This document shows positions 1 through 64,000 of a stretch of 64,000 nucleotides of DNA, piece after piece. Numbering within the stretch: position 1 is the stretch's first letter; the number at the start of each line of letters is the position of its first letter. The notes under the pieces were generated by a model that was given only the letters and a program-made list of their open reading frames with translations, did not search any database and was not told the origin of the DNA. The DNA is taken from the NCBI GenBank assembly GCA_034664845.1, contig JAXDGW010000010.1, forward strand, positions 58,936 through 122,935. Reading direction: 5' to 3'. The stretch is from Thermoanaerobaculia bacterium. Its GTDB lineage: Bacteria; Acidobacteriota; Thermoanaerobaculia; Gp7-AA8. The translations under genes were made by a program, and so were the position numbers.

Positions 1-465
1 GGTCGTCAGGACGACTGCTGCCACGCCACGCTGTCGCGCGCTTTCGATAAACGCGCGGGTCAGAAGCTTGCCGGCGCCGGTTCGCTGCACGCGGGGATCG
101 ACCGCCAGCGACATGAGCACGGCGCCAGCCGAGAACGTTTGCGGTGGCGCATAGAGCGCGCGCAGGAGCCGCCGCACGATCGAGGGCTTCCGCAACAGCG
201 CCGTCATCGACGCGAGTCCAAACCGCAGCCAGCGGCGCCGGGCCGCCCGGCGGTAAAAACCGCCGCTGGCTGCACCTGCCACGAGTCCGACGACGCGCTC
301 CTCATCAACGGCCACGAAGGCGATGCTTTCTTCGTCAGAAACGATGGCGCGATACAGCTCGCGCAGAAAGCGAGCACCGAGAAACGAGAGAAAGAAGCCT
401 GGGAACGCGGCGAGATGAACCTCCGCCGCAGCGCCGGCATCCTTCATCAGCAACGGCCGGATCAC
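1..465 (-). CDS. GNAT family N-acetyltransferase (3' end beyond window edge)
   Basis: Manual minus-strand translation from a GTG at 465: MIRPLLMKDAGAAAEVHLAAFPGFF...VLMSLAVDPRVQRTGAGKLLTRAFIESARQRGVAAVVLTT. This matches GNAT motif A (V-x-P-x-x-Q/R-x-G-x-G/A, acetyl-CoA binding). The frame stays open to position 1 and the gene begins 6 nt after the upstream GT4 stop. It is absent from the ORF track because it runs off the edge. Confidence 0.45.
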   Translation of the reverse strand, partial: MIRPLLMKDAGAAAEVHLAAFPGFFLSFLGARFLRELYRAIVSDEESIAFVAVDEERVVGLVAGAASGGFYRRAARRRWLRFGLASMTALLRKPSIVRRLLRALYAPPQTFSAGAVLMSLAVDPRVQRTGAGKLLTRAFIESARQRGVAAVVLTT

Positions 466-470
466 GACGC

Positions 471-1703
471 TCAACGCGCCACACCTTCGATGATGTCCAC
501 GAGCCGCGGCAGACAAACGTCCGTGGTCACGGACGCCAGGGCCCAATCGCGGCCCGCACATCCCATCCTTTGCCGCACCTCGAGTGAGAGCCGCTTCATC
601 GATCGGATCGCGTCCGCCAGCACCGCGGGATCATCGGGAGCCACAACCACGCCCGCACCACTACCGAGAATCACAGCCGCAGTGTCGGAGTCCGGCAGTG
701 CGGTGGCAAGCACCGGCCTTGCGGAGAGTAGATAGCTGATGAGTTTCGACGGCACCGAGGCGGCCGATTGGGCCGCGTGCGTCGGAAGGAGCACCGCGTC
801 TGCGGCGTGCAACACATCGATCGTCCCTGGCCATGGGTACTCGAAACGAATACGCTCCGGCGCGATATCTCCCGCCAGACGGCGGCAGCGGTCGAGCGAT
901 GCACCCTCACCTGCGACGAGGAGGTAGATATCAGGCTCGTCGTCGAGATAGCGAAAGGCCTCGATCACCGTCTCCACCCCGGCAGAGACGCTGACGTTGC
1001 CTCCGTACACAAAGAGAAAGGCGCTGCGCGGGATGCCATTGCGGTCGCGGCAGGCTTCGGCGCGGCCAGGCGTTGCCTCCGTCCCCTGCGCCGGCAACCA
1101 GTTCGGAACGATGTGGATCCTGGACATGTCGACGCCGCGCGTCCGCCGGTAGTGCTCTGCAAACCGCTCCGAGATCACGACGACGGCAGCGGCGGAGCGG
1201 ACCGTACGCCGGTCGATTGACATAAGCACGCGCGCGGTGATGCCGCTGCCGCGACGGCCCTGCGATATCAGCGATTCCGGGTAGATGTCCTGGACAGAGA
1301 CGACGAACGGGATACGGCGCAAGCGGGCCACGAAGCCGGTCATCGCGGCCGCGAAAATCGGCCATGTGTTGGCGTAGATCACAGACGGCTTCCTGCCGAA
1401 GAGCAGCGCCAGGGACGACGTGAAACCGAACGAGACGTTCTCCGCCAACCTGCTGAGCATCGACGAGCTCCGCGAAAATGACGAAAGGCAACGAACGATG
1501 CGGAAGCCTTCCGCCGCCACCTCGAGCCGGAACAGGGCACGCCGATAACCGGCGTACAACGTCCCGGCAGGACGGTTCGGAAACGGCGCAATGACCGTGA
1601 CGTCGTGTCCGCGTGCAGCCAACGCGCGCGCCGTCTCGAAACTCGTCCGGCTGGAGACGACCGGCTCGGGAGGGAAGACGCAACTGACTACGGTGATCTT
1701 CAC
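471..1703 (-). CDS. Glycosyltransferase family 4 (GT1-fold, GT4-like)
   Basis: ORF 471..1763. N-terminus VKITVVSCVFPPEPVVSS...ARGHDVTVIAP and C-terminal GT4 sugar-donor region. The likely start is the GTG at 1703, which overlaps the upstream gene's TGA (1700-1702) as GTGA. Confidence 0.7.
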   Translation of the reverse strand: MKITVVSCVFPPEPVVSSRTSFETARALAARGHDVTVIAPFPNRPAGTLYAGYRRALFRLEVAAEGFRIVRCLSSFSRSSSMLSRLAENVSFGFTSSLALLFGRKPSVIYANTWPIFAAAMTGFVARLRRIPFVVSVQDIYPESLISQGRRGSGITARVLMSIDRRTVRSAAAVVVISERFAEHYRRTRGVDMSRIHIVPNWLPAQGTEATPGRAEACRDRNGIPRSAFLFVYGGNVSVSAGVETVIEAFRYLDDEPDIYLLVAGEGASLDRCRRLAGDIAPERIRFEYPWPGTIDVLHAADAVLLPTHAAQSAASVPSKLISYLLSARPVLATALPDSDTAAVILGSGAGVVVAPDDPAVLADAIRSMKRLSLEVRQRMGCAGRDWALASVTTDVCLPRLVDIIEGVAR

Positions 1704-2911
1704 GTCTTCGCCGCCAACACTCGCGTATATACGTCGACCAGGCTGTCGGTGATGACGTCCCACGAGTACCGCTCCGCGACGAGACGGCGCCCCGCCTCCC
1801 CCATCGCGCGCAGCGACGAACGATCGCCGAGGAGCTTGCGCAACGCATCCGCCATCTTCTCCGCGTCCGTGTTGACGATGACTCCCGCGCCCGCTTCTTC
1901 AACTTCGGGGAAGTTGCATTCTGGCGAGAGCATGACCGCCGTTGCGCTTGCGAGCGCTTCGAGGACGGCGTTGGAAAAGCCTTCCGCGAGCGACGGGAGA
2001 GAAAAGAGATCGGCGCGCGCCAGCACGTCTGCCTTTTCCTCACCGCCGATCATGCCGGCAAAGAACACACGATCACCGAGTACGTCCCGCGCGCGTTCGC
2101 GCCACGCTGTTTCCGAGCCCCACTCATCGGGTCCGGCAATCATCAACACAGCGTCGGGAAAGTCGTCCATCACGCGCAGAAAAGCATCGAGCAGCTTGTC
2201 CGTACCTTTGATCGGATGCAGGCGCCCGAGGAAGAGGATCATCACAGCGTCGGGCGAAACGCCGAAGCGGGCGTGGACGCGGGCTGCGGCTTCCGGCCGG
2301 GGCGGTGGGATGTCGACGCCGTTCGGCACGATTGCGATTGGAGTCCGTACGCCGAGGGCACGATACGACGTCCGTTCTGCCTCCGTGAGTGCCACGAGCG
2401 AGGCCGCGTGGTTCATGATCGGCTTTTCGATCGCACCGATGTACAGCCGTTTCTTCAAGCCGCGAAAGCGCAAGCGCTCCTCGGCAAAGCATCCCCGCTG
2501 GCTATACAGAAGCGGCTTGTGATGGCGCAACGCCGCATGAGCCGCAGCGTACGAGGGATAGACGAACGGCCCCTGCGTGTGCACGACGTCGATGTCCGGC
2601 ATGAGCCGGTCGAGCGCCGCGCGCATTTTGGGCGCGTACATGAACCCGATCGATCGCGAGAGATACGGCACGAAAGGAAGCAGCTTCTGCATCGGCTCCT
2701 GCCGCCGGAAATACCAGACCTGCACGCCGTCGACGTCGACAGGAACACCGAGCGGGACGTCGATATCCTGATCGTTGTTCGCGGTCGTCGTGACGACGGT
2801 GACGTCATGCCCTTTGCGGACGAGTCTCTCCGCCGCCGCGGAGACCGAGACGATCGGTCCTCCCAATCGATACGCTGGTTTGTAGCCGGTACCGGCGTAA
2901 AGAATCCTCAT
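1700..2911 (-). CDS. Glycosyltransferase family 4
   Basis: This is the C-terminal 403 aa of ORF 1700..3616, beginning MRILYAGTGYKP...GHDVTVVTT... with GT4 fold motifs (EGFSNAVLEALA). The ATG at 2909-2911 overlaps the upstream gene's stop (ATGA). The N-terminal 235 aa of the long ORF are Arg-rich out-of-context sequence. Confidence 0.75.
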   Translation of the reverse strand: MRILYAGTGYKPAYRLGGPIVSVSAAAERLVRKGHDVTVVTTTANNDQDIDVPLGVPVDVDGVQVWYFRRQEPMQKLLPFVPYLSRSIGFMYAPKMRAALDRLMPDIDVVHTQGPFVYPSYAAAHAALRHHKPLLYSQRGCFAEERLRFRGLKKRLYIGAIEKPIMNHAASLVALTEAERTSYRALGVRTPIAIVPNGVDIPPPRPEAAARVHARFGVSPDAVMILFLGRLHPIKGTDKLLDAFLRVMDDFPDAVLMIAGPDEWGSETAWRERARDVLGDRVFFAGMIGGEEKADVLARADLFSLPSLAEGFSNAVLEALASATAVMLSPECNFPEVEEAGAGVIVNTDAEKMADALRKLLGDRSSLRAMGEAGRRLVAERYSWDVITDSLVDVYTRVLAAKT

Positions 2912-3894
2912 CAGCGTTTGACGGCGCGGCCGACCACAAGTCCTTCGCGCGCGGCATCCACGTCTCGCAGACCCGCCTCGGTCAGCCAGTCGCGCACCAT
3001 CGCGGCCGTCTGCGGATGATCGTGCGCCGGAGCGAGCATGTCGAACGTGTCGAGGATGGCCCACTCGCGATGTTGTTCCATCGTGAGCGGGAAGACGCGG
3101 TAGTACATCATGATCGGAAGGACATACCGGAGGCGCCCGCCGATCAGCGGAATCGCCGCAAGCACCCTGCTGACCGGCAAGAGCTTTGGTACCAACCGCT
3201 CCACGATGGCGAAGAGCCGGCCCTGCCGCATCCGGCGTGTAAAGGGCCGCAGCCAGTATTTCGACCACAACACGTTCGCCGCCAGCTTTGGATAAAAATC
3301 GAGTGCGAGCTTGCCACCTGCCTTGAGCGGCGACGACAGGGCGAGCACGGCACGATGAGGATCGGGCGTGTGTTGCAGAACGCCCATGCAATAGACGTAG
3401 TCGAAGGAAGAGGCCTTGACCGGCAGCCGATAGACGTCGGCCTGGACAACGGAGAGCCGCGGATGCGGTCCGAGGTTCGCGTAGCACGCGTCGACGGCCG
3501 TGGAGTGATCGACGGCGACCACCTCCGCGCCTGTCGCGAGCGCCACCTCGGCGAAACGGCCGGCACCGCAGCCGATGTCGAGCACCCGTTTGCCTGCCAT
3601 CTCTTCCGGCGTCCATCGCGATTCTTTGAAAAAGCGCTCCCGCGCGATCGGCAAACCAGTGCGGCTATCGAGCTGTGTCGTCCTGAATTTGTTCCATTGG
3701 AATCCGAACGAATTGGCGTACGTGTCTGCGGGAACGAAGCGCGGAACGTGTCGCACGATCGGGAACGTTCGCGGGCAACCGGCGCAGTGCAGGGTGCCGG
3801 TTTCGATACTTTCTCCGCTCCGCACCGCCGGGTCGAGCGTCAACGAGCCGCCACAATCGGGACAAGCGAGGATGTCGAGGAGGTCTGGCGTCAT
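2911..3894 (-). CDS. Trm112-like zinc-ribbon + class I SAM-dependent methyltransferase
   Basis: N-terminus LDILACPDCGGSL...LHCAGCPRTFPI (Trm112p-like Cys4 ribbon), then the FGFQWNKF motif and SAM motif I (VLDIGCGAGRF). It is paralogous to ORF 10628..11704. Confidence 0.7.
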   Translation of the reverse strand: MTPDLLDILACPDCGGSLTLDPAVRSGESIETGTLHCAGCPRTFPIVRHVPRFVPADTYANSFGFQWNKFRTTQLDSRTGLPIARERFFKESRWTPEEMAGKRVLDIGCGAGRFAEVALATGAEVVAVDHSTAVDACYANLGPHPRLSVVQADVYRLPVKASSFDYVYCMGVLQHTPDPHRAVLALSSPLKAGGKLALDFYPKLAANVLWSKYWLRPFTRRMRQGRLFAIVERLVPKLLPVSRVLAAIPLIGGRLRYVLPIMMYYRVFPLTMEQHREWAILDTFDMLAPAHDHPQTAAMVRDWLTEAGLRDVDAAREGLVVGRAVKR

Positions 3895-3916
3895 GGGTTG
3901 TGTCAGATGGAGACGT

Positions 3917-4228
3917 TTACTCGCGCAACCAGAGCACGAACATGGTCAGCGCGAAGATGCGATGCGAGTTTACGAGTCCGCGCTCCTGCCCTTCGAGCAA
4001 GCGCCGGACGACGGTCTGGCCGAAATGCTTCGAAGCGCCGAGAACGTCGCGAAAGAAGCGGCCCCAGTCGCAGAGCCGGCGGTGGCCAAAGCCGGCCCGG
4101 CCGTCCGGCGCGCGCCAAACGCCCTGATCATCGGGCCCGCGGTGGCGAAGGGTCAACGCCATCGCCTCGAGGATCTCGATACGGACGACTTCACCCGGCC
4201 GGGCCGTGGTGCCGCAGATTCCGCACAT
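3917..4228 (-). pseudogene. Remnant of a second asparagine synthetase (AsnB) gene: N-terminal glutamine-amidotransferase fragment only
   Basis: 103-aa ORF MCGICG...LRHRGPDDQGVW...GFGHRRL. This is the Cys2 nucleophile and the conserved HRGPD and GHRRL motifs of class-II GATase. Homology to the intact AsnB at 7954..9777 stops after about 55 aa. It lies in an otherwise gene-free 342-bp gap. Confidence 0.5.
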
Positions 4229-4236
4229 GCCCGCTG

Positions 4237-5355
4237 CTACCCTATCTCCGTCGTTGCAGGCTTGTGGCGTGACGCGGCAATATCGATGGCGCGCCGGTAA
4301 GCATCTTCGTAGCGCTTCGCCGTCTCTTCGAGCGACTGCGAGGTTAGCGCCGACCGCGCGCGTCCCGCACGCGCTTCCGCCTCCGGACGATCGGCGAGCG
4401 CTTTCGCAATCGCAGCGCCGATGGCCCGGTTGTCGCCGCCACTGACGAAAAAGGCCGCATCATCAGCGAGAATCGAGCGGTACGCCGGGATGTCGGAAAC
4501 AATCAGCGGCACGCCCGCAGCAATCGCCTCGAGCACGGCGTTCGGATGGCCTTCGCAAAGCGAAACCGCAACAACGGCGCTGGAACGTCGTAGCCAGGAA
4601 GCGATGTCGTGCACGAATCCCGCGAAGATGACACGAGCGTCGAGGCCCGCCGCACGGACCTGAGCCATCAGGTCGTCGCGCATCGGCCCGTCGCCGCAAA
4701 AGGCGAACTTAGCGCGCGGCCGTTCACGAACCACGTGCTGCAGCGAGTCCACGAGCGTCGTCAGGTTTTTTTCCGGGCTGAGACGTCCGACATGGATGAC
4801 AAGCTCGTCGCCGGTGCTGATGCGTGAGTCGTCGAGAGGAGCGGCCGAAGCCATCTCCCCCATCGGAACGAAGTTTGGGATGACCTCGATTCGGGAACGA
4901 TCCACAGCCTGGGCCGCCCAGTAGCCGGCTCCACCGTCCGAGTTAGGCAGGATCAGAGTGGCGTGCCTGCCCGTCGCGACGCGGACGCGATTCAACAGCG
5001 TGGGTGGATAGCTGAGCGCGGCGCTTCTCTCGCTCATTACCCAGGGGACGCGCAACAACCGCGCAACCCCACCGCCGACGATGTCCATGTGTATCAACCA
5101 GGTGTGCACCACGTCCGGTCGAGGGCGGCGTACAAGTTTGAATGCCCGCGCCACGAGCGACGGATCGTATTTTGCCGCGGTGGCGAGACGATGGAGCGTC
5201 ACCCCGGTTCCTGCAAGTCTGTCGGAATTGACTCCGGGTCCAACAAACGCGACGTGTACGTCGTGGCCACGCCGGCTCAACTCTGACGCCAGATAGGCAA
5301 GCTGCCGCTCCGCCCCGCCGCCGGTCATTGTGAGAATCATGTGGAGGATCCTCAC
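4237..5355 (-). CDS. Glycosyltransferase family 4
   Basis: (V/M)RILHMILTMTGGGAERQLAYLASELSRRGHDVHV... is a typical GT4 N-terminus, with an E-x7-E-type C-terminal domain. The GTG start at 5355 overlaps the upstream TGA. Confidence 0.75.
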   Translation of the reverse strand: MRILHMILTMTGGGAERQLAYLASELSRRGHDVHVAFVGPGVNSDRLAGTGVTLHRLATAAKYDPSLVARAFKLVRRPRPDVVHTWLIHMDIVGGGVARLLRVPWVMSERSAALSYPPTLLNRVRVATGRHATLILPNSDGGAGYWAAQAVDRSRIEVIPNFVPMGEMASAAPLDDSRISTGDELVIHVGRLSPEKNLTTLVDSLQHVVRERPRAKFAFCGDGPMRDDLMAQVRAAGLDARVIFAGFVHDIASWLRRSSAVVAVSLCEGHPNAVLEAIAAGVPLIVSDIPAYRSILADDAAFFVSGGDNRAIGAAIAKALADRPEAEARAGRARSALTSQSLEETAKRYEDAYRRAIDIAASRHKPATTEIG

Positions 5356-6872
5356 GCACGCACCACTGCGGACGGCCCTTCAGCCGTTTTACGTCCGACA
5401 CGGCTCAAGACCTGTTCGAGCAACTTGGTAGCAACGACGACCGGCAGGAAGTGATAGACAACGAAGTAGACGAAGTAGAACGTCGACGCGCGGAACGTGT
5501 AGTACGCCCAGATGCTGATGAAAAGGTAGAGCAGCGTCGGCCAGAAATAGGACGAGTGCCTTACATACCAGCGGTGCAGAAGGGCAAGACACATGGCCAG
5601 TGCCACCCCGCGCAGCACGAGCTCAATCCAATCGAGTCCGACTGCGGCCTGCGACATGACTCCGAACATGTACCCAACGCCCGCTCCGGTCTGCCCAATG
5701 GCGTCGATGTACCACGACGATGGATCGATCTTTTCGAATGGCAGAAACTGGCTGGGGATGGGAAAGTAGAAATCGCTGACGTACACCTGCCACGGAATCG
5801 AAGTGATGTCGCCCGATTCGCGCCGTTTCTTGATGTCATAGGCGGTCGTGAAGAGTCCCTGGAATTCGTTAGCGGCGGTCAGGATGTGCTGCGCCTGTTC
5901 TTTCCTCATGTCACCCGAGCGTGTGTTTCGAATGGCGCCCGCCACCATGAACGCGGCAAGCAGCAGAGAGCCGGACACCACGAGCGTCCGAAAACTGACG
6001 CGCTTCACGAGGCGGTGGTAGAGCACTCCGGCGCTGATGAGCAGGAGCACGACCTTCCCGCGCGAGCCGAGACGGATGGCGCTGATCACCACTTCGGAGC
6101 CCAGCCACATGACCAGCGCATAACGGCACCACCGCTTCCGCCAATGAGAAAGCAACAGCACGATGACGCCTAGTTGCACGACAAACAGCGCCGATAGACT
6201 GTTGTGACTGATCTGCTGCATCAGGTACGGCATGTCGCGGCCACTGTGCGCCGCAGACATAGGATCGGCATAACTGTAGTCCTCAGGGTCGTAGTCATAA
6301 ACGATCCTCAGCGCGATCTTGAAGATATAGAGCGCAATGAACATGACGGCGACAGCCGCCTGTGTGGCAGGACTCGGCAGCGCGAATACCGTCGTCTTCA
6401 CCGCCTTACGTCCGCGCATGACCAGATACGACACCGCGAACGAAACGGCATAGACGACGTAGCGCCAGCCGAACATCCCGAGCTCGGCCGCATTGAACGA
6501 ATACGCGTGCATGCGGCCATCGACGAATTGGTCCCACTCCCCTCTCATCATGAGGAAGCCAACCATCGGGAGCGTTCCGTACACGGTGATGGCGAGCATG
6601 CACAGTGTTCCGGCTTCGAATACCGGAGGTGAGCCGTCGCGGGCCCACATGACCATCATGTAAACCGAAGACGTTACGACAATCGCCAGCATGGGAGCGG
6701 CGAGCAACCGGTCGTCCCCTTTCAGCAGAAGAAGGGCCGCCACGCTGGCGATGGCAACGAACAGGCAGAACGCGATGGCCTGCCGGCGGCGTCGTCGAGC
6801 GGCGTCTCGGACGCTGCGGACGAATATGCGGCGCCGGGGAGGTAGTGACGCTGCGGCCAGCACGTCACTCAT
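5352..6872 (-). CDS. Polytopic membrane protein, Wzy-like O-antigen/EPS polymerase candidate
   Basis: 506 aa with more than 10 predicted TM helices and large loops. It is the only multi-TM non-flippase protein in the operon. The ATGA overlap with the GT2 gene upstream supports this start. Confidence 0.5.
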   Translation of the reverse strand: MSDVLAAASLPPRRRIFVRSVRDAARRRRRQAIAFCLFVAIASVAALLLLKGDDRLLAAPMLAIVVTSSVYMMVMWARDGSPPVFEAGTLCMLAITVYGTLPMVGFLMMRGEWDQFVDGRMHAYSFNAAELGMFGWRYVVYAVSFAVSYLVMRGRKAVKTTVFALPSPATQAAVAVMFIALYIFKIALRIVYDYDPEDYSYADPMSAAHSGRDMPYLMQQISHNSLSALFVVQLGVIVLLLSHWRKRWCRYALVMWLGSEVVISAIRLGSRGKVVLLLISAGVLYHRLVKRVSFRTLVVSGSLLLAAFMVAGAIRNTRSGDMRKEQAQHILTAANEFQGLFTTAYDIKKRRESGDITSIPWQVYVSDFYFPIPSQFLPFEKIDPSSWYIDAIGQTGAGVGYMFGVMSQAAVGLDWIELVLRGVALAMCLALLHRWYVRHSSYFWPTLLYLFISIWAYYTFRASTFYFVYFVVYHFLPVVVATKLLEQVLSRVGRKTAEGPSAVVRA

Positions 6873-7957
6873 TTCGCATCCTCTTTCAAATGTTTCTCGT
6901 CCGCTTCACGAAAGAGCGTAGCCCGTCCCGAGAACGCGCGCGCGCTCGTTGCCGCGAAACGCAGCGCTCCCTGAGCGAACGCCGGCAAGTCGTAGCGCGC
7001 CGCCGTCAGATACCACCGGCTCATCGTTGCCGGTGAGGCGTTCGCGGCCATCGTGGCGATCCGCGCGATCAGCGATGCCGACTGAGCGCGGATCTCGCGG
7101 AGTTGTGCGGCCTCGGGCCAGATCTTCACGAACCGTTCATAGGCGCTGTCGATCAAGCGTACGAGCGGTTCGAGCGTCTCCAGAGCCGGGTAGAGCCGGG
7201 GATTCGTACCCCTCGTGAGCACGTCGATCCCGGCGGCGGCAGCAGGCTCGGCACCGATCGTCGCAGCGACATTGCTCATGAACACTTCGGCCACCCGTCG
7301 GATCGCCTCCATCGAATAACGCGAGGAGATCGACGTGCTTCTGCCGCGGTTCGCAACGAGTGTCTCATGCACACTGCGGAGAGGATGCTCGCGGCTGAGC
7401 CGCGACCAGAGCTCGAAATCCTGATTCGTGCGGAAGGTCTCGTCATACCCGCCGAAACGATCGAGCACGAGGTCGCGGCGGAAAACGACCGCCGAATGGA
7501 CAAACGGGTTTTCGTACATCAACTGCCAGCGGATGCCGAGGTGTGTTTCGCACCTTCGGAGACGCGCTCGGCGGCGGCCAAGCTCGTCGATGGAGACAGC
7601 CTGCGAGCCGACCACGGCGACGTCGCCGTTGCGCTCGAGAAACGCCACCTGGCGTGCCAGACGGTCGCGAAACGAGACGTCGTCGGCATCCTGCCGGGCG
7701 ATTAGAGCGCCGCGCGCTTCGCGGAGACCTAGATTGAGCGAGCGCGTGAGGCCGATGTTTTCCGGGTTGCGAATGATCCGGATTCGCTTGTCGTCATACG
7801 ACGCAAGAATGGCCGGCGTCGCGTCCCTCGAAGCGTCGTCGATGATGAGAAACTCGAAATCGCGGTAGGTCTGGCCGAGGATCGAGTCGATCGCCTCGCG
7901 AAGATACCCCTCGCCGTCGTAGACGCACAGCAGCACGGTAACCAGCGGAGCGGTCAC
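6869..7957 (-). CDS. Glycosyltransferase family 2
   Basis: The C-terminal 362 aa of ORF 6869..8671 carry the GT2 signature VTVLLCVYDGEGYLREAIDSILGQTYRDFEFLIIDDASRD...QDADD. The GTG start at 7955-7957 overlaps the AsnB TGA. Confidence 0.7.
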   Translation of the reverse strand: MTAPLVTVLLCVYDGEGYLREAIDSILGQTYRDFEFLIIDDASRDATPAILASYDDKRIRIIRNPENIGLTRSLNLGLREARGALIARQDADDVSFRDRLARQVAFLERNGDVAVVGSQAVSIDELGRRRARLRRCETHLGIRWQLMYENPFVHSAVVFRRDLVLDRFGGYDETFRTNQDFELWSRLSREHPLRSVHETLVANRGRSTSISSRYSMEAIRRVAEVFMSNVAATIGAEPAAAAGIDVLTRGTNPRLYPALETLEPLVRLIDSAYERFVKIWPEAAQLREIRAQSASLIARIATMAANASPATMSRWYLTAARYDLPAFAQGALRFAATSARAFSGRATLFREADEKHLKEDAK

Positions 7958-9777
7958 CACGCGACCTCGTGCCTCTCCAGCCAGATGCCGAGGGACATCA
8001 TGATCCAGGCGCGGTAGTTGTGCTCCTCGAGCACGTCGTCGACGGGACCGCGCAGCAATTCGCGCAGTTTCGATTTCGGCCCGGTAACCCGCCGCGTGAG
8101 CGCCGCGACGTCCGGCTTCTCCATCCATGCGCCGATCGGGGAGCCGAAGCCCTGCTTGCCCCGGCCGTGCAGTTCCTCCGGCCAGTAGCGCTCGCACGCC
8201 TCGCGCAACACGAGCTTGCCGCGGTTCTCGTCGACCTTCAGCGCGGCAGGCAACGACAATGCAAACTCGGCGAGGTCGCGGTCGAGAAACGGCGCGCGCG
8301 TCTCGAGCCCGTGCGCCATCGCCGCACGATCGACCTTCACGAGGATGTCGCCCGGCAGGTAGTGCATGAGGTCGAAGAAAAGTCCCCGATCGATGCCCTT
8401 CACGTCGTCGCCAGGCCGGTACAAATCGCCGGGAGTCCACGACGGAACGGATCGTCCCCACAGCTTCTGCCGTTGGCGCGGTGATGTCGTGACGTGGCTT
8501 TGAATGTCGCCGAGCCAGGGATCCGGCCAACGGGCGGCGTAGCCAAGAGCGATCGACTTCCGCGCAAGCGCGATGTTGCGGTCGCGCAGCAGCTTGCTCG
8601 CGATACGAGCGACGATCCAGAGCGCATAGGAATGCGTCACCTGCCCTGCCCGCACGAGCATGGAGTGCCACGGATACCCGCCGAACAATTCGTCGCCGCC
8701 ATCGCCCGAAAGAACGACCTTCACGTGCCGGCTCGCAAACTCGGATACGAGAAACGTCGGAATGTGTGACGTGTCGGCAAACGGCTCGTCGTAGACATCG
8801 CTCATCCGCTCGATCAGTCCGGCCACATCGAGCGTTTCCAGGTACAGCTCATAGTGTTCGGTTCGATACCGCTCGGCAACCGCGCGCGCATACGGAAGCT
8901 CATTGATGAGCGAACCGAAGCCGACGGAAAACGTCTTCACGGGGATCGCGGAGTGCTCCTGCATCAGCGCCACGATCGTGCTCGAGTCGAGGCCGCCGCT
9001 GAGAAACGCGCCGACCGGCACATCGGCGATCATCTGGCGCTTGACCGCGCGGCCGGCGAGATGCCGCAATTCCTCGGCCGCCTCGTCCATGCCGATTTGC
9101 CGTTCGCCGAGCCGCGGCCGCCAGTACGGCTCGACAGTCACGTTGCCTTCGCGCCAATCGAGGCAGTGCGCCGGAGGCAGTGTCGCGACGTCGCGATAGA
9201 CCGTACGGTCCGGCGGGACGTAGCCGAAGGCGAGGAATGCGTCGACGGAAACCAGATCGAGAGAATGGCCGACTAGTTTCGACGCCAGAATCGCCCGAAT
9301 TTCCGAGGCGATGACGAGCGCGCCGTCGCTCATCCGCGCGTAATAGAGCGGCTTTTCGCCGAAGATGTCGCGGGCCGCAAAGAGTGTTCGGTTGTGCGTG
9401 TCCCACAGTGCGAACGCGAACATGCCGCGGAATCGCTGGAGACAATCGCGGCCCCACTCGTGATACGCGGCGATGATGACCTCAGTATCCGAATGGGTTC
9501 GGAACGGGTGACCTTTCCCTTCGAGCTCGTCACGCAGCTCGAGAAAATTGTAGAGCTCTCCGTTGTAGGTGATCCAGTACCGCTCCGATGCATCACTCAT
9601 CGGTTGTGCGCCCGAGCTCAGATCGATGATGCTCAGACGGACATGGCCCAATGCGCAGTCACGCACACTGGCCGTGCCGCGGGCGTCAGGTCCGCGATGC
9701 TCGAGCGTATCGATCATCACGGAAACGAGCTCGAGCCGGTTCGCTACCGGGCTGATGATCGCGGCAATTCCGCACAT
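7954..9777 (-). CDS. asnB: Asparagine synthetase (glutamine-hydrolysing) family amidotransferase (AsnB/WbpS-like)
   Basis: MCGIAAII...LEHRGPDARG...GHVRLSIIDLSSGAQPM, an N-terminal Ntn GATase domain, and an asparagine-synthase adenylation domain with an SGGLDSS PP-loop. 607 aa. Confidence 0.85.
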   Translation of the reverse strand: MCGIAAIISPVANRLELVSVMIDTLEHRGPDARGTASVRDCALGHVRLSIIDLSSGAQPMSDASERYWITYNGELYNFLELRDELEGKGHPFRTHSDTEVIIAAYHEWGRDCLQRFRGMFAFALWDTHNRTLFAARDIFGEKPLYYARMSDGALVIASEIRAILASKLVGHSLDLVSVDAFLAFGYVPPDRTVYRDVATLPPAHCLDWREGNVTVEPYWRPRLGERQIGMDEAAEELRHLAGRAVKRQMIADVPVGAFLSGGLDSSTIVALMQEHSAIPVKTFSVGFGSLINELPYARAVAERYRTEHYELYLETLDVAGLIERMSDVYDEPFADTSHIPTFLVSEFASRHVKVVLSGDGGDELFGGYPWHSMLVRAGQVTHSYALWIVARIASKLLRDRNIALARKSIALGYAARWPDPWLGDIQSHVTTSPRQRQKLWGRSVPSWTPGDLYRPGDDVKGIDRGLFFDLMHYLPGDILVKVDRAAMAHGLETRAPFLDRDLAEFALSLPAALKVDENRGKLVLREACERYWPEELHGRGKQGFGSPIGAWMEKPDVAALTRRVTGPKSKLRELLRGPVDDVLEEHNYRAWIMMSLGIWLERHEVAW

Positions 9778-9779
9778 GG

Positions 9780-10682
9780 TTATGGTTCGTGGACGACGGC
9801 GCGGGGCGTTCGCTCAAATACGAATTCATTGCATCCGAGACCGCCGCCGGCAGTCCTCAGGTTGCGCAGAGAAAAACCGCGCTCGTGCAGGAAGCGAAAA
9901 ACCTCTTCCGGCCGGGCCGTCTCAAATGGATATCCGCCGAGCCAGTCGATCCAGTCGTGCACGAGGGACATCCCGCGCTCCGATTGATAATCCTGATAAC
10001 GGCGCAGCGGATTACGAAGCGACAACACATCGCCGGCAACGCCGCGCACGACCCAATACGGAACGAACGCCGTGAGCACGGCCACCCGTCCAATGGCGCT
10101 CGCGCTGTAAAGGCGCTTGATCTTCTTCCAGAGGCGGGTTTTCCGTCGCTGATCGTTATAGATTGCAATGAAGAGCACGCCGCTGTCGGCAACGAGCTCA
10201 CTGGCATTCGCAATTGCGTCCCACATCCTGCCTGTGTGGTGGAGAACACCCCACGAGTAAACGACGTCCCATCGGCCGAGAGAAGCCACATACGCATCGT
10301 CGAGGATGTCACCACGTTCGACGGTCCAAGGCACGCTGTCCGGTGCGAAACGGCGTTTGATCTCGGCCGTCGTAGCGACACTCTTCGGGTCATAGTCGAA
10401 CGAATGCACGCGCGCGGCGCCTAGACGAACCGCCGCCAGCGTGGAGAGTCCGCTTCCTGAACCGGCATCGAGAAACGTTCGTCCGGCGATCGCCTCCCTG
10501 CCGCCGATCATCTCGAGCATCGACGCCTCGGCAGCCTCGATGCGCCGCTCGTCGACACATTCGAGGAAGCGCGACCAATTCGCGCCGAACTCGAAGCGCA
10601 CCTGGTCGCTGGCGGACGATGATGAGGTCACGCCGTGAGCTCTCCCGACTGCCGGTTTGCCGCTTTTTCCGCGACCACCCAA
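9780..10682 (-). CDS. Class I SAM-dependent methyltransferase
   Basis: SAM motif I FLDAGSGSGLSTL and a C-terminal Trp/Tyr-rich extension. The start may instead be the GTG at 10631, which forms a GTGA overlap with the upstream stop. Confidence 0.65.
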   Translation of the reverse strand: MGGRGKSGKPAVGRAHGVTSSSSASDQVRFEFGANWSRFLECVDERRIEAAEASMLEMIGGREAIAGRTFLDAGSGSGLSTLAAVRLGAARVHSFDYDPKSVATTAEIKRRFAPDSVPWTVERGDILDDAYVASLGRWDVVYSWGVLHHTGRMWDAIANASELVADSGVLFIAIYNDQRRKTRLWKKIKRLYSASAIGRVAVLTAFVPYWVVRGVAGDVLSLRNPLRRYQDYQSERGMSLVHDWIDWLGGYPFETARPEEVFRFLHERGFSLRNLRTAGGGLGCNEFVFERTPRAVVHEP

Positions 10683-11704
10683 CCAACGCCTCGGCGAAGC
10701 GTTTCCACGCCGTCTGCGCGATCGAAATACGACCAGAATTCCTCCGGCAGGATGATCCGCTGGTATGCGTGCTGGCCGTAATAGTCGTACGTATTCGTCC
10801 AGGTGGTTTTGAAATCGGGCATCAGGTCATAGTAGAGCGCCGTGGCGCTCCAGCGAACCAGGCGGCCGAGCAATGGGACATACGCCAATGCCGCAAAGAA
10901 CCCGCAAATGAATAGGAGCTTGAACCGCTCCATGCGGCTCAATCGTCTTCGGAGCATCTCGTAATACCCGAGCCTGAATTTGCGGACGACGCGGCGAAGA
11001 AGACCTCGCGGAGGCGCTTGCGCGTAATGGCAGGCCAGAATACGCGCAGACGGTCTGCCCACACGGCAAAGCTCCTGCACCGTGGCCACGGAATCGCGGG
11101 TGTGCTGGATGACCCCTTCGCAATAGACAACGTCGAATTGCTCCGCTTCGAACGGCAACTGCGTAATGTCGCCCTGCACGCCCACCCAGTTTGCATTCAT
11201 GCGCAATTTGCGTGCGACGACATCGATTGCCGACGAGAGATCGATCGAAACGACGTCGGCACCGTGGCGAAGCAGGTAGGCCGACTGGTCCCCCGCCCCC
11301 GCTCCGGCGTCCAGCGTCAGACGGCCGCGGAAATCGTCGATGGAAATGCCAAAGCGATCGACGACACGCATCCTCAGATCGTCGTCGGTGCGCATCTCGC
11401 TATTCCACGTCCACTGCCAGCCGAAGCTCTCGACGGTCGCTTCCGATTGAAAATCGCCGGCCGGCGGCGGCTGCAGGCCGAGTGCTTCGAGCCACTGGCG
11501 ATGACGGTTCGCCGTCTCGGGAGTGAGGCGGGCCACGCAGTCGACGATCGGATATCCAGTCGACGTTCCCTCGATCCGGAGCGCGCCGCACACTGGTACC
11601 CCAGCCGGCGTACGTGCCAGCACGATCGGTTCGAGACGCTTGCCGCTGATCGGGTCGCGCCAGGCGATTCGGTCAAAAAGGGGTGAGGGAGAAGTTGAGG
11701 ACAT
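10628..11704 (-). CDS. Class I SAM-dependent methyltransferase (paralogue of 2911..3894)
   Basis: FGWQWTWNS motif followed by TLDAGAGAGDQS (motif I). The domain order and C-terminal extension are the same as in ORF 2911..3894. Confidence 0.65.
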   Translation of the reverse strand: MSSTSPSPLFDRIAWRDPISGKRLEPIVLARTPAGVPVCGALRIEGTSTGYPIVDCVARLTPETANRHRQWLEALGLQPPPAGDFQSEATVESFGWQWTWNSEMRTDDDLRMRVVDRFGISIDDFRGRLTLDAGAGAGDQSAYLLRHGADVVSIDLSSAIDVVARKLRMNANWVGVQGDITQLPFEAEQFDVVYCEGVIQHTRDSVATVQELCRVGRPSARILACHYAQAPPRGLLRRVVRKFRLGYYEMLRRRLSRMERFKLLFICGFFAALAYVPLLGRLVRWSATALYYDLMPDFKTTWTNTYDYYGQHAYQRIILPEEFWSYFDRADGVETLRRGVGWVVAEKAANRQSGELTA

Positions 11705-11708
11705 CGGG

Positions 11709-12782
11709 TTACGCCGTCACCGTCGCGCCTTGCTGCACGGCCTTTTTCTCTTCCGCCTTGATCATCTCTTCGATGATCGACGGGAGCTCGTGCGTGATCG
11801 ACCACGACGGGAAGTGCTCCTTCATCTTGTTGAGATTCGAGATGTAGCAAATGTGATCGCCGATGCGGTTCCGCTCGTCGTACGTCCACTTCACGCGATA
11901 GCCGCCGATCTGCTCGATGAGGTCGAAGCATTCCAGCACCGATGCGGCGTTCGAACGTCCACCGCCGAGGTTGTAGACCTCGCCCGGCCGGGGATTCGCA
12001 GCGAACGCCTCGAATGCCGCGATGACGTCCGCGCTATGGATCTGGTCGCGCACCTGCTTCGCTTTATAGCCGAACACCGTGTACGGCTTGCCTGTAACCG
12101 CGACATGTACGAGGTACGAGAGAAAGCCGTGTAACTCCACGCCGGAGTGAGACGGCCCTGTGAGGCAACCGCCGCGGAAAATCCCCACTTTCATTCCGAA
12201 ATACTTGCCGTACTCCTGGGCCAGAACATCGCCGGCTGTCTTCGATGCGCCGAAGAGCGAATGAACGCAACGGTCGATCCGGCAGTCTTCAGCGACACCA
12301 TCAAAGTCCTCGGCGCGCGCATAGTCCCAGCGCTTCTCGAGCTCGACGAGGGGAATCTCGTTCGGCGCGTCGCCATACACCTTATTCGTGCTCATGTGAA
12401 TGAACACGGCATCCGCGGCGTGACGGCGCGTCGCTTCGAGAAGGTTCAAGGTACCGACGGCGTTCACGTCGAAGTCGTCGAACGGAATGTCTCGGGCCTT
12501 GTCGTGCGACGGCTGCGCCGCGCAGTGGACGATCATGTCCGGCCGCGATTCCTTGAAGAAATCCAGCACCGCGGCGCGATCGCGAATATCGATGTCGTGC
12601 GGCGAAAAGCGCTGCGTTTCACGCATCAGCCGTTGCAAGTTCCAGCTCGTGTCGCCCTCGGGACCGAAGAACTCGCGCCTCATGTTGTTGTCGATGCCGA
12701 GCACCGAGTATCCGGCCGCATCGAAGTGCTGCACCGCCTCGGAACCGATCAAACCACTGCTTCCTGTTACCAGAACACGCAT
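11709..12782 (-). CDS. NAD-dependent epimerase/dehydratase, CDP-paratose/tyvelose 2-epimerase-like SDR
   Basis: MRVLVTGSSGLIGSEAV (Rossmann GxxGxxG), catalytic YxxxK region (MSTNKVYGD...), 357 aa. The C-terminal part is typical of CDP-sugar epimerases. Confidence 0.65.
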   Translation of the reverse strand: MRVLVTGSSGLIGSEAVQHFDAAGYSVLGIDNNMRREFFGPEGDTSWNLQRLMRETQRFSPHDIDIRDRAAVLDFFKESRPDMIVHCAAQPSHDKARDIPFDDFDVNAVGTLNLLEATRRHAADAVFIHMSTNKVYGDAPNEIPLVELEKRWDYARAEDFDGVAEDCRIDRCVHSLFGASKTAGDVLAQEYGKYFGMKVGIFRGGCLTGPSHSGVELHGFLSYLVHVAVTGKPYTVFGYKAKQVRDQIHSADVIAAFEAFAANPRPGEVYNLGGGRSNAASVLECFDLIEQIGGYRVKWTYDERNRIGDHICYISNLNKMKEHFPSWSITHELPSIIEEMIKAEEKKAVQQGATVTA

Positions 12783-12785
12783 GAC

Positions 12786-13823
12786 TCACTCCACCTTGAT
12801 CGCGCTGCGGCGCAGGACGGCGCCGAGGCCAATGTCGTCGAACATCTGTTTGAAACGGTGCGTCCACATATGCTCGGCCCGAGTCCGATCGTGGTACGCC
12901 CTGGCGATACGGGCCCGCTCACTCTCGTGGCTCGCGTAATAACGCACTTTCTCCGCACAGTCGTCCAGATCCTCGAACGCTACGAATTCTTTCCCCGGCT
13001 CGTAATAGCGTTCCAGGCTGGGACTCTGACGGCAGATCATCATCGTACCCGAAAGGCCCTGTTCGAATGTCCGGCTCTTGATCTGGAGGATGTCGGCGCT
13101 GACGCTGGCCTCCATCGGCGTGTACGAGATCCTGCTGCGGTTCCAGATGTCATTGATCTCGTCGTAATGAATGACCGCGCCATAAATTGAAGGGAAACGG
13201 AACGTCACTTTGCGGATGCCGGGCCAATAGAGAAACGCCGGCGTGCGCACCATTCCCGACATGAAGCCGTAGACACGGAGACCGGCGTGTTTGGCGAGGT
13301 AGCGGGCTGAGCGCACCCGGTCGCCGTAAATCTGGCCTGCGAACGTAAAGTCGAGATCCTTCGGCCGGTCGAAGTCGCCGAATCCGTCGAAGCATCCCCA
13401 CTGACTCAGGCGCAGGTTCGGATAGCGTGCCCGGTTCTGCTCGAAAATGTGCGGATATGTCGTAAACATGAAGGTGAAATAGGGAGCCATGAGGCTCGTC
13501 TGGCTCTCCCAGGCGAAATCGTCGTCGCTGTTCCAGGCAATCGTCGGCGCGTAACGCCCCGCTTCCCGAACCGGTTCACCGATGTGCCGCGCCTCCTGAC
13601 AGGCGGTCTGATAGATGATGGCGTCATAGCCGCCCTCCCGCACCGTTTTCAGAAACTCCTCGCCCGTTTGCGCCGGCCCCTTTTCCTTCATGGAACGGTA
13701 ATGGTCGAAATGTGCGACGTCGACGCCGAGCGAGCGGAGTACGTCCGTAAAAACGATATACAACGGCTCCACCGTATTGCTCACCCCGTAGTAGCCCTTT
13801 GTGACACAAGAAAGAATCTTCAT
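12786..13823 (-). CDS. CgeB-family (DUF3880/Glyco_trans_1_2-like) putative glycosyltransferase
   Basis: 345 aa. The C-terminal region VAFEDLDDCAEKVRYYASHESERARIARAYHDRTRAEHMWTHRF resembles the CgeB spore-maturation GT family. The assignment rests on memory of the family. Confidence 0.4.
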   Translation of the reverse strand: MKILSCVTKGYYGVSNTVEPLYIVFTDVLRSLGVDVAHFDHYRSMKEKGPAQTGEEFLKTVREGGYDAIIYQTACQEARHIGEPVREAGRYAPTIAWNSDDDFAWESQTSLMAPYFTFMFTTYPHIFEQNRARYPNLRLSQWGCFDGFGDFDRPKDLDFTFAGQIYGDRVRSARYLAKHAGLRVYGFMSGMVRTPAFLYWPGIRKVTFRFPSIYGAVIHYDEINDIWNRSRISYTPMEASVSADILQIKSRTFEQGLSGTMMICRQSPSLERYYEPGKEFVAFEDLDDCAEKVRYYASHESERARIARAYHDRTRAEHMWTHRFKQMFDDIGLGAVLRRSAIKVE

Positions 13824-14464
13824 CGTGGCGGGGTGATGCGGATGATGTCGTCAACGACTTCGACGCTGTAGTGGGGGTCCAGGGAAGCCACGATCTCACG
13901 GACGCCGTCGATCGTAGGATAGTCCGCCGTTCCATTAAACGATCGCGCGTCGTCGACGAGCAGTACGTGACCTGGCGCATTCCGTCGAAAGATCTCCCGC
14001 AACTCCTGGGCGATCGGCGTGTCGATCGTGCCGCGGGCCGTAGCGCCGCCCGAATAGTGAGCGTCAAGCCAGAAAAGGGCACGGCCGGAAAGCCCGGCCA
14101 CGATTCCTGGAAGCTCGCTGGCGCTGTCGCCATGGTGAAGGTGGATGTGCGGTCTCCGCGCAAAGCGCGCCCGCGCCTTCGCATAAAACTCCTCGCTCAA
14201 CTCGATCGAGTGCAGCGTCTCGAAGGACCTGGCCATCGCCGCGATCATGTCGCCGAGATAGGTGCCGGTCTCAACAAGTGTCCGCGCTCCATACCGACTG
14301 GCGTAGTCACGGACCACGCGGCGTTTGACCGCGTGCGGCATCCCAACGGATGCATCCCACATTCCGAGCCGGTAACGGATTCCCTGAATCCAATGAAGCA
14401 CGCGGTAGTGGAGATACAGCAGACGCCGGCGAAGCGGGATCGCCACCGGAACGTCATTGGTCAT
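13820..14464 (-). CDS. Class I SAM-dependent O-methyltransferase (TylF/Methyltransf_24-like)
   Basis: TLVETGTYLGDM (motif I variant) and FWLDAHYSGG. The ATG at 14462-14464 overlaps the GT2 stop (ATGA). The longer ORF start at 14533 would overlap the upstream gene by 73 bp. Confidence 0.55.
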   Translation of the reverse strand: MTNDVPVAIPLRRRLLYLHYRVLHWIQGIRYRLGMWDASVGMPHAVKRRVVRDYASRYGARTLVETGTYLGDMIAAMARSFETLHSIELSEEFYAKARARFARRPHIHLHHGDSASELPGIVAGLSGRALFWLDAHYSGGATARGTIDTPIAQELREIFRRNAPGHVLLVDDARSFNGTADYPTIDGVREIVASLDPHYSVEVVDDIIRITPPR

Positions 14465-15351
14465 AAAGACTCCCTGGCCATGAACAACCGCTTCATGCGG
14501 CGCCTTACAGCCTGCGACATCCAGCCGCTCCATATAAAGAGATCGCGCACGTATTTGATCGAAGCAAGAACCATGACGTATGTCTGAAACCCTCGCGAGG
14601 CTCCGGCCATCCGTGCGACCTTCACGTACCGGAGCGAGTACTTCAGATTCTCGCGCACATAAACGAGGAGCCCCGACGGCACGGACACCATTGCCTGATA
14701 GCGTTTGAAGAAAAGGATCTTCGGCGCGATGCGGCAGGGGCCTTGAAGGATCAGATCGAACACGAAAAGCACGTCCGAGGCGAAGGGCGCCCAGTGAAAC
14801 ACAGTCAAACCGTGGCCGAGCCCTGAGCGGCGATGAAGAGCATAAAACAGATTCGCCTTGCCGTAGCCGTCGTTCTGCAGGATGAAGCGGCGCACGCGTT
14901 CGCGCCGGCCAGCGACTTCAAATTCCGCCGTCTTGTTGACGACCCAATCGCCCTCAGGCATCCAGAAGTTCTGCACGAACGTAAAGGCCATCACAGCCGT
15001 TGGGTCGTTGTCGAGAAGTTCTACCACGGTCGCCAGATACTCCGGCGCCCAGATATCGTCAGCCGCTGCCCACATGTAGTACGGAGCGGACGTCTCGGCG
15101 AGAACGAATTCGAAATTCGCAATGCCTCCGCGGTTCTGCGTATGGCGGACATACCGCACACGGCTGTCGCTCGCCGCCAGGCGACGGCAGATCGTCTCCG
15201 TCTCGTCGGTCGAGCCATTGTCGGAGATGAGGAGATCGAACGCCGTGAAGGTTTGCGAAAGCAGAGACACGACGGCCTCTTCAATGGTATCGCCGCCGTT
15301 GTACACAGGCATACCAATGCTGACGCGTGACCCATCGGACTCACGAGGCAA
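14461..15351 (-). CDS. Glycosyltransferase family 2
   Basis: VSIGMPVYNGGDTIEEAVVSLLSQTFTAFDLLISDNGSTDETE. This is the classic GT2 N-terminus with a DxD-type segment. Confidence 0.75.
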   Translation of the reverse strand: MPRESDGSRVSIGMPVYNGGDTIEEAVVSLLSQTFTAFDLLISDNGSTDETETICRRLAASDSRVRYVRHTQNRGGIANFEFVLAETSAPYYMWAAADDIWAPEYLATVVELLDNDPTAVMAFTFVQNFWMPEGDWVVNKTAEFEVAGRRERVRRFILQNDGYGKANLFYALHRRSGLGHGLTVFHWAPFASDVLFVFDLILQGPCRIAPKILFFKRYQAMVSVPSGLLVYVRENLKYSLRYVKVARMAGASRGFQTYVMVLASIKYVRDLFIWSGWMSQAVRRRMKRLFMARESL

Positions 15352-16843
15352 AGCGGTTCCTCAATGTCAGGACAATTCGCTGGCGAACGTCACGCGCCGT
15401 CATGGCAGCGCACAATAGCGCGGCGGCGCCGGTGAACCCGATGGCCAGCAGCGCGCGCAGTGTCGTCAAGCTCGCCGGCGTGATCGCGCGTGCGACGGCG
15501 ACAACGAGAATAGTAGCCCCGAGCGGAAGCAGCGTGTCCCGAAAATACCAGGGCCATTTGGCGTGAGGCAGAATACGAGTGTGCATGATGGGGATGCTGA
15601 TCGTGAGATAGCCGATATTGAGGATCAGCCACGCAAATGCGGCACCAACCCCTCCGAACTGTCGCGCGAGCACGATCGTCAGCGGCACGATTACCGCGAC
15701 CGCCACGGCGTTCGTATAGATGCTCAGCGAGACCCACCCGTACGCCAGCTGCAACTGATACGGAAGGAATAGAGTTGAGTGGAGCATCGTGCCGACGACG
15801 AGCACGGACAGAATCGCCGCGGTGCTCGATGCAGTCCGAATGTCGTGCGTCCACGCCAGGAGGAGCTCATACGAAAAGAAACTGATCACGACGGCGGCCG
15901 GGAATACCACCACCGACATGAGCTGACACGCGCGGTGATAAACATCCTCGAGTTGGCCCCAGTCGGCAAGCGCCACAAGAGCGGTAAAGCGAGGAAACAG
16001 GGCCTGCGAGAGCGGTCCCACAAGCCGGTACAGACTGCCGGCCGCAACGCCCGCCAGCGTGTAATAGCCGAACAGTTCCAGCGGCAGAAACCGGCTGAGC
16101 ACGAGTTTGTCCGCCTGGGTCAGCGCGACTGCCAGCAGCGTGATCGCGTTGGCACCGGCGGCAAAACGCCAGATCGCGTGAAGCTCGCGTTTGTCGAACC
16201 GCGCCCGGTCGCCGGGAGGCAACGTCAGCCACACCGCGCTGCACATCGCCGCGGTCTGCAATGCATAAGCAACGGCCTGCCATTGAAAAAACGCGGACAC
16301 GCTCGGCTCGATCAGAGTGAGAACCAATACCGAGCCAACGCCATTGACCACGGCAGCGGATACGTTGATGACGTTCGCCGTAACTTGACGCTCCAGTCCA
16401 TAGAGCACCCCGGCGTAAAAGCTGAGGGGCCATTGCAGCATCGACGCGATGCCGATGAGAACCATCGTCCGCGTGAGCACGGCCGTCGTGAGATGGCTAT
16501 CCCCAAGCCAATGCGTAGCGATCAGCGGCGCCAGCGCCGCCACAGAGACGCCGATCATCAGGGCGACACCCCAATACAGAGTCTCTGTCGTCCGGATGAG
16601 AACCCGGTTCTTGGATGCGCGTTCCGGCGATGCCGATCGAAGAGCCAATTCTCTCATGACTGCGACACTGAGGCCTGCATCGAGCGGCCCGAACAGAGAC
16701 TGCAGCGCCGCAAACACCCCCACTAAGGCATAACCTTCAATGCCCATTCGCGCGATGTAAAACGGAATGAGCACCAGCGAAAGCAGCGCCGGCAGGATGC
16801 TCCCGGCATAATTCGCGGCGATGTTGCGGATCGTTTTCGTCAT
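15341..16843 (-). CDS. wzx: Wzx-type oligosaccharide flippase (MOP/polysaccharide biosynthesis protein family)
   Basis: 500 aa and about 12-14 TM helices. The N-terminus IRNIAANYAGSILPALLSLVLIPFYIARMG is typical of PST/Wzx. Confidence 0.8.
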   Translation of the reverse strand: MTKTIRNIAANYAGSILPALLSLVLIPFYIARMGIEGYALVGVFAALQSLFGPLDAGLSVAVMRELALRSASPERASKNRVLIRTTETLYWGVALMIGVSVAALAPLIATHWLGDSHLTTAVLTRTMVLIGIASMLQWPLSFYAGVLYGLERQVTANVINVSAAVVNGVGSVLVLTLIEPSVSAFFQWQAVAYALQTAAMCSAVWLTLPPGDRARFDKRELHAIWRFAAGANAITLLAVALTQADKLVLSRFLPLELFGYYTLAGVAAGSLYRLVGPLSQALFPRFTALVALADWGQLEDVYHRACQLMSVVVFPAAVVISFFSYELLLAWTHDIRTASSTAAILSVLVVGTMLHSTLFLPYQLQLAYGWVSLSIYTNAVAVAVIVPLTIVLARQFGGVGAAFAWLILNIGYLTISIPIMHTRILPHAKWPWYFRDTLLPLGATILVVAVARAITPASLTTLRALLAIGFTGAAALLCAAMTARDVRQRIVLTLRNRFAS

Positions 16844-18000
16844 CGTGCGCGGAGAAGCGCCGCCGACGGGCCGCGAAGGGCTTCGACAGCGTCCACGAGC
16901 ACCTCGCAGACGCGGAGGACATCCTCTTTCGTTAGATTGAGTCCACTGGGCAAATTCACTCCATACGGGGCAATCCGGTACGCCACCGGATTGCGTTCCC
17001 TCGCGCCAATCGCCGAGGGACTGCCGGCATAGGCTGGGATAGAGCTCAGCGGATGAAAAAACGGCCGTGTGTCAATGTCTGCTTCCCGCAGTTGATGGAT
17101 GAGCTCTTCCTTGGAAACGCCCAACTCAGGATCGACGATCACGGTAATCATCCAGTAGGCGTTCTTCGTCCCCGGGGCCTCATCGTTCAGAGTGAGCTCC
17201 GGACGGTCCGCCAGTTTCTCGCGGTACCACTGGAAAATCTCGCGCTTACGATCCACAAGCTCATCGACTCGCTCCAATTGCGCCAGTCCGAGTGCTGCCT
17301 GCATGCTCGACATCTTGTATTTGAAGGCAACCTCACGATTGAAGAACATCGTGTCGCCGGGCGCGCGGCCGTGATCGCGGAGAACGCTGGCTCGCCCAAA
17401 GAGCTGCTCGTCATCCGTAACGAGCATCCCGCCCTCGCCCGTTGTCAGCGTCTTGGAGCCGTGGAAGCTGAAAACGCCGGCACGCCCGAAACTACCGGCG
17501 CGCCGGCCGAAGTATTCGGCGCCAATCGCTTCCGCGGCATCTTCGATGACGGCGATGCCGTGGTGGTCTGCGATCGCTTCAATGGCTGCCAGGTCGGCCG
17601 GGCTGCCATACAGGTCAACAGGAATCACCGCCTTTGTGCGAGGCGTAATGGCCCGCTCGAAGGACTCCGGGTCGAGACACCAGCTTTTCTCGTCGATATC
17701 CGCGAACACCGTCGCCGCGCCGACATACGTAATCGGCGCCGCCGAGGCGATCCAGGTCGCCTCGGGGACAATTACCTCGTCTCCTGGGCCAATACCGAGC
17801 GCAGCCAGCGCCAGGTGAATCCCCGCGGTGCAAGACGGCAGTGCGATGGCATAACGGACACCGATGTAGTCAGCAAACGCCTTCTCGAATCGATGATGAA
17901 AGACGTTCGCATTCGCGTACCACGCATTGCTGACGGCATCCATCACATAATCGATTTCTTTTTGTGTGATCCAGGGACCGGAAACAGGAATACGGCTCAT
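16840..18000 (-). CDS. DegT/DnrJ/EryC1/StrS-family PLP-dependent sugar aminotransferase
   Basis: SGPWITQKEIDYV, ALPSCTAGIHLAL and FSFHGSKTLTTGEGG (the PLP lysine region). The M8 start (MSRIP) at 18000 avoids overlap with the upstream gene. Confidence 0.8.
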   Translation of the reverse strand: MSRIPVSGPWITQKEIDYVMDAVSNAWYANANVFHHRFEKAFADYIGVRYAIALPSCTAGIHLALAALGIGPGDEVIVPEATWIASAAPITYVGAATVFADIDEKSWCLDPESFERAITPRTKAVIPVDLYGSPADLAAIEAIADHHGIAVIEDAAEAIGAEYFGRRAGSFGRAGVFSFHGSKTLTTGEGGMLVTDDEQLFGRASVLRDHGRAPGDTMFFNREVAFKYKMSSMQAALGLAQLERVDELVDRKREIFQWYREKLADRPELTLNDEAPGTKNAYWMITVIVDPELGVSKEELIHQLREADIDTRPFFHPLSSIPAYAGSPSAIGARERNPVAYRIAPYGVNLPSGLNLTKEDVLRVCEVLVDAVEALRGPSAALLRAR

Positions 18001-18005
18001 ACTCG

Positions 18006-18740
18006 TTAGTCCTTCACACAACGCAGGTAACCATCTCTGGCCACTGTAACCAGGAGCTTCGCCTCAATTCGCTTGTCAATTTCGAAGCGGTCATTTGTCT
18101 TCATGAATTCCCACACAGCCGTCTTCGGGTTGTTCGACTTACCCCACGGCCGGTCTGTGAAGAACCCCTCCGGCTGATCTTCGATGGTCGTGTCGAAGAC
18201 AACGAGGTAGCTGTCCTTACCGACGAGCGGCGAGTACGCTTCCAATTCGGCCAGGACGTGGTCGTGCGTGTGATTGGAATCGAGCACGACGATGGTTCTC
18301 TTTCCAGCAGCGCGGGCGGCCACTTGCGCCACGACGCCTGCGTCTATGGATGAACCGGAGATCATGTCGATGCGCCCGGCCATCGGATGCGCCTCGATTC
18401 GCTTGCGATTGTGGTCGCGGATATCGATATCGATTCCCAGTACGCGACCGTCGCCGCCGAGAAGCTGGAGCATGGAGGCATAGAAGATCAGCGAGCCGCC
18501 GTGCGCAATCCCCGTCTCCACAATGAGATCCGGGCGAACCTCCCAGATGATCTCCTGCATCGCGCAGAGATCCTGAGGAAATTGAATGATCGGTATGCCC
18601 AGCCAGTTGAAATTGTAGGTGTACTTGAACCGGGCCGTCTCGCGCATGAAGTCGAGCCCCAGGCTGCTCAAGGCCGCATCGCCGCCCAGGGCTTCGATAT
18701 TGCGCTTCTTCTCCTCGTCAAACAACTCCAATGGATCCAT
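18006..18740 (-). CDS. CmcI/rhamnosyl-O-methyltransferase family (cephalosporin-hydroxylase-like class I MTase fold)
   Basis: PDLIVETGIAHGGSLIFYA...RVLGIDIDIRDHN...VVLDSNHTHDHV. 244 aa. Confidence 0.6.
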   Translation of the reverse strand: MDPLELFDEEKKRNIEALGGDAALSSLGLDFMRETARFKYTYNFNWLGIPIIQFPQDLCAMQEIIWEVRPDLIVETGIAHGGSLIFYASMLQLLGGDGRVLGIDIDIRDHNRKRIEAHPMAGRIDMISGSSIDAGVVAQVAARAAGKRTIVVLDSNHTHDHVLAELEAYSPLVGKDSYLVVFDTTIEDQPEGFFTDRPWGKSNNPKTAVWEFMKTNDRFEIDKRIEAKLLVTVARDGYLRCVKD

Positions 18741-18784
18741 CGGCAGTCCTTATTCTCGAATCGTGGCAGCGCGTAGCGGCGAAT

Positions 18785-19831
18785 TCAGTGTTGGGATGTT
18801 CCCGCACCGACTGCGCTTTGGCCAATCGCTGCCTCTCCGGCACATCGTTCAGCAATGCTCATGATCAGCGACTGAGAGGGGTTGATGACGTCGACTTTGC
18901 TGACCTCGGTGATGAGGAGCTTTGCATCGACGTGGTATTGCTCGCATGCTTTCTCGATTCGCGGCAGAAAGCTGGAGTGAAACTGCGCCGAGGCCATCGT
19001 CACCTCGAGGGCGGAGACACCCGTTCCGCCGGTCATCAGAGGCTGAATCAGCCGCTCGCCCACTTCCATTGCTTTGAGCAGGTCTACTCCTGTCTTGTAG
19101 CCCAGTTTCTCCAACAGCACCAGCATGACCTCGGTCTGTGAATTGCCGCTGCTCCGTCCCATACCGAGCATCGTCGTGTCGATCATCGTCGCGCCCGCCT
19201 CAATCGCCGCAAGGGCGTTGGCGTTTGCGAGGCCGAAGTTGTTATGACCGTGGAATCCGATCCCTGTATCGCCAACGACATCGCGGAGGCGGGCCACATA
19301 CTCGCGGACCTCATTCGGCATCATGCCTCCGGCGGAGTCCACAAGGTAGACGGTCTCGGCGCCCCATTCCGCTGTCTCTTTCAGGCGGCGCTGAAACTCC
19401 TCTGGCGAGACTGCATAGGACTTCATGGCATTGTAGGAAACTTCGAATCCAAGTTTCCGGCCATACTCGATGAACTCCCGCGCCTCCTCGGAACGGGTGA
19501 CGTTCGTGCCGATCCGGATGAACGACATCCCGTAATGACGGGCCATGTCGAGATGCTCCTTCGTTCCCAGCCCGGGAATGAAGAATGCGCCGAATTTCGC
19601 CTTCTTCAATGCCTGCGCGGCGGCGCGGACATATTCCTCGTCCGAGGCGGCGGCGAGGCCGATTTCGGGAACGGAAGCGCCAAGGCCGGAGCCATGTCCG
19701 ATCTCGATCAAGTCGAAACCTGCGGCCTCGAGTGCCGCGCTGATGACGGACGTGTCGTGCGCGGTAAATTTGAAATCGATGGCATAGCTGCCGTCGCGGA
19801 GTGTGCACTCCAGGATTCGTACGCGGTTCAT
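18785..19831 (-). CDS. DRE-TIM metallolyase (HMGL-like; 4-hydroxy-2-oxovalerate aldolase/2-isopropylmalate synthase superfamily) aldolase
   Basis: RILECTLRDGSYAIDF... and HGHNNFGLANANALAAIEAGA (metal-binding His-x-His of DRE-TIM aldolases). It is not paired with an acylating dehydrogenase. Confidence 0.6.
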   Translation of the reverse strand: MNRVRILECTLRDGSYAIDFKFTAHDTSVISAALEAAGFDLIEIGHGSGLGASVPEIGLAAASDEEYVRAAAQALKKAKFGAFFIPGLGTKEHLDMARHYGMSFIRIGTNVTRSEEAREFIEYGRKLGFEVSYNAMKSYAVSPEEFQRRLKETAEWGAETVYLVDSAGGMMPNEVREYVARLRDVVGDTGIGFHGHNNFGLANANALAAIEAGATMIDTTMLGMGRSSGNSQTEVMLVLLEKLGYKTGVDLLKAMEVGERLIQPLMTGGTGVSALEVTMASAQFHSSFLPRIEKACEQYHVDAKLLITEVSKVDVINPSQSLIMSIAERCAGEAAIGQSAVGAGTSQH

Positions 19832-19862
19832 TGTCGAGATCTCCAATCCGAATTGCGGAATT

Positions 19863-20960
19863 TTATAATGAGTCAGCGATTATGCGGCAGCTCTTGCGTA
19901 TCGATTCTGCGCTCGCCGACTCGTCGACCCACAGGTTCAACACGCGTGGGCAGAAAACTGCGGTATTTGGTGCACTCTTATCGCCGTCGAAGATGTCGGC
20001 GAGCGACCAGTAGTGATTCGATGCATTGAGCCCGTTGCGCCGAAGACTCGACGTTACGCGAAACGTGGCGTCCGCGGTCGGCAGGAGGAACGTATAGCGC
20101 CACACGGAACCGCTCGACCGCCAGTTATCGCTCTGCCGAACCGGAAGCCCGGCCAATGCCGCGTGATACTGCTCCGCGCGCTCCAGCCGCGCTTTCAGAT
20201 TATCGGGGAGTTTCGCCAGTGCATCCTCGATGAGCTCGGCGACTCCATTCTCCGGGAATCGGTGAAAATACAGCTCGCGATACGCAGTCATCGCCGTACG
20301 GAACACGCCCTGCAACTGCGCTTCATTCTCAGTGCGTAACAGGTCGACAACACCGTGGTAAAGATTCCGGTGACTGAGAGCCTTGAGCGAAATGCGCGGC
20401 GACGTATCAAAGGCAGGTAATGCCGCGATCTCCCGCTCGATGGCAGCCAGATGACGGTCATCGTTGAGCAGCAATGCTCCGCCACCACCGGCGGAGACGA
20501 TCTTCGTGCCTCCGAAACTGAGGACACCGAAATCACCGATTGCGCCGAGCTTGGCGCCGCCGTATTCGCCGCCCAGGCTCTGCGCCGCGTCTTCGATCAC
20601 ATACAAACCATTCTGCCGCGCGATCTCCATGACGCGATTCATGTCGGCGGCATGACCGAACAGATGCACGGGCATGATGGCGCGGGCCGCCGGCGTCACC
20701 GCTCGTTCCAGTGCGCCGATATCCAACGTGTAGTCGTCGAGATTGATATCGACGAACCGCGGCGTGAAGCCCGCGTATTCGATCATCTGGGCGATCGACG
20801 CGCACCCGATCGCGGGCACCAACACCTCGCCAAGTCCCGCCTGCATCTCCACAGCCTTCAATGCCAGGTAAATTGCCGTCGTGCCGTGGCCTGTGAGAAT
20901 GACATGGCGGCAGCCGAATTGCCGGGCGATAACCTGTTGCAGACGCCGGAGGTCAGACAT
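19863..20960 (-). CDS. DegT/DnrJ/EryC1/StrS-family aminotransferase (short variant)
   Basis: ILTGHGTTAIYLAL, YVIEDAAQSLGG and SFGGTKIVSAGGGGALL. Confidence 0.7.
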   Translation of the reverse strand: MSDLRRLQQVIARQFGCRHVILTGHGTTAIYLALKAVEMQAGLGEVLVPAIGCASIAQMIEYAGFTPRFVDINLDDYTLDIGALERAVTPAARAIMPVHLFGHAADMNRVMEIARQNGLYVIEDAAQSLGGEYGGAKLGAIGDFGVLSFGGTKIVSAGGGGALLLNDDRHLAAIEREIAALPAFDTSPRISLKALSHRNLYHGVVDLLRTENEAQLQGVFRTAMTAYRELYFHRFPENGVAELIEDALAKLPDNLKARLERAEQYHAALAGLPVRQSDNWRSSGSVWRYTFLLPTADATFRVTSSLRRNGLNASNHYWSLADIFDGDKSAPNTAVFCPRVLNLWVDESASAESIRKSCRIIADSL

Positions 20961-21876
20961 AGGTCAGCTCCGCGGCCGCGCAGCGAGCGACCTGCTCGAG
21001 CGTGGCGATAGCGACGTCGCCGTATTCGCCGGCAGCGGCAACGAGATATTCGACATTGCTGGCCACCGTTTGCAGATCATGCGCATAAAGAGGGTGCCCA
21101 ACCGGTCCGCGCGTTTCCTCGGGGTGAAGAATTGTGACCACGACGTGATCGCCCTCTCCAAGCGATTCGAGATGACGCTTGAATGCTGCCCGCAGAATGT
21201 CGCTTCGGTAGGCGAGATTGAGATAACGCGTCAGCGGACGCGGGTCATTGGGACCTTCCACCGGCGCCGACGTCATCGGCACTTCGACAATCGGGAGAGC
21301 TGGAGAACCAGTAACCCGATAATCGGCCGCCGACGGCCGGTACGGCTGATTGGGCGTGACCGACCAGTCGAAGCGGCGTGACGAATCGTCGCGGCGGCGT
21401 CCGGGGATTGCGGTTGAATCGACGGTAATACCGAGCTCGCTCAGTGTCCTCATCGACTGATTGCCATGAAATGCCTCGCCGATTCGCGACGCAGTGAAGT
21501 GATAACCGCTCGCGGTCAGAGACGCATGGATCTCACGCAACGCATCGGCGCACCGGCGGTCGTCAGTCTCCGCCACGAAGGTTCCCTGCTCGTCGCGCCT
21601 GACTACATGCGGATGCCATCCAATGAAGTGGCCGGCCTGGCGCAGATTGCTCCAGATCGCATTGTGCTCCCGCAGGAGCCATGCCGCGTCGCCATAGACA
21701 TCGCTCAGCTGGTTATCAGCCCGAACGAACCATGTGGCCGTTATCCCGTGGCGGCCAAAAACCCCGGCGATGCGCGGAACTTCGGCCACGCTGTCCCAGA
21801 TGAGCGTATTTCGCTCGTCGGCGGCAGTCATGCCGTCATTGTCAATATCGACTGTAAAAACAAAGGAGATTGTCAA
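20953..21876 (-). CDS. Polysaccharide deacetylase (CE4/NodB-like) family protein
   Basis: FTVDIDNDG...HGITATWFV...GWHPHV. The TTG start overlaps the upstream TGA (TTGA). Confidence 0.5.
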   Translation of the reverse strand: MTISFVFTVDIDNDGMTAADERNTLIWDSVAEVPRIAGVFGRHGITATWFVRADNQLSDVYGDAAWLLREHNAIWSNLRQAGHFIGWHPHVVRRDEQGTFVAETDDRRCADALREIHASLTASGYHFTASRIGEAFHGNQSMRTLSELGITVDSTAIPGRRRDDSSRRFDWSVTPNQPYRPSAADYRVTGSPALPIVEVPMTSAPVEGPNDPRPLTRYLNLAYRSDILRAAFKRHLESLGEGDHVVVTILHPEETRGPVGHPLYAHDLQTVASNVEYLVAAAGEYGDVAIATLEQVARCAAAELTYV

Positions 21877-22499
21877 GAGAGGAACGCCGGAGTCTTATAG
21901 ACCAGGAGTGTGAAATGGAAAGGGAGATAGTCGTGCCGCAACTGTACGAACGGAGTAAGTGTTTTCCCGTGCGCGAACATCTCCTCGGGACTGAAGTAGT
22001 TCAGACGCGGCTCTTCGTAATTGACATATTTGCTCAGCATGTCGACGGAGACGCAAATCCGCGCTGAGTCGAACGCCGCAGATACCGCCGCTTTGACGAT
22101 GTCGTCGTTCGAGCCTTCGCTGTACCGATTGTTGAACACCTGGCACATGACGATGTAGTCGGCCTCGTGGCCGATGCCGTCACGCGAAACGTCGCGTAGC
22201 TCAAAACGGGCTTGCGGAAACCGCTCTCGGTTTGACTCGATGAACGCGGGAACGAGATCGTAGCCGATGTAGTCGACCTCGCATCCCTGAGCTCTCAGGA
22301 ATTCGTAATAGTGACCAAGACCGCATCCGATATCGAGAACCGTCTTCCCATTCATCGGGCCTGCTGCCGCATGCACAGCGTGCTGAAGACGGTAATGCTC
22401 CTCCCGTCCCGGATTCAGGGAGCGTAAGTCGACACCGAATTCTTCAAAGCGGCGCGTATAACGGCCGACGATCTCTTGTTTGTCCGCGTCGGAAATCAT
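21873..22499 (-). CDS. Class I SAM-dependent methyltransferase
   Basis: KTVLDIGCGLGHYYEFL (motif I) ... DYIVMCQVF. 208 aa. Confidence 0.7.
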   Translation of the reverse strand: MISDADKQEIVGRYTRRFEEFGVDLRSLNPGREEHYRLQHAVHAAAGPMNGKTVLDIGCGLGHYYEFLRAQGCEVDYIGYDLVPAFIESNRERFPQARFELRDVSRDGIGHEADYIVMCQVFNNRYSEGSNDDIVKAAVSAAFDSARICVSVDMLSKYVNYEEPRLNYFSPEEMFAHGKTLTPFVQLRHDYLPFHFTLLVYKTPAFLS

Positions 22500-23698
22500 G
22501 CCACCTCCGCCGGGCGAACGACGTCATACTGGATTCGCGCGTGCGCCTCGCGCGAGATTTGCAGCAATTCCTGATGATCGCGGCCCGTGGCCAGGAGAAA
22601 ACCGGGCCGTTGGCCGCCATTTTGAGCGGCGGAAATCACGTCGCCTGGTTGCACGAAGAAACCGGCATCGACCACACCCGCCAGATCCTTCACTTCGGCG
22701 ATTCCGTCGAGGCGAAGCACAGTTCCTTCGGGCAGCATAAGAAATTCGAGCAGTCCCGCCAATGAGCGTGTGGGCGTGAGATCGACCGCGTCGCCAAGAG
22801 ACTGCCTGATCCGCTGCCCTACCGCGTCAATGCCGGTCATCGCGGGTATGAGCAACGTCGCCACACCGGCGCCGCAACCACGCGCGGCAATCTCGATGAG
22901 CCGCGGCCCGGCCGGCGTAACGATGTACTCAGCATGCGTCATCCCCATTTCGATGCCTACCGCCCGAATGACACGTTCGTTCAAGCGGACCAGTGCGCCG
23001 ATCACTTTGGGATCGAAAGACGCCGGATACAGGAGCCGGATATCGAAGCTGTAGGGAGGCGCGCACTTTACCTTCTCACAGATTCCAAACACCGTCACCG
23101 CACCATTGGAGACGAATGCCTCGATCGACGACTCCGTGCCCGTCATCATCTCTTCCACGAGTACCGAATGATCGGAACTGAACACGCTTGCGGTCTCGAA
23201 CCACGCCACGACATCGTCAGGTGAATGCAGTTTCGCCACACCCCGGCTTGCCTGCGCATCCAGTGGCTTTACGACGACCGGAAATCCGATCTCAGCCGCG
23301 CCGGCTGCCGCTTCTTCCGCCGATCTCGCTCTGATGTATCGCGGCATTGGCAGCCCCGCCTCGCGGCAGCGCTCCCGCATGATGAATTTGTTCGTCGCAG
23401 CGACGGCCGTATGGAGACCGATGCCGGGAAGCCCGAGGTTTTGGGCGATGTGCGCGGCGGTAACTACGGCCACATCCGTTTGCTCCGCGATGACGCCATC
23501 CACACGGTGCTTTCTGGCGATTGTGAGCATGGCATCGCGATCGCGCGTGTCGGCCACTTCGATTTCATCGGCAATCCCCAGAGCGGGAGCATCGGCATTC
23601 TGATCCGTTGCAATGACGTGGAGACCCATCGCCTGCGCAGTACGGATTACAGGGACCTGCCACACACCTGCAGTAAGAACGAGTAGGCGTCGCTTCAT
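22496..23698 (-). CDS. ATP-grasp domain carboxylate-amine ligase
   Basis: PVVVKPLDAQASRGV (ATP-grasp B-loop region) ... EEMMTGTESSIEAF. 400 aa. It is the first gene after a small hairpin downstream of the protease gene. Confidence 0.65.
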   Translation of the reverse strand: MKRRLLVLTAGVWQVPVIRTAQAMGLHVIATDQNADAPALGIADEIEVADTRDRDAMLTIARKHRVDGVIAEQTDVAVVTAAHIAQNLGLPGIGLHTAVAATNKFIMRERCREAGLPMPRYIRARSAEEAAAGAAEIGFPVVVKPLDAQASRGVAKLHSPDDVVAWFETASVFSSDHSVLVEEMMTGTESSIEAFVSNGAVTVFGICEKVKCAPPYSFDIRLLYPASFDPKVIGALVRLNERVIRAVGIEMGMTHAEYIVTPAGPRLIEIAARGCGAGVATLLIPAMTGIDAVGQRIRQSLGDAVDLTPTRSLAGLLEFLMLPEGTVLRLDGIAEVKDLAGVVDAGFFVQPGDVISAAQNGGQRPGFLLATGRDHQELLQISREAHARIQYDVVRPAEVA

Positions 23699-23740
23699 TC
23701 GATTGAGAGCCCGGAGGCCGGAGAGAGTCTCTCCGCCGGC

Positions 23741-26245
23741 TTAACGGCCGCGCGGGATGACCGGGTTAAACGTTGGCGTCGTGGTGGTGAGATTGGCCGT
23801 GGTGACGACGCTGAAGCCGTTCATGAGCCAGACCACGTTCGCACCGGTCGCTGGGTTGTGCCAGAGAATGTCGCCAGTGCCATTGCCGTTGAAATCGCCC
23901 GCCCCGCCGAAACGGAACGCGCTGTTCATGGTCTGGATGAACGAGCCCGCGGCAGCTGTAGCACCGTTCATCAGCCACATGACACTCTGCCCGGTGGCAT
24001 CGTTGTGCCATAACAGATCTGCCTGACCATCGTTGTTGAAGTCGACCGCCGCGGCGAGGTTGTACGCGGGATCGACCGAGTTGATCTGTCCTCCGCCGTT
24101 GAGCGAAAAACCATTCATGAGCCACATGTAGTTCGCGCCGGTGGCTGGGTCGCGCCAGAGAAGGTCGCCTTTGCCATCTCCATTAAAATCGGCGGCACCG
24201 GCAAGACGTACATTCGCAGTCGTCGTTTGTATGAAACTACCTGCCGCAACCGTGACGCCGTTCATCAGCCACATCACGTTCTGGCCGGTGGCATCGTTGT
24301 GCCACAAGATGTCCGCTTTGCCGTCGCCGTTGAAGTCGATCGCTGCGGCGAGATTGTAGGCGGCGTCGAACGTCTGGATTTGACCACCGCCGATGACGTT
24401 GAATCCGTTCATCAGCCACATGTAGTTGACGCCGGTCGCCGGATCGCGCCACAGAAGGTCGGTCCGGCCATCGCCATTGAAATCGGCAGCCGCGCCGAGC
24501 CGGACGTTCGTCGTCGCGTTGGAGATGAACGCGCCTGACTTCGTTGTGGTTCCGTTCATCAGCCACACCACGTTCTGACCGGTGGCGTCGTTGCGCCACA
24601 TGATGTCGTCGATGCCGTCGCCATCGAGATCCCAACGCGCCCGCCGCACCGGGTTCACGGTTACCGTACCAGTTGGACTATCGGCAAACCCGCAACTATT
24701 CGTTACACGCACCCAGTAGCTTGTCGTGCTGGAGGGCGACACTGTGACAGACGCAGCGGTTTGGCCCTGCATCGGAGAAGACGTATTGCCGCTCGTTCCC
24801 ACATACCACTGATACGACAATGGCGCGGTACCGCTTGCGGTGACGCTGAGCGTGGCCGAACCTCCCGCGGTAATCGTTTGTGATGCCGGTCCGGATTGGA
24901 TCGACGGCGGAGTACACGTTGAACAACTACCGCCGGGATAAACGGCGGCGGCGGCGTGCTGGTCCCACGCCTGCAGCGCTGCGTTGAGACCGTGCGTAAC
25001 ACTTGCTGTCATGACCGCGGAGGAAGAACACTCCAGCGATGGATCGCTCGAGCACGGCACGTTCGGATTGTCCGCGCGGGTCTGGTCGGAGTGGCGGAAC
25101 CCGAGTGTATGGCCGAGCTCATGGGCGATCGCGGTCGGCCAATCGCCACTGTTCAGGAGCAGAGAACAATTCGCGATCCCGCGGTTCATCTCCACGTCGC
25201 CTTCGGAGGTGCTGAAGAACGTCTCGGTGCCGAGCGAGTTTGTGCCGATCGTCTCCGTGACGCCACCGACGCCGAGAGTGCCCGCATATGAGTTGCTCGA
25301 GCAGGTAAACGGCGGAGCACCATAGGCGGATAAATCGCGCTCGAACAACACGGTATTTGCACTGTCAGGACCAGCGAGTCCGGTTGTGTGTGTCGTGTCG
25401 GTGCCCCCATAGGCATAGTTGATTTGGGACGGACAATCATTGGTCCAGGTGGCGAGCCCGGTCTGTACAGCGGGAAAACCATTGCCCGGCGCGCCCGGCT
25501 CACCATTGGCGTTCGCGTAGAACACTACCGGACTCGGGAAAACGGCCCAGCGAGCGCCACGCCCGCTTCCGACTGTGTACGAGGTGGCGGAAAACGTGGC
25601 CAGCGTGATGAGGGCCGGCGGCGAGCTCATCGTGCCCATCGCCCGTCGCTGACCACTTGACTCACTCATCGCGAGCGGCTGGCTGTCAATCACGTAATCC
25701 TGGCGCGCCGGTCCTCCGTGAGCTTCCGCACGCACAAAGTTCAGGAACTCGGTGGCCGCCCGGCGCAGCTCACGGTGCGACGCGCCACTGGGATCCCATC
25801 CGACGATGTCGGCCTCATCCCGAACGGCGATCGCCCGCCCGCGCACATCTTCTGTGAGGCGGAACTTGCCGAGCACGAGGTCAGTAACGGCCCACGATCG
25901 CTGTGGTGTCATTGTAAGAAAAAGAAGCACGCGGTCACCAACAGCGAAGGAAGGAGCGCCGGGGACGAATGTGGCGCGTCCATCGTAGACGCCACCGGGC
26001 TCATGCACTTCGAAAACAGCGCCCGGATCTCCTTTGATGGTTTCCTCGGATGCCATGACGGTCACCGTTTCGATTCCGCCATGCGTGTTGAGCTGAACGT
26101 ATGAGCTTGTTGCGTTCGCTACTACGATCGCGTCGGCGCGCCTGACCATGTCACGATCGGGAGGCACGATGAACGTCGCGGCGTGGACGATGGTGGCAAC
26201 AAACAGGAGAGAGGGGGCGGCGAGAGCTAGAGTTCTGGGCTTCAT
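23741..26245 (-). CDS. Secreted metzincin-type zinc metalloprotease with Ig-like domain and about 8 C-terminal FG-GAP/beta-propeller repeats
   Basis: Signal peptide MKPRTLALAAPSLLFVATIVHAATF. HELGHTLGFRHSD matches HExxHxxGxxH, followed by a Met-turn candidate (AVMTA). C-terminal repeats DFNGDGKADILWHNDATGQNVMWLMNG, about 46 aa each, give nucleotide-level tandem repeats at 23760-24660. Confidence 0.6.
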   Translation of the reverse strand: MKPRTLALAAPSLLFVATIVHAATFIVPPDRDMVRRADAIVVANATSSYVQLNTHGGIETVTVMASEETIKGDPGAVFEVHEPGGVYDGRATFVPGAPSFAVGDRVLLFLTMTPQRSWAVTDLVLGKFRLTEDVRGRAIAVRDEADIVGWDPSGASHRELRRAATEFLNFVRAEAHGGPARQDYVIDSQPLAMSESSGQRRAMGTMSSPPALITLATFSATSYTVGSGRGARWAVFPSPVVFYANANGEPGAPGNGFPAVQTGLATWTNDCPSQINYAYGGTDTTHTTGLAGPDSANTVLFERDLSAYGAPPFTCSSNSYAGTLGVGGVTETIGTNSLGTETFFSTSEGDVEMNRGIANCSLLLNSGDWPTAIAHELGHTLGFRHSDQTRADNPNVPCSSDPSLECSSSAVMTASVTHGLNAALQAWDQHAAAAVYPGGSCSTCTPPSIQSGPASQTITAGGSATLSVTASGTAPLSYQWYVGTSGNTSSPMQGQTAASVTVSPSSTTSYWVRVTNSCGFADSPTGTVTVNPVRRARWDLDGDGIDDIMWRNDATGQNVVWLMNGTTTKSGAFISNATTNVRLGAAADFNGDGRTDLLWRDPATGVNYMWLMNGFNVIGGGQIQTFDAAYNLAAAIDFNGDGKADILWHNDATGQNVMWLMNGVTVAAGSFIQTTTANVRLAGAADFNGDGKGDLLWRDPATGANYMWLMNGFSLNGGGQINSVDPAYNLAAAVDFNNDGQADLLWHNDATGQSVMWLMNGATAAAGSFIQTMNSAFRFGGAGDFNGNGTGDILWHNPATGANVVWLMNGFSVVTTANLTTTTPTFNPVIPRGR

Positions 26246-26382
26246 GGCGGGTCCGGAGAGTGATCGCCGGAGTACCAATGCGAAAGATCTGCCTGTCAAC
26301 CGCCTCGCTCTTCAGTATAGCGGCCTCGGCCACAGCGAAGGCTGATGGGCCCGCCCAGTTCCGCTCGTTACACCTCGTACCG

Positions 26383-26967
26383 TCACTCATTGAGCTGATA
26401 ATCGGGATACGCGCCGTCACGCCGCGAAAGGATCGGATCAGTCAGAGGCCACTGAATTCCGAACGCCGGATCGTCCCACCGAATCCCTCGGCTTGCCTCT
26501 GCTACAAAACGCGCTGACATTTCGTAATAAACGTCGGATTCGTCGGCCAAGGTCTGGAACCCGTGAGCAAAATCCTTGGGAGCGTATACCGCGCGCCGGT
26601 TTTCAGCCGTGAGCTCGACGGCGGCCCAATGGCGATACGTCGAGGAATCGCGGCGCAAATCGACGATGACGTCGAGTATCGCACCGCGGACACAGCGAAC
26701 GATCTTCGCTTCCTGATGCGGCGCCGCCTGATAGTGCATCCCTCGCAGTGTCCCCTTTTTCCTGTTGTGCGAGATGTTGCACTGTGCAATGCAAGGCTCG
26801 AGGCCGAGCTCGAGAAACTCCTCCGCACAGAAGGTGCGGGCGAAGAATCCACGATCGTCTGCAATGGGCTCGATATCAATCACGTACGCACCGGCCAGTG
26901 GGAGAGCGGCGAACCTCAATGCAGAACCTCGACCTCTGGAATGAGAACGGCGAACCGCCCTCCCCAC
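26383..26967 (-). CDS. rfbC: NDP-4-keto-6-deoxyhexose 3,5-epimerase (RmlC/RfbC cupin family)
   Basis: AYVIDIEPIADDRGFFARTF...RGMHYQ...KIVRCVRGAILDVIVDLR (RmlC His/Tyr catalytic region). A possible TTG start at 26919 forms a TTGA overlap. Confidence 0.75.
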   Translation of the reverse strand: MGRAVRRSHSRGRGSALRFAALPLAGAYVIDIEPIADDRGFFARTFCAEEFLELGLEPCIAQCNISHNRKKGTLRGMHYQAAPHQEAKIVRCVRGAILDVIVDLRRDSSTYRHWAAVELTAENRRAVYAPKDFAHGFQTLADESDVYYEMSARFVAEASRGIRWDDPAFGIQWPLTDPILSRRDGAYPDYQLNE

Positions 26968-28142
26968 TCACGGATGTGGGCCATCTGTCTCACGATCTCG
27001 TCGCGAAGATTCCACGGAAGTATCAAAACGTAATCCGGGCGCGTCTCGGTGATCCTCTCCGGATCATGGATGGGAATGTGCGTCCCGGGGAGAAAAAGAC
27101 CTTGTTTGTGAGGGCTGCGGTCGACTGTGTATTCGACAAGATCGGCGCGAATGCCACAGTAGTTGAGGAGCGTATTGCCCTTGGCTGGTGCACCATAGCC
27201 AACCACATGCTTTCCCTCTTCCCGGGCGCCGATAAGGAACTTGAGGATGGTGCGTTTCAGTTGGCTGACCCGATCGCCGAAAGTCGTGTACGTCGCAAGC
27301 CGGTCGAGCCCAAACTCGCGCTCCCGACGCTCCAAATCGGCCACGGCCGGGGAGGCGGGAGCCTCTCCCTTGTGCATTGCATAGATACGAAGTGAGCCGC
27401 CATGCGTCGGCAACTCGTCGACGTCGACGATCTCAAGGCCGTGCGCGCTGAAGATCTGCCGCGCCGTGAGCAGCGAAAGATAAGAGAAATGCTCGTGATA
27501 GATCGTATCGAACTGGTTTCCGATCATCAGTCGCATGAGATGCGGAAACTCCATTGTGACCGTGCCGCCGGGCTTCAGCGCGGTCTGTAATCCCTGAACG
27601 AAGTCGTTGATGTCCGGCACGTGTGCCAAGACGTTGTTGCCGAGGAGGAGATCGGCCTTGCGGCCTTCCGCGGCCAGTTCGGAGGCCGTGTTCTGGCCAA
27701 AGAACCGAACCAGTGTGTCGATTCCCTTCTCGCGCGCCACATCGGCGACATTTGCCGCCGGCTCGATACCAAGGACAGGAATCTGCGCCTGCCGAAAGTA
27801 TTGCAGGAGGTAGCCGTCGTTGCTGGCGATCTCAATCACCTGAGACTCCCGACTAAGACCGAGGCGGACAATCATTGCTTCGCAATACCTTCTCGCGTGA
27901 TCCAGCCAGCTCTCGGAGTATGACGAGAAGTAGGCGTAATCGCTGAAGATGTTCTCCGGAGTCTGCACGGCGGGCAGCTGAACGAGAAAACAGCGTTCGC
28001 ACACATAGACGGTCAGCGGATAGAAAGGCTCCATCCGATCGAGCTGGTTGGCGCGCACATACGCATTCGACAAGGGCGACATCCCCAGGTCGGCAAAAAT
28101 ATGGACGAGCGGCTCATCGCAGAACCGGCAGGACAACGACAT
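26916..28142 (-). CDS. NDP-hexose C-methyltransferase (TylCIII/TcaB9-like: N-terminal Zn-ribbon + class I MTase + C-methyltransferase C-terminal domain)
   Basis: MSLSCRFCDEPLVHIFADLGMSPLSNAYV (Cys-rich zinc-binding N-domain), VIEIASNDGYLL (motif I) and a C-terminal domain. The start at 28140-28142 overlaps rfbG's TAA (TAATG). Confidence 0.65.
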   Translation of the reverse strand: MSLSCRFCDEPLVHIFADLGMSPLSNAYVRANQLDRMEPFYPLTVYVCERCFLVQLPAVQTPENIFSDYAYFSSYSESWLDHARRYCEAMIVRLGLSRESQVIEIASNDGYLLQYFRQAQIPVLGIEPAANVADVAREKGIDTLVRFFGQNTASELAAEGRKADLLLGNNVLAHVPDINDFVQGLQTALKPGGTVTMEFPHLMRLMIGNQFDTIYHEHFSYLSLLTARQIFSAHGLEIVDVDELPTHGGSLRIYAMHKGEAPASPAVADLERREREFGLDRLATYTTFGDRVSQLKRTILKFLIGAREEGKHVVGYGAPAKGNTLLNYCGIRADLVEYTVDRSPHKQGLFLPGTHIPIHDPERITETRPDYVLILPWNLRDEIVRQMAHIREWGGRFAVLIPEVEVLH

Positions 28143-29197
28143 TACTGACTGCCCTCGAAGCGTTCGATCTGCTGGTCCATTAGAGCGGCGGCGGAGCTGC
28201 CACCCAACAATCCCCCATAAAACTCGACGAGCCAATCGACTGCGGTTTCGAGCGGAACGCGCGGCCGCCAGCCGAGGAGTGCCCGCGAACGGGTGCTGTC
28301 GAGTTTGAGCGTAACGGCTTCCGGCACGTGAGCTTCTGAATCGCGCGTCCAGGCCGCGTCGTTGCCCCAGGCACCCAAGAGGCGATCGGCGATCCACTCG
28401 ACGGAATGCGCATCGCCCTCGTTCGGCCCGAAGTTCCAGGCGCCCGCCTCCGCGGTGCCGCTCCAGAGCGCTTCGGCGAGAACGAGGTACCCGTTGAGGG
28501 CATCGAGCACGAATTGCCATGGCCGGATCGCGGCAGGATTGCGGATCTGGGCCGGCGAGCCTGACGAGAAGGCGCGAATCAGATCGGGCACCAGACGGTC
28601 CTGCGCCCAATCACCGCCGCCGACAATGTTGCCGGCGCGGGCAGTCGCCACGCGGGGCGCGTTCCCGCTCTGAAAGAACGAGCTCCGATACGCTGCCGTG
28701 ACGAGTTCTGCACACGCCTTGCTGTTGGAGTAGGGGTCCTTGCCACCCATCGGCTCGTTTTCGCGGTACGGCCAGAGCCATTCGCGATTCTCGTAGCACT
28801 TGTCGCTGGTGACGACGACGACCACACGCACCGCGGGGCAGCGGCGAACTGCGTCGAGCAGGTGAACGGTGCCCATGACGTTGGTCGAGTACGTTCCAAC
28901 AGGATCGTCGTAGGACGCGCGGACGATCGGCTGCGCGGCGAGGTGCAGGACAACCTCGGGGTTCGCTGCCGTCATCGCCCGCTCGACAGCGGCGAGATCG
29001 CGGATGTCTGCGATGACTGATTCGATCCCGGCGCCGATCGTTGCTTCTTCGTAGAGGTTTGGCTTCGTCGGGGGATTGAGAGCGAAGCCGGTCACTGTCG
29101 CACCCGCCCGCTTGAGCCAATGTGTAAGCCACGCGCCTTTGAATCCGGTATGCCCGGTGAGGAACACGCGCCGGCCGCGCCAGAGGTCGGGCGTCAT
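28142..29197 (-). CDS. rfbG: CDP-glucose 4,6-dehydratase
   Basis: RVFLTGHTGFKGAWLTHWL...TSDKCYEN. Length and motifs match RfbG. It begins at MTPDLW within the longer ORF 28142..29431. Confidence 0.8.
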   Translation of the reverse strand: MTPDLWRGRRVFLTGHTGFKGAWLTHWLKRAGATVTGFALNPPTKPNLYEEATIGAGIESVIADIRDLAAVERAMTAANPEVVLHLAAQPIVRASYDDPVGTYSTNVMGTVHLLDAVRRCPAVRVVVVVTSDKCYENREWLWPYRENEPMGGKDPYSNSKACAELVTAAYRSSFFQSGNAPRVATARAGNIVGGGDWAQDRLVPDLIRAFSSGSPAQIRNPAAIRPWQFVLDALNGYLVLAEALWSGTAEAGAWNFGPNEGDAHSVEWIADRLLGAWGNDAAWTRDSEAHVPEAVTLKLDSTRSRALLGWRPRVPLETAVDWLVEFYGGLLGGSSAAALMDQQIERFEGSQ

Positions 29198-29201
29198 GAC
29201 G

Positions 29202-29969
29202 TCACCATACTTTCCAGGGCGCCTTCCCCGTTCCCCAGAGTGCATCGAGGAGGGTCTTGTCGCGAAGCGTGTCCATCGGCTGCCAGAAGCCGTCATGTTT
29301 GTACGCCGAGAGGTGTCCGTCGCGCGCAAGCGTCTCGAGCGGCTCGCGCTCCCAAATCGTCTCATCGCCGCCGAGGTAATCGAATACCTGCGGCTCGAGT
29401 ACGAAGAACCCGCCGTTAACCCAGCTGCCATCGCCGGGAGGCTTTTCGGCGAACGTCCGGATCTTCTCCGCCTCGATATCGATCACGCCGAAACGGCCGG
29501 GTGGCTGAACCGCCGTCAACGTCGCAAAGGTCTTTTGCTCGCGGTGAAAATCGATCAGCTTCGCGATGTTGACGTCGGCCAGCCCGTCGCCATACGTGAA
29601 ACAGAACGTCTCTCCATCGACGTGGTGCCGGACGCGTCCGAGGCGGCCACCGGTCTGGGTGTCCTGGCCGGTGTCGACCAGCGTGACCGTCCATGGTTCG
29701 GATGTGCTGTGATGCACGGAAACTTCATTGCTGCGCAGATTGATCGTCACGTCGGACATGTGCAGAAAGTAGTTCGCGAAGTACTCCTTGATCATGTAAC
29801 CCTTGTATCCAAGGCAGATCACGAAGTCGTTGATCCCATGCGCCGAGTACAACTTCATGATGTGCCAGAGGACGGGCATTCCTCCCAGCTCGACCATCGG
29901 CTTCGGACGAATGACTGTTTCTTCGCTGAGTCGCGTGCCGAGTCCACCGGCGAGAATGACGGCTTTCAT
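29202..29969 (-). CDS. rfbF: Glucose-1-phosphate cytidylyltransferase
   Basis: [75 protein letters not shown] is nearly collinear with enterobacterial RfbF. ATGA overlap with fcl. Confidence 0.85.
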   Translation of the reverse strand: MKAVILAGGLGTRLSEETVIRPKPMVELGGMPVLWHIMKLYSAHGINDFVICLGYKGYMIKEYFANYFLHMSDVTINLRSNEVSVHHSTSEPWTVTLVDTGQDTQTGGRLGRVRHHVDGETFCFTYGDGLADVNIAKLIDFHREQKTFATLTAVQPPGRFGVIDIEAEKIRTFAEKPPGDGSWVNGGFFVLEPQVFDYLGGDETIWEREPLETLARDGHLSAYKHDGFWQPMDTLRDKTLLDALWGTGKAPWKVW

Positions 29970-30937
29970 TGGCTGACCTCGTCCGATCCGCGTTGTTGAT
30001 TTCGATGGCCGTTGAACCATTCGATCGTGGCGGCGAGTCCGCCGGCGAATGACGTCTGGGACTGGAATCCGAACTCGCGCGCGGCGCGCGAGACATCAAG
30101 CCGCCGGTTGGGCTGTCCATTCGGCTTGGTGCTGTCCCACTCGACGTTGCCTTCGTATCCGACGAGGTGGCGGATCGTCTCGGCAAGATCCTTGATCGAG
30201 ATCTCCTTCCCGCTTCCGAGATTCACGGGGTCCGCGCCGTCGTAGCGGCTGGCCGCTGCCACGATTCCATCGGCAGCATCGGCCGCGTAGAGAAATTCGC
30301 GCGTCGGCGTGCCGTCACCCCAGAGCGTCACGGTCGGGCGACGGAGCTCCTTTGCGTCGACAAACTTGCGGATCATGGCGGGGATGACATGGCTCGACTC
30401 GAGATCGAAGTTGTCTCCGGGGCCGTAGAGGTTCACGGGAAGAAGGAAGATGCCGTTGAAGCCGTACTCCTGCCGGTAGGCCTGAAGCTGGACGAGGAGC
30501 GCTTTCTTGGCGATGCCATACGCCGCGTTCGTTTCCTCGGGGTAGCCATTCCAGAGATCGTCTTCGCGGAACGGAATCGGCGCGAACTTCGGATAGGCGC
30601 AGATCGTTCCGAGACAGACGAACTTGGCGACGCCGGCAAGGCGCGCTTCTTCGATGAGCTGAATCCCCATGATGGCGTTTTCGTAGAAAAAACTGCCCGG
30701 ATGCTTCTGGTTCGCGCCGATTCCGCCAACGACCGCGGCGGCGTGGATGATGATGTCGGGCTTCTGTGCCGCGAGATACGCGCGCACTGCGGCGGCGTCC
30801 CTGAGATCGAGCTCCTGTTTGCGCGGCGCGAGGATCGCGGCGGGCTGCTCCCGTTCCAGACGCTGGCGAATGAACGTGCCGAGAAAACCGCCGCCGCCGG
30901 TCAGAAGAACGCGCCGGCCCGGCCAGAATCCGCTCAT
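29966..30937 (-). CDS. fcl: GDP-L-fucose synthase (GDP-4-keto-6-deoxy-D-mannose 3,5-epimerase/4-reductase)
   Basis: [14 protein letters not shown]...[23 protein letters not shown]...NAAYGIAKK (Y-x3-K). ATGA overlap with gmd. Confidence 0.85.
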
Positions 30938-32007
30938 GAGCCGCCCGCTTTCAACTGCCCCTCGTTCGCGGCGAGCATGAGGTCCGCATCGACCATCATG
31001 TTGACGAGCTCCAGGAATGTCGTCCGCGGCGCCCAGCCGAGCTTTTCCCTCGCTTTTGTGGCGTCGCCGCACAGCAGCTCGACTTCGGACGGACGGAGAT
31101 AGCGCGGGTCGATGACGACACGCGTCTTTCCCGTTGCGGCGTCGATTCCCTGCTCGTCAGACCCGCTCCCTCGCCACTCGATGCGGATACCGGCGCGCTC
31201 GAAGGCAAGCTCGCAGAATTTGCGCACCGTGTGCGTCTCGGAAGTGGCCACCACGTAGTCGTCCGGCTGATCCTGTTGCAGCATGAGCCACATTGCCTCG
31301 ACGTAATCCCGGGCGTAACCCCAGTCGCGTTTTGCGTCGAGGTTGCCGAGATAGAGGCATTCCTGCAGACCATGCTTGATGCGGCCGACCGCTCGCGTGA
31401 TCTTGCGCGAGACGAACGTTTCACCGCGGCGCGGCGACTCGTGATTGAAGAGAATGCCGTTCGAGGCGTACAAACCGTAAGCCTCGCGATAGTTCACCGT
31501 CATCCAGTACGCGTAAACCTTCGCTACGCCATACGGGCTTCGCGGATAGAAAGGAGTCGTCTCGCGCTGCGGTGTCTCCATCACTTTGCCGAACATCTCA
31601 GACGAGGATGCCTGATAGATCCGCGGACGCAGTTCCAGCTCGCGAATGGCCTCGAGGAGCCTCACCGATCCGAGCCCGGTTACTTCGCCCGTGTACTCAG
31701 GCGTGTCGAACGACACCTTCACGTGACTCTGGGCGCCGAGGTTGTAGATCTCATCGGGCTTGACGATTCGAAGGATCCGATTCAGCGACGAGGCATCGTT
31801 GAGGTCGCCGTAGTGAAGGATCAACCGCCGGCCCAGCTCGTGCGGATCCTCATAAATCGAGTCGATGCGCTGCGTGTTGAAGGACGACGAGCGCCTGATG
31901 ATGCCGTGCACCTCGTAGCCCTTTTCGAGCAGAAGCTCGGCAAGGTAGGAGCCGTCCTGGCCGGTGATGCCGGTGATGAGTGCTTTTTTCAGCGCCTGTT
32001 CAGCCAT
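30934..32007 (-). CDS. gmd: GDP-mannose 4,6-dehydratase
   Basis: [46 protein letters not shown]...SSSEMFGK...[12 protein letters not shown]. Canonical Gmd. Confidence 0.9.
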
Positions 32008-32121
32008 CAGTCTTGCGTCCCGGGGACTCACCGGACGGGCTTCGCCCCCTTCGGTATACACACCGAGAGATCAGCACGGGAAAGCGACCCGCTTCGCATG
32101 TTCCTTCGCCGGCAGCCCGCG

Positions 32122-32478
32122 TCAGGCGGACCGGTCCGGCGTGATCACCAAACGGCGCACCTCTTCGGAAAGGTGCGTGATCTCCTCCGCCAGCCGATCG
32201 TATTCATCGCGCTTGCGGCGGAGGAAGGCGCGCGTGACGTCGATCTTTTCCTCGATTCCGCGAGGTGTGAGGACGTACAGGTACGCCGACTTGTTGTTGC
32301 TGTTGCGGAAGTTCCGAACCTTGACCCACCCCTTCTCGACGAGGGCCTTGAGGCAGTAGTTCGCTTTGCCGATGCTGACGCCGAGCGCCCGCGCCACCTG
32401 ACGTTGGGTGGCAGTGGGATGCTCCTCGATGTAGCTGAGAAGGCGGTAGCGGATCTCATCCGTCGGGTCGTAGGTCAT
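32122..32478 (-). CDS. EPS-associated MarR-family winged-helix transcriptional regulator
   Basis: 118 aa. RYRLLSYIEEHPTATQRQVARALGVSIGKANYCLKALVEKGWVKV...YLYVLTPRG matches the small MarR-type regulators found in exosortase/PEP-CTERM EPS loci. Confidence 0.65.
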   Translation of the reverse strand: MTYDPTDEIRYRLLSYIEEHPTATQRQVARALGVSIGKANYCLKALVEKGWVKVRNFRNSNNKSAYLYVLTPRGIEEKIDVTRAFLRRKRDEYDRLAEEITHLSEEVRRLVITPDRSA

Positions 32479-32545
32479 CGGTCGTGTTCAACTGTTGAAC
32501 GCACCACGATTTAACCATTACGCTCCGCCGAAAGCAACGCCACGG

Positions 32546-33127
32546 TCACCGCTTTGCGCGGCGAAGAACCGGCCGCTCAAACTCGACGGCCAGGTTCTTC
32601 CGCAGCAGAGAAACCGAGACGACGAGGCGATCGCCGCGGGCGCTGCGGACGACCACGCCCGAATAGCCGGAGAACGGACCTTTCATGATCGTGACGACGT
32701 CGTCCGGCAGAAGGTCTTCATAAACCTCGAACGATGCGCCGGCGAGTTGGAGCCGGCGGATCTGCGCGAGCTGTGCGCCGAGCAGGTCCTGATCTTCGAC
32801 CTCGATGATGCGTACCGTCACGCCGCTCCGCAGCGCGACATCACGTCCCCGCGCGTCCCCGCGCAGGAATACGTATCCCGGAAACAGCGGGACGTACGAG
32901 CGAAAACGCCGCGACGATCGTTCCGAGACGTGCTCGACCTGCGGGAGATAAAACGGGATTTGCTGATCGAGCAGGCGGCGAGCCAGGACCTTTTCCTGGC
33001 GGCTCCGCACATGCGTGACGTGCCAGGGGAAGGAATCCGCGGTCAGCGCGAAGAGATCGTCGGGAAAAAGGTCGGCTTCTTTCGGGAGCAGCGGCATGGC
33101 GGCTGCGAACAGCATCACCCCCGGCAC
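32546..33127 (-). CDS. NusG/RfaH-paralogue transcription antiterminator (UpxY/LoaP-like)
   Basis: NGN domain WHVTHVRSRQEKVLARRLLDQQIPFYLP...FPGYVFLRGD and KOW motif GDVVTIMKGPFSGYSGVV. It is the first gene of the minus-strand glycan operon. Confidence 0.7.
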   Translation of the reverse strand: MPGVMLFAAAMPLLPKEADLFPDDLFALTADSFPWHVTHVRSRQEKVLARRLLDQQIPFYLPQVEHVSERSSRRFRSYVPLFPGYVFLRGDARGRDVALRSGVTVRIIEVEDQDLLGAQLAQIRRLQLAGASFEVYEDLLPDDVVTIMKGPFSGYSGVVVRSARGDRLVVSVSLLRKNLAVEFERPVLRRAKR

Positions 33128-33177
33128 GTTTATTCCGTCATCACGCTGCTTGACGGGTCGCCGCCGCGCTGCGATCC

Positions 33178-34800
33178 TTGCGCGCTATGACCGATTCTCA
33201 TCACGCGGAAATTGTTGAAGTCGTCGACCGGCCGGTGTCCATCAGCCATCTCACCCACACGCTGCAGGCGTATGGGCCAGCCATCTTCCTCTCAACCGCC
33301 GCCATCGCCGTTCTCTACCTCATCCTCAGCGTGGCGATTTACGTTCTCTCGCCCACGCAGCGGATCAGCTCGCAGCAGTTCCGCTTGGATTTCGAAGGCG
33401 CCTCGGAAGCGAAGTACCCGAACGGAATCAAGTTCTCGAGTAGCGATATCACCTCGACGCCCATTCTCCTGAAGGTCTTTCAGGACAATCAACTGGACCG
33501 GTTCACGAGCTTTCCGAACTTCAGCCGCTCGCTGGTTGTCCTCGAGTCCAATGCCGACTACGAGCGCCTGGCCGCCGAGTACCAGGCTCGTCTGGCCGAT
33601 CCGAAGCAATCCGCGATCGACCGGGAGCGCGTCTTGCGCGACTGGCAGGCGAAAGCGTCGAGCATCGCCAAGAACGATTTTTCCCTCAACTGGTTCCGCA
33701 CGCGCGACACCGCTGCCGTTCCTGAGAGTGTCGTCAAGAAGGTTCTACTCGATACTCTGAGCTCCTGGGCTCGGTATGCTGCCAACGAGCAGCACGTGCT
33801 CAAGTACCGGCTGACTGTGTTCTCGCCGGAGATGATCGGGTCGGCCGATACCGACAGCGAGCCGATCGTGGCCATTCAGGTCCTCCGCTCGAAGATCTAC
33901 AAGGTTCTGCAGAACATCGATGCACTTCGCGAGGTCCCCGGGTCCGAGCTCGTTCGAGGTCCGGACGGGATGAATCTGGACGAGATCCGGCTTCGCCTGG
34001 AAGAGATCATCCGTTTCCACCTTGACCCGCTCACCGGACGCGTGAGCACGACTGGTCTGATCGCAAACCGGCCGGCCACGCTCCGGTTTCTCGAGAGCCA
34101 GCTCGCCTACGATCAACGCCACATGAAAGCCACGCAGGATTATGCGGACGTGATCCGGCAGTCCTTCGCGGTGTACTCACTCGATCAACGTGGGTTCTCA
34201 CCGGACAGCGTCACCGCGGCCGCGGCGACGGCCGCGGCGCCTCCTAACCAGCAGCACCCGCAGCAGCAACGCTCCGACACGTTGATGCCGCAGATCGGCG
34301 ACTCCTTCCTGGACCGGCTGCTAACCCTGACGTCTCAGTCCAGCGATATTCAATATCGCCAGAAGGTCGCGGACGAGTACCGGCGTGCTTCGGAAGCGGT
34401 CATCCCGGCGCAACAGTCAGTAGCCTACGATCAGGAAGTACTCGTCCAGGTGAGGTCCAGCGCCACCGCACCCATCGCCGGAGAAGCAGACGGCGTACGA
34501 AACGAGATCATCGCGACGAAGAATGAGGTCAAGCAATTGCTCGGCCGCGTCAATCACATTTACGATGCCGTTTCGGCGAATCTCAATCCATCCAAAGAGC
34601 TCTACACGCTCACGGCGCCCTCCGTGGTGCGCACGGAACACTCGCGCAGCCTTTTTCAACTCGCCCTGTATGGCGTAGCGGTGATCGCGCTCTCGCTGAT
34701 CGTCATCATCATTCTCTGTCTTATCCACGCCCGAATCCGCGAGGAAGAGGCGGCCGAGACGCATTCAAGTGAAGCGCTCCGCACCGATGGACAACCCTGA
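33178..34800 (+). CDS. Polysaccharide co-polymerase (PCP/GumC-EpsF-like chain-length determinant) candidate, no kinase domain
   Basis: 540 aa. One TM near residues 33-56, a large soluble domain with coiled-coil-like segments, and a second TM near residues 495-518. This is the classic PCP topology. It is divergent from the operon leader. Confidence 0.4.
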   Translation: MRAMTDSHHAEIVEVVDRPVSISHLTHTLQAYGPAIFLSTAAIAVLYLILSVAIYVLSPTQRISSQQFRLDFEGASEAKYPNGIKFSSSDITSTPILLKVFQDNQLDRFTSFPNFSRSLVVLESNADYERLAAEYQARLADPKQSAIDRERVLRDWQAKASSIAKNDFSLNWFRTRDTAAVPESVVKKVLLDTLSSWARYAANEQHVLKYRLTVFSPEMIGSADTDSEPIVAIQVLRSKIYKVLQNIDALREVPGSELVRGPDGMNLDEIRLRLEEIIRFHLDPLTGRVSTTGLIANRPATLRFLESQLAYDQRHMKATQDYADVIRQSFAVYSLDQRGFSPDSVTAAAATAAAPPNQQHPQQQRSDTLMPQIGDSFLDRLLTLTSQSSDIQYRQKVADEYRRASEAVIPAQQSVAYDQEVLVQVRSSATAPIAGEADGVRNEIIATKNEVKQLLGRVNHIYDAVSANLNPSKELYTLTAPSVVRTEHSRSLFQLALYGVAVIALSLIVIIILCLIHARIREEEAAETHSSEALRTDGQP

Positions 34801-35710
34801 GGAGCAGAGCGGCGGGCGCAAGTTCGCCGCTCTCTTCAAGGAGATCTCCCGCTCCCAGCACGCCGGCAAGTGCGATTCGCACGACCGCGCGGCCCTTGAA
34901 AAATCTCTGGATCTACTGCTGCGGATCGGAAGCGAACTGGGGGTCACGATTGGGCCGGCCAGCCGGGTTCTCGATTTCGGCTGTGGTCTCGGCGAGACGG
35001 TCGAGATCCTGCTTTCGCGGGGCATCGAGGCTTACGGTGTCGACGTCGGCGAGTGGTGGGGAAAGGATTTCGACGCCTATTGGCAAAAGGGTGATCTTCC
35101 TGCCGCCGGCGTTCTGGCACGTTTGCATTCCATCAACGAAGACCGCTATGTGTTGCCCTTTCCGGACGACTCGTTCGATTTGATCATCAGCACCGCTACG
35201 TTCGAGCACGTGTTCAACTACGAAACGGTCTTTCGCGAGATTCACCGCGTGCTCAAGCCGACAGGGATTTCCGTCAACATTTTCCCAGGACGCTGGTCGC
35301 CGGTGGAGCCTCACGTCGGCATTCCGATCATTCCGCTTTGCAAACACAATTGGTGGCTGGCACTCTGGGCTCTGCGACGGGGCACAGGAGTTGGCTGGCG
35401 CGAGCACTACCACTCCTTGCAGGGCACCATGAAACTCACTTGCTATCCGACGCGCAAGCAGGTCCGTCGCTACGCAGCCGCAGCCGGGGCGCATCTCGAA
35501 TTCTGCGAACGGCTCTATGTCGCTCTCTCAGCCTCAAGGCCTAACCGCATCGTGCGAGCGGCGAGCCGCTTCGGTCTGGGAAGGGTTGTTTCCGCCGCCG
35601 TGGAGCGGGTTTGCCAAAGGACGATGGTTCTGCGAAAACGTACCGCGCCGGGGCTCGATTCGCGGGGCGTCGGGAGAGCGTCCGCACAGCACGGAGCGAT
35701 CACGCCCTGA
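34769..35710 (+). CDS. Class I SAM-dependent methyltransferase
   Basis: RVLDFGCGLGETVEIL (motif I) and DLIISTATFEHV. The start may be M7 at 34787. Confidence 0.6.
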   Translation: MKRSAPMDNPEEQSGGRKFAALFKEISRSQHAGKCDSHDRAALEKSLDLLLRIGSELGVTIGPASRVLDFGCGLGETVEILLSRGIEAYGVDVGEWWGKDFDAYWQKGDLPAAGVLARLHSINEDRYVLPFPDDSFDLIISTATFEHVFNYETVFREIHRVLKPTGISVNIFPGRWSPVEPHVGIPIIPLCKHNWWLALWALRRGTGVGWREHYHSLQGTMKLTCYPTRKQVRRYAAAAGAHLEFCERLYVALSASRPNRIVRAASRFGLGRVVSAAVERVCQRTMVLRKRTAPGLDSRGVGRASAQHGAITP

Positions 35711-37037
35711 CCACATCGAGTCCGGCAACGCCGCGCGGGACGATGTTGCGCGTATCGATGGCCAGGCGCACCTTCGCCCAGAGTGACGGATCTCTGAACT
35801 GCGTGTGCGGCGTCGAAACGACGACCGCGTCATATTGACCGATCGCTTCCGCGGTGCAGGGAATCGACCGCAGCCCCACGTCGTGCTTCCGCCCCCGCCG
35901 AGCCTGCGGTACGTAAGGATCACAGTACGCGACCACAGCACCTCGGGCCTGCAGCATCTCGATCAACTCGAACGACGGCGACTCGCGGTCGTCATCGATG
36001 TCGGGCTTGTACGAGAGCCCCATCACCAGCACCGTCGCGCCGACGATGCTCTTGCCGTGTTTGTTCACCGCCTCGACCGTGCGGTCGACGACGTAGCGCG
36101 GCATCGAGGCATTGACCTCGCCTGCCAGTTCGATGAAACGGGCCCACGTCCCATACTCGGCGGCCTTCCACGTGAGGTAAAACGGATCGAGTGGAATGCA
36201 GTGCCCGCCCAGACCAGGGCCCGGATAGAACGGCATGAAGCCGAACGGTTTCGTCTTTGCTGCCTCGATGACTTCCCACACGTCGATGCCCATCCGCTCA
36301 AAGACAACCTTCATTTCGTTCACGAGAGCGATGTTCACGGCGCGAAAAATGTTCTCGAGGAGCTTGGCGGACTCCGCGACCTCCGTCGAGGAAACAGGAA
36401 CGACGCGATCGACGACGGCGCTATAGAGCTCCGTGGCTGCGCGAAGGGAGGGAGCGTCGATCCCGCCGACGACTTTCGGGATGTTCCGCGTGTTGAAGCG
36501 CTCGTTCCCGGGATCTTCGCGCTCGGGAGAGAAGCCGACAAAGTAGTCGCGGCCGCAGACAAGGCCACGCGCCTCAAAGCGCGACAGAAGCTCCTCGCGC
36601 GTCGTACCGGGGTAGGTGGTCGATTCGAGTACGACGATCTGCCCCGGCCGCAGGCGCCGCGCGATCTCTTCCGCCGTAATGCGGATGTACCGCAGATCGG
36701 GCTCGCGGTGCGTACCCAGTGGCGTCGGTACGCAGATGAGGATCGCGTCACAGTCGGCGAGGCGGTCGAAGTCGGCCGTGGCAAAGACCTTCTCGTTGCC
36801 AAACGCTTTGGCGATTCGTTCCCGGCCGATGTGCCGGATGTAGGTCTCGCCCGCGTTGAGCATCCCGGTCTTCGTCGTATCGACGTCGAAGCCCGTCACC
36901 GGGAAGCCGGCCTCCTCGAAAAGGAGAACGAGCGGAAGTCCGACGTAGCCGAGGCCGATCACGCCGATGCGAGCGGAGCGCGCTCGGATCGATTCGATCA
37001 ACGTGTCGATTCTTTGCGGGCCGGATGTCGCGGTCAT
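35700..37037 (-). CDS. UDP-N-acetyl-D-hexosamine 6-dehydrogenase (WecC/WbpA/Cap5O-type nucleotide-sugar dehydrogenase)
   Basis: [18 protein letters not shown] (NAD Rossmann), CVPTPL and [12 protein letters not shown] (catalytic Cys). The start at MTATSG gives an ATGA overlap with the epimerase gene. Confidence 0.8.
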
Positions 37038-38044
37038 CGGTCGATTCCGTAGTAGGCACGATACCAATCGACGAACCGGGCGATCCCGTCACGAATCGTC
37101 GTCGATGGACGAAACCCGACCGCGGACTCCAGCTCGGAGACGTCGGCCATCGTCGACGGCACATCACCCGGCTGCATGGGCAGCAGCTCCATCGTTGCCT
37201 TGCGTCCCAATGCTTCCTCCAGCGCGGCAATGAAGTCGAGCAGCGGAACGGGCTGGTTGTTGCCGATATTGAAGATGCGGTATGGCGCAAAGCTTCTTGC
37301 CGGATCGGGAGCGTCGCCGCTCCAGGCCGGAGCCGGTACGGCCACGGAATCGATCACCCGGATGACGCCTTCGACGATGTCATCGATGTAGGTGAAGTCG
37401 CGAATCATCCGGCCGTAGTTGTAGACCTCGATCGGCTCACCGTTGAGTATCCCCTTCGTGAATTTGAATAGCGCCATGTCGGGCCTGCCCCACGGGCCGT
37501 AAACGGTAAAGAAACGCAATCCGGTGCACGGAAGGTTGAAGAGAGCCGCGTACGTGTGCGCCATCAGCTCATTGGCTTTCTTCGTAGCCGCGTAAAGGCT
37601 GACCGGATGATCGACGTTGTGATGCTCGGAGAATGGCTGCGCGGTATTCGCGCCGTAGACTGAGCTCGATGACGCGAAGACAAGGTGCTCGATACCGTGA
37701 TGCCGGCTGCCCTCGAGGATGTTCAGGAACCCCTGCACGTTCGCGTCGATGTACGCCTGAGGGTTCACCAGGGAGTAGCGCACGCCCGCTTGAGCGGCCA
37801 GGTTGACGACGCGCTGCGGCTTGATGTCACTGAAGAGCCGGCGCATCCCGTCCGCATCGGCGATATCGAGACGCTCGAAACGAAAGCCGCTCCCGGTCAG
37901 ACGTGCCAACCGCGCTTCTTTCAACTTCGGATCGTAGTAGTCGTTGAGATTGTCGACGCCGATCACCTCGTCGCCACGCGCGAGTAGACGTTGAACGACG
38001 TGGTATCCGATGAAACCGGCCGCGCCGGTGACGAGGGCCTTCAA
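37034..38044 (-). CDS. NAD-dependent nucleotide-sugar 4-epimerase (UDP-glucuronate/UDP-GlcNAcA 4-epimerase, CapI/WbpP-like)
   Basis: [38 protein letters not shown] and SSSSVYG...YAATKKANE (Y-x3-K). Confidence 0.8.
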
Positions 38045-38064
38045 AGCCGGCGCATTCTATCTGC

Positions 38065-39807
38065 TTACTGGAGGTAGCCGAGCGATTTCAACTTCTCGAT
38101 CGTCTCGCGGTCCAGTCTTCGGGTCATGGCGTCTCGAACCTCCGCCGGCGACCCTTTCAGGTTGGACATGAAGAGTCCGAAGTACGGATCGGCGTCGCGC
38201 GCACGATCGAGCATCCCGGCTGCAAGTGCACGTTTCCTGGATCGAATCGCGAGAAGGTCAACCTGTTCAGCGCGATCCGCACGGACATCGTAGAGTCGCA
38301 CCGGAGACCCGGCAAGCACCCTGCTGACTCTGTTCCCGAAATGCAGCAACTTGTAGATGCCATCCGGCGTCAGCTCGATCCGTCCCCAGTAAAAGACCCC
38401 CAGCCGCTCGAGATCTTCGACATCTTTTTTCAGTACGGCCCCTCGATCATCCTTTTGACTGGCCAGTAATTGATGGACGGCATCCGTGTACGTGAGCGCG
38501 GAGACCGAACTTACCTGCATCGATTTTCGCTTCGTCACGGCGAACATGTTCATCGAGTCGGAAGCAGGGCCGGTTCCGAAGTCTTCGCCGAGAAGATAGC
38601 CAAGAGTCCTCACGAAATCGGCATGACTGACGAGGCGGTCGGCGACACGCCCCGGCAGGATCGCTCCGTTTTCTGTGTAGTAGAGCAGCGGTACATGCAG
38701 CGTCGATTCGAACGGACTGGGCCAGTGCTCGCCGTGGAAGCCGTGATCGTAAGACTCGCCATGGTCGGCCGTGATGACGAAGAGCGTTTTCTTCGTCAGT
38801 CCGCGTGCTTTGAAATCGTCAAAGAGCTGCTTGAGCGCGGCGTCCGCCTCGCTGAGATTGGCGTCGTAGTAAGCGAATTGGTTGGCGCGGAATGCACCTG
38901 AATCGACGGCACCCAACGCCAGTTGTTCCTCCGTGGGGCCCTTCGGGGCTTTACCCGCCGGCAGCGTTTTCGAATGCCGGCGGAGAAACTCTTCGGCGAT
39001 GGGAGTCACCGGCGCGTGCCCTCCCTTCAGGTGAATCATCGCGAAGAACGGCTTGCCGGAGGAGAGCAGCGGCAGACAATGCTCCCTGAATTGCTGGTAC
39101 GAAACGCGATTCGAGCTCCACGGCCGCGTTGCCGCGTCGGGACCAACCGGGTATTCGAAGTGATCGAATCCCCGCTCCATCTTGTTCAGGTCGTGCAGAA
39201 AGAACGCGACCGTGCTTCCAACGGTCACATATCCCCGCTTTCGCAACTCCTCGGGAAGCCAGAACACGCCCGGGGCAAGCGGCACACCGTTGTAGAGCAC
39301 TCCGTGTTTCGGCGGCACGAGACCCGACAGGAGCGTCGCGTGTGCCGGCGAGGTCGAGCCGGTGATCGTGTACGCGTGCATGACGAGCAGACCCTTGCGC
39401 GCGAGCGAGTCGAAGTAGGGCATCGTGCGCGGCGATCCACCGTATGCGCCGATGCGCGCAGCATCCGTGGCGTCGAGCGTGATGAGAACGACGTTCCACC
39501 CATCGAGGGAGCCGAGGCGCGGAGTTGGGGACGAGGCCGCGGAACCGAGGAGAAGGAGTGCGATGAAGGGAAGTGCGAGTCTTAGAGAGTGAATCCCGCC
39601 TTCCTTCCGTCGTCGTGAAACATCTTCACGGTTTCGAGCGAGTAGTCGTCGAGGTCCTTCCCCATCAGACTCAGCTTCTTGAGAATGTCGTTCGTCACCG
39701 TGATGATGTGACAGCCGATGGCGTCGGCTTGCAGGATGTTGAGCAACTCGCGAGGGCTCGCCCAGATCAGTTCGGCGCTGGGAGCAGCTTTCAGGATGCT
39801 CAGGCAT
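38065..39807 (-). CDS. Alkaline-phosphatase-superfamily 'sulfatase-like' hydrolase/transferase with Thr nucleophile (phospho-substituent transferase candidate)
   Basis: Signal/TM LRLALPFIALLLLGSAASS. The conserved block VVLITLDATDAARIGAYGG...TGSTSPAHATLLSGL has T-S-P-A-H in place of the formylglycine C/S-x-P-x-R motif, as in LtaS/MdoB/EptA-type transferases. The only canonical in-frame start is the ATG at 39807, which forces a 226-bp overlap with the transaldolase gene, so the true start is uncertain. Confidence 0.5.
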   Translation of the reverse strand: MPEHPESCSQRRTDLGEPSRVAQHPASRRHRLSHHHGDERHSQEAESDGEGPRRLLARNREDVSRRRKEGGIHSLRLALPFIALLLLGSAASSPTPRLGSLDGWNVVLITLDATDAARIGAYGGSPRTMPYFDSLARKGLLVMHAYTITGSTSPAHATLLSGLVPPKHGVLYNGVPLAPGVFWLPEELRKRGYVTVGSTVAFFLHDLNKMERGFDHFEYPVGPDAATRPWSSNRVSYQQFREHCLPLLSSGKPFFAMIHLKGGHAPVTPIAEEFLRRHSKTLPAGKAPKGPTEEQLALGAVDSGAFRANQFAYYDANLSEADAALKQLFDDFKARGLTKKTLFVITADHGESYDHGFHGEHWPSPFESTLHVPLLYYTENGAILPGRVADRLVSHADFVRTLGYLLGEDFGTGPASDSMNMFAVTKRKSMQVSSVSALTYTDAVHQLLASQKDDRGAVLKKDVEDLERLGVFYWGRIELTPDGIYKLLHFGNRVSRVLAGSPVRLYDVRADRAEQVDLLAIRSRKRALAAGMLDRARDADPYFGLFMSNLKGSPAEVRDAMTRRLDRETIEKLKSLGYLQ

Positions 39808-40319
39808 TCGGTCATGATGGGAATCGGATCCCGGCCGGTATCGGCGATGCGGCCGGCGAAGACTGAGACGCAGGAGGGCACACTTGCGTTTACAGCACCG
39901 GCGACATTGCGCACCTGATCGATCGTCATGATGGCGGTGATATTCAGCTTCACCCCATCATTCGAAAGTCGCCGCACGAGCTCGTACGCCGGCTCGCGGC
40001 GCGTGTTCGTGACGGGGATCTTGACGTAGACGTTGCCGCCCCACGTGGCAATCTCGCGCGCCTGCCGCTCCATCTCGTCGAATTCATCCGAGAAGACCTC
40101 GAACGAGATGGGCCGGTCGGGGATTGCAGCGACGATGTCATGCGCGAACGCGCGGTAGTCGGTCAGCCCCACCTTGTGCATCAACGTTGGATTGGTAGTG
40201 AAGCCTTTGATGTACGGTTTGGCGTACATCTCCAGCATGCCGGCCTTATCCGCGCCATCGGCGAAGATTTTCACGTTGAGGTCTTCAAGAGGTTTGGTCA
40301 CTGGTTTTCGAGAATCCAA
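39582..40319 (-). CDS. tal: Transaldolase / fructose-6-phosphate aldolase family (short TalC/FSA type)
   Basis: VKIFADGADKAG...GFTTNPTLM...VYVKIPVTNTRREP. The Schiff-base lysine region (VKIP) is typical of the about 220-aa class. The start may be the GTG near 40274. Confidence 0.75.
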   Translation of the reverse strand: MDSRKPVTKPLEDLNVKIFADGADKAGMLEMYAKPYIKGFTTNPTLMHKVGLTDYRAFAHDIVAAIPDRPISFEVFSDEFDEMERQAREIATWGGNVYVKIPVTNTRREPAYELVRRLSNDGVKLNITAIMTIDQVRNVAGAVNASVPSCVSVFAGRIADTGRDPIPIMTECLSILKAAPSAELIWASPRELLNILQADAIGCHIITVTNDILKKLSLMGKDLDDYSLETVKMFHDDGRKAGFTL

Positions 40320-40840
40320 TCTGCGGCCGCTGCGAGTGAAGGAACGCGGACGAACGGAGCCTCCGGCTGCCGCTCGCGATACCCATTATCGACGAAAAGA
40401 CACCGGCAACCGGCACGCTGGCCGGCTTCGATGTCGCGCCAGCGATCTCCCACCATGAACGAGCGCTCGACCTCGACGTCGTGCCGTCGTGCAGCGGCGA
40501 GGATCGCTCCCGGCTTTGGCTTCCGGCAGTCACAGTCGTCGCCGTCGTGAAAGCACGTCAGCACTTCGTCGATCGCCAGCTCTGAAGCCAGCCGCTCGTG
40601 CATGGCCTCGACCTTGTCCCGCGTCTGCGTTCCGCGCGCGACGTCCGGCTGATTCGTAATCACGATCAGGCGGAACCCAGCACTGCGCAGCTTGCTCAGC
40701 GCATCCGCGACGCCGGAGAGCACTTCCAACTCATCGACGCTTTCCGGCGGGTGAGGTTTTCCGTCACGCACGATGGCGCGGTTGATGACGCCGTCCCGAT
40801 CGAGAAAGACGGCGCGCGCCACTACCGGGTCGACTCCCAT
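40298..40840 (-). CDS. gmhB: D-glycero-D-manno-heptose 1,7-bisphosphate phosphatase (HAD-IIIA, GmhB-like)
   Basis: AVFLDRDGVINR (DxDGT/V motif I), VITNQ and GDRWRDIEAGQRAG. 180 aa. Confidence 0.8.
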   Translation of the reverse strand: MGVDPVVARAVFLDRDGVINRAIVRDGKPHPPESVDELEVLSGVADALSKLRSAGFRLIVITNQPDVARGTQTRDKVEAMHERLASELAIDEVLTCFHDGDDCDCRKPKPGAILAAARRHDVEVERSFMVGDRWRDIEAGQRAGCRCLFVDNGYRERQPEAPFVRVPSLAAAADWILENQ

Positions 40841-41433
40841 TTTGTCTCGGCGGCTTTCAATTTCGGATGCGACACCAGCAGGTGCCAGATCACGGCTTGA
40901 AACGCTTCCGTGTGCGGGGTGACGTTCTGCGGATTCACGGTGGGAACGATGACGCAGGCGTCCGCAACTTTCGCTGTGTAGCCTCCATCGCGACCAACGA
41001 TGCCACAGATCGTCGCACCAACCTCTTTCCCGTATTCGAGGGCGGCTACGAGGTTGGGGCTCACATTTTTCTCCCGATCGCCACCGCCGACTGAGAGAAC
41101 GAAGAGCAGGTCCTCCGGGCGCAACCTGCTAACCTTCAGCCATTCGATGAACACCGACGCCCAGCCATCATCGTTCGTGCGCGCGGTCAGTTCGCTGACG
41201 TTGTCGGTCGGGGCATACGCCTCGATGCCGCAGATCTTGCGGAAGTCATTCACAGCGTGGGAGCAGTTGGCCGCGCTACCGCCGACGCCGAGCAGAAAAA
41301 GACGGCCATGCCGCTCCCGCAGCTCGGCGAGGAGGGCGGCTGTTCGTTCGATCGAATCGGCGTCGAGCGCAGCAATGATCGCGGCCGCTTCCTGAAGATG
41401 TCGTTGTGCGTAGCTCATCGGCGAGAGCGCCAT
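40822..41433 (-). CDS. gmhA: Sedoheptulose-7-phosphate isomerase (SIS domain, GmhA)
   Basis: RLFLLGVGGSAANCSHAVNDF...LLFVLSVGGG...ICGIVGRDGG. Confidence 0.85.
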   Translation of the reverse strand: MALSPMSYAQRHLQEAAAIIAALDADSIERTAALLAELRERHGRLFLLGVGGSAANCSHAVNDFRKICGIEAYAPTDNVSELTARTNDDGWASVFIEWLKVSRLRPEDLLFVLSVGGGDREKNVSPNLVAALEYGKEVGATICGIVGRDGGYTAKVADACVIVPTVNPQNVTPHTEAFQAVIWHLLVSHPKLKAAETKWESTR

Positions 41434-41449
41434 TGTAGCGGGCTGTCAC

Positions 41450-42430
41450 TCACGACATGAGCACTTTGGTACCCTCGAAATCGAAACGGAACCGCACCTC
41501 TTCCAGTCCTGCCTCACTCATCGCCCTTCGCAATCCCGTTCGATCCTCGGCGTAAAACAACAGGAACCCACCACCGCCGGCACCGACCAGCTTCCCTCCG
41601 ATGGCGCCGCTGCGGCGTGCGAGCTCGTACCACTCATCGATCTGCGGATTGCTCATTCCGCGCGAGCGCCGCTTCTTGTGCTCCCAATGCTCGTGCAGCA
41701 GCTCTCCGAACTCATGACACCGGCCAGCCTCGAGCGCGCTCTGGCTGCGGTAACCAAGATCCTTGACGTAGTGGAGGTTGTCGATCATCTCGGGATCTGC
41801 CTCTTCGGAACGCGTTTTCTGATCCTGCAGGAGGCTTCCCGCGCTTCGTGAAAAGCCGGTGAAGAAGAGGAGGAGATTGTCCTCGAGCTCGAACAGCGTA
41901 TCCATCGCCAGCGTCAGAGGCCGCGCCGCAACCGAGCCGTCGGGATGAAAATCGAAGCAGGTCACTCCGCCGTATGCCGCGATGTACTGATCCTGCTTCC
42001 CGACCGGCTCATGCAACCGTTCGATCTCAATCTCGCAGGCCAGCCGCGCCACCTCACTCGAATGCAGCAGCCGCCGCCGGTGGGCGTAAAGCGCCTTGAC
42101 CAGCGCGGTGGTGAAGCTCCCTGACGACCCGAGGCCGGTGCCGGATGGGATCTCGGCGAGCGTGGTGATCTCGATCTGCGGCGTGCGCAGGTTCATCATC
42201 CGCAGTGCCTCGCGCAGGATCGGATGCCGCACTTCATCGACAGTGTCGACGTTCTCGATGTCGGAGTACTTCAGACGGATGCCCGCGCCGAAAGGACGGT
42301 TGACGGTAACGTAGACGTAGCGGTCGATGGCCGCGGCGATGAGGAATCCACCGAATTTCTCGTAGTACGAAGGCAGGTCCGTACCACCGCCACCCAGACT
42401 GATCCGGAGGGGGCTGCGCGTGATGATCAT
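41450..42430 (-). CDS. GHMP-family sugar kinase, D-glycero-D-manno-heptose 7-phosphate kinase (HddA/WcbL-like)
   Basis: MIITRSPLRISLGGGGTDLP...PSGTGLGSSGSFTTALV (GHMP motif 2) ... GAGGGGFLLFY (motif 3). Confidence 0.75.
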   Translation of the reverse strand: MIITRSPLRISLGGGGTDLPSYYEKFGGFLIAAAIDRYVYVTVNRPFGAGIRLKYSDIENVDTVDEVRHPILREALRMMNLRTPQIEITTLAEIPSGTGLGSSGSFTTALVKALYAHRRRLLHSSEVARLACEIEIERLHEPVGKQDQYIAAYGGVTCFDFHPDGSVAARPLTLAMDTLFELEDNLLLFFTGFSRSAGSLLQDQKTRSEEADPEMIDNLHYVKDLGYRSQSALEAGRCHEFGELLHEHWEHKKRRSRGMSNPQIDEWYELARRSGAIGGKLVGAGGGGFLLFYAEDRTGLRRAMSEAGLEEVRFRFDFEGTKVLMS

Positions 42431-42552
42431 CGCTCTCTCTCCCGATCCCGAACCGCCGTCATCTTCGTCATTCGCACGAGCATACGCAAGCGGCAGGCGT
42501 CCCGTCGGATTATGGCGGTGAAGTCAGTCGGAACTCGCCGTCATAGGGAGAA

Positions 42553-44229
42553 TCAGCCGCGAATCCGCATCGCCCCAAGCAACGCCAAGATTCCCGCGAG
42601 GGCCACCAAGACCCACATCGAGGCGGCTGGGATCACCGCCGGATTGACCGTGGTGATCGCTAACGTGGAGGTGTTGTTCGCTGGATTCAAATCCGTCTCC
42701 GTCGCTGTCACGGTTGCCGTATTCGCGATCGGCCCAGGCGTTGACGCGCTAGTCAACGTGAGACTGATCGTCGCGCTACTCCCGTTCGTCAACGCGCCGA
42801 GTACGCAAGTCACCGTCGTCGTTCCGCTACACGACCCCAGCGACGACGTCGCGGAGACGAACGTGGTGCCCGCCGGAAGCACATCCGTGACAGTCACATT
42901 GTTCGCCGCCCCAGGACCATTGTTGACGACCGCGATGGTGTAAGTGATGTTTCCGCCGGCAGGAAAGAGCGGCCCGCCGGTGATGGACTTTGTGATGTTG
43001 AGGTCTGGTGCCGGGACGAAAACTAACGCAGCACCGGCGTTATTGCTGTCATTTGGCGCTCCCAGAATGGCCGTGAAGCCATCGGCAGAAAGGGACACAG
43101 CATTGCCTTCGAAAGCGGTCCCTATTAAGTCAAAACCAACCAGCTTCGAGGACTGCTGAGTCCAAATCACGCCGTTCCTTTTCCAGACCCAGGCCGCCCC
43201 GACGTCATTGTTGTCGCGTGGACCGCCGATGAGGGCGGTATTGCCGTTTGCCGAGATAGATACGGAATCGCCCTGTCGAGAGAATCCCCCGAGAACGCCA
43301 GAGCCGACCAACTTGGTTCCCTGTTGAGTCCAGACTCCTCCGACTCTCGTCCAGACCCACCCGGCACCAACGACATTGTCGTCATATGCTCCTCCGACAA
43401 GGGCCGTGTTGCCATCGGCCGAGAGAGACACGGCGGTACCTTGTTGAGCGTTACCCACCGCCCCGGAACCGACCAGTTTGCCTCCCTGTTGAGTCCACAC
43501 TCCTCCACTTCTGGTCCATACCCAAACTGCCCCATCGGTGTTGTTATCGAAGGGGCCGCCAACAATCGCTGTATTGCCGTCACCGGACAGGCATACGGAT
43601 GTGCCTTGGATCGCATTACCCATGGCTCCCGAACTCACGAGTTTGGTCCCCTGCTGAGTCCACAACCCGCCCGTTCTCGTCCAAATCCACGCCGCCCCAA
43701 CAGAATTATCGGCTGGTCCGCCTATAATGGCCGTGTTGCCATCGGCGGCCAGTGATACGGCAACGCCCTGTTCGCTAGGATTCATAGCACCTGAACCAAC
43801 TAGTTTGGATCCCTGCTGTGCCCAGACACCTCCGCTCCTTGTCCAGACCCAAGCAGCCCCAGCATCATTGTTGTCACTGGGCCCTCCGACAATGGCCGTG
43901 TTGCCGTCGGCCGATATGGAGACGCTGTATCCTTGACTCTGAGGGCCAACGCCCCCTGACCCGACAAGCTTTGGTCCTTGCTGCGTCCAAACTCCTCCGC
44001 TTCTTACCCAAACGAACGCGGCCCCAATGTAGTCGTTGTCATTGAGGCCTCCAACGATGGCCGTGTTGCCATCGGCAGAGAGCGCCACAGATCTGCCTTG
44101 AGCAGCGTTTCCTGCGGCCCCTGTCGCGACCAGCTTAGGACCCTGCTGCGAGAACTGCGCGAAGGCCGAACGAGAAAGCAACGTTGCGGCGAAAAGGGCG
44201 ATCAACGCAATAGAATGGCGCCGTTTCAT
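42553..44229 (-). CDS. Secreted tandem-repeat (beta-propeller-like x9) + DUF11/CARDB-like protein with C-terminal IPTL/PEP-CTERM-type sorting signal
   Basis: Signal peptide MKRRHSIALIALFAATLLSRSAFAQ. Nine repeats of about 48 aa (QQG-KLVGSGA-G---QG-SVSLSADGNTAIVGGP-DNN-GAAWVWTRSGGVWTQ). A DUF11-like domain (NITYTIAVVNNGPGAANNVTVTDVLPAG). A C-terminal tail NPAVIPAASMWVLVALAGILALLGAMRIRG made of a short motif, a TM helix and a basic end. Confidence 0.6.
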   Translation of the reverse strand: MKRRHSIALIALFAATLLSRSAFAQFSQQGPKLVATGAAGNAAQGRSVALSADGNTAIVGGLNDNDYIGAAFVWVRSGGVWTQQGPKLVGSGGVGPQSQGYSVSISADGNTAIVGGPSDNNDAGAAWVWTRSGGVWAQQGSKLVGSGAMNPSEQGVAVSLAADGNTAIIGGPADNSVGAAWIWTRTGGLWTQQGTKLVSSGAMGNAIQGTSVCLSGDGNTAIVGGPFDNNTDGAVWVWTRSGGVWTQQGGKLVGSGAVGNAQQGTAVSLSADGNTALVGGAYDDNVVGAGWVWTRVGGVWTQQGTKLVGSGVLGGFSRQGDSVSISANGNTALIGGPRDNNDVGAAWVWKRNGVIWTQQSSKLVGFDLIGTAFEGNAVSLSADGFTAILGAPNDSNNAGAALVFVPAPDLNITKSITGGPLFPAGGNITYTIAVVNNGPGAANNVTVTDVLPAGTTFVSATSSLGSCSGTTTVTCVLGALTNGSSATISLTLTSASTPGPIANTATVTATETDLNPANNTSTLAITTVNPAVIPAASMWVLVALAGILALLGAMRIRG

Positions 44230-44453
44230 GATCATCAGTTTAGGCGGAACAAATGAAAGCTGAGCACTCACCACTACCCAAGGTTGGAAGAGGGCTAACA
44301 TCAGCCGACCAAAGGTACCGGCAATTCTTCGTGGCGACCTCCAGCTATCTTCAGCGGACTGCATCCGACACTCGCCGCCTCGACCGAGAGGTTCACGAAT
44401 CTAGGCATTGATGGCCCGGAAGCCGCCAAACGATTATCGGATCCGAGTGGTTC

Positions 44454-45320
44454 TTACTGCAGCGTAAGGAGCACCAGGATTTCGCCCCGTCCGTTCGGTA
44501 GCGACTCTAATGCCTTACCCAGGATTGTGCCTGGGCGATGCATTTCGATCTCGCCAACCTTCACCGGCACGGATCTCATGGCCATTCCTGAACCACCGCC
44601 GGTGACCAGAAGGTCGCCCACGTGAATACCCGTCTTCCCCGCGTCAACCATCACCTTTACGCGTCCGGTCGTTGCGATCTTACATTTGCCTGGAGCATCT
44701 TCACCCAGGATTACGCCCGGATTCTCCGAGACCACGCCGGCCACGGTAGTGTCGTAGGCTCGCGACGAAGCCATGACTTCGTTCGAATGCTCCTTGTTGA
44801 GAACGACGACCGTTCCAGCCTTCATCGCAGCGTTCGCCGGGACCCATTCAGCGACGTCCTGGTATTTCGCGGCAATGTTCCCATCGGCCATAATCGCTCC
44901 CGCCACGTGAAGCATCGCCTGGGGGTTCGTTGTGCCGATGCCAACGTTGCCGCCATTCGTGACTACCATCTTTGTAGTTTCGGGACTATTGCCGGTATTG
45001 AAAAAGATGCTACCAACGCCGTTGTAGGCATTAAGAATAAAGTTACCCGTGGTACCTCTGAAGACGATATCGCCTGGCACCGCGGTCGTCGAGAACTGCC
45101 CCGCGCCGGCAGCGACGGCGAGGATTCCATCCTGCCCCGTCCGACCGACATTGTAGCCGGCATAGGCACCCGCATTGAGGCTGAACACCTGAGCGATCGT
45201 GCTGCCATTGTGTGAGTACTGGATCGTCCCGTTAGCATCCGGCGGGGTCCATTGGGCAAAACAGGGGACTGCGACGAGAAGCGCCACTAACATCATCAGA
45301 CCACGTGTTCGCGAATTCAT
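44454..45320 (-). CDS. Secreted protein with tail-fibre/collar-like domain
   Basis: Signal peptide MNSRTRGLMMLVALLVAVPCFAQ. NGGNVGIGTTNPQAMLHVAG is a motif typical of phage-tail-fibre-like cell-surface proteins. The C-terminal Gly-rich beta region is unassigned. Confidence 0.35.
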   Translation of the reverse strand: MNSRTRGLMMLVALLVAVPCFAQWTPPDANGTIQYSHNGSTIAQVFSLNAGAYAGYNVGRTGQDGILAVAAGAGQFSTTAVPGDIVFRGTTGNFILNAYNGVGSIFFNTGNSPETTKMVVTNGGNVGIGTTNPQAMLHVAGAIMADGNIAAKYQDVAEWVPANAAMKAGTVVVLNKEHSNEVMASSRAYDTTVAGVVSENPGVILGEDAPGKCKIATTGRVKVMVDAGKTGIHVGDLLVTGGGSGMAMRSVPVKVGEIEMHRPGTILGKALESLPNGRGEILVLLTLQ

Positions 45321-45662
45321 TTGAAGCTCCTTTGATGATTCCGTTCCGATGCCGATTCAGATTTCGAATCACGACGGGCCGCCCGGCCTCGGCATGATGC
45401 TGTTCACTCCGTCGATTCAGGATTGACGCCAGCCCGATCAAGAGCCACCTTACCGTCAGTATACCTCTCCTGGTCCGTCAACGAGACCAGACCTCTGAGT
45501 GCGGCTTCCTGCCGGATTGAGTTGTCGGGATTGCCTGAGCGCGCAATTGTAGTGCTTCCTGAATCAGCATGCAATTCGCCGTCTTTCTGCGCCCCGAAAG
45601 GGGGGGCTGTCATCCATCGTCTTCGGAATCTGGGGAAGTAACTTCGAAGCCCGGCTCTTCCA

Positions 45663-46607
45663 TCAAGAATCCCGCGCCACTCTCCCATTCTCGCCAAACC
45701 ACGCCATTGTTTTCATCAATCCCTCGCGAATCGAGAGAGGCGCGTTGAGGGTGGCCAGCGTTCTCAAGCGGCCACCATCGAGAACACTCCGCATCTGTTC
45801 TCCTGCTTTTGCTTCACCATGAGTCGGCGCGTCCCCCACTCCGGCGGTCGAGGCCAGAATCTCGTACACCTCATTGATCGATGTCTCGACGCCCGTGCCG
45901 ACGTTGTATTCGCCCTGCCAGTCGCCATCGGACGCAGCCAGATTCGCGGCAACGACATCTCCGACGTAGACGAAATCGCGCGTCTGCGTTCCGCTTCCGT
46001 TGATCACGACCGGCTGTCCTTCGAGCAGGCGTCCGGCAAAGATGGCCACAACTCCCGCTTCCCCCTGCGCGTTTTGCCTTGGTCCGTAGACGTTGGCGTA
46101 GCGCAAGGCGACGGATGAGAGGCCGCGCACGACGCGAAAGTAGTGTAGATAGTGCTCGACGGCGAGTTTGGCGCAGCCATACGGCGAGAGCGGCGCGGTT
46201 GGATGCGATTCGTCCTGCAGCCCTCCGACCGGCTCCCCGTAGATCGCGCCGCCGGTCGACGCAAACACGACGCGCTTCACGCCGGCATCGGCGGCCGCTT
46301 CGAGCAAGCGCAACGTTCCGACGACATTCACATCGGCATCGTTGGCCGGATCCTCAACCGATTTGCGAACGTCCATCTGCGCGGCGTGATGACTGATGAC
46401 ATCGGGCTTGAGCGTGCGAATGAGATGGCCCGCGGCGGCATCGCGAATATCAATCTGGTGAAACTCCGCATGTGGGTTGAGGTTGCGGCGGTCGCCGCCG
46501 GAAAGGTTGTCGATGATCGTGACGCGGTCGCCGCGCTCGACGAAGGCGTCAGCAAGGTGTGAGCCGATGAAGCCCGCGCCGCCGGTGATCACGACGTGCA
46601 TGGTCAT
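45663..46607 (-). CDS. NAD-dependent epimerase/dehydratase (UDP-glucose 4-epimerase GalE-like)
   Basis: [34 protein letters not shown] and [13 protein letters not shown] (Y-x3-K). Confidence 0.75.
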
Positions 46608-47512
46608 GCCGGTGTTGCCGCGGCGCGCGCTGCGCGCTGCGCTTGCTCCTCGAGCAGGCTGAAAAGGTAGCGGCCGTACGTGCTCTTGGCGAGCTTCGTG
46701 GCCAGGTCACGCATTTGCTGCGCGTCGATGAGCCCGAGGTAGTAGGCAACTTCTTCGGGGCAGGCGATCTTCAACCCCTGCCGCAACTCGACGGTCTCGA
46801 CGAAATTGGCGGCCTGCAACAGCGACTCCTGCGTTCCCGTATCGAACCAGGCGTAGCCGCGGCCGAGCTGCTCCACGCGCAGTTCGCCCATCTCCAGATA
46901 GACGCGATTCAGATCGGTGATCTCCAACTCGCCGCGCTTCGAAGGCTTCAGATTCGCGGCGAAGTCGCAGACGCGCTCGTCGTAAAAATAGAGTCCCGTG
47001 ACGGCGAAGTTGGAGCGCGGCTTCTCCGGCTTTTCTTCGATGCTGATGGCGCGGCCGCTTTCATCGAACTCCGCCACACCGTAACGCTCCGGATCGTTCA
47101 CGCGATAGACAAAGACGGTCGCGCCACGGTCGCCTTTGGCGGCTCGCCGCAGCGAGTCCGGCAAACCGTGACCGTAGAAGATGTTGTCGCCCAGGATCAG
47201 GCAGCTCGGCTCCCCGGCAACGAAATCACGTCCGATCAGAAACGCCTGCGCCAGTCCGCCCGGATCGGGCTGCGCTGCATATTCGAGCCGGATTCCCCAC
47301 TGCGATCCGGATCCCAGCAGCTTCTGAAAACTCGCCTGATCCTCGGGCGTGGTGATGATCAAAAAGTCAGTGATGCCGGCGAGCATGAGCGTCGTCAACG
47401 GGTAATAAATCATCGGCTTGTCGTACACGGGCAACAACTGTTTCGACATCGCCGACGTCATCGGATAGAGCCGCGTGCCCGAGCCGCCGGCCAGAATGAT
47501 CCCTTTTTTCAA
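46604..47512 (-). CDS. rfbA: Glucose-1-phosphate thymidylyltransferase
   Basis: (TTG)[46 protein letters not shown]... is near-canonical RmlA. The TTG start at 47510-47512 overlaps the rhomboid TGA (TTGA). The long ORF N-terminal to it is Arg-rich noise. Confidence 0.85.
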
Positions 47513-48285
47513 GAAGCGTCTCCTTCGCCTGCATATGGTGTCATACGTTCCCGCGCTCCCCGCCTGGCGATCAATCCGATCAGCGCGCCAAACAGGAAAC
47601 CGCCAACGTGCGCCCACCAGGCGATTCCCGTCACTTCCTGCGTGCGGTGCGCCGCCGCAATGGAGAGGAAACCGTTGAAAAACTGCATGCCGAACCAGAT
47701 CGGCAGAAAGATGACCGCGCGGATCTCGACCATCGCCCAGTAAACGATCAGCGGCAGCAGCGTGATGATGCGCGCCTTGGGACGAAGCACGAGAAACGCG
47801 CCGAGGATGCCGGCGATGCTGCCCGAGGCACCGATCGACGGCACGGTCGAGTGCGGAAAAAGCATCGCGTGCGTCAGGCTGCCGATCACACCGCAAATCA
47901 CGAAGAAGACGATGTAGCGGGTGTGTCCGAGCGCGTCCTCGACTGCGCCGCCGAAGACCCAGAGATAGATCATGTTGCCGATCAGATGGACGAACCCGCC
48001 ATGCAGAAACAGCGAGGTGACGAGCGTGATCAGCACTTCAAAGATCGAGTAGCCGTAAGCCGCCGGATGAAACAACCGGACCGGCACGAAACCGAAGATG
48101 TTGATCATCGTTTCCGTGCGGGACCCGAGGAGGAGTTGGGACAGGAAGACGATGCAGTTGGCGATGACGATGGCGCGATTGACGATCGGAGTCGTTCGCG
48201 GCGGAAGCGTGTGGCGGAGTGGGATCATGGTGTGGCACAGACAGTCCTGTCTGTGTCCAGAACTTCTAGCCCAAAGCCTTCCCAA
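47509..48285 (-). CDS. Rhomboid-family intramembrane serine protease
   Basis: [31 protein letters not shown] (GxSG catalytic Ser) and [13 protein letters not shown] (catalytic His). About 6 TM helices. It is overlap-coupled on both sides to sugar-nucleotide genes. Confidence 0.8.
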
Positions 48286-49384
48286 TCTCCCGAACCACCT
48301 CCGCCATCTGATCCTTCGTCAGCTCCGGGAAAACAGGAATGGCCAGGGTCCCCGCGGCAGCCAGATCGGAATTCGGAAACTGGCCGCGCCCCGAGACATT
48401 GTCCGCAAAGCATTCCTGCTGCGGCAATGTCAGTGGGTAGTAAATGTCGCACCCGATGCCGGCACTCTTGAGGTGCGCCATGACGCTGTCTCGCTTCCCA
48501 CCCGTGAACCGGATCACGTACTGGTTGTAGACGTGATGCCGCCGCGGCAGCTCGCGCGGCAGAATCACGCGGTCGCCGAGGGCAGCATCGGCGAAGAGCT
48601 CCGCGTAGGTCGCGGCGTTACGCCGGCGTCCTTCCGCCCAGGCATCGAGGTGGGCCAGCTTGATGTGGAGAATCGCCGCCTGCAGCGCGTCGATGCGGAA
48701 GTTCCCTCCGAGGTAGCGGTGGTAGTACTTCGGCCGCATTCCATGGACGCGAAAGTCGATGAGTCGCTCGTAGGTCTCCTCGTCTTCGCAGGTCACGGCG
48801 CCGGCATCTCCGAACGCGCCGAGGTTCTTGGATGGGAAGAAGGAGAAGGCGGCCATCGTCCCGAGCACACCGGCGCGGCGACCGTCGTATTCGGCGCCGA
48901 CAGCCTGCGCCGCATCCTCGATCACTGCCAGCTTGTGTTTTGCAGCGATGCGATTGATCTCGTCCATCTCCGCGCATTGACCGTAGAGATGGACCGGCAT
49001 GATCGCCTTCGTAGCCGGCGTGATCAGAGGCTCGATGACTTTCGGATCGAGGTTGTAGTCCGCCAGGTCGACGTCGGCGAACACGGGAGTCGCGCCGAGG
49101 CGGTCAACGACTCCGGCGGTGGCGAAAAAGGAGTAGGCGGGAACGATGACTTCGTCGCCAGGTCCGACGCCGAGAACCATGAGCGCGATGAGCAGCGCAT
49201 CGGTGCCCGACGACACGCCGACGGCGTGTTTGCTGTGGCAATAGGCAGCAAAGTCGCGCTCGAAATCGTCGACACGTTTGCCGAGGATGAAGTACTGCGA
49301 TTCGTAGACCTCGTTGGTGACGCGGAGGACTTCGTCGCGAATCGTGGCGTACTGAAGTTTCAGATCGAGTAATGGGACGGGCAT
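48266..49384 (-). CDS. DegT/DnrJ/EryC1/StrS-family PLP-dependent sugar aminotransferase
   Basis: PLLDLKLQY...ILGKRVDDFERDFAAYCH and SFFPSKNLGAFGDAGA (PLP Lys). The ATG at 49382-49384 (MPVPLLDL) is the likely start. Confidence 0.8.
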   Translation of the reverse strand: MPVPLLDLKLQYATIRDEVLRVTNEVYESQYFILGKRVDDFERDFAAYCHSKHAVGVSSGTDALLIALMVLGVGPGDEVIVPAYSFFATAGVVDRLGATPVFADVDLADYNLDPKVIEPLITPATKAIMPVHLYGQCAEMDEINRIAAKHKLAVIEDAAQAVGAEYDGRRAGVLGTMAAFSFFPSKNLGAFGDAGAVTCEDEETYERLIDFRVHGMRPKYYHRYLGGNFRIDALQAAILHIKLAHLDAWAEGRRRNAATYAELFADAALGDRVILPRELPRRHHVYNQYVIRFTGGKRDSVMAHLKSAGIGCDIYYPLTLPQQECFADNVSGRGQFPNSDLAAAGTLAIPVFPELTKDQMAEVVREIGKALG

Positions 49385-49424
49385 ATCGGGCGGAGTATAT
49401 CGAGCGGGTGAGAGAACCGTTTCA

Positions 49425-49478
49425 CGCGAAGCCGCGAAGAACACGAAGAAACTCTTTCGCGACTTCGCGACTTCGCGT
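49425..49478. repeat. Tandem-octamer palindromic element (CGCGAAGN x3 and inverted partner) in the DegT / secreted-protein divergent intergenic region
   Basis: cgcgaagccgcgaagaacacgaag ... ttcgcgacttcgcgacttcgcg. Three 8-nt units on each arm, and the arms are reverse-complementary. Confidence 0.55.
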
Positions 49479-49677
49479 GAGTGGTTCCCAACGCTTTCAC
49501 GACTCCCCCCGTATCACCAACGCCAAACGCACACGAATGCGGCCGCCATCGCGGTCGTACGTGTGCGTTTTGCGTATCGATCTAAACGGCTTTGTTTTCA
49601 ATGCTTTGACCGCATAAATTCATAGACGTTCTTTTTCGTGACGGCGTACCAGAGCGCAACTAACGAAGGAGAACCGA

Positions 49678-50748
49678 ATGAACATCAAACGCATCCTCAC
49701 CACCACCATCGCAGCACTCTTTCCACTCGTCGCCGCCGCCACCACACTCATCATCCCGGCCTCGGGGACGGTCCAGGGAGTCGACAACAGCCATTGGCAG
49801 ACGGAGCTGACGCTGCACAACACGAGCGCCAGCGCGATCGCCGCAACGCTCACGTTTCATGACGCCGCCGGCGCCGCGGAAACATCGATCGTCAACGTTC
49901 CGCCGCGTGCCACCGTCGCCCTTGCTGACGTCGTCGCCAACCGCTTCGGACGCCAGAGCGCGACGGGCGCGATCGAGATCACGTTCGACAGCGCCTTCGC
50001 CCAGAAGCTGAGCGTAGCCTCGCGGACATTCAACAAGTTACCGTCGGGCGAGTTCGGCCAGGACATTCCCGCCGTCGATGCGTCCACCGCAGCCGCGGCC
50101 GGCAACACCATCGTCCTCGGCGGACCATCCTCCACAGCCAGCGCGCGCTTCAACTTCGGCGTCTACGCGGTGAACGCCGCCGCCGTACGATGGGATCTCA
50201 TCCGCGCCGACGGCAGCATCGCCGCGTCGACGGAAGTCTCCTACGCGGCTGGCTCGCAGCGGCAGTACAACGACGGCGTCACGACTCTGTTCAACAGCAC
50301 CTCCGCGGACAACGACACGGTTCACGCAGTCGTTATGAGCGGGAAGGCCATCGCCTTTGGCAGCGTCGTGAACAATCAATCCGGCGATCCGACGTACGTG
50401 CCGGGACTGCTCGCCCGCTCCGATCTGCGCATCAACTTTGTGGGCGTCTCGTTCGGCGACACGGGAGCGATCGATGTGGCAGATGGCAATCATGACGGTG
50501 TGCTGGACCGCTCCGTCGACATCCAGACCGGTACGTGGCCGGTGGCCTTCCGTGTCGTCGTCAACTCGGCCAGCGTCGCGACGTTCGAGCTGGTGAATCC
50601 GCCAGCGGACGTGAAGTTCTTCGACGCACACGGTGGCATCGTCTGGACTCCGCGAGCATCGGCGGCAGGCACGAGCCCGACGCTCACGCTTCGCGTCACG
50701 GCGGACGGATCAACCGAGATCATCACGATTCCGGTCAATCTGCGGTAA
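49678..50748 (+). CDS. Secreted hypothetical protein (no recognisable family)
   Basis: Signal peptide MNIKRILTTTIAALFPLVAAATT. The body is Ala/Ser/Thr/Val-rich and beta-like. RBS ggagaaccgaATG. Followed by an intrinsic terminator. Confidence 0.55.
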   Translation: MNIKRILTTTIAALFPLVAAATTLIIPASGTVQGVDNSHWQTELTLHNTSASAIAATLTFHDAAGAAETSIVNVPPRATVALADVVANRFGRQSATGAIEITFDSAFAQKLSVASRTFNKLPSGEFGQDIPAVDASTAAAAGNTIVLGGPSSTASARFNFGVYAVNAAAVRWDLIRADGSIAASTEVSYAAGSQRQYNDGVTTLFNSTSADNDTVHAVVMSGKAIAFGSVVNNQSGDPTYVPGLLARSDLRINFVGVSFGDTGAIDVADGNHDGVLDRSVDIQTGTWPVAFRVVVNSASVATFELVNPPADVKFFDAHGGIVWTPRASAAGTSPTLTLRVTADGSTEIITIPVNLR

Positions 50749-50756
50749 TCCTCGCG

Positions 50757-50787
50757 AGGGACGGGGGGAAACTCTCGTCCCTTTTTG
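50757..50787 (+). terminator. Rho-independent terminator (agggacg-N12-cgtccct-TTTTT)
   Basis: A 7-bp GC stem immediately after the stop of 49678..50748, followed by a T5 run. A second 16-bp-stem hairpin at 50803-50863 lies between it and the convergent tyrS. Confidence 0.7.
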
Positions 50788-50872
50788 AATCAAAACCATG
50801 CACCACAGAGGCGCAGAGAGCACAGAGAAATGATTAAACTCTGTGACCTCTGCGCCTCTGTGGTTCAAATCA

Positions 50873-52090
50873 TCAGCCGAACACGATCTTCGCGAAGCGC
50901 CGCTTTCCGACCTTCAGCACATACGACTTTCCGCTCGACGCATCGAGCGTTGCGCGCGGGTCGCTCACCTTCGCATCATCGACGAGCACGCCGCCCTGCG
51001 CGATCACACGCTGCGCATCTTTGTTCGACTCGGAGAGACCGGCCTGCACGATGACTTTCGATAGCAATTGCGCCTCGGCCGCGGCAGGCAGCGTCGTCTC
51101 CTCGATCTCCGCCGGCGCCTGTCTCTCGCTGAACACCCTCCGAAACTCCGCCTCGGCGGCATCAGCAGCAGCGGCGTCGTCGTGAAAGTCGCGAATGATC
51201 GACTTGGCCAGCTCGCGCTTGGCCTCCATCGGATGCAGCGCTCCCGACTCGACTTCGCTCCGTTTCTCCGCGATCGCGGCGGGCGTCAAATCGGTGCAGA
51301 GCGTGTAGTACTTCCACATCAGATCGTCGGAGATCGACATCACTTTCCCGAAGATCGAGCCGGGCTCTTCGTGGATGCCGATGTAGTTGCTGAGCGACTT
51401 CGACATCTTCTCGATGCCGTCGAGTCCTTCGAGCAACGGCATGGTGATGACGACTTGCGGCTCGAGGTTGTACTCGCGCATCAGATCGCGGCCGACCAGC
51501 AGGTTGAAGAGTTGATCGGTTCCGCCCATCTCCACGTCGCACTTCAACGCGACCGAGTCGTATCCCTGCGCAAGTGGATAGAGAAGCTCGTGGATGGCGA
51601 TCGGTTGATGCGCGTCGAATCGTTTGCGGAAATCGTCCCGCTCGAGGATGCGCGCCAGCGTGTACTTCGCCGCGAGGCGCACCATTCCTTCCGCGCCGAG
51701 GGCGCCGAGCCACTCGGAGTTGAAACGTATCTCGGTCGTGGCCGGATCGAGGATTTTGAAGACCTGCTGCTTGTAGGTCTCGGCGTTCGCCAGCACTTCC
51801 TCTTTCGAAAGCGCCGGACGCGTAGCCTTCTTGCCGGTCGGATCGCCGATGAGTCCCGTGAAATCGCCGATCAGAAAAATGACGCGATGCCCGAGCTGCT
51901 GGAAGTGCTTCATCTTCCTGATGACGACGGTGTGCCCGAGGTGGATATCTGGCGCCGTCGGATCGAATCCGACCTTGATCGTCAGCGGCTTCCCGCGCGC
52001 CAGCTTGGTCTTGAGGTCCTTGCGTTCGATAAAGTCGACCGTCCCCTTGCCGAGAAAGTCGAGTTGTTCGTCGAGTGTCATGGCGCGCAT
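50873..52090 (-). CDS. tyrS: Tyrosine--tRNA ligase
   Basis: HIGH motif (PDIHLGH), KMSKS motif and a C-terminal S4 domain. 405 aa. Confidence 0.9.
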
Positions 52091-52102
52091 TGTAGCGGCG
52101 GT

Positions 52103-52290
52103 AGCGAGGTCGCGAGGTTTGCGGGGTCGCGCAGTGGTTGCTGGGTTGCTGAGTTGGCGAGTTGGCGTGTATGGGCGATCTTCGTCGCGCCGAGCTTATA
52201 GATGCCGACCGAGCAACCAAGCAACCTGGCAACTCAGCAACCCAAACCGCGACCCCGAGACCGCGAGCCCCCGCGACCGCATTTGACAGC
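52103..52290. repeat. ~190-bp imperfect palindromic element built from tandem octamers, in the tyrS/hisZ divergent intergenic region
   Basis: Left arm gcgaggtc|gcgaggtt|tgcggggt|cgcgcagt|ggttgctg|ggttgctg|agttggcg|agttggcg. Right arm caaccaag|caacctgg|caactcag|caacccaa|accgcgac|cccgagac|cgcgagcc|cccgcgac. The arms are reverse-complementary (for example ggggtcgcg/cgcgacccc and gttgctgagttg/caactcagcaac). Confidence 0.6.
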
Positions 52291-52467
52291 CACCGCTCCC
52301 GTCTCTACACTCCGCAAACTCAATGAGCACCCACGTCGCCCAGCAGCACCATCATCACCACAGCTAGGGGTGCCGTGCGCGCCCCGATCGGACGAGGGGC
52401 GCTCAGCGACGATACGTAGCCAACTGACCTGAACCTCTTCCGATTTCGAGAAGAGGTTTTTGAGTTT

Positions 52468-53349
52468 ATGGCCACGAAATCGAGATACCCGACAGGTGTA
52501 CGGCCGCTCTTGGCCGAGGAGACCGCGCGCCGCCGGCGGATGGAATCGCGCTTCGTCGATGCATTCACCGGCGCCGGCTTTGCCGAAGTCGTGCTTCCGA
52601 TCATCGATTATGTCGAGCCGTACGCAGCGCTGGTCGAGCCTGCGACGGCAAAGCAGAGCTATCGATTCGTCGACCGCGAAGGCGACCTGATCGCCATCCG
52701 CTCCGACTTCACGCCGATGCTGGCTCGCGCGCTCGCGCCTGCGATCACGCCCGAGGATCTGCCGATGCGGCTCTTCTACCGCGGCGATGTCATCCGCGTC
52801 GAAGCCTCCCGCCTCGGCGCCAACCGGGAGTTGTTCCAGATCGGCGCGGAGATCGTCGGCGACGACTCCATCGACGCCGATGTAGCGATGCTGCGGCTGG
52901 CGGCCGATCTCGTGCGCGCTCCCGGCGACGAGCCGACGGTCGTCTACAACGACGTCTCGATCGCTGCCGCGTTGATCGCGCAGTCGGCGCCTGTTCGTGA
53001 AGCGCTGGCGGCGAAGCGGATGACCGCGGGAGTGCCTGCTGCCTTACAAACAATCGTCGCGAAACTGATCTCCGGCGACGCGACGTTGAGCGATGTTGCG
53101 CCGTTCGCGCCTGAGGCGGCGGCGAGGTTGTCGGCGATCGAGGAAGCGGTCGCCGGCGACAGCATCTTCACGTTGCACCTCGACGACATCGAAGACAGCG
53201 GCTACTACACTGGCCTTCGCTTTCGCGTCTACGCCGGCGGCGCGCGCACGAAGGTTGCGCAGGGCGGGCGGTACGACAACCTCTACGAACGCTTCGGCCA
53301 GCGCGCCGCGGCGATCGGATTCACCTTCACGATCGACGACCTGGATTGA
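52468..53349 (+). CDS. hisZ: ATP phosphoribosyltransferase regulatory subunit
   Basis: HisRS-like catalytic core without an anticodon-binding domain. 293 aa. Directly precedes a short-form hisG. Confidence 0.85.
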   Translation: MATKSRYPTGVRPLLAEETARRRRMESRFVDAFTGAGFAEVVLPIIDYVEPYAALVEPATAKQSYRFVDREGDLIAIRSDFTPMLARALAPAITPEDLPMRLFYRGDVIRVEASRLGANRELFQIGAEIVGDDSIDADVAMLRLAADLVRAPGDEPTVVYNDVSIAAALIAQSAPVREALAAKRMTAGVPAALQTIVAKLISGDATLSDVAPFAPEAAARLSAIEEAVAGDSIFTLHLDDIEDSGYYTGLRFRVYAGGARTKVAQGGRYDNLYERFGQRAAAIGFTFTIDDLD

Positions 53350-53354
53350 ACGAT

Positions 53355-53963
53355 ATGCGCATTGCGATACCGAAAGGACGGCTGCAGGAGAAGGCGCTCG
53401 CCGTCTTCGCCAACGCCGGCTACGACGTGCCTTCCGAGGCGGATCTGAAGACGCGGAAACTCGTGTTCGAGCGCGGCGGCATCGAATGGATCTTCGTCAA
53501 AGATGGTGACGTACCGGTCTACGTCGAGCATGGCGCCGCCGACGCAGGCATCGCCGGACTCGATCAGATCCTCGAGCACGAATGCACCGCCTATCAGCCG
53601 GTCGAGTTTCCGTTCGGCCACTGCAGGATGATGCTGATCGCCGCGCCGGGCGCGCCTCCGCTGACGAAAGTGGCCACGAAGTATCCGCGCATCACGCGGC
53701 AGTTCCTCGACGCGCGCGGCGTTCACGCGGAGATCGTCCCGCTGAGCGGCTCCGTCGAGCTCGCGGCGGTGCTGAACCTCACGTCGCACGTCGTCGATCT
53801 CGTCGAGACCGGCGAGACCGTGCGCATTCACAAACTGGAGATGCAGGAAGTGGTCGCGGAGATTTCGCCGCGGCTGATCGTCGGAAAGAACTTCTATCGC
53901 ACGGAACCGAAGATGGTGAGAGAACTGATCAACAGAATTGAGGAGAAAGTCCTGTCATCCTGA
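53355..53963 (+). CDS. hisG: ATP phosphoribosyltransferase, short form
   Basis: MRIAIPKGRLQEKAL...ADAGIAGLDQILEH. About 200 aa with no C-terminal regulatory domain. The ATG at 53355 is preferred over the TTG at 53346. Confidence 0.85.
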   Translation: MRIAIPKGRLQEKALAVFANAGYDVPSEADLKTRKLVFERGGIEWIFVKDGDVPVYVEHGAADAGIAGLDQILEHECTAYQPVEFPFGHCRMMLIAAPGAPPLTKVATKYPRITRQFLDARGVHAEIVPLSGSVELAAVLNLTSHVVDLVETGETVRIHKLEMQEVVAEISPRLIVGKNFYRTEPKMVRELINRIEEKVLSS

Positions 53964-53991
53964 GGCGCCTTGGCGGCTCAGGATGACATCA
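53951..53991. repeat. Short palindromic element with TGTCATCCTGAG / CTCAGGATGACA inverted termini at the hisG-hisD junction
   Basis: cctgtcatcctgag-gcgccttggcgg-ctcaggatgacatc. The left arm encodes the last codons and stop of hisG. The same termini bound the 163-bp element at 59570..59732. Confidence 0.65.
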
Positions 53992-53999
53992 AAATCCAA

Positions 54000-55193
54000 A
54001 TGCGAGTCTTTAACGCAAACACCCCCGAATCCGACGCCGCCTTGCGCGCGATTCTCGATCGCCGCAGCGCCACGAACGAGAACGCGTTGCGCGTGGCCGA
54101 CGAGATGATCGCCGGCGTCCGCGCTCGCGGCGATGGGTATGTGGCCGAGGTCATCGCGAAGTTTGACGGCGTGACGATTGGGCCGGACGCGATCCGGACT
54201 ACGCCGCGCGAGGTCACGATTTCGACCGAGATGCAGGCAGCCATCGATCTCGCCATCGACCGCGTCGAAGCGTTCCACCGGCCGCAGCTTCCGCAGTCGT
54301 ACACGCTTGGCAATCTCGAGCATCGCGTGCGGCCGATCCGACGCGTCGGCGTCTATGTGCCGGGCGGACGCGCCGTTTACCTCTCGACGCTGATCATGAC
54401 CGCGGTCCCGGCGCGCATTGCGGGAGTCGACGAGATCGTCTGCATCACAACTTCTTCTGCTGCAGATCGCGACGAGCTTCATTACGTTTGCAACCGCCTC
54501 GGCGTCCGCGAAATCTATCGCTGCGGCGGCGCGGCAGGCGTCGCCGCGGCGGCGATCGGAACGCAATCTCTCGCTCGCGTCGACAAGATCGTCGGGCCGG
54601 GCAACGCCTACGTCACCGCCGCGAAAATGCGCCTCATCGGCGAGGTGGGAATCGACATGACCGCCGGCCCGACCGAGCTGGTGGTCATCGCCGACGACAC
54701 TGCCGACGCACGATTCGTCGTCGCCGATTTGCTCGCGCAAGCGGAGCACGGCGCCGATTCGGAAGTCATCCTTCTGACGACTTCGCAAACGCTGGCCGCG
54801 CAAATGCCGGAGCGCGCGCTCACATTCGTCGTCGCCTCGCTCGACGACGCGATCGTGATCGCCGACCGCATCGCGCCGGAGCATCTCTCCATTCACACCC
54901 GCGATGCGGCAGCGATCGGAGCGCGTGTCCAAAACTGCGGCGCCATCTTCTGCGGTCCGTTCGCGCCGCCCGCGGCCGGCGATTACGTCGTCGGGACGAA
55001 TCACGTGCTCCCCACCGCCGGCAGCGCGCGTTTCTTCTCCCCCCTCGGCGTCTACGATTTCGTCAAGCGCGCCAACGTCATCTCCCTCTCCGCCGAAGAG
55101 CTTGCGGAAATCAGCGATGCCGGCGAACGGATCGCCACGTTCGAAGGACTGCCCGCTCACGCCGCATCGATGGCCATCAGGAGGACCGCATGA
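54000..55193 (+). CDS. hisD: Histidinol dehydrogenase
   Basis: Full HisD with Zn/NAD motifs. The ATG at 54000 (MRVFNANTPES...) places ARGD at the position seen in E. coli HisD. The ORF track starts at the TTG at 53970. Confidence 0.9.
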   Translation: MRVFNANTPESDAALRAILDRRSATNENALRVADEMIAGVRARGDGYVAEVIAKFDGVTIGPDAIRTTPREVTISTEMQAAIDLAIDRVEAFHRPQLPQSYTLGNLEHRVRPIRRVGVYVPGGRAVYLSTLIMTAVPARIAGVDEIVCITTSSAADRDELHYVCNRLGVREIYRCGGAAGVAAAAIGTQSLARVDKIVGPGNAYVTAAKMRLIGEVGIDMTAGPTELVVIADDTADARFVVADLLAQAEHGADSEVILLTTSQTLAAQMPERALTFVVASLDDAIVIADRIAPEHLSIHTRDAAAIGARVQNCGAIFCGPFAPPAAGDYVVGTNHVLPTAGSARFFSPLGVYDFVKRANVISLSAEELAEISDAGERIATFEGLPAHAASMAIRRTA

Positions 55194-56230
55194 GTCGCGC
55201 TGTCGTCGCCGCCATGACCGCCTACACGCTGGAGTTGCGTGAGGCCGAGATCAAGCTGAATCAGAACGAGAGTCCGAGCGATTTTCCGCAGGAGCTCAAG
55301 GAGAGAGTTCTCGCCGAGATGGCGCGGCGCTCGTGGAACATCTATCCCGACTTCGAGTCGATGATGCTTCGCGGCGCGCTGGCGAAGGCGTACGGCTACG
55401 AAGCCGCGAACATTCTCGTCGGCAACGGCTCGAACGAGCTGCTTGCCGCGACGATCCCGACGTTTGTCGGCCCCGGAACGCCGGTCGTTTTTCCGAAGCC
55501 GACGTTTGCGCTGTACGAAAAACTCGTCGCCGTCGCCGGCGGCATCGCGCTGCCCGTCGCGGTCGATCCCTCGACGGGACTGCTGCCGCTCGACGAGATG
55601 CTCCGCGCCATCGCCCGCTGCGACGACGCTGTCGTCATCGTCTGTTCGCCGAACAATCCAACGGGCGGCGTGCTGCCGGACGGCGGGATCGACGCGCTCC
55701 TCGCCACCGGCGCGACCGTGCTTTTCGATCGCGCGTACGGCGATTTTGCCGAGGATGTGATGCCGGAGCTGAACGACCGGCTGGTGACGTTCTCGACGTT
55801 CTCGAAAGCGTGGGGAATGGCCGGATTGCGCGTCGGCTGGCTCGCGTCGACGGCATCGACCTGCCGCGAGATCCGCAAAGTGAAACTCCCCTACTCGCTG
55901 AACATCGTCAGCGAATACGCCGCCGCGACGGCGCTCGAGAACGGCGAGATCCGTACGCGCAACGTCGCCGCCACGATCGCCGAGCGCGCGCGGATGTTCG
56001 CGGCGATGCAGCAAATCGACGGCGTGACGCCGTTCCCATCGCGCTCGAACTTCATCGCGTTCACGACACAGCGCGACGCGAAGGAAGTCTTCAACGCGCT
56101 GCACGCCAGCGGCATCCTTATCCGCGACATCAGCGCCGCGGTCCCGAACGCGCTGCGCGTTTCGGTCGGGACGCCGGCACACAACGACGCATTCCTCACC
56201 GCTCTCGATCAAACAATGAAGCAGGAGTAA
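55190..56230 (+). CDS. hisC: Histidinol-phosphate aminotransferase
   Basis: Class II aminotransferase with PLP-Lys region FSTFSKAWGMAGLRVGW. The ATG at 55190 overlaps the hisD TGA (ATGA). The ORF track embeds it in a longer artefactual ORF, 54488..56230. Confidence 0.9.
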   Translation: MSRAVVAAMTAYTLELREAEIKLNQNESPSDFPQELKERVLAEMARRSWNIYPDFESMMLRGALAKAYGYEAANILVGNGSNELLAATIPTFVGPGTPVVFPKPTFALYEKLVAVAGGIALPVAVDPSTGLLPLDEMLRAIARCDDAVVIVCSPNNPTGGVLPDGGIDALLATGATVLFDRAYGDFAEDVMPELNDRLVTFSTFSKAWGMAGLRVGWLASTASTCREIRKVKLPYSLNIVSEYAAATALENGEIRTRNVAATIAERARMFAAMQQIDGVTPFPSRSNFIAFTTQRDAKEVFNALHASGILIRDISAAVPNALRVSVGTPAHNDAFLTALDQTMKQE

Positions 56231-56233
56231 CCG

Positions 56234-56824
56234 ATGCGACAAGCAACCATTACCCGCACCACCAAAGAAACCAACGTCGCGGTCACGCTCGATCTGGACG
56301 GCGACGGCACGCATTCGAAGATCGACACTCCCGTCGGTTTTCTGTCGCACATGCTCGACGTCATCGCGCGCCACGGCCGCGTCGATCTCGACATCGTCTC
56401 CACCGGCGACACGCACATTGACTATCACCACACGGTCGAAGACACCGCCCTCGTCCTCGGCGAAGCCTTCGCCCAGGCCCTCGGCGACAAGCGCGGCATC
56501 CGCCGTTTCGGCCACGCCTACGTTCCGCTGGACGAAGCGCTGGCGCGCGTCGTCGTCGACTTCGCGGGCCGGCCTTTTCTCGTCTTCGACGTCCCTTTCG
56601 ACCGCGAGATGCTCCTCATCCACAAGGATTTTCCCTTCGCACTCGTCGAGGAGTTCTTCAAGTCGTTCGCGAACAAATGCGCCTGCAACATCCACGTCGA
56701 TCTCATTCGCGGCCGCAACGGCCATCACGCCGCCGAGGCGATTTTCAAGGCGTTCGCGATCGCGCTGCGCGAGGCGAAGAGCGTGGTTGGGAGCGAGATT
56801 CCGAGCACGAAGGGTGTGATTTAA
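56234..56824 (+). CDS. hisB: Imidazoleglycerol-phosphate dehydratase
   Basis: TKETNVAVTLDLDG...HHTVEDTALVLG...HHAAEAIFKA. Monofunctional, 196 aa. Confidence 0.9.
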   Translation: MRQATITRTTKETNVAVTLDLDGDGTHSKIDTPVGFLSHMLDVIARHGRVDLDIVSTGDTHIDYHHTVEDTALVLGEAFAQALGDKRGIRRFGHAYVPLDEALARVVVDFAGRPFLVFDVPFDREMLLIHKDFPFALVEEFFKSFANKCACNIHVDLIRGRNGHHAAEAIFKAFAIALREAKSVVGSEIPSTKGVI

Positions 56825-56927
56825 CGAAAGGGGTCAGGTCGAAACCGAAACTGACGACGGCCATCGATGAACCACTCGCTCTACTCAAGCTCGTCGTCAG
56901 TTTCGGTTTCGACCTGACCCCTTTCGC
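56825..56927. repeat. 103-bp palindromic element (35-bp perfect arms) between hisB and hisH
   Basis: cgaaaggggtcaggtcgaaaccgaaactgacgacg - 33-nt loop - cgtcgtcagtttcggtttcgacctgacccctttcg. It starts 1 nt after the hisB stop, and hisH starts 7 nt after it ends. Confidence 0.7.
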
Positions 56928-56933
56928 TAACCC

Positions 56934-57530
56934 ATGATCACGACTCTCATCGATTCACCCGTCGCGAACGTCGCCAACATCGCTCGTGCGCTGCGCACTG
57001 TCGGCGCGGAGCTGGTTGTCACGCGCGATCCGGACGCGATTGCAGCGGCGGAGAAACTTGTCCTGCCGGGCGTCGGTTCCTTTATCGCCGCGATGCGATG
57101 GCTCGAAGAGAATCGCATCGATGCAGCGATCAGCACGGCGGTCAAACGCGGCGCGACGCTGCTCGGCGTTTGCGTCGGACATCAGCTCTTGTTCGATCTC
57201 TCGCACGAAATGGGGAGCACGCGCGGCCTCGGCTTGGTGCGCGGCGAAGTACACAAATACGAGGGCTCGCTTCCGGTACCGCAGATCGGATGGAATCGCG
57301 TGAAGGCCGCCGAGGGCTCGGCACTCTTCGACGGCGTCGAGAATGGCGTCTTCTACTTCGTCAACTCCTACGCGGCTTCGAACGCGCCCGACGAGATTGC
57401 GCGCGCTGATTACGGTAGGCCGTTCACCGCGGCGGTTCAACACGATCGCGTGTTCGGCGTGCAGTTTCATCCCGAAAAATCGTCGGCGGCAGGTCTGCGC
57501 GTCTTGAGGAACTTCGTGACATGGACGTAA
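56934..57530 (+). CDS. hisH: Imidazole glycerol phosphate synthase, glutamine amidotransferase subunit
   Basis: Class I GATase: GVCVGHQLL (nucleophile Cys) and FGVQFHPEKS. Confidence 0.9.
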   Translation: MITTLIDSPVANVANIARALRTVGAELVVTRDPDAIAAAEKLVLPGVGSFIAAMRWLEENRIDAAISTAVKRGATLLGVCVGHQLLFDLSHEMGSTRGLGLVRGEVHKYEGSLPVPQIGWNRVKAAEGSALFDGVENGVFYFVNSYAASNAPDEIARADYGRPFTAAVQHDRVFGVQFHPEKSSAAGLRVLRNFVTWT

Positions 57531-58987
57531 TCCCTTCGCTCGACCTCCTCGGCGGGCAAGTCGTCCGTCTGCTGCACGGCGATTTCGCGAACGTGACGGC
57601 GTACGGCGATCCGGAGAAGGTTCTCGATTCACTCGAGGTGCCACGCGGATCGCGGCTGCACATCGTCGACCTCGAAGCGTCGCGCAGCGGCAGACCGGTC
57701 GAACTGGAGGCCGTGCGGCGATTAGCGAAACGCGATCTGCGCGTTCAGGCCGGCGGCGGAATTCGCTCGCTCGCCGATGCGAAGGCGTGGATCGACGCCG
57801 GCGCCGAGAAGGTCGTGATCGGAACCGTCGCCGCAGACGCGCCCGAGGTCTTGCGTGAGATCGTCGCGGCGCTCGGCGCCGATCGCGTCATCGCCGCCGT
57901 CGATGTGCGCGACGGCGTCGTACGCGTGCACGGCTGGGAGCGTGACGCGGGCGCGACGCTCGCCGAGGTTCTCGAGCGCGTCGAATCCCTCGGCATCAGA
58001 GAAGCGCTCATCACCGACATCAACAAAGACGGCGCGATGCGTGGGCCGTCGTTCGCGCTTTACCGCTCGCTGCGCACGAAACTGCGCATCATCGCCAGCG
58101 GCGGCGTCTCCACCCTCGGCGATGTCGTCTCGCTGAGCCGCATCGGCAGCGTCGGCGCATGCGTCATCGGGCGCGCGCTGCTCGACGGCCGCGTGCAACT
58201 CGCCGAGGCGCGGGCGCGTGTGGCGACACCGAACGCGATTCCGGAGCGCGTCATCCCCTGCCTCGACGTGCGCGACGGCCGCGTGGTCAAGGGCATCAAC
58301 TTCGTCGATATCCGCGACGCCGGCGATCCGGTCGAATGCGCCGTGCGATACGAAGCCGAGGGCGCCGACGAGATGGTGATTCTCGACATCTCCGCGACCG
58401 ACGCGAATCGCACGACGGCTCTCGACACGGTGCATCGCGTCTCCGAATCGTTGTTCATCCCGCTCACCGTCGGTGGCGGCGTGCGGACGATCGAAGATTT
58501 TCGCGCGTTGCTCCGCGCCGGCGCGGACCGCGTGGCCATCAACACCGCCGCGCTTCGCAATCCGCGGCTCATCGCCGATTGCGCCGCCGAGTTTGGCGTG
58601 CAGGCCGTCGTGCTTTCGTGCGATGCCAAACGGATCGGCGATCACTACGAGGCGATGGTGCGCAGCGGCAAGGAATCGTCGAGCGTCGATGCCGTGGTGT
58701 GGTGCCGGCGCGCCGAGGAGCTGGGCACGGGCGAGATCCTGCTCACGTCGGTCGATCGCGATGGAACGAACGCGGGATACGACATCGAGCTGCTGCGCGC
58801 CGTCACCAGCGTCGTTCGCATCAGCGTCATCGCCTCGGGTGGCGCCGGCTCTCTCGAGCACTTCCGCGACGCCATCGAAGCCGGCGGCGCGCGCGCAGTG
58901 CTGGCGGCGTCGCTGTTTCATGACCGGCGGCTGTCGATTGGCGATGTGAAGCGCTTTCTGGCAAATGAAGGGATACCCGTACGATGA
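57521..58987 (+). CDS. hisA-hisF: In-frame fusion: ProFAR isomerase (HisA) + imidazole glycerol phosphate synthase cyclase subunit (HisF)
   Basis: Single 488-aa ORF. Residues 1 to about 233 are HisA ([17 protein letters not shown]...[20 protein letters not shown]). HisF follows directly (...[38 protein letters not shown]...). Across the junction ...gtg gcg aca ccg aac gcg att ccg gag cgc gtc atc ccc tgc ctc gac gtg... there is no stop codon and no ATG/GTG/TTG. Confidence 0.75.
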
Positions 58988-59568
58988 CTGATTTGAAATT
59001 CGACGCATCAGGCCTCATCCCCGCAGTCATTCAAGACGCGCGAACCGGCGAAGTTCTGACGCTCGCGTACATGAATCAGGCTTCGCTCGACCGCACGCGC
59101 GAGAGCGGTGAGACGTGGCTCTGGAGCCGCTCGCGCAAGGAGCTCTGGCACAAAGGCGCGACGTCAGGCAATACGCAGCGCGTCGTCGCCATCAGTGAAG
59201 ACTGCGACGGCGACGCGCTCGTCGTCAGCGTCATTCCGAACGGACCGGCGTGTCACACCGGCGCGCGATCGTGCTTCGCCGGCACGCCGCCGCGCACGCT
59301 CGATCGGCTGATGAACGTTCTGCGTGATCGGCGCGAAAAGCGTCCCGAGGGCTCGTACAGCGCGAAGCTGTTCAGCGGAGGACGAGGCAGGATTGCGAAA
59401 AAAATCGGCGAGGAGGCCACCGAGGTCGTCATCGCCGCGCTGAGCGAAACGCGCGAGCGCATGGTCAGCGAGATCGCCGATCTGGTCTTTCACGTCACCG
59501 TGCTGATGGCGGATGAAGGGATCGACTGGAGCGAGATTGAGGGGGAGCTGGCGGGCAGAGAAAGGTAA
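58984..59568 (+). CDS. hisIE: Bifunctional phosphoribosyl-AMP cyclohydrolase / phosphoribosyl-ATP pyrophosphatase
   Basis: HisI domain (LAYMNQASL...[12 protein letters not shown]...CDGDAL) followed by the HisE MazG-like domain. ATGA overlap with the hisAF stop. Confidence 0.9.
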
Positions 59569-59569
59569 A

Positions 59570-59732
59570 CCTGTCATCCTGAATCGCCGAAGGACACGAA
59601 GTGCCGGAGGACGATGAAGGACCCCCCGCGCATGTGCACGGTCGGGTGGTGGAACTGGTGACAACGCAATGCGCAGGGGGTCCTTCGACCGTCCTCCGGC
59701 ACTTCGTGTCCTGCGGCGGCTCAGGATGACAG
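59570..59732. repeat. 163-bp near-perfect palindromic element with TGTCATCCTGA terminal inverted repeats, downstream of hisIE
   Basis: Left arm cctgtcatcctgaatcgccgaaggacacgaagtgccggaggacgatgaaggaccccc. The right arm is its reverse complement (gggggtccttcgaccgtcctccggcacttcgtgtcctgcggcggctcaggatgacag). The central loop contains a further gcgcatg/catgcgc-type stem. It lies between the convergent hisIE and M23 peptidase genes. Confidence 0.7.
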
Positions 59733-59876
59733 CGTGGATGACAGGGGACGACTGCGCGGGTCATACGAGCGCTCGCACCACAACCCTTGACGAGCGACCG
59801 CCTGCCGAATCGCGAGGAGCTTCGGCGACAACGCGCGAAGCGCAACCAACCGACAACCGACAACGCGCGAAGCGCA

Positions 59877-60755
59877 CTAAAACGCGTTGAGGATGTACTC
59901 GAGCGGATTCACCGGGTTGTTGTTCAAGCGCACTTCGTAGTGGAGGTGCGGGCCGGTGGAGCGGCCGGTCGAGCCGACGTACGCGATGATGTCGCCGCGC
60001 TTGACGTGCTGGCCGGGCTTGGCCGCGTACGCCGAGAGGTGGCCGTAGCGCGTCGAGTAGCCGTATCCGTGCGAGAGATAGATGACGTTGCCGTAGCCGT
60101 TGGCCCATTCGGCCTTGACGACGATGCCGTCAGCGGGGGCGCGTACGGCCTGTCCGATGGCGGAAGAGATATCGACTGCGTTGTGAGTGCCGGCTTCACC
60201 GGTGAACGGATCGGAGCGGCCTCCGAAACCATCCGTCAGGATTCCGCGGACCGGCGCGATCGACGGCGTAGATGCCAGGAGCTGCGACTGCGCCACGAGC
60301 TTCTGTTCGAGGACTGACAGATCGCCTTCGATACGGCGGGAGCGGAAGGCCATCTTGTCGACGTCATCGCGATACGGATTGTCGCCCAGGTCTGAGGGGC
60401 GAAGGCCGCCGACGCCGCCCTGCTGCGCGCTGTCATCGAGGCTGCTGATTCCGGCGTAGATCGCCAGTTTGCGGGTGCGGTCTTCAACGGTGCGAAGCTG
60501 CCCGCGGAGTGATTCGACCGACTTGCTGAACTGTTCGTTGGCGGTCTGGAGGTCTTTGTTCTCGTGGCGAAGTTTGCTGAGCTCGTGCGTCTGCGAGAGC
60601 GAGGTGAAGTACTGGACGGAGAAGAAGGTCGATAGACAGAGAGAGGAGGTCAGGACCGACAGAACAGAGAAGAGCAGGCGGTGGGACACCTTCAACTTCC
60701 GGAACTTGGCCCGCGCATGCGGGACAAAGATGATTGTTGAATAGCGTTGATCCAT
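59877..60755 (-). CDS. M23-family (LytM/EnvC-like) peptidoglycan endopeptidase with N-terminal TM and coiled coil
   Basis: The C-terminal domain has HNAVDI...GYGNVIYLSHGYGYSTRYGHL...GSTGRSTGPHLHYEV (HxxxD / HxH zinc motifs). The N-terminal coiled-coil is EnvC/NlpD-like. Confidence 0.85.
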   Translation of the reverse strand: MDQRYSTIIFVPHARAKFRKLKVSHRLLFSVLSVLTSSLCLSTFFSVQYFTSLSQTHELSKLRHENKDLQTANEQFSKSVESLRGQLRTVEDRTRKLAIYAGISSLDDSAQQGGVGGLRPSDLGDNPYRDDVDKMAFRSRRIEGDLSVLEQKLVAQSQLLASTPSIAPVRGILTDGFGGRSDPFTGEAGTHNAVDISSAIGQAVRAPADGIVVKAEWANGYGNVIYLSHGYGYSTRYGHLSAYAAKPGQHVKRGDIIAYVGSTGRSTGPHLHYEVRLNNNPVNPLEYILNAF

Positions 60756-61121
60756 GCGTACTCCTTAACTCGGGATGGCCGACTGGACGACGGCAGTGAG
60801 GGGCGTATTCTATGGAAAGAGCGAGCGGAGTCAACGCAAAAACGGCGGTAAGTTGTGGGAGCACAAGCACTTCCGGGCGCGTTTTATGGTGTTACCCCAT
60901 ATTCGGGACGGATGGCTTAAGGTTTCCGTTTCATAACACAAATAACTTTATGTTGAGGTTGTCCTGGAGCGTGCGAAATGGGAGCGGATGCGCATCTGCA
61001 CCGGTCGTTGTGCATGTCCGCGTTCGCGCCGCTCACACTCCCCAGCCCACTCCCCGCATCCCGTGCTATCCTCCCGCCGCCCTTCCCGAACGGCGACAAA
61101 TCTCTCTAAAACAAGGTCTGT

Positions 61122-61658
61122 ATGAACGTCAAAAAACGGCTGCTCGACGGTCCTCGAATGAATCGCGCCATCCGGCGCATGGCCATTGAAATCCTCGAGA
61201 AAAACCGCGGGACCGATGACCTCATCATCGTCGGCATCCGCAGCCGAGGAGTTCCGATCGCCGAGAGGATGGCGAAGGAGATCGAGGAGATGGAAGGGCA
61301 TCCGGTCAGCTCCGGCATCCTCGACATCACCCTTTACCGCGACGACCTGACGACGATCGCGCCGCAGCCGGTCGTCAAGCCGACCAAGCTTCCCGAGCCG
61401 ATCGACGACAAGATCGTCGTCCTCGTCGACGACGTTCTCTACACCGGCCGCACGGTTCGCGCCGCGCTCGATGCGCTGATCGACTTCGGCCGTCCCAAGG
61501 CAGTCATGCTCGCCGTCCTCATCGATCGCGGCCACCGCGAGCTCCCCATCCACGCCGACGTGATCGGCAAGACAGTCCCCACCGATGCGCACGAAGTGAT
61601 CAAAGTGAAGCTGGTGGAGACGGATGGCGAGGACGAGGTTTTGATCATGGAGAAGTGA
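61122..61658 (+). CDS. pyrR: Bifunctional pyrimidine operon regulator / uracil phosphoribosyltransferase
   Basis: [16 protein letters not shown]...[22 protein letters not shown] (PRPP-binding motif). 178 aa. Upstream of pyrB. Confidence 0.9.
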
Positions 61659-61669
61659 TGTTTGCGGTT

Positions 61670-61730
61670 GCGAGGTCTCGGGGTTGCGCGGTAGCGCAGT
61701 AACACCGCGAGACCGCGAGACCGCGAGACC
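61670..61730. repeat. Tandem-octamer palindromic element (CGCGAGAC x3 and inverted partner) between pyrR and pyrB
   Basis: gcgaggtctcggggttgcgcggtagcgcagtaacaccgcgagaccgcgagaccgcgagacc. It may double as the pyr attenuator/terminator hairpin, with no U-tract. It belongs to the same family as the 49425..49478 and 52103..52290 elements. Confidence 0.55.
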
Positions 61731-61752
61731 GCGAGACCCCGCCACCGCCAAC

Positions 61753-62703
61753 ATGCGCGCCTCCACATCCTCGCTCCGCTCGAAAGACCTTCTCGGCATC
61801 GAGCAACTCCTTCCCGAAGAGATCGAGTTGATTCTCGATACCGCAGAGGGATTCAAGGAAGTGAGCGAGCGGCCGGTGAAGAAAGTGCCGGCGTTGCGCG
61901 GGCAACTCATCATCAATCTCTTCATGGAAGCGTCGACGCGGACGCGGGTCTCGTTCGAGATCGCGGAGAAACGCCTCTCCGCCGACACGCTCAACTTCAC
62001 CGCCTCCGGCTCCTCGGTCGAAAAAGGCGAAACGCTCATCGACACCGCCGAGAACCTCGTGGCGATGCATCCGGAGATGATCGTCATCCGGCATAAGTAT
62101 CCGGGCGCGCCGAAGATGCTGGCGGACCGGCTGCCGAACGTCTCGATCATCAACGCCGGCGACGGCGCGCACGAGCATCCGACGCAGGCTCTCCTCGACG
62201 CCTTCACCATCCGCGAGCGTCTCGGGCGGCTGGCCGGCGTCAACGTCTCGATCATCGGCGACATCGCTCACTCGCGCGTGGTGCGATCGAACATCCATCT
62301 GCTGACGAAGATGAAGGCCAACGTCACCGTGGCCGCGCCGCCGACGCTGCTGCCGGCGGAGATCGGAAAGATGGGCGTGCGCGTCGTTCACTCGCTCGAC
62401 GAAGCGGTGTCCGGGGCGGACGTCATCATGATGTTGCGCATCCAGCTCGAACGGCAGGGGAAGCTGTCGTTTCCGTCGCTGCGCGAGTACTACAACACGT
62501 TCGGCCTGACGCCGGAGCGGCTGAAGCGCGCCAACAGCGAGGCCATCATCATGCATCCCGGTCCGATGAACCGCGGCGTGGAGATCGCCAGCGATGTGGC
62601 GGATGATCCTCGGCGCTCAGTCATCCTGGAGCAGGTGACGAATGGTGTGGCGGTGCGGATGGCGGTGTTGTATCTGCTGGGGGGAGCGCATGGCAGTGAG
62701 TGA
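61753..62703 (+). CDS. pyrB: Aspartate carbamoyltransferase catalytic subunit
   Basis: STRTR (carbamoyl-phosphate binding), HPTQ and HPGP motifs. The ATG at 61753 ([19 protein letters not shown]) is the likely start within ORF 61684..62703. Confidence 0.9.
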
Positions 62704-62775
62704 AAAACCTTTTCATCCGCAGATGACGCAGATGTACACAGATCTGCGTTCATCTGCGACATCTGCGGATAAAAA

Positions 62776-64000
62776 ATGAATCTACTGATTACCAACGGCC
62801 GCGTCATCGACCCAAGTCAGGAGCTTGACGCCAAACTCGACGTCCTCATCGAAGACGGCGTCATCGCGCGCATCGACAAGCGGATCAAGGCTGACGTCGA
62901 GACCATCGATGCCGACGGACTTGTCGTCGCCCCGGGGCTCATCGACCTGCACACCCATCTTCGCGAGCCCGGTCAGGAGCACAAAGAGACGATCGCCACA
63001 GGCACTCGCGCGGCAGTTGCGGGCGGCTACACGGCAGTCTGCGCGATGGCCAACACGCTGCCGCCGAACGATGAGCGCGCCGTGACCGAGATGATCATCG
63101 CCGAGTCGCGGCGGAACGGCGCGTGCCGCGTCTACCCGATCGGCGCGGTCAGCAAAGGCCTGATGGGCGAAGCGCTGGCGGAACTGGCCGACCTTCGCGC
63201 CGCCGGCTGCGTCGCAGTCAGCGACGATGGCAAACCGGTCTGGAACGCGCAGCTGATGCGGCGCGCGCTCGAGTACTGCTCCATGCTCGGCATCCCGGTG
63301 ATCGCGCATGAAGAGGACGCCAATCTCTCCGACCACGGCGTGATGCACGAAGGCTATTACTCAACGCTACTGGGCCTGGGCGGCATCCCCGCGGCATCGG
63401 AGGAGACGCTTGTGGCGCGCGATGTGATTCTGGCGCGTATGACCGGATCGCACGTGCACATCGCCCATTTGTCGACAGCCGGTGCGGTCGACTCCGTGCG
63501 TCACGCGCGCGCGGCCGGCGTTCGCGTCACCTGCGAAGTCACCCCACACCACCTCACCCTCGGCGACGAGAGCGTGCAGTCGTTTTCGACGAACCTGAAG
63601 ATGAATCCGCCGCTGCGCTCGAAGGAGCATCGTGACGCGCTCATCGCCGGCATCGCCGACGGAACGATCGACGCGATCGCCACCGATCACGCGCCGCATC
63701 ACTTCGACGAAAAGAACGTCGAGTTCGATCTCGCGCCGTTCGGGATCATCGGCCTGGAGACTGCGTTTGCCGTCTGCTACGACCAGCTTGTCCGCGCTGG
63801 CGTCATCGCAATCGATCGCCTGATCGAGCTGATGTCCTGCGGACCGGCGCGCATCTTCAATCTGCCCGGCGGAACGCTGCGCAATGGAGCGTTGGGCGAT
63901 GTGACGCTGATCGATCTCGATTCGAAGTTCACCGTTCCGGCAGCGTTCCGATCGAAGGCGTCGAACTCGCCCTTCGTTGGCCAGACGCTGCACGCCCGGC
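62776..64000 (+). CDS. pyrC: Dihydroorotase (type I, multifunctional-complex type), 3' end beyond window
   Basis: The ATG at 62776 opens a frame that stays open to the window end. It encodes MNLLITNGRVIDPSQ...GLIDLHTHLREPGQEHKETI...ATDHAPHHFDEK (metal-binding HxH and Asp). It is absent from the ORF track because it has no stop in the window. Confidence 0.85.
   Translation, partial: MNLLITNGRVIDPSQELDAKLDVLIEDGVIARIDKRIKADVETIDADGLVVAPGLIDLHTHLREPGQEHKETIATGTRAAVAGGYTAVCAMANTLPPNDERAVTEMIIAESRRNGACRVYPIGAVSKGLMGEALAELADLRAAGCVAVSDDGKPVWNAQLMRRALEYCSMLGIPVIAHEEDANLSDHGVMHEGYYSTLLGLGGIPAASEETLVARDVILARMTGSHVHIAHLSTAGAVDSVRHARAAGVRVTCEVTPHHLTLGDESVQSFSTNLKMNPPLRSKEHRDALIAGIADGTIDAIATDHAPHHFDEKNVEFDLAPFGIIGLETAFAVCYDQLVRAGVIAIDRLIELMSCGPARIFNLPGGTLRNGALGDVTLIDLDSKFTVPAAFRSKASNSPFVGQTLHAR

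What the first reader, a model, noticed from the sequence alone, without database searches (positions are those of the whole stretch)
49425..61730. Palindromic elements built from tandem 8-nt units (octamer periodicity) at three intergenic sites
The elements at 49425..49478 (cgcgaagN x3 versus the inverse), 52103..52290 (sixteen phased octamers such as gcgaggtc/gcgaggtt and caaccaag/caacctgg/caactcag/caacccaa) and 61670..61730 (cgcgagac x3 versus the inverse) share one design. Each arm is a short array of 8-bp units and the two arms are reverse-complementary. An 8-bp period does not match helical phasing. It is more reminiscent of protein-binding iterons or of slipped-strand amplification of a REP core. 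The largest copy sits in the tyrS/hisZ divergent promoter region. Another may act as the pyrR-pyrB attenuator stem.
Basis: seen in the sequence. Interest (0 to 1): 0.5.

Follow-up and report, generated by a model that had tools for sequence, protein, structure and literature searches.

The report
Hairpin repeats built from tandem heptamers/octamers
The three sites are real members of a large, fast-evolving class of dispersed intergenic hairpin repeats whose arms are short tandem arrays of 7-9-base units; they look like REP/MITE/rRNA-intervening-sequence-type selfish DNA, not gene-specific regulators.

Summary
All three sites are inverted repeats whose arms are tandem 8-nt units (period 8 is the best period in 5 of 6 arms; 0-4 of 2000 shuffles match). 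The window holds at least two more of the same design (50799-50867, 62710-62775).

The genome is a Thermoanaerobaculia acidobacterium. In 956 kb from relatives, 74% of intergenic tandem arrays have an inverted partner, and period 7 is commoner than 8.

The elements are almost entirely intergenic. They are frequent in co-directional and convergent spacers and rare in divergent ones. The G/purine-rich arm usually comes first.

They are hypervariable. Strains with identical PyrR carry different hairpins, or almost none, between pyrR and pyrB.

Families with conserved arm architecture (ttcAC-7mer-R-7mer-RR-7mer-aaa) recur at non-orthologous sites, in metagenome contigs of 36-75% GC and in viral contigs. 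A few enclose a small nuclease gene.

Best reading: dispersed REP/MITE/IVS-like palindromes that also change by unit slippage. Once transcribed they would form long stems that likely act as RNase III or exonuclease-barrier sites (inferred, not tested).

The iteron and pyrR-attenuator readings are not supported. Closest published analogues are the Xanthomonas GGGAATC convergent arrays and the heptamer-bearing stem of the Coxiella 23S IVS.

The parts
49422..49480 (.). Tandem-unit palindrome, CGCGAAG family (units spaced 8+9+7 nt). It lies in the divergent spacer between the DegT-type aminotransferase gene (48266-49384, -) and a 356-aa ORF (49678-50748, +).
   Evidence: I23; DNA fold -24 kcal/mol, z -5.0. 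The same arm architecture occurs in L085:3005-3110 at a different locus and in 25 viral-contig stretches.
50799..50867 (.). Tandem-unit palindrome, CACAGAG family (CCACAGAG-G-CGCAGAG-AG-CACAGAG and its inverse). It lies just after the tyrS stop codon, in a convergent spacer.
   Evidence: I4; z -9.5. The family recurs at non-orthologous sites in L003, L028, L083 and L084, in >=120 metagenome stretches and >=120 viral stretches.
52095..52290 (.). Large composite tandem-unit palindrome: outer GGTCGCGNG-type units and inner GTTGCTGR-type units, about 8 units per arm, with a loop of about 40 nt. It fills the space between the tyrS start and the his promoter -35 box.
   Evidence: I11; z -5.6. At the orthologous site this spacer is 11-236 nt long and 64-66% identical in the closest relatives, while the adjacent his leader is 94% identical.
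61659..61753 (.). Tandem-unit palindrome filling the pyrR-pyrB spacer. The right arm is (CGCGAGAC)x4 plus two degenerate units; the left arm is GGTTGCGA/GGTCTCGG/GGTTGCGC-type. The base of the stem pairs the bases after the pyrR stop codon with CAACAT, which includes the first two bases of the pyrB ATG.
   Evidence: TRF score 70; z -6.1. The site is polymorphic among contigs with identical PyrR.
62710..62775 (.). Tandem-unit palindrome, CGCAGATG family (9-10-nt spacing), filling the pyrB-pyrC spacer. The pyrC ATG follows directly.
   Evidence: I3; z -8.1. At this site other strains have GAATGTT heptamer hairpins or no spacer at all. The same family sits at a different locus in L083 and L089.
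56821..56930 (.). Long, near-perfect palindrome (39-nt arms, 97% complementary) between hisB and hisH. It is only weakly periodic (CGAAAC x2), so it is a related kind of spacer hairpin but not clearly a tandem-unit element.
   Evidence: I2; z -13. An ortholog is present in L060:5228-5299.
59847..59864 (+). Solitary short heptamer array (CAACCGA x2.6) with no inverted partner. Paired arrays of the same unit family occur in relatives.

Best explanation
The three sites, plus at least two more in the window, belong to a lineage-wide class of dispersed intergenic palindromes. Each arm is a head-to-tail array of 3-8 copies of a 7-9-nt unit, usually with the G/purine-rich arm first.

Shown here:
- They come in many sequence families.
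- Several families keep a conserved arm architecture (ttcAC-7mer-R-7mer-RR-7mer-aaa) at non-orthologous sites, in distantly related genomes and in viral contigs. They therefore spread as units, like REP, MITE or rRNA-intervening-sequence (IVS) elements.
- Their unit number and composition also change locally.
- They sit in spacers downstream of genes and inside operons, closer to the upstream stop codon than to the downstream start codon.
- They are replaced or lost between close relatives far faster than neighbouring non-coding DNA.

Inferred, not shown:
- Local change is by replication slippage, with arm-to-arm correction by template switching.
- When transcribed, each element forms a 24-60-bp stem. 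By established knowledge of long dsRNA stems, REP elements and 23S IVS stems, such a stem should be an RNase III substrate and/or a 3'-exonuclease barrier. Its effect on the host would then be generic (segmental mRNA stability or processing, possibly damping termination or re-initiation at the junction), not a gene-specific switch.
- What mobilises them is unknown.
For: Reality and excess over chance.

Lineage-wide class: 54 strict elements in 803 kb from close relatives and 10 in 404 kb of other Acidobacteriota. Of 150 intergenic tandem arrays, 111 have an inverted partner; periods are 7:99, 8:33, 9:8.

Location: 79 of 82 are intergenic. Density is 1.12 per kb of co-directional spacer, 0.72 convergent and 0.21 divergent. 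Stop codon to first repeat seed is a median 9 nt; last seed to start codon is 19 nt (p=4e-4); the repeat span covers 67% of the spacer.

Hypervariability.

Slippage-type change: window x4 against L082 x2 units.

Dispersal: the CACAGAG, CGCGAAG and CGCAGATG families occur at non-orthologous loci with conserved termini and three units per arm. The CACAGAG arm is in >=120 metagenome stretches of 36-75% GC and >=120 viral stretches, several per contig. The CGCGAAG arm is in 25 and GAATGTTx3 in 43 viral stretches. The two linker-type arm families share one consensus. One relative has four copies of a ~200-nt repeat containing such a hairpin within 15 kb.

Polarity: the 5' arm is G-rich in 61 elements and C-rich in 6 of 78. 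The partner arm lies downstream in 58 and upstream in 13 of the metagenome arms.

Published analogues: Xanthomonas GGGAATC arrays occur as 70-75 convergent inverted pairs with strain-variable length (PMC4692102). The Coxiella 23S IVS stem carries 2-3 tandem GACAGAT heptamers, variable among strains, and RNase III cuts at the first repeat (PMC4990558).
Against: No transposase, target-site duplication or clean empty/filled junction was found, so mobility is inferred from distribution alone.

Loops are not conserved between copies of a family, which is unusual for a transposed unit.

The perfect CGCGAGAC x3 array of site 3 has no match in viral contigs, so some unit variants are private and could have arisen in place.

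There is no sense/antisense difference in RNA folding energy (25 against 27, p=0.39), so nothing shows selection on the RNA of one strand.

Two independent samples carry an identical copy of the large element, so it is not hypermutable on short timescales.

The RNA-level role has no expression data behind it. Gene calls in the loci come from my own codon-usage caller, checked against Pfam only in the window.
Confidence: 0.6

Rival explanations
1. Purely local origin. Each hairpin grew where it sits from a short palindrome or terminator. Slipped-strand duplication of a unit in one arm was copied into the other arm by quasipalindrome template switching, with no transposition.
For: Unit number differs between close strains at the same site, and one arm can carry a run of identical units that the other arm lacks (window site 3 against L082). 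There are 40 unit groups among 82 elements. The perfect CGCGAGAC x3 array is absent from viral contigs. Loops differ between copies. No target-site duplication was seen.
Against: The same arm, down to the 8+9+7 spacing and the ttcAC lead, recurs at non-orthologous sites, in genomes of 36-75% GC and in viral contigs. Independent slippage would not reproduce that. Multi-copy repeats with conserved loops occur in L049.
Confidence: 0.15
2. Gene-specific regulatory RNA structures: a PyrR-dependent attenuator between pyrR and pyrB, a tyrS or his leader element, or intrinsic terminators.
For: The elements lie in transcribed spacers. The base of the site 3 stem includes part of the pyrB start codon. 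The hairpins are very stable.
Against: The elements are not conserved among contigs with identical PyrR: spacers range 31-176 nt and hold unrelated sequences. The tyrS/his hairpin is absent in L003 and tiny in L004. There is no Rfam PyrR, T-box or His_leader match at E<=5. No T-run follows the stems, whereas the window does contain canonical T-run terminators. The his operon has its own leader-peptide attenuator downstream of the hairpin.
Confidence: 0.05
3. DNA-level protein-binding arrays (iteron-like or nucleoid-protein sites) read as double-stranded direct repeats on both sides of a dyad.
For: The layout is regular short direct repeats in inverted blocks. Arm consensus is shared across two families. 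There is a strand-independent polarity.
Against: Unit sequences are highly diverse within one lineage. The elements are rare in divergent promoter spacers and common after genes. Presence or absence varies among close strains at housekeeping operons. Nothing links them to a replication origin or plasmid.
Confidence: 0.05
4. Stems of IVS-type selfish elements that are moved or targeted by small nucleases (GxxExxY PD-(D/E)xK, GIY-YIG, S23p-type cargo). The ORF-less copies in this window would be their miniature derivatives.
For: CACAGAG arms enclose GxxExxY genes in L099 and L103 and a GIY-YIG gene in L105. Six of 7 GxxExxY-like ORFs in the motif-selected loci have tandem seeds within 200 nt. 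The Coxiella IVS (S23p ORF) has tandem heptamers in its stem.
Against: Only about 3 of 102 paired arms carry such an ORF. The loci were selected for the motif, so the adjacency statistic is biased. The Uma2 'cargo' in L021 proved to be a resident syntenic gene. No four-helix-bundle ORF was found with an approximate probe written from memory (a weak negative). No nuclease gene is linked to elements in the window.
Confidence: 0.15

Closest known systems
Xanthomonas GGGAATC heptamer arrays in convergent inverted pairs (Rehm et al. 2015, PMC4692102)
   Same: Tandem heptamers occur as two arrays on opposite strands, G-rich array first, able to form stem-loops. They are intergenic, mostly at the same loci in related strains, and differ in length between strains.
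   Different: Xanthomonas has one G-quadruplex-prone unit genome-wide. Here there are dozens of unit families without G-tracts, periods of 7-9, and some families with fixed 1-nt and 2-nt purine linkers.
23S rRNA intervening sequences (IVS), e.g. Coxiella burnetii (PMC4990558)
   Same: A selfish insertion bordered by inverted repeats that form a long stem. The 5' part of the Coxiella stem holds 2-3 tandem purine-rich heptamers (GACAGAT), variable among strains, and the stem is cut by RNase III. The unit resembles CACAGAG / CACAGAT / CGCAGATG here.
   Different: IVSs sit in rRNA helices and carry an S23p ORF. The window elements sit in mRNA spacers, have short loops and no ORF. RNase III cleavage was not tested here.
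REP/BIME elements of enterobacteria and pseudomonads (REPINs)
   Same: Short, multi-copy intergenic palindromes found inside operons and after genes and rare in divergent promoters. From my own knowledge, they stabilise upstream mRNA and can affect translation termination when close to a stop codon.
   Different: There is no conserved GTAG/CGTC head. The arms are tandem arrays. Many families coexist. No RAYT transposase link was established.
Bacterial MITEs (Correia/NEMIS, ERIC, RUP and others)
   Same: Non-autonomous dispersed repeats with terminal inverted repeats and a variable interior, which fold as RNA hairpins when co-transcribed. The ~200-nt repeat family in L049 behaves like one.
   Different: No target-site duplication and no parent IS with matching ends was found. 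The terminal repeats are internally periodic.
Direct heptamer arrays: cyanobacterial STRR and Beggiatoaceae TAACTGA repeats (PMC4679880)
   Same: Intergenic tandem heptamers, with a non-random position relative to genes.
   Different: Those are direct arrays; only one inverted case was seen among 170 sets. Here 74% of arrays have an inverted partner.

Membership tests
REP / REPIN | Imperfect palindrome of 20-40 nt present in many copies in intergenic DNA | tested here: inconclusive
   The elements are palindromic and intergenic, and families recur across genomes. But they are 55-195 nt long, and copy number within this genome could not be counted from a 64-kb window.
REP / REPIN | Conserved GTAG or CGTC tetranucleotide at the head of the stem | tested here: not met
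   Read from the sequence: the stems at 49422, 50799, 61659 and 62710 start with CACG, CCAC, ATGT and CATC. Only the 52095 element is preceded by GTAG. The family consensus lead is ttcAC.
REP / REPIN | Cognate RAYT (Y1 transposase) gene flanked by the same repeats | not tested
   This needs a whole-genome search. The window and loci were not screened for PF01797.
MITE | Terminal inverted repeats around a variable interior, in multiple dispersed copies | tested here: met
   Arm-to-arm distance ranges from 4 to 729 nt around conserved arms. Copies lie at non-orthologous loci. L049 has four copies in 15 kb.
MITE | Target-site duplication and a parent transposon with matching ends | tested here: inconclusive
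   No duplication is evident at the filled/empty comparisons for pyrB-pyrC and tyrS-his. No transposase was found. Only a few sites were examined.
PyrR-binding transcription attenuator | Conserved PyrR-binding stem-loop (Rfam RF00515) | tested here: not met
   No match appears in 49000-63000 even at E<=5.
PyrR-binding transcription attenuator | Terminator stem followed by a U-run | tested here: not met
   No T-run follows the stem at 61659-61753.
PyrR-binding transcription attenuator | Conservation together with PyrR | tested here: not met
   Ten contigs with identical PyrR carry unrelated spacers of 31-176 nt.
Iterons | One repeated sequence, usually 17-22 bp, bound by an initiator at a replication origin | tested here: not met
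   Units are 7-9 nt and fall into about 40 sequence groups. They are scattered in housekeeping operons with no origin context.
Intrinsic (Rho-independent) terminator | GC-rich stem directly followed by a T-run on the transcribed strand | tested here: not met
   No T-run follows the stems at sites 1-3. The only T-run hits near them are a short internal stem within the right arm of site 2 and part of the 50799 element. Canonical terminators do exist elsewhere in the window (50759-50790; his attenuator).
23S-IVS-like element | Long terminal stem that is an RNase III substrate | not testable with these tools
   Stems of 24-60 bp are predicted. Cleavage needs RNA-end mapping or an in-vitro assay.
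23S-IVS-like element | Small ORF in the loop and/or location in rRNA helices | tested here: not met
   None of the window elements has an ORF in the loop or lies in rRNA. A few metagenome copies do carry GxxExxY or GIY-YIG ORFs.

The most novel reading that the evidence does not exclude
There may be an unrecognised, very widespread superfamily of 'heptamer-arm' hairpin elements with the consensus arm ttcAC-(C[AG]C[AG][AG]AG)-R-(7mer)-RR-(7mer)-aaa and the purine-rich arm first. It would span bacteria of 36-75% GC and phage contigs, and would unite ORF-less spacer hairpins, GxxExxY/GIY-YIG-carrying copies and the tandem-heptamer stems of 23S rRNA intervening sequences. Such elements would spread by a structure-directed mechanism (hairpin-targeting nuclease or template-switch/repeat-addition repair) and not by a sequence-specific transposase, and would be processed by RNase III wherever they are transcribed.
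Probability: 0.2. Interest if true: 0.75.

Novelty: new variant of a known kind. Interest (0 to 1): 0.55.

Why it matters
Intergenic palindromic repeats (REP, MITE, IVS) are known, but how they spread is unclear for many of them. A class whose arms are tandem 7-9-nt arrays, with a fixed polarity, many families, rapid turnover at housekeeping operons and a distribution reaching phage contigs, gives a tractable case. It would allow study of how hairpin DNA is generated, moved and tolerated, and of how it reshapes operon spacers in abundant but poorly studied soil Acidobacteriota.

There is also a practical side. These elements confound gene calling by creating spurious small ORFs, confound terminator and sRNA prediction, and complicate assembly and strain typing. 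Their strain-level variability could serve as a typing marker.

For this window specifically, the result removes two tempting but wrong annotations: a pyr attenuator and promoter iterons.

Tried and rejected
- Rfam. At gathering thresholds on the whole window there were no hits. At E<=5 on 49000-63000 there were only weak generic miRNA-precursor matches on the hairpins, and no PyrR, T-box or His_leader.
- G·U asymmetry test for RNA-level selection. Sense and antisense folding energies in 52 co-directional elements show no difference.
- My first hairpin scanner (local alignment of tiles against their reverse complement). It double-counted through the centre and missed mixed 8/9 spacing, so I dropped it.
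- First gene callers. They picked antisense ORFs in the his and pyr operons. I retrained the caller and checked it against Pfam.
- 'The stem starts at the stop codon' (35 of 51 within 3 nt). This was inflated by folding the spacer alone. With 30-nt flanks the distribution is broad. I kept only the structure-free distances.
- Uma2 endonuclease as cargo of an element in L021. Rejected: it is a resident syntenic gene in about 12 relatives that lack the arms.
- Four-helix-bundle (S23p) ORFs near the arms. A probe written from memory found none, which is only a weak negative.
- The search for related loci with GxxExxY in viral contigs returned nothing usable.
- Literature searches for the arm sequences themselves found no paper. 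Searches for Acidobacteria plus REP or tandem-repeat hairpins found nothing specific.
- Intrastrand triplex motifs (PMC4666352) are not the same structure.


Full report
**Observation**

I read the three sites directly. Site 1 (49422-49480) is CACGCGAAG-C-CGCGAAG-AA-CACGAAG, a 6-nt loop, then CTTTCGCGA-CTTCGCGA-CTTCGCGTG. Site 2 (52095-52290) has about eight units per arm. The outer units are GGTCGCGNG-like and the inner units are GTTGCTGR-like, and they are mirrored by CAGCAACC-like and CCGCGACC-like units in the other arm. Site 3 (61659-61753) has (CGCGAGAC)x4 plus two degenerate units, facing a GGTTGCGA/GGTCTCGG/GGTTGCGC arm.

Tandem Repeats Finder reports period-8 arrays at all three sites, with the best score of 70 at 61704-61738. 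The inverted-repeat search recovers the arms. Period 8 is the best ungapped autocorrelation period in five of six arms, and 0-4 of 2000 shuffles reach the observed value. As single-stranded DNA the three sites fold with z-scores of -5.0, -5.6 and -6.1.

I built a strict detector: a tandem 6-mer at period 6-12 plus its reverse complement in tandem within 250 nt. It finds four clusters in the window against 0.1 in dinucleotide shuffles, and none in 50 kb around the E. coli his operon.

It is also incomplete. Elements at 50799-50867 (CACAGAG units) and 62710-62775 (CGCAGATG units) share the design with 8-10-nt spacing.

**Context**

Pfam assignments give this map:
- DegT aminotransferase, 48266-49384 (-)
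- site 1
- 356-aa ORF (+)
- canonical terminator, then the CACAGAG hairpin
- tyrS, 50873-52090 (-)
- site 2
- his promoter TTGACA-17-TACACT at 52283-52311
- leader peptide MSTHVAQQHHHHHS at 52324-52368, followed by a T-run attenuator
- hisZ, hisG, hisD, hisC, hisB
- hairpin 56821-56930
- hisH, hisAF, hisIE
- pyrR, site 3, pyrB, the CGCAGATG hairpin, pyrC

The tyrS protein places the window in class Thermoanaerobaculia of the Acidobacteriota, with 95% amino-acid identity to two soil MAGs.

**A lineage-wide class**

In 803 kb around tyrS from 56 close relatives the strict detector finds 54 elements. In 404 kb from other Acidobacteriota it finds 10. With the later pyrR loci added (956 kb from 66 loci), 150 intergenic tandem arrays have three or more copies. 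Of these, 111 (74%) have an inverted partner within 250 nt. The periods are 7 (99 arrays), 8 (33) and 9 (8). The octamer period is therefore a local feature, and heptamers are the norm.

Of 82 elements, 79 are intergenic. Their density is 1.12 per kb of co-directional spacer, 0.72 per kb of convergent spacer and 0.21 per kb of divergent spacer. In co-directional spacers the first repeat seed lies a median 9 nt after the upstream stop codon. The last seed lies a median 19 nt before the downstream start (p=4e-4). The repeats span two thirds of the spacer.

An earlier fold-based estimate put the stem right at the stop codon. It was inflated by folding the spacer alone, and I do not rely on it.

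The palindromes have a strand-independent polarity. The 5' arm is G-rich in 61 elements and C-rich in 6 of 78; it is purine-rich in 44 against 13.

**Evolution**

At the tyrS/his site the spacer between the his -35 box and the conserved tyrS TACAAT box ranges from 11 nt (L003, no hairpin) to 236 nt. In the two closest relatives the adjacent 200 nt of his promoter and leader is 94% identical to the window, while the hairpin spacer is 64-66% identical.

Ten contigs encode a PyrR protein identical to the window's. Their pyrR-pyrB spacers fall into these groups:
- identical to the window (L087)
- the same family with two fewer perfect units (L082)
- a 172-176-nt GTTGCTRA-type hairpin (L081, L085)
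- a GTGGYCA heptamer hairpin (L083, L084)
- a different degenerate spacer (L089)
- a 31-nt remnant (L086, L088, L090)

The pyrB-pyrC spacer is likewise a CGCAGATG hairpin, a GAATGTT heptamer hairpin, or absent with the genes overlapping.

Two other samples with identical TyrS carry an identical copy of site 2. Turnover therefore happens at the species or subspecies scale, not within a clone.

**Dispersal**

The 82 elements fall into about 40 unit groups, but several families recur at non-orthologous loci with the same termini and three units per arm:
- CACAGAG family: window tyrS 3' end, L003 hisG/hisD junction, L028, L083, L084
- CGCGAAG family: window site 1 and L085
- CGCAGATG family: window pyrB-pyrC, and L083/L089 between other genes

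One relative has four copies of a ~200-nt repeat containing a GAATGCA hairpin within 15 kb.

Those contigs range from 36 to 75% GC. It also occurs in at least 120 viral-contig stretches, often several per contig. The CGCGAAG arm with the same 8+9+7 spacing is in 25 viral stretches and GAATGTTx3 in 43. The perfect CGCGAGACx3 array is in none.

Both linker-type families share the consensus ttcAC-7mer-R-7mer-RR-7mer-aaa. Arm-to-arm distance runs from 4 to more than 700 nt, so the arms behave as terminal inverted repeats around a variable interior.

In three cases that interior is a small nuclease gene: GxxExxY/PDDEXK_3 in L099 and L103, and GIY-YIG in L105. An apparent Uma2 cargo in L021 is a resident syntenic gene, and I reject it.

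**What it is not**

- Rfam gives nothing at gathering thresholds. At E<=5 there are only weak generic miRNA-hairpin matches, with no PyrR site, T-box or His leader.
- No T-run follows the stems at the three sites, although canonical terminators exist in the window.
- The pyrR-pyrB hairpin is not conserved with PyrR.
- The diversity of units argues against a single sequence-specific DNA binder.
- Sense and antisense RNA folding energies do not differ (25 against 27, p=0.39), so no strand-specific RNA selection is visible.

**Mechanism**

Shown: the elements are dispersed families with conserved arms. Unit numbers change locally. They sit 3'-proximal in spacers. They turn over rapidly. They have a fixed polarity.

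Inferred: unit changes arise by replication slippage, and the arms are kept complementary by template switching between them. Both are established mutational routes for tandem repeats and quasipalindromes.

Also inferred: when transcribed, the 24-60-bp stems should be RNase III substrates and/or 3'-exonuclease barriers. This is what is known for REP elements (from my own knowledge) and for 23S IVS stems. The effect on the host would be generic, not gene-specific.

At site 3 the base of the stem pairs the bases just after the pyrR stop codon with CAACAT, which includes the first two bases of the pyrB ATG. This could couple or damp pyrB initiation. It is speculative, and the variation among strains argues against a required role.

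**Comparison with known systems**

The closest published cases are two. The first is the Xanthomonas GGGAATC heptamer arrays, which occur as 70-75 convergent inverted pairs of strain-variable length (PMC4692102). The second is the Coxiella 23S IVS. The 5' part of its stem holds two or three tandem GACAGAT heptamers that vary among strains, and RNase III cuts at the first repeat (PMC4990558).

REP/BIME and MITEs are the broader kinds. The REP head motif is absent, and neither a RAYT nor a target-site duplication was established. Direct heptamer arrays (STRR, Beggiatoaceae TAACTGA) lack the inverted partner.

I found no paper describing these elements in Acidobacteriota or quoting the arm sequences. 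The literature search covers open-access text only.

**Verdict**

The feature is real and is a member of a large class. The best description is a new variant of REP/MITE/IVS-type palindromic repeats, built from tandem 7-9-nt units. The 'iterons' and 'pyr attenuator' ideas are not. Interest is moderate (0.55). It would be higher if the broad heptamer-arm superfamily and its link to IVSs and small nucleases hold up.

Noticed in passing
window 52283-52467: A complete his attenuator. It has a consensus-like promoter (TTGACA-17-TACACT, 52283-52311), a 14-codon leader peptide MSTHVAQQHHHHHS with five consecutive His codons (52324-52368), and a T-run terminator hairpin AACCTCTTC...GAAGAGGTTTTT just before hisZ. 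It is conserved in relatives but not matched by Rfam His_leader.
   Followed up: partly
window 52079-52094 (- strand): tyrS appears to be leaderless. A TACAAT box lies 6-8 nt upstream of the ATG that begins MTLDE (52081), and this arrangement is conserved in all close relatives examined. The first ATG of the ORF (52090) lies inside the TACAATG. The large hairpin sits where a -35 box would be.
   Followed up: partly
window 53953-53988 and 59571-59732; also 38 hits in 972 kb of relatives: A second, non-periodic palindromic repeat family with GTCATCCTGAG...CGAAGGA(T/C)C termini. One copy straddles the hisG stop and hisD start; another follows hisIE.
   Followed up: partly
window 50759-50790: A canonical intrinsic terminator (GGGACGGGGGGAAACTCTCGTCCCTTTTT) for the 356-aa ORF, immediately next to the CACAGAG hairpin. 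The genome therefore uses ordinary T-run terminators as well.
   Followed up: no
L099:943-1711, L103:292-1010, L105:414-1347: CACAGAG-type arms enclose small nuclease genes: GxxExxY/PDDEXK_3 in L099 and L103, and GIY-YIG in L105.
   Followed up: partly
L117:1190-1592 and L158:30-300: The CACAGAG arm also heads tandem arrays of longer units: 127 nt x3 closed by one inverse arm in L117, and units of about 70 nt x3 in L158.
   Followed up: no
metagenome loci L093-L172: When the partner arm lies upstream ('pyrimidine-first'), the gap is narrowly 20-28 nt in 12 of 13 cases. Purine-first pairs have gaps of 4-243 nt. The upstream cases may be junctions between two adjacent elements.
   Followed up: no
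window 23964-24622: A 294-nt tandem repeat (2.2 copies, 76% match) lies inside a large minus-strand ORF (23741-26245). It is presumably a repeated protein domain.
   Followed up: no
window 59800-59876: A direct repeat ACGCGCGAAGCGCA x2 brackets a short CAACCGA heptamer array in the spacer after the his operon.
   Followed up: no

Follow-up and report, generated by a model that had tools for sequence, protein, structure and literature searches.

Palindromes flanking his genes of a Thermoanaerobaculia bacterium are probably copies of a dispersed, TGTC-tagged repeat family with an SsnA-type GIY-YIG nuclease as partner

Ssn-related-motif repeats (SRM; NTS/dRS3 in Neisseria) consist of 20-50-nt inverted repeats with an oriented (C/T)GTC-A-T tag located 5' of the hairpin, occur in many intergenic copies per genome and are found in the arrangement repeat-ssnA-repeat (Chenal et al. 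2025, PMC11893778). SsnA is a ~100-aa single-domain GIY-YIG nuclease of the cd10448 type which binds the hairpin as ssDNA only and cuts a few nucleotides upstream, as shown for the Neisseria and Wolbachia homologues; mutations of Y6, Y17 and E64 abolished cleavage (PMC11893778). It acts as a nuclease and is not known to be a transposase. The Ssn/SRM system was also described as CGTC-tagged REPs. According to Di Nocera et al. (2013, PMC3733652), CGTC/TGTC-tagged REPs are defined by a terminal CGTC, TGTC or CCTC tag followed by A and T as first stem residues; they carry GAAG-type loops, assemble head to head into dimers around a conserved spacer, also as heterodimers whose stems differ, are located ≤20 bp from ORF 3' ends and provide stop codons with their termini. 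Canonical CGTC REPs have a stem of 8-9 bp, a loop of 4-5 nt and a CCA tail. Acidobacteria are apparently treated there as carriers of TIRYT genes rather than as CGTC-repeat hosts. REPIN-RAYT systems (Bertels and Rainey 2011, PMC3116915) are built from GTAG-tagged hairpin units forming an inverted doublet which folds into a long hairpin, and have a repeat-bracketed Y1 HUH transposase gene as partner. In E. coli BIMEs, which are RAYT-associated and of the GTAG class, two REPs enclose a central motif. Rickettsia palindromic elements (RPE-4 and RPE-6, CGTC class) often lie inside genes and can become coding.

We analyzed a window of 64 kb, i.e., the whole stretch of DNA under study, from a Thermoanaerobaculia bacterium (Acidobacteriota), in which a preliminary description had reported two palindromes with shared termini flanking his genes. 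Four exact sites of the 11-mer TGTCATCCTGA were found at 53953 (+), 53978-53988 (-), 59572 (+) and 59721-59731 (-). They form two inverted pairs, whereas 0.05 matches are expected by chance from dinucleotide-preserving shuffles and four or more sites occurred in 0/100 shuffles. The features are located as follows.

53952..53988, no strand: relic copy (41-bp copy of the preliminary description); outer stem CTGTCATCCTGAG...CTCAGGATGACA and 12 nt of interior are left
53961..53963, plus strand: hisG stop codon TGA within the left terminus of the element; HisG ends with ...EEKVLSS*
54000..54002, plus strand: hisD start codon ATG, 11 nt 3' of the small copy; placed by N-terminal alignment with homologues (MRVFN / MRLYK)
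59566-59568: hisIE stop codon; the large copy comes directly after it
59571..59732, no strand: near full-length copy of 162 bp, flanked by the his operon on one side and a convergent M23 peptidase gene on the other
59571..59592, no strand: left half of the outer stem with the TGTC tag; pairs with 59712-59732; invariant in 34 aligned copies, which is partly imposed by the procedure of copy collection, as for one inner arm
59592..59605, no strand: left side module GGACACGAAGTGCC, a mini-hairpin with GAA loop
59606..59627, no strand: left half of the inner stem, GGAGGACGATGAAGGACCCCCC; pairs with 59676-59697; motif used for the metagenome scan
59628..59675, no strand: central cassette, non-palindromic; CACGG-TC-GGGTGGTGG, equivalent to the family core CCGG-n-GGGYGGYGG
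59698-59711: right side module GGCACTTCGTGTCC, partner of GGACACGAAGTGCC
59712..59732, no strand: right half of the outer stem, TGCGGCGGCTCAGGATGACAG; assigned by sequence and family termini

The small copy has the form C-TGTCA...TGACA, and its arms (53953-53969 / 53972-53988) are 94% complementary; its RNA fold was calculated at -31.1 kcal/mol (z = -4.85). In the large copy, ungapped arms of 57 nt with 84% complementarity enclose an inner palindrome (59616-59633 / 59669-59686), confirming the architecture proposed before; the RNA fold amounts to -131.2 kcal/mol (z = -13.8), and nhmmer with the family profile gave 74 bits. The centre of this copy is less certain than its arms, because the central ~45 nt lie where two JGI and two Logan contigs end, one of which shows another loop sequence. 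A terminator scan revealed no T-run 3' of either copy, the downstream bases being TCAAAATCC and CGTGGATGAC; an intrinsic terminator, i.e., a GC-rich hairpin followed by a T/U run, was rejected at both sites. Rfam gave no match at or above the gathering threshold anywhere in the window; in E-value mode only plant miRNA-precursor models matched, far under their thresholds, a match of the kind expected for a generic long hairpin.

Scanning with the interior motif alone detected the family at >120 metagenome loci, which were assigned to Thermoanaerobaculia by source names of homologous proteins. Restriction of the motif to the two his sites, named earlier as the result that would speak against a repeat family, was thereby decisively contradicted; together with the missing T-run, these loci support a dispersed REP/BIME- or MITE-like palindromic repeat which is no simple terminator. 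The arms ended in the same terminus ...CTCAGGATGACA in 87 of 93 cases, although this terminus was absent from the query. We collected 114 complete non-redundant copies with flanks that were all different; the modal length was 181-189 bp and a typical copy measures ~185 bp. From a background density of ~1 copy per 27 kb and an estimate of ~100-300 copies per genome, 109 of the 114 copies being intergenic, the family resembles SRM in abundance. A direct repeat at the ends was missing in 95/114 copies and comprised 1-3 bp, mostly 2 bp, in the remainder. Copies within one genome are just ~78-89% identical, hence recent bursts are not apparent from their sequences. Genes reading into an element (n = 87) end with their stop codon 0-5 nt before it in 37 cases, and the element's own TGA serves as stop in 18; thus, the stop lies ≤5 nt before the element or inside its terminus in 55/87 genes (63%). 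The orientation of the centre relative to transcription was unbiased, with 26 sense and 24 antisense cases.

At the hisG-hisD junction, close relatives carry copies of ~115 bp (L081), 150 bp (L082) and 55 bp (L085) which begin at the same base as the small copy and share their interior with the large copy (alignment A1, six his-operon copies). As judged from this alignment and the intermediates, the two window copies are homologous, and the small one is an internally deleted relic, now a 37-bp stem, since its orthologs of 55-150 bp still carry the interior of the large copy. It had been regarded as a minimal family member, a view which does not hold for a deleted remnant of a longer copy inserted there. 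The proposed comparison of empty and filled sites found both: three outgroups with HisD 70-76% identical (L211, L212, L213) have overlapping hisG and hisD and no element at this site. The element is thus an insertion, because these more distant relatives lack it. The site is occupied in 4/4 lineages with HisD identity of at least 88%, with element sizes varying from 37 to ~150 bp; in L086 a decayed copy turned coding and encodes an 18-aa HisG tail. In the window, the C-terminal LSS* of HisG is likewise encoded by the element. The small copy does overlap the hisG stop, as had been stated, but not the hisD start: the ATG within GGATGACA (53983-53985) is out of frame here, and the called 407-aa HisD begins within the hairpin. 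One ancient insertion separated the ancestrally overlapping hisG and hisD, supplied a new hisG stop codon and later shrank to the 37-bp stem; a second copy caps the operon 3' of hisIE. An effect on translational coupling of hisG and hisD is plausible, since the pair split by the insertion overlapped ancestrally.

A canonical copy of ~185 bp was shown to be a head-to-head dimer of TGTC-tagged hairpin units with arms of ~65 nt each. It comprises an outer stem of 18-19 bp (CTGTCATCCTGAGCCGCCG / CGGCGGCTCAGGATGACAG), two side hairpins which vary independently and have GCGAAGC or GCTTCGC tips, an inner stem of ~20 bp (GGAGGACGGTCGAAGGACCCCC and its complement) and an oriented central cassette. Covariation supports a predicted four-way junction with variable side hairpins: RNAalifold and pair counts revealed 85 cells with double (compensatory) changes as compared to 24.6 in shuffles, 0/500 of which reached 85, and just 1-11 such cells when partners were slid. 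Across the family, each side module folds as a hairpin of its own and shows compensatory changes; in the pair analysis, one long hairpin passing through them failed against the four-way junction. The central cassette is inverted or replaced between orthologous copies, and several assemblies break there.

A gene encoding a GIY-YIG protein (Pfam PF01541, E = 4.4e-16) was identified in 6 loci representing 5 independent contexts. Elements lie on either side of it in every locus that shows both flanks (L125, L128/L163, L182 and L194; one side is visible in L190), while beyond the elements the loci have unrelated sequence. The protein shares 44% identity with the Neisseria SsnA homologue, and the positions aligned with Y6, Y17 and E64 of the Neisseria sequence are invariant. 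Furthermore, (C/T)GTC-tagged hairpins bracket the homologues in Neisseria, Azospirillum, Sinorhizobium, Novosphingobium, Micavibrio, Planktothrix, Spirosoma and Dialister. By association, the family is thus shown to belong, as a divergent member, to the (C/T)GTC-tagged REP / Ssn-related-motif repeats with SsnA as partner. An ssnA homologue is present neither in the 64-kb window nor in those loci of the closest relatives that carry the his operon; in a population sampled repeatedly its locus was one and the same, a pattern equally compatible with domestication and with mobility. Taken together, we consider it likely that both palindromes are copies of one dispersed Thermoanaerobaculia family of this type.

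The family agrees with SRM in its HGTC-W-Y tag (TGTCAT, which each window copy carries at its two outer ends), in the repeat-ssnA-repeat arrangement and in a ~100-aa GIY-YIG protein with the same catalytic residues. In contrast, the published SRM pattern HGTCWYN(0-2)YYVSBRHN(0-5)WNVSBRGN(0-2)RNCYNB gave 0 matches in the window and in 0/114 elements, whereas the same regular expression matched controls from Neisseria, Azospirillum, Sinorhizobium and Micavibrio. As compared to the 20-50 nt of SRM units, the small copy is a 37-nt hairpin, whereas canonical copies are ~185-bp dimers with arms of ~65 nt; the dimer comprises an 18-bp outer stem, variable side hairpins, the ~20-bp inner stem and an invertible central cassette, and its host is a free-living soil lineage of Acidobacteria. 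With the CGTC/TGTC REPs (PMC3733652), the family shares the tag and first stem residues (TGTC-AT-CCTGAG), GAAG-type loops, head-to-head dimers with tags at the outer ends, a conserved spacer and differing stems, the location near ORF 3' ends (55/87 genes), stop codons given by the termini and the lack of an associated tyrosine transposase. It departs from canonical CGTC REPs in its outer stem of 18-19 bp, which joins the two ends of the dimer, so that the tag of one end is paired with the opposite end, in its ~65-nt arms with an internal side hairpin and in the lack of a CCA tail. REPIN-RAYT systems resemble it in the inverted doublet, in hairpin-preserving compensatory changes with vertical persistence at orthologous sites and in a repeat-bracketed partner gene, but differ by tag (GTAG vs TGTC) and partner (Y1 HUH transposase vs GIY-YIG nuclease). 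E. coli BIMEs are likewise mosaics of constant and variable modules in post-stop and intra-operon positions with a likely role as mRNA 3' hairpins, although their sequence is unrelated. Like Rickettsia palindromic elements, copies at hisG can become coding; unlike these, the family is mostly intergenic (109/114 copies).

Other explanations were weighed against such an Ssn-related family. The inverted hairpin doublet, the lack of target-site duplications and the vertical persistence recall REPINs, which a RAYT/TIRYT (Y1 HUH) transposase mobilises in Pseudomonas, E. coli and some Acidobacteria, and Acidobacteria encode TIRYTs (PMC3733652). We regard a REPIN-type element as improbable: the elements lack the GTAG tag, the gene actually bracketed by them encodes a GIY-YIG nuclease, and phmmer/jackhmmer searches with E. 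coli RayT and Y1_Tnp, which covered ~1.65 Mb of loci, yielded a single Y1 gene, in a Rhizobium MAG (L005), flanked by its own unrelated inverted repeats. Long TG...CA terminal inverted repeats, a size of 160-190 bp and intergenic dispersal would suit a classical MITE, i.e., an IS deletion derivative moved by a DDE transposase recognising 5'-TG...CA-3' ends. The family is not of this kind, because it lacks target-site duplications; moreover, no transposase family was enriched among 916 ORFs adjoining elements, and plasmid and viral collections gave no family matches. The chances of a MITE are accordingly very slim.

Selection of both palindromes as dedicated cis-acting RNA elements of the his operon, with one hairpin between cistrons serving processing or stability and the other acting at the 3' end as terminator or stabiliser, would explain the constant occupation of the hisG-hisD site, the very stable folds and a post-stop position as in E. 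coli REPs. The latter reportedly modulate expression of upstream genes, a result attributed to Liang and Deutscher in 2015. We nevertheless consider such dedicated elements unlikely, given the variable size at hisG-hisD, the L086 copy decayed to coding sequence, the unbiased orientation of the centre, the absent T-run and >100 copies adjoining unrelated genes; one relative even holds a different palindrome family at the same intergenic site. A fold-back chimera at contig joins might be suspected from the JGI and Logan contigs ending in or near the large copy and from the differing loop at one contig end. An artefact can be practically dismissed: independent contigs cover each arm, >100 homologous complete copies sit within long contigs from many samples, including one of 4.08 Mb, and contig breaks are expected from a repeat with an invertible centre.

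For the Ssn-related family, elements would settle directly 3' of stop codons, where they are tolerated, and their co-transcription would, as a by-product, yield RNA hairpins of high stability at 3' ends or between cistrons. A cognate Ssn would recognise the TGTC-tagged arm TGTCATCCTGAG on whichever strand is single-stranded, an interaction which may underlie spread or maintenance of the repeat or a role in ssDNA restriction. The invariant outer and inner stems (in part a collection effect), the hypervariable yet structured side hairpins, the flipping or exchange of the cassette and the precise post-stop placement prompted a further reading, which we hold to be doubtful: more than a decaying selfish repeat, the element may function at the DNA level as part of an Ssn system with new specificity. 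Element-ssnA-element could then be an autonomous, GIY-YIG-driven mobile unit with dimers copied through ssDNA, or dimers could label genes, with Ssn controlling ssDNA that enters the cell or is being replicated; if true, either version would extend Ssn/SRM past the published motif definition and assign it a role outside Neisseria.

With respect to genome evolution, the element separated hisG and hisD, which had overlapped and were presumably coupled in translation; it also contributes stop codons and C-terminal residues to genes and evolves by inversion and exchange of its cassette. In practice, such elements interrupt short-read assemblies and lead to wrong start-codon calls. Whole lineages escape the published SRM motif, namely Thermoanaerobaculia and probably the Planktothrix, Spirosoma and Dialister types. 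Ssn enzymes are under development as site-specific ssDNA tools, and these lineages offer new candidate enzyme-site pairs. Common but easily missed hairpins of the GTCATCCTGAG type, which the evidence ties to experimentally characterised Ssn ssDNA nucleases, were found at 76 genome loci from many soil and freshwater phyla.

Four occurrences of the 11-mer TGTCATCCTGA, arranged in two inverted pairs (53953/53988 and 59572/59731), were found in the window, against a mean of 0.05 matches in shuffled sequences. The small site, 53952-53988, forms a hairpin of 17+17 nt (-31.1 kcal/mol, z = -4.85); the large site, 59571-59732, has arms of 57 nt and an inner palindrome (-131.2 kcal/mol, z = -13.8). The left arm of the element runs from CTGTCATCCTGAGCCGCCGGAG through a side hairpin to GGAGGAC. 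Genes were assigned by Pfam.

Genes of the his region in the window
52468-53349: hisZ
53346-53963: hisG
54000 (ATG) to 55193: hisD
about 55190-56230: hisC
56234-56824: hisB
56934-57530: hisH
57521-58987: fused hisA-hisF
58984-59568: hisIE
59877-60755, convergent: M23 peptidase

The preliminary description had placed both the hisG stop and the hisD start in the small copy. The hisG stop codon indeed lies within it; the hisD ATG is located 11 nt downstream, outside the hairpin. Formed in the mRNA, such a hairpin might affect his expression. No T-run follows either copy on its 3' side. An Rfam scan of the whole window at the gathering threshold gave no match, and E-value scans returned generic miRNA-precursor hairpin models only. 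In a literature search by terminus strings, the papers listed among the matches were unrelated (e.g., on eukaryotic genes or primers), and one by loop strings retrieved none. The string GGCTCAGGATGA is identical to 12 nt of the 16S rRNA 5' end; because no link has any support, we treat this likeness as coincidence.

A metagenome scan with the interior motif GGGGGTCCTTCGA-N0-2-CGTCCTCCG alone returned at least 120 loci, far beyond the two sites in the window, and thus the palindromes belong to a repeat family. This result supports the earlier interpretation as REP/BIME- or MITE-like elements. Among 93 arms, 87 terminated in ...CGGCGGCTCAGGATGACA(G), a terminus that was not part of the query. 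In total, 114 non-redundant complete copies with a modal length of 181-189 bp were gathered, all with different flanks. The actual boundaries are C|TGTCA...TGACA|G; a target-site duplication was absent in 95 of the 114 copies, and apart from the C...G that extends the palindrome, no target-site motif or duplication was detected. A second GGATGACAG at 59737-59745, 4 nt beyond the right end of the 163-bp copy, represents a partial terminus duplication; comparable ones occurred in 6 of 226 family flanks. Twelve complete copies were present in seven loci (about 71 kb total) attributed to the 4.08-Mb contig Ga0207694_10000001, and a profile search put the background at about one copy per 27 kb; we estimate 100-300 copies per genome. 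Almost all copies (109/114) were intergenic. For 37 of 87 genes reading into an element the stop codon ended 0-5 nt before it, and 18 of the 87 used the element's own TGA as stop, like hisG in the window.

The secondary structure was analyzed with an alignment of 34 canonical copies in uniform orientation. RNAalifold predicted a four-way junction, in which outer and inner stems showed no variation, an invariance partly imposed by the procedure of copy collection, and the two side hairpins carried many compensatory changes. Pair changes on both sides were found in 85 cells as compared to 24.6 in shuffles, none of 500 shuffles reaching the observed value; when the partners were slid out of register, only 1-11 such cells remained. 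A single long hairpin running through the side modules by left-right pairing was also considered; it left 12-21 of the 34 sequences unpaired at variable positions, its covariation was lower than in shuffles, and it was rejected. The central ~50 nt are non-palindromic with a conserved core CCGG-n-GGGYGGYGG. Orientation of the centre was unbiased both with respect to transcription in co-directional contexts (12 vs 12) and to the gene reading in (26 vs 24), which argues against a strand-specific RNA gene.

By the source names of HisD homologues, the organism is placed in Thermoanaerobaculia (Acidobacteriota). The history of the two sites was followed in syntenic his operons of relatives.

Copies between hisG and hisD in relatives
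L081: about 115 bp, HisD 93% identical
L082: about 150 bp, HisD 92% identical
L085: about 55 bp, HisD 88% identical

These three copies share a common first base, and HisG ends in LSS* in all of them. The interior of the long copies is that of the 163-bp copy in the window. In a further relative, L086 (HisD 86%; 9900-10000), and likewise in L087 and L088, a decayed copy TGTCACCCCGAG...AGAGATGACA (also recorded with a variant right end, TGTCACCCCGAG...CCAGAGATGACA) has lost the TGA and is read through, adding an 18-aa C-terminal extension to HisG in L086 (215 aa vs 202). The outgroups L211-L213 (70-76% identity) lack the element, and their hisG and hisD overlap. Because relatives hold longer copies with the same interior and hisG and hisD overlap in outgroups without the element, the comparison points to a single old insertion that split the overlapping genes, provided a new stop codon and later shrank by internal deletion. 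The two window copies are homologous, the small one being a relic. At the hisIE 3' end, a copy was present in the window and L085 and absent from L081, L082, and L211.

Contigs from JGI and Logan, retrieved from two samples by exact protein look-ups, stopped inside or beside the 163-bp element; these include L001, L002, L003, and L004. Therefore, the sequence of this copy is more secure in the arms than in the centre; the element is no artefact. The last ~45 nt of L001 (10640-10680) deviated from the window loop (59628-59675) at several positions; strain variation is one possible cause, and a heterogeneous centre that may be invertible is another.

Where related contigs were compared at orthologous sites (flanks 80-97% identical), the element was usually retained. 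One site held the element in L117 and lacked it in L150, and another was occupied by a different palindrome family in L138. Some orthologous copies, with flanking genes 89-97% identical, had exchanged modules: L094 and L112 had identical arms and unrelated centres, the centre was inverted between L108 (8225-8409) and L138 (347-531), and the side modules differed between L143 and L198. This suggests that the arms recombine with each other and that copies undergo ectopic gene conversion. Recent transposition was rejected, as no identical copies were found at different sites and identity within a genome reached a maximum of about 89%. A phage or plasmid vehicle was likewise rejected: neither the terminus hairpin nor the interior motif had a match in 2.9 million viral contigs, and among 72,556 plasmid records none matched the 50-bp cross-phylum palindrome. 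When ORFs from the element loci were clustered, no transposase was enriched. For a RAYT, a protein search with RAYT and Y1_Tnp over about 1.65 Mb of loci yielded a single Y1_Tnp gene, in a Rhizobium MAG and with its own unrelated inverted repeats, and this hypothesis was dismissed.

The same clustering revealed a GIY-YIG protein of ~100 aa (Pfam PF01541, E = 4.4e-16; no NCBIfam model). Its gene was found at six loci in five independent contexts and was bracketed by two elements wherever both sides were visible; the flanks outside this composite were unrelated between loci. The P0143 contig look-up represented one genomic context sampled repeatedly, not several. A conserved leader of ~100 nt precedes the gene (L125 5579-5620, L128, L182, L190, and L194) and contains, between upstream element and gene start, an invariant inverted repeat CTCCTCGGAATGGA...CCGAGGGAT, which may be a regulatory structure.

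Homologues numbered at least 7,998 at E ≤ 1e-5, the best 8,000 candidates being scored. In Micavibrio, Dialister, Neisseria, Novosphingobium, Azospirillum, Sinorhizobium, Planktothrix, and Spirosoma, (C/T)GTC-tagged hairpins or dimers were present on both sides (8/8), in Dialister including the exact string CGTCATCCTGAGCGAAGCGAAGGATC. Since ssnA homologues elsewhere carry such hairpins, the exact 13+13-nt terminus hairpin occurs across many phyla (76 genome loci); it abutted an ORF end in 64% of these loci as compared to 16% of control positions. The homologue and its hairpins were located between cobS and cobT in Micavibrio (L214), sufB and sufC in Azospirillum (L224), gltA and lpxB in S. meliloti (L225; two tandem copies), and MmeI and drmA in Planktothrix (L226), in each case between neighbours of the same pathway or system. 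This looks like the pattern of an inserted mobile cassette; those at cobS-cobT and sufB-sufC probably lie inside an operon.

CGTC/TGTC-tagged REPs were defined by Di Nocera et al. (2013; PMC3733652) as forming head-to-head dimers, adjoining ORF 3' ends, providing stop codons by their termini and having no dedicated transposase. The single-domain GIY-YIG nuclease SsnA binds the NTS hairpin of Neisseria exclusively in its ssDNA form and cleaves immediately upstream of it; Ssn-related motifs (SRM) flank ssnA homologues across phyla, whose role outside Neisseria was described as unknown (Chenal et al. 2025; PMC11893778). The Thermoanaerobaculia protein and the Neisseria SsnA homologue share 44% identity, and the residues aligned with Neisseria Y6, Y17, and E64, mutated in that study, are invariant in the alignment. 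The published degenerate SRM pattern matched the Neisseria, Azospirillum, Sinorhizobium, and Micavibrio motifs and had 0 matches in the window, the 114 elements and the Planktothrix, Spirosoma, and Dialister flanks. The family is a structurally elaborate variant of the SRM/TGTC-tagged REP class tied to Ssn nucleases. Its anatomy, dispersal and covarying structure, its insertion at the his operon, its placement beside stop codons and its association with the nuclease gene are shown by these data, and recognition of the element arms by the local Ssn homologue, the mode of copying and any influence of the RNA hairpins on his expression are inferred.

Additionally, the his region contains a classical attenuator upstream of hisZ (52283-52467), where Rfam His_leader gave no match at the gathering threshold.

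Parts of the his attenuator
52283-52311: promoter-like TTGACA-17-TACACT
52323-52367: leader ORF for MSTHVAQQHHHHHS*, which includes five His codons in a row
ending just before the hisZ ATG: terminator hairpin GAACCTCTTC...GAAGAGGTTTTTGAG

The hisA-hisF fusion (57521-58987) is one ORF of 488 aa with two His_biosynth domains; a 488-aa gene was also called in L081, L082, L085, L211, and L213, and L212 has a separate gene of 250 aa. A second palindrome family, AAAGGGGTCAGGTCGAAACCGAAACTGACG..., is located between hisB and hisH (56821-56930; 39-nt arms, 97% complementary). Within it, GGGGTCAG agrees with the GGGGWSAS motif that Di Nocera et al. (2013) described for inverted repeats flanking RAYT-like TIRYT transposase genes. 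This family also occupies the hisAF-hisIE junction in L081, L082, and L085 as cgATGA[~125-nt insert, including AGGAG]ATGActg; at this junction the window shows just the ATGA overlap of stop and start. Four more intergenic palindromes (49422-49480, 50799-50867, 52142-52244, and 62710-62775) belong to other families, with short periodic units CACGCGAAGCCGCGAAG, CACAGAGGCGCAGAGAGCACAGAG, GGGTTGCTGAGTTGGCGAGTTG, and CATCCGCAGATGACGCAGATG; similar families fill other his junctions in relatives.

Follow-up and report, generated by a model that had tools for sequence, protein, structure and literature searches.

The window that we analyzed, a 64-kb stretch of a Thermoanaerobaculia contig, carries a complete and compact histidine operon on the forward strand with the gene order hisZ-G-D-C-B-H-AF-IE (positions 52468-59568; Table 1), and genes overlap at the hisZ/G, hisD/C, hisH/AF, and AF/IE boundaries. 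In this operon, hisA and hisF form one open reading frame with an ATG start and a TGA stop codon (58985-58987) that encodes 488 amino acids, as read directly from the sequence and from the ORF list, and position 57521 is the earliest possible start of this frame downstream of the preceding in-frame stop. The first 10 nucleotides of hisAF (57521-57530) are shared with the 3' end of hisH, an overlap that is kept in related genomes and implies translational coupling, and at its other end the hisAF stop codon shares 4 nucleotides (ATGA) with the start of hisIE. An Rfam scan of the his operon gave only spurious matches below threshold. The first-pass annotation of this DNA had described a single frame of 488 codons that spans HisA and HisF without a stop codon, preceded by a hisH gene overlapping its start, and the ORF list, Pfam, and NCBIfam agree with this description, just as the junction between the two domains reads as given there.

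Table 1. Features of the his operon and of the hisAF fusion gene (positions in the window)
Feature	Position	Strand	Remarks
hisZ	52468-53349	+	
hisG, short form	53346-53963	+	
hisD	53970-55193	+	
hisC	55190-56230	+	
hisB	56234-56824	+	
hisH (IGP synthase glutaminase subunit)	56934-57530	+	TIGR01855, 205 bits; Pfam GATase
GAGGAA, Shine-Dalgarno-like, for hisAF	57506-57511	+	Within the 3' end of hisH
hisAF	57521-58987	+	HisA-HisF fusion of 488 aa; ORF list, Pfam, NCBIfam; unbroken in 29 related genomes
HisA (ProFAR isomerase) barrel	57521-58222	+	Residues 1-234
GAGG, Shine-Dalgarno-like	58205-58208	+	11 nt upstream of GTG V234; also codes for the conserved E-A of helix alpha8
GTG V234, possible non-conserved internal start for stand-alone HisF	58220-58222	+	
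Inter-barrel linker TPNAIP	58226-58243	+	Residues 236-241; DSSP on AlphaFold2 model
HisF (IGP synthase cyclase) barrel	58244-58984	+	Residues 242-488
hisIE (bifunctional PRA-CH/PRA-PH)	58984-59568	+	Pfam, NCBIfam; hisIE itself fused here

The product of hisAF contains two His_biosynth domains (Pfam, E 1.1e-134), and NCBIfam models assign each of them to its family. The N-terminal half matches the HisA equivalog model TIGR00007 with 316.2 bits (cutoff 228.95; residues 3-229) and is not of the PriA type, since its score with the hisA-trpF model TIGR01919 (187 bits) stays below the cutoff of 306. The C-terminal half matches the HisF model TIGR00735 with 402.6 bits (cutoff 294.55; residues 241-488), compared to a weaker score of 348 for the paralog model WbuZ.

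Proteins of this kind also occur in relatives of the window's organism. When we queried 5.8 billion proteins, we obtained at least 120 clusters (formed at 90% identity) whose members are around 488 amino acids long and align over the full query with 74-94% identity; those that carry names belong to Thermoanaerobaculia or Acidobacteria, and one has the automatic name "Multifunctional fusion protein." The organisms carrying the fusion are uncultured MAGs. We also scanned genomes with one representative per species, an approach that reaches close relatives and yielded 35 loci, 29 of them from Thermoanaerobaculia/Acidobacteriota and 6 from outgroups. In all 29 species genomes of the former group, two closed chromosomes included (OY970380.1 and OY970284.1), hisA and hisF lie in a single unbroken frame, which is kept down to approximately 60% identity in the HisA part and 75% in the HisF part, and the D-C-B-H-AF-IE synteny is preserved in these fused relatives. 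All 6 outgroup loci (L028-L033, from Rhodobacteraceae, Bacteroidetes, Omnitrophica, two Gemmatimonadales, and Chitinophagales) have separate hisA and hisF genes, with hisB sitting between the two in both Gemmatimonadales. The search of related genomes that the first-pass annotation had suggested as a check thus recovered the same fusion in every genome obtained from this group of soil Acidobacteria and bears out its central proposal: in hisAF, complete HisA and HisF barrels are naturally fused in frame, and no lost stop codon is behind this.

At the junction (...LAEARARV234-ATPNAI-P241ERVIPCLDV), 6 linker residues (236-241) connect helix alpha8 of HisA (227-235) to strand beta1 of HisF (242-251), as assigned by DSSP on an AlphaFold2 model of the fusion protein. 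The mean conservation of this linker (0.87) compares with 0.82 for the HisA and 0.88 for the HisF domain, so that the linker is kept as well as the domains, and this argues for constraint at the protein level. The AlphaFold2 model comprises two full (beta-alpha)8 barrels with a mean pLDDT of 91.4 and a pTM of 0.86, and the blocks around the junction have mean pLDDT values of 85 (residues 231-240) and 90 (residues 241-250). This prediction suggests a defined arrangement of the two barrels relative to each other, not beads on a string.

In a (beta-alpha)8 barrel, the two chain ends sit on the N-terminal face, which in HisF is where HisH docks (1gpw and 1jvn), and the HisF-HisH pair is a model for ammonia tunneling and allostery. 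A HisA barrel tethered there by only 6 residues therefore poses a steric question for the fusion protein, whose cognate hisH is its direct, overlapping upstream neighbor. We approached this question through P0468, a natural single-chain protein of 726 amino acids in which HisH, HisA, and HisF are joined in this order (H-A-F), and which AlphaFold models with a pLDDT of 92.4 and a pTM of 0.91 from an alignment of 56 sequences. Yeast His7 superposes on this model with a TMt of 0.74-0.76 (Foldseek; normalized to the approximately 532 residues of His7), a value that is reachable only if the HisH and HisF domains match together, so that canonical H:F docking coexists with HisA in the model. By this prediction, made for a protein of another lineage with a predictor that has seen His7, docking of HisH looks compatible with a HisA barrel on the N-terminus of HisF.

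HisA and HisF catalyze the fourth and the fifth step of histidine biosynthesis, and we consider it highly probable that hisAF encodes one bifunctional enzyme of 488 amino acids that was fused in an ancestor of its lineage, has been kept by selection, and works with a separate HisH. The N-terminal HisA barrel would isomerize ProFAR to PRFAR, and the C-terminal HisF barrel would turn PRFAR into IGP and AICAR with ammonia from a separate HisH docked on its N-terminal face. The fusion probably arose in the ancestor of this Thermoanaerobaculia lineage through a minor alteration where the hisA stop overlapped or abutted the hisF start, which merged the two frames, in an operon whose neighboring genes already overlapped, and it would have been retained by purifying selection since then. 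The likely benefit would be a fixed 1:1 production and the co-localization of consecutive enzymes around the labile PRFAR, within a HisH:HisAF complex. We infer this mechanism and advantage as well as any channeling of PRFAR, and channeling or allosteric coupling is possible.

A more far-reaching version of this reading holds that the 6-residue linker is rigid and sets HisA beside the HisH:HisF interface, making a three-domain machine in which PRFAR is transferred directly or the occupancy of HisA contributes to allosteric activation of HisH, and that the recurrent A-F, H-A-F, and H-A-F-IE fusions are "Rosetta-stone" evidence for an association of HisA with IGP synthase also in ordinary bacteria, where the proteins are unfused. 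We regard this as unlikely. If true, such an association would be the "his metabolon" that has long been hypothesized for the hisBHAF core. It has been proposed that the hisBHAF core enzymes associate physically (PMC10138114), and natural A-F fusions lend "Rosetta-stone" support to this and to a HisH-HisA-HisF assembly. hisAF also offers an experimental system for PRFAR channeling and for the docking of HisH at an occupied N-terminus of HisF.

The statement of the first-pass annotation that the frame has no internal start does not strictly hold. In-frame GTG codons are found at V225 (58193-58195) and, in the junction, at V234, and the latter is preceded by a Shine-Dalgarno-like GAGG whose distance equals that of the GAGGAA from the genuine hisAF start. 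HisF might hence also be made substantially as a free protein through initiation at GTG V234, besides the fusion. Among the 30 fused sequences that we compared (the window and 29 loci), V234 is encoded by GTG in 21, and in three others (L018, L020, and L022) an ATG or GTG follows two codons downstream. However, the codon is replaced by GTT, GTC, ATC, CTC, or GCG with no nearby start in 7 of the 30 (L010, L021, L024, L025, L026, L034, and L035), which rules out a conserved internal start. The signals themselves also have other explanations: GTG is the most frequent valine codon of this GC-rich genome, the GAGG doubles as coding sequence for the conserved E-A of helix alpha8, and the linker is constrained at the protein level. 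Judged from these sequences, internal initiation may take place in this genome without being a conserved trait of the fusion, and we consider a substantial production of free HisF unlikely.

Our preferred reading of hisAF as one bifunctional enzyme further requires two working barrels, and alignments to solved structures speak to this point. In the HisA half, D8, D128, and D170 correspond to D7, D129, and D176 of Salmonella HisA, and the phosphate-binding glycine motifs GGG (78-80) and SGG (193-195) are present (alignment to 5g5i and 4gj1). In the HisF half, D249 and D368 correspond to the catalytic D11 and D130 of the Thermotoga maritima enzyme, R243/E284/R337/E405 to its ammonia gate R5/E46/K99/E167, and D336 to the HisH contact D98. 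These mapped catalytic, phosphate-binding, gate, and HisH-contact residues are invariant across an alignment of 51 fused homologs. The conservative exchange of the gate lysine K99 for arginine is found in 7 of 25 fused representatives and, among HisF representatives with no A-F junction, in 8 of 89; the change thus falls within the variation of the family, and its interpretation as an adaptation to the fusion is ruled out. Across loci, the HisA half has diverged more quickly (60-88% identity) than the HisF half (74-94%), as might be expected if one barrel were a degenerate, non-catalytic scaffold and the true activity came from a gene elsewhere. Against this stand the invariance of the catalytic aspartates and phosphate-binding motifs in both halves, their scores above the equivalog cutoffs, and the finding that neither the 64-kb window nor the flanks of approximately 6 kb on either side in the 29 fused relatives hold a second hisA or hisF, so that we regard a scaffold role as very unlikely. 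By sequence, both halves are complete barrels with intact catalytic residues, and both activities can be predicted for the protein.

An assembly or sequencing artefact, in which the loss of a stop codon or a shift of frame wrongly merged neighboring hisA and hisF genes, has next to no probability: these genes are normally adjacent or overlapping (as in the outgroup loci), such that a single indel could imitate a fusion, but the same continuous frame with the same conserved junction recurs in 29 independent species-level assemblies, closed chromosomes included, and in the metagenomic clusters (at least 120) that come from JGI, ENA, NCBI, and Logan, and we reject the artefact on this recurrence.

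Fusions of HisA and HisF are not limited to the close relatives of the window's organism. An exhaustive HMMER search of 1.84 billion representatives (at 50% identity) found 21 further full-length clusters containing an A-F fusion with 37-59% identity to our query. Of these, P0121 (59% identity) falls together with the window's lineage in a tree of HisF domains, and others are part of larger architectures such as H-A-F (P0127 and P0139), A-F-IE (P0143), and H-A-F-IE (P0135, 933 amino acids), while the reverse order is also present as F-A-IE (P0150). A profile of the divergent fusions recovered at least 120 more clusters of around 490 amino acids, of which the few named ones are from Candidatus Peregrinibacteria, Magasanikbacteria, and the "Patescibacteria group." Searching with P0135 revealed a third A-F group of at least 54 clusters (513-560 amino acids) as well as 19 H-A-F and 4 H-A-F-IE proteins. 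Two of these proteins, inspected in their genomic context, lie in compact his operons with the gene orders G-D-C-NB-H-AF-IE and G-D-C-NB-HAF-IE.

The junctions of the divergent A-F fusions are of unrelated sequence and range in length from 0 to 72 amino acids, and in the tree of HisF domains the fused forms are interspersed with unfused HisF, H-F, and F-IE forms, with the window's lineage (the window protein, P0121, and P0136) as one separate origin. Together, unrelated linkers and scattered positions show that the A-F fusion arose repeatedly. It has been thought that the paralogs HisA and HisF stem from a tandem duplication (PMC1963479), and the fusion might accordingly be taken for a relic of this event that preserves an ancestral fused state. 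There is next to no chance that this is true, given that fused forms are restricted to terminal clades with unrelated linkers and nested among unfused HisF, H-F, and F-IE forms, that the outgroups and all classical model organisms have unfused genes, and that the equivalog models identify the two halves as ordinary modern members of the HisA and HisF families; the diversity of linkers and the HisF-domain tree lead us to reject an ancestral fused state. As recent and secondary events, the fusions do not address the ancient duplication of hisA and hisF.

The first-pass annotation had called a covalent A-F fusion at least very rare, which stands insofar as this fusion is missing from the literature on his gene fusions but fails for its distribution, since it recurs in several unrelated lineages that include CPR/Patescibacteria and in H-A-F and H-A-F-IE proteins. 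From the sequences at hand, the A-F fusion is recurrent, numerically common in metagenomes, and confined to uncultured lineages. This wider spread makes the fusion less of a surprise and gives it more comparative value: one bacterial class has conserved it, and it was reinvented in CPR bacteria and elsewhere, with H-A-F-IE proteins that would cover five reactions.

Fusions of his genes are known to join neighbors in the operon and to arise repeatedly in different lineages (PMC1963479 and PMC10138114). Those covered in reviews involve the seven genes hisD, hisN, and hisB as well as hisH, hisF, hisI, and hisE, but not hisA (PMC1963479, PMC10138114, PMC7284861, and PMC8305728), and a survey of archaeal fusions reports only rare "HisA/F"-HisIE fusions (PMC11237513). 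Our full-text searches of the open-access literature found no description of an A-F fusion. Within the literature that could be searched, A-F is therefore an undescribed combination within the well-known phenomenon of fusion between adjacent pathway genes, and a natural covalent HisA-HisF enzyme enlarges the catalog of his gene fusions. Similar to hisIE, hisNB, hisHF/HIS7, and HIS4 (hisIED), hisAF merges adjacent his genes into a multifunctional protein, but unlike in these cases the partners include hisA and are paralogous barrels.

A close likeness is yeast His7 (1jvn and 1ox4-6), which also carries a partner covalently on the N-terminus of its HisF barrel. In His7 this partner is the glutaminase, whereas in the window protein it is HisA and HisH is separate, and of His7 only the cyclase half is matched by the model of the window protein (254 aligned residues). 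A natural chain of two barrels that catalyze consecutive steps of one pathway is also known from the TrpC-TrpF fusion of E. coli (IGPS:PRAI, 1pii; PMC7681013), with which we found neither homology nor a shared inter-barrel arrangement of hisAF. More broadly, no PDB chain or structure was found that spans both barrels of the window model.

One of the two enzymes in TrpC-TrpF is a sugar isomerase that is mechanistically homologous to HisA, and HisA and HisF themselves are the textbook pair for the evolution of TIM barrels by duplication. The hits in the PDB include 2w6r, 3og3, and 4j9j, which we take to be engineered HisA/HisF chimeras or half-barrel constructs from the Sterner and Hocker laboratories. 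Such chimeras join the same two families covalently for the study of barrel evolution, but they are artificial single barrels made from half-barrels, whereas hisAF naturally encodes two complete barrels in tandem.

In other uncultured lineages, three or four his genes are merged into a single protein of 700-1030 aa, with the order HisH-HisA-HisF and with or without a further HisIE domain (H-A-F and H-A-F-IE). The operon of one database representative, P0468, reads G-D-C-NB-HAF-IE, and the structure predicted for this H-A-F protein is very confident as a model (pTM 0.91). Further unusual architectures are putative: HisH joined to HisA without HisF (P0506, P0507, P0512), the reversed orders F-A-IE (P0150) and F-A (P0177), and an F-H order (P0154, P0190, P0497, P0500). 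A small HTH gene of the Trp_repressor family directly precedes both the CPR-type A-F operon and the H-A-F operon, and its product is a candidate histidine-operon regulator in these lineages. At the position of the HisF ammonia-gate lysine, R337 of HisAF is invariant within the clade of the window; among HisF representatives, this lysine-to-arginine exchange is also present in 7 of the 25 that are fused and in 8 of the 89 others.

Features of the window and of loci with other his fusions (window positions unless a locus is named)
Feature	Position	Description
Long inverted repeat	50799-50867	Intergenic
Long inverted repeat	52142-52244	Intergenic
hisZ-like gene	52468-53349	Short, 293 aa
Near-perfect hairpin	within 56821-56930	hisB-hisH spacer; stem about 36 bp
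R337 of HisAF	58529-58531	Arginine at ammonia-gate lysine (T. maritima K99)
Long inverted repeat	59571-59732	Directly 3' of hisIE; 57-nt arms, 84% complementary
pyrR	61122-61658	
Predicted pyrB ORF	61684-62703	
Perfect tandem repeat	61704-61748	ACCGCGAG, 4.4 copies; 16-nt period also scored
Trp_repressor-family HTH gene	L036 1089-1376; L037/L038 1329-1625	Directly upstream of his operon
H-A-F	L037/L038 6001-8181	P0468, P0127, P0406 and others
H-A-F-IE		P0135, P0403-P0405

Within the operon of the window, the hisB-hisH spacer folds into a hairpin of -72.7 kcal/mol (z -14) with exact 30-nt arms (56830-56859 and 56892-56921) that occurs only once in the 64 kb and matched no Rfam family. In most close relatives this spacer also holds a hairpin of equal strength, though of unrelated sequence, and relatives without the spacer have no hairpin. 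Either REP/MITE-like palindromes insert preferentially into this spacer, making it a hot spot, or selection at this site favors any strong hairpin inside the operon. Long inverted repeats also occur in other intergenic DNA of the window: the termini of the inverted repeat behind hisIE (CTGTCATCCTGA...) are similar to the hisB-hisH element of one genome in the species scan (L012), and the arms of the repeat at 52142-52244 are similar to the element of another (L003). These sequence similarities suggest that families of mobile palindromic elements are common to these genomes.

A similar CCTGTCATCCTGAGG motif is also seen at the hisG/hisD junction (53951-53965). Further upstream, the hisZ-like gene scores 170 bits, well under the HisZ equivalog cutoff of 272. 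Its overlap with the short-form hisG is nonetheless what a HisZ/HisG(S) pair should show. Just past pyrR, the ACCGCGAG repeat falls within the N-terminus of the predicted pyrB ORF, so that the true pyrB start may lie further downstream than predicted.
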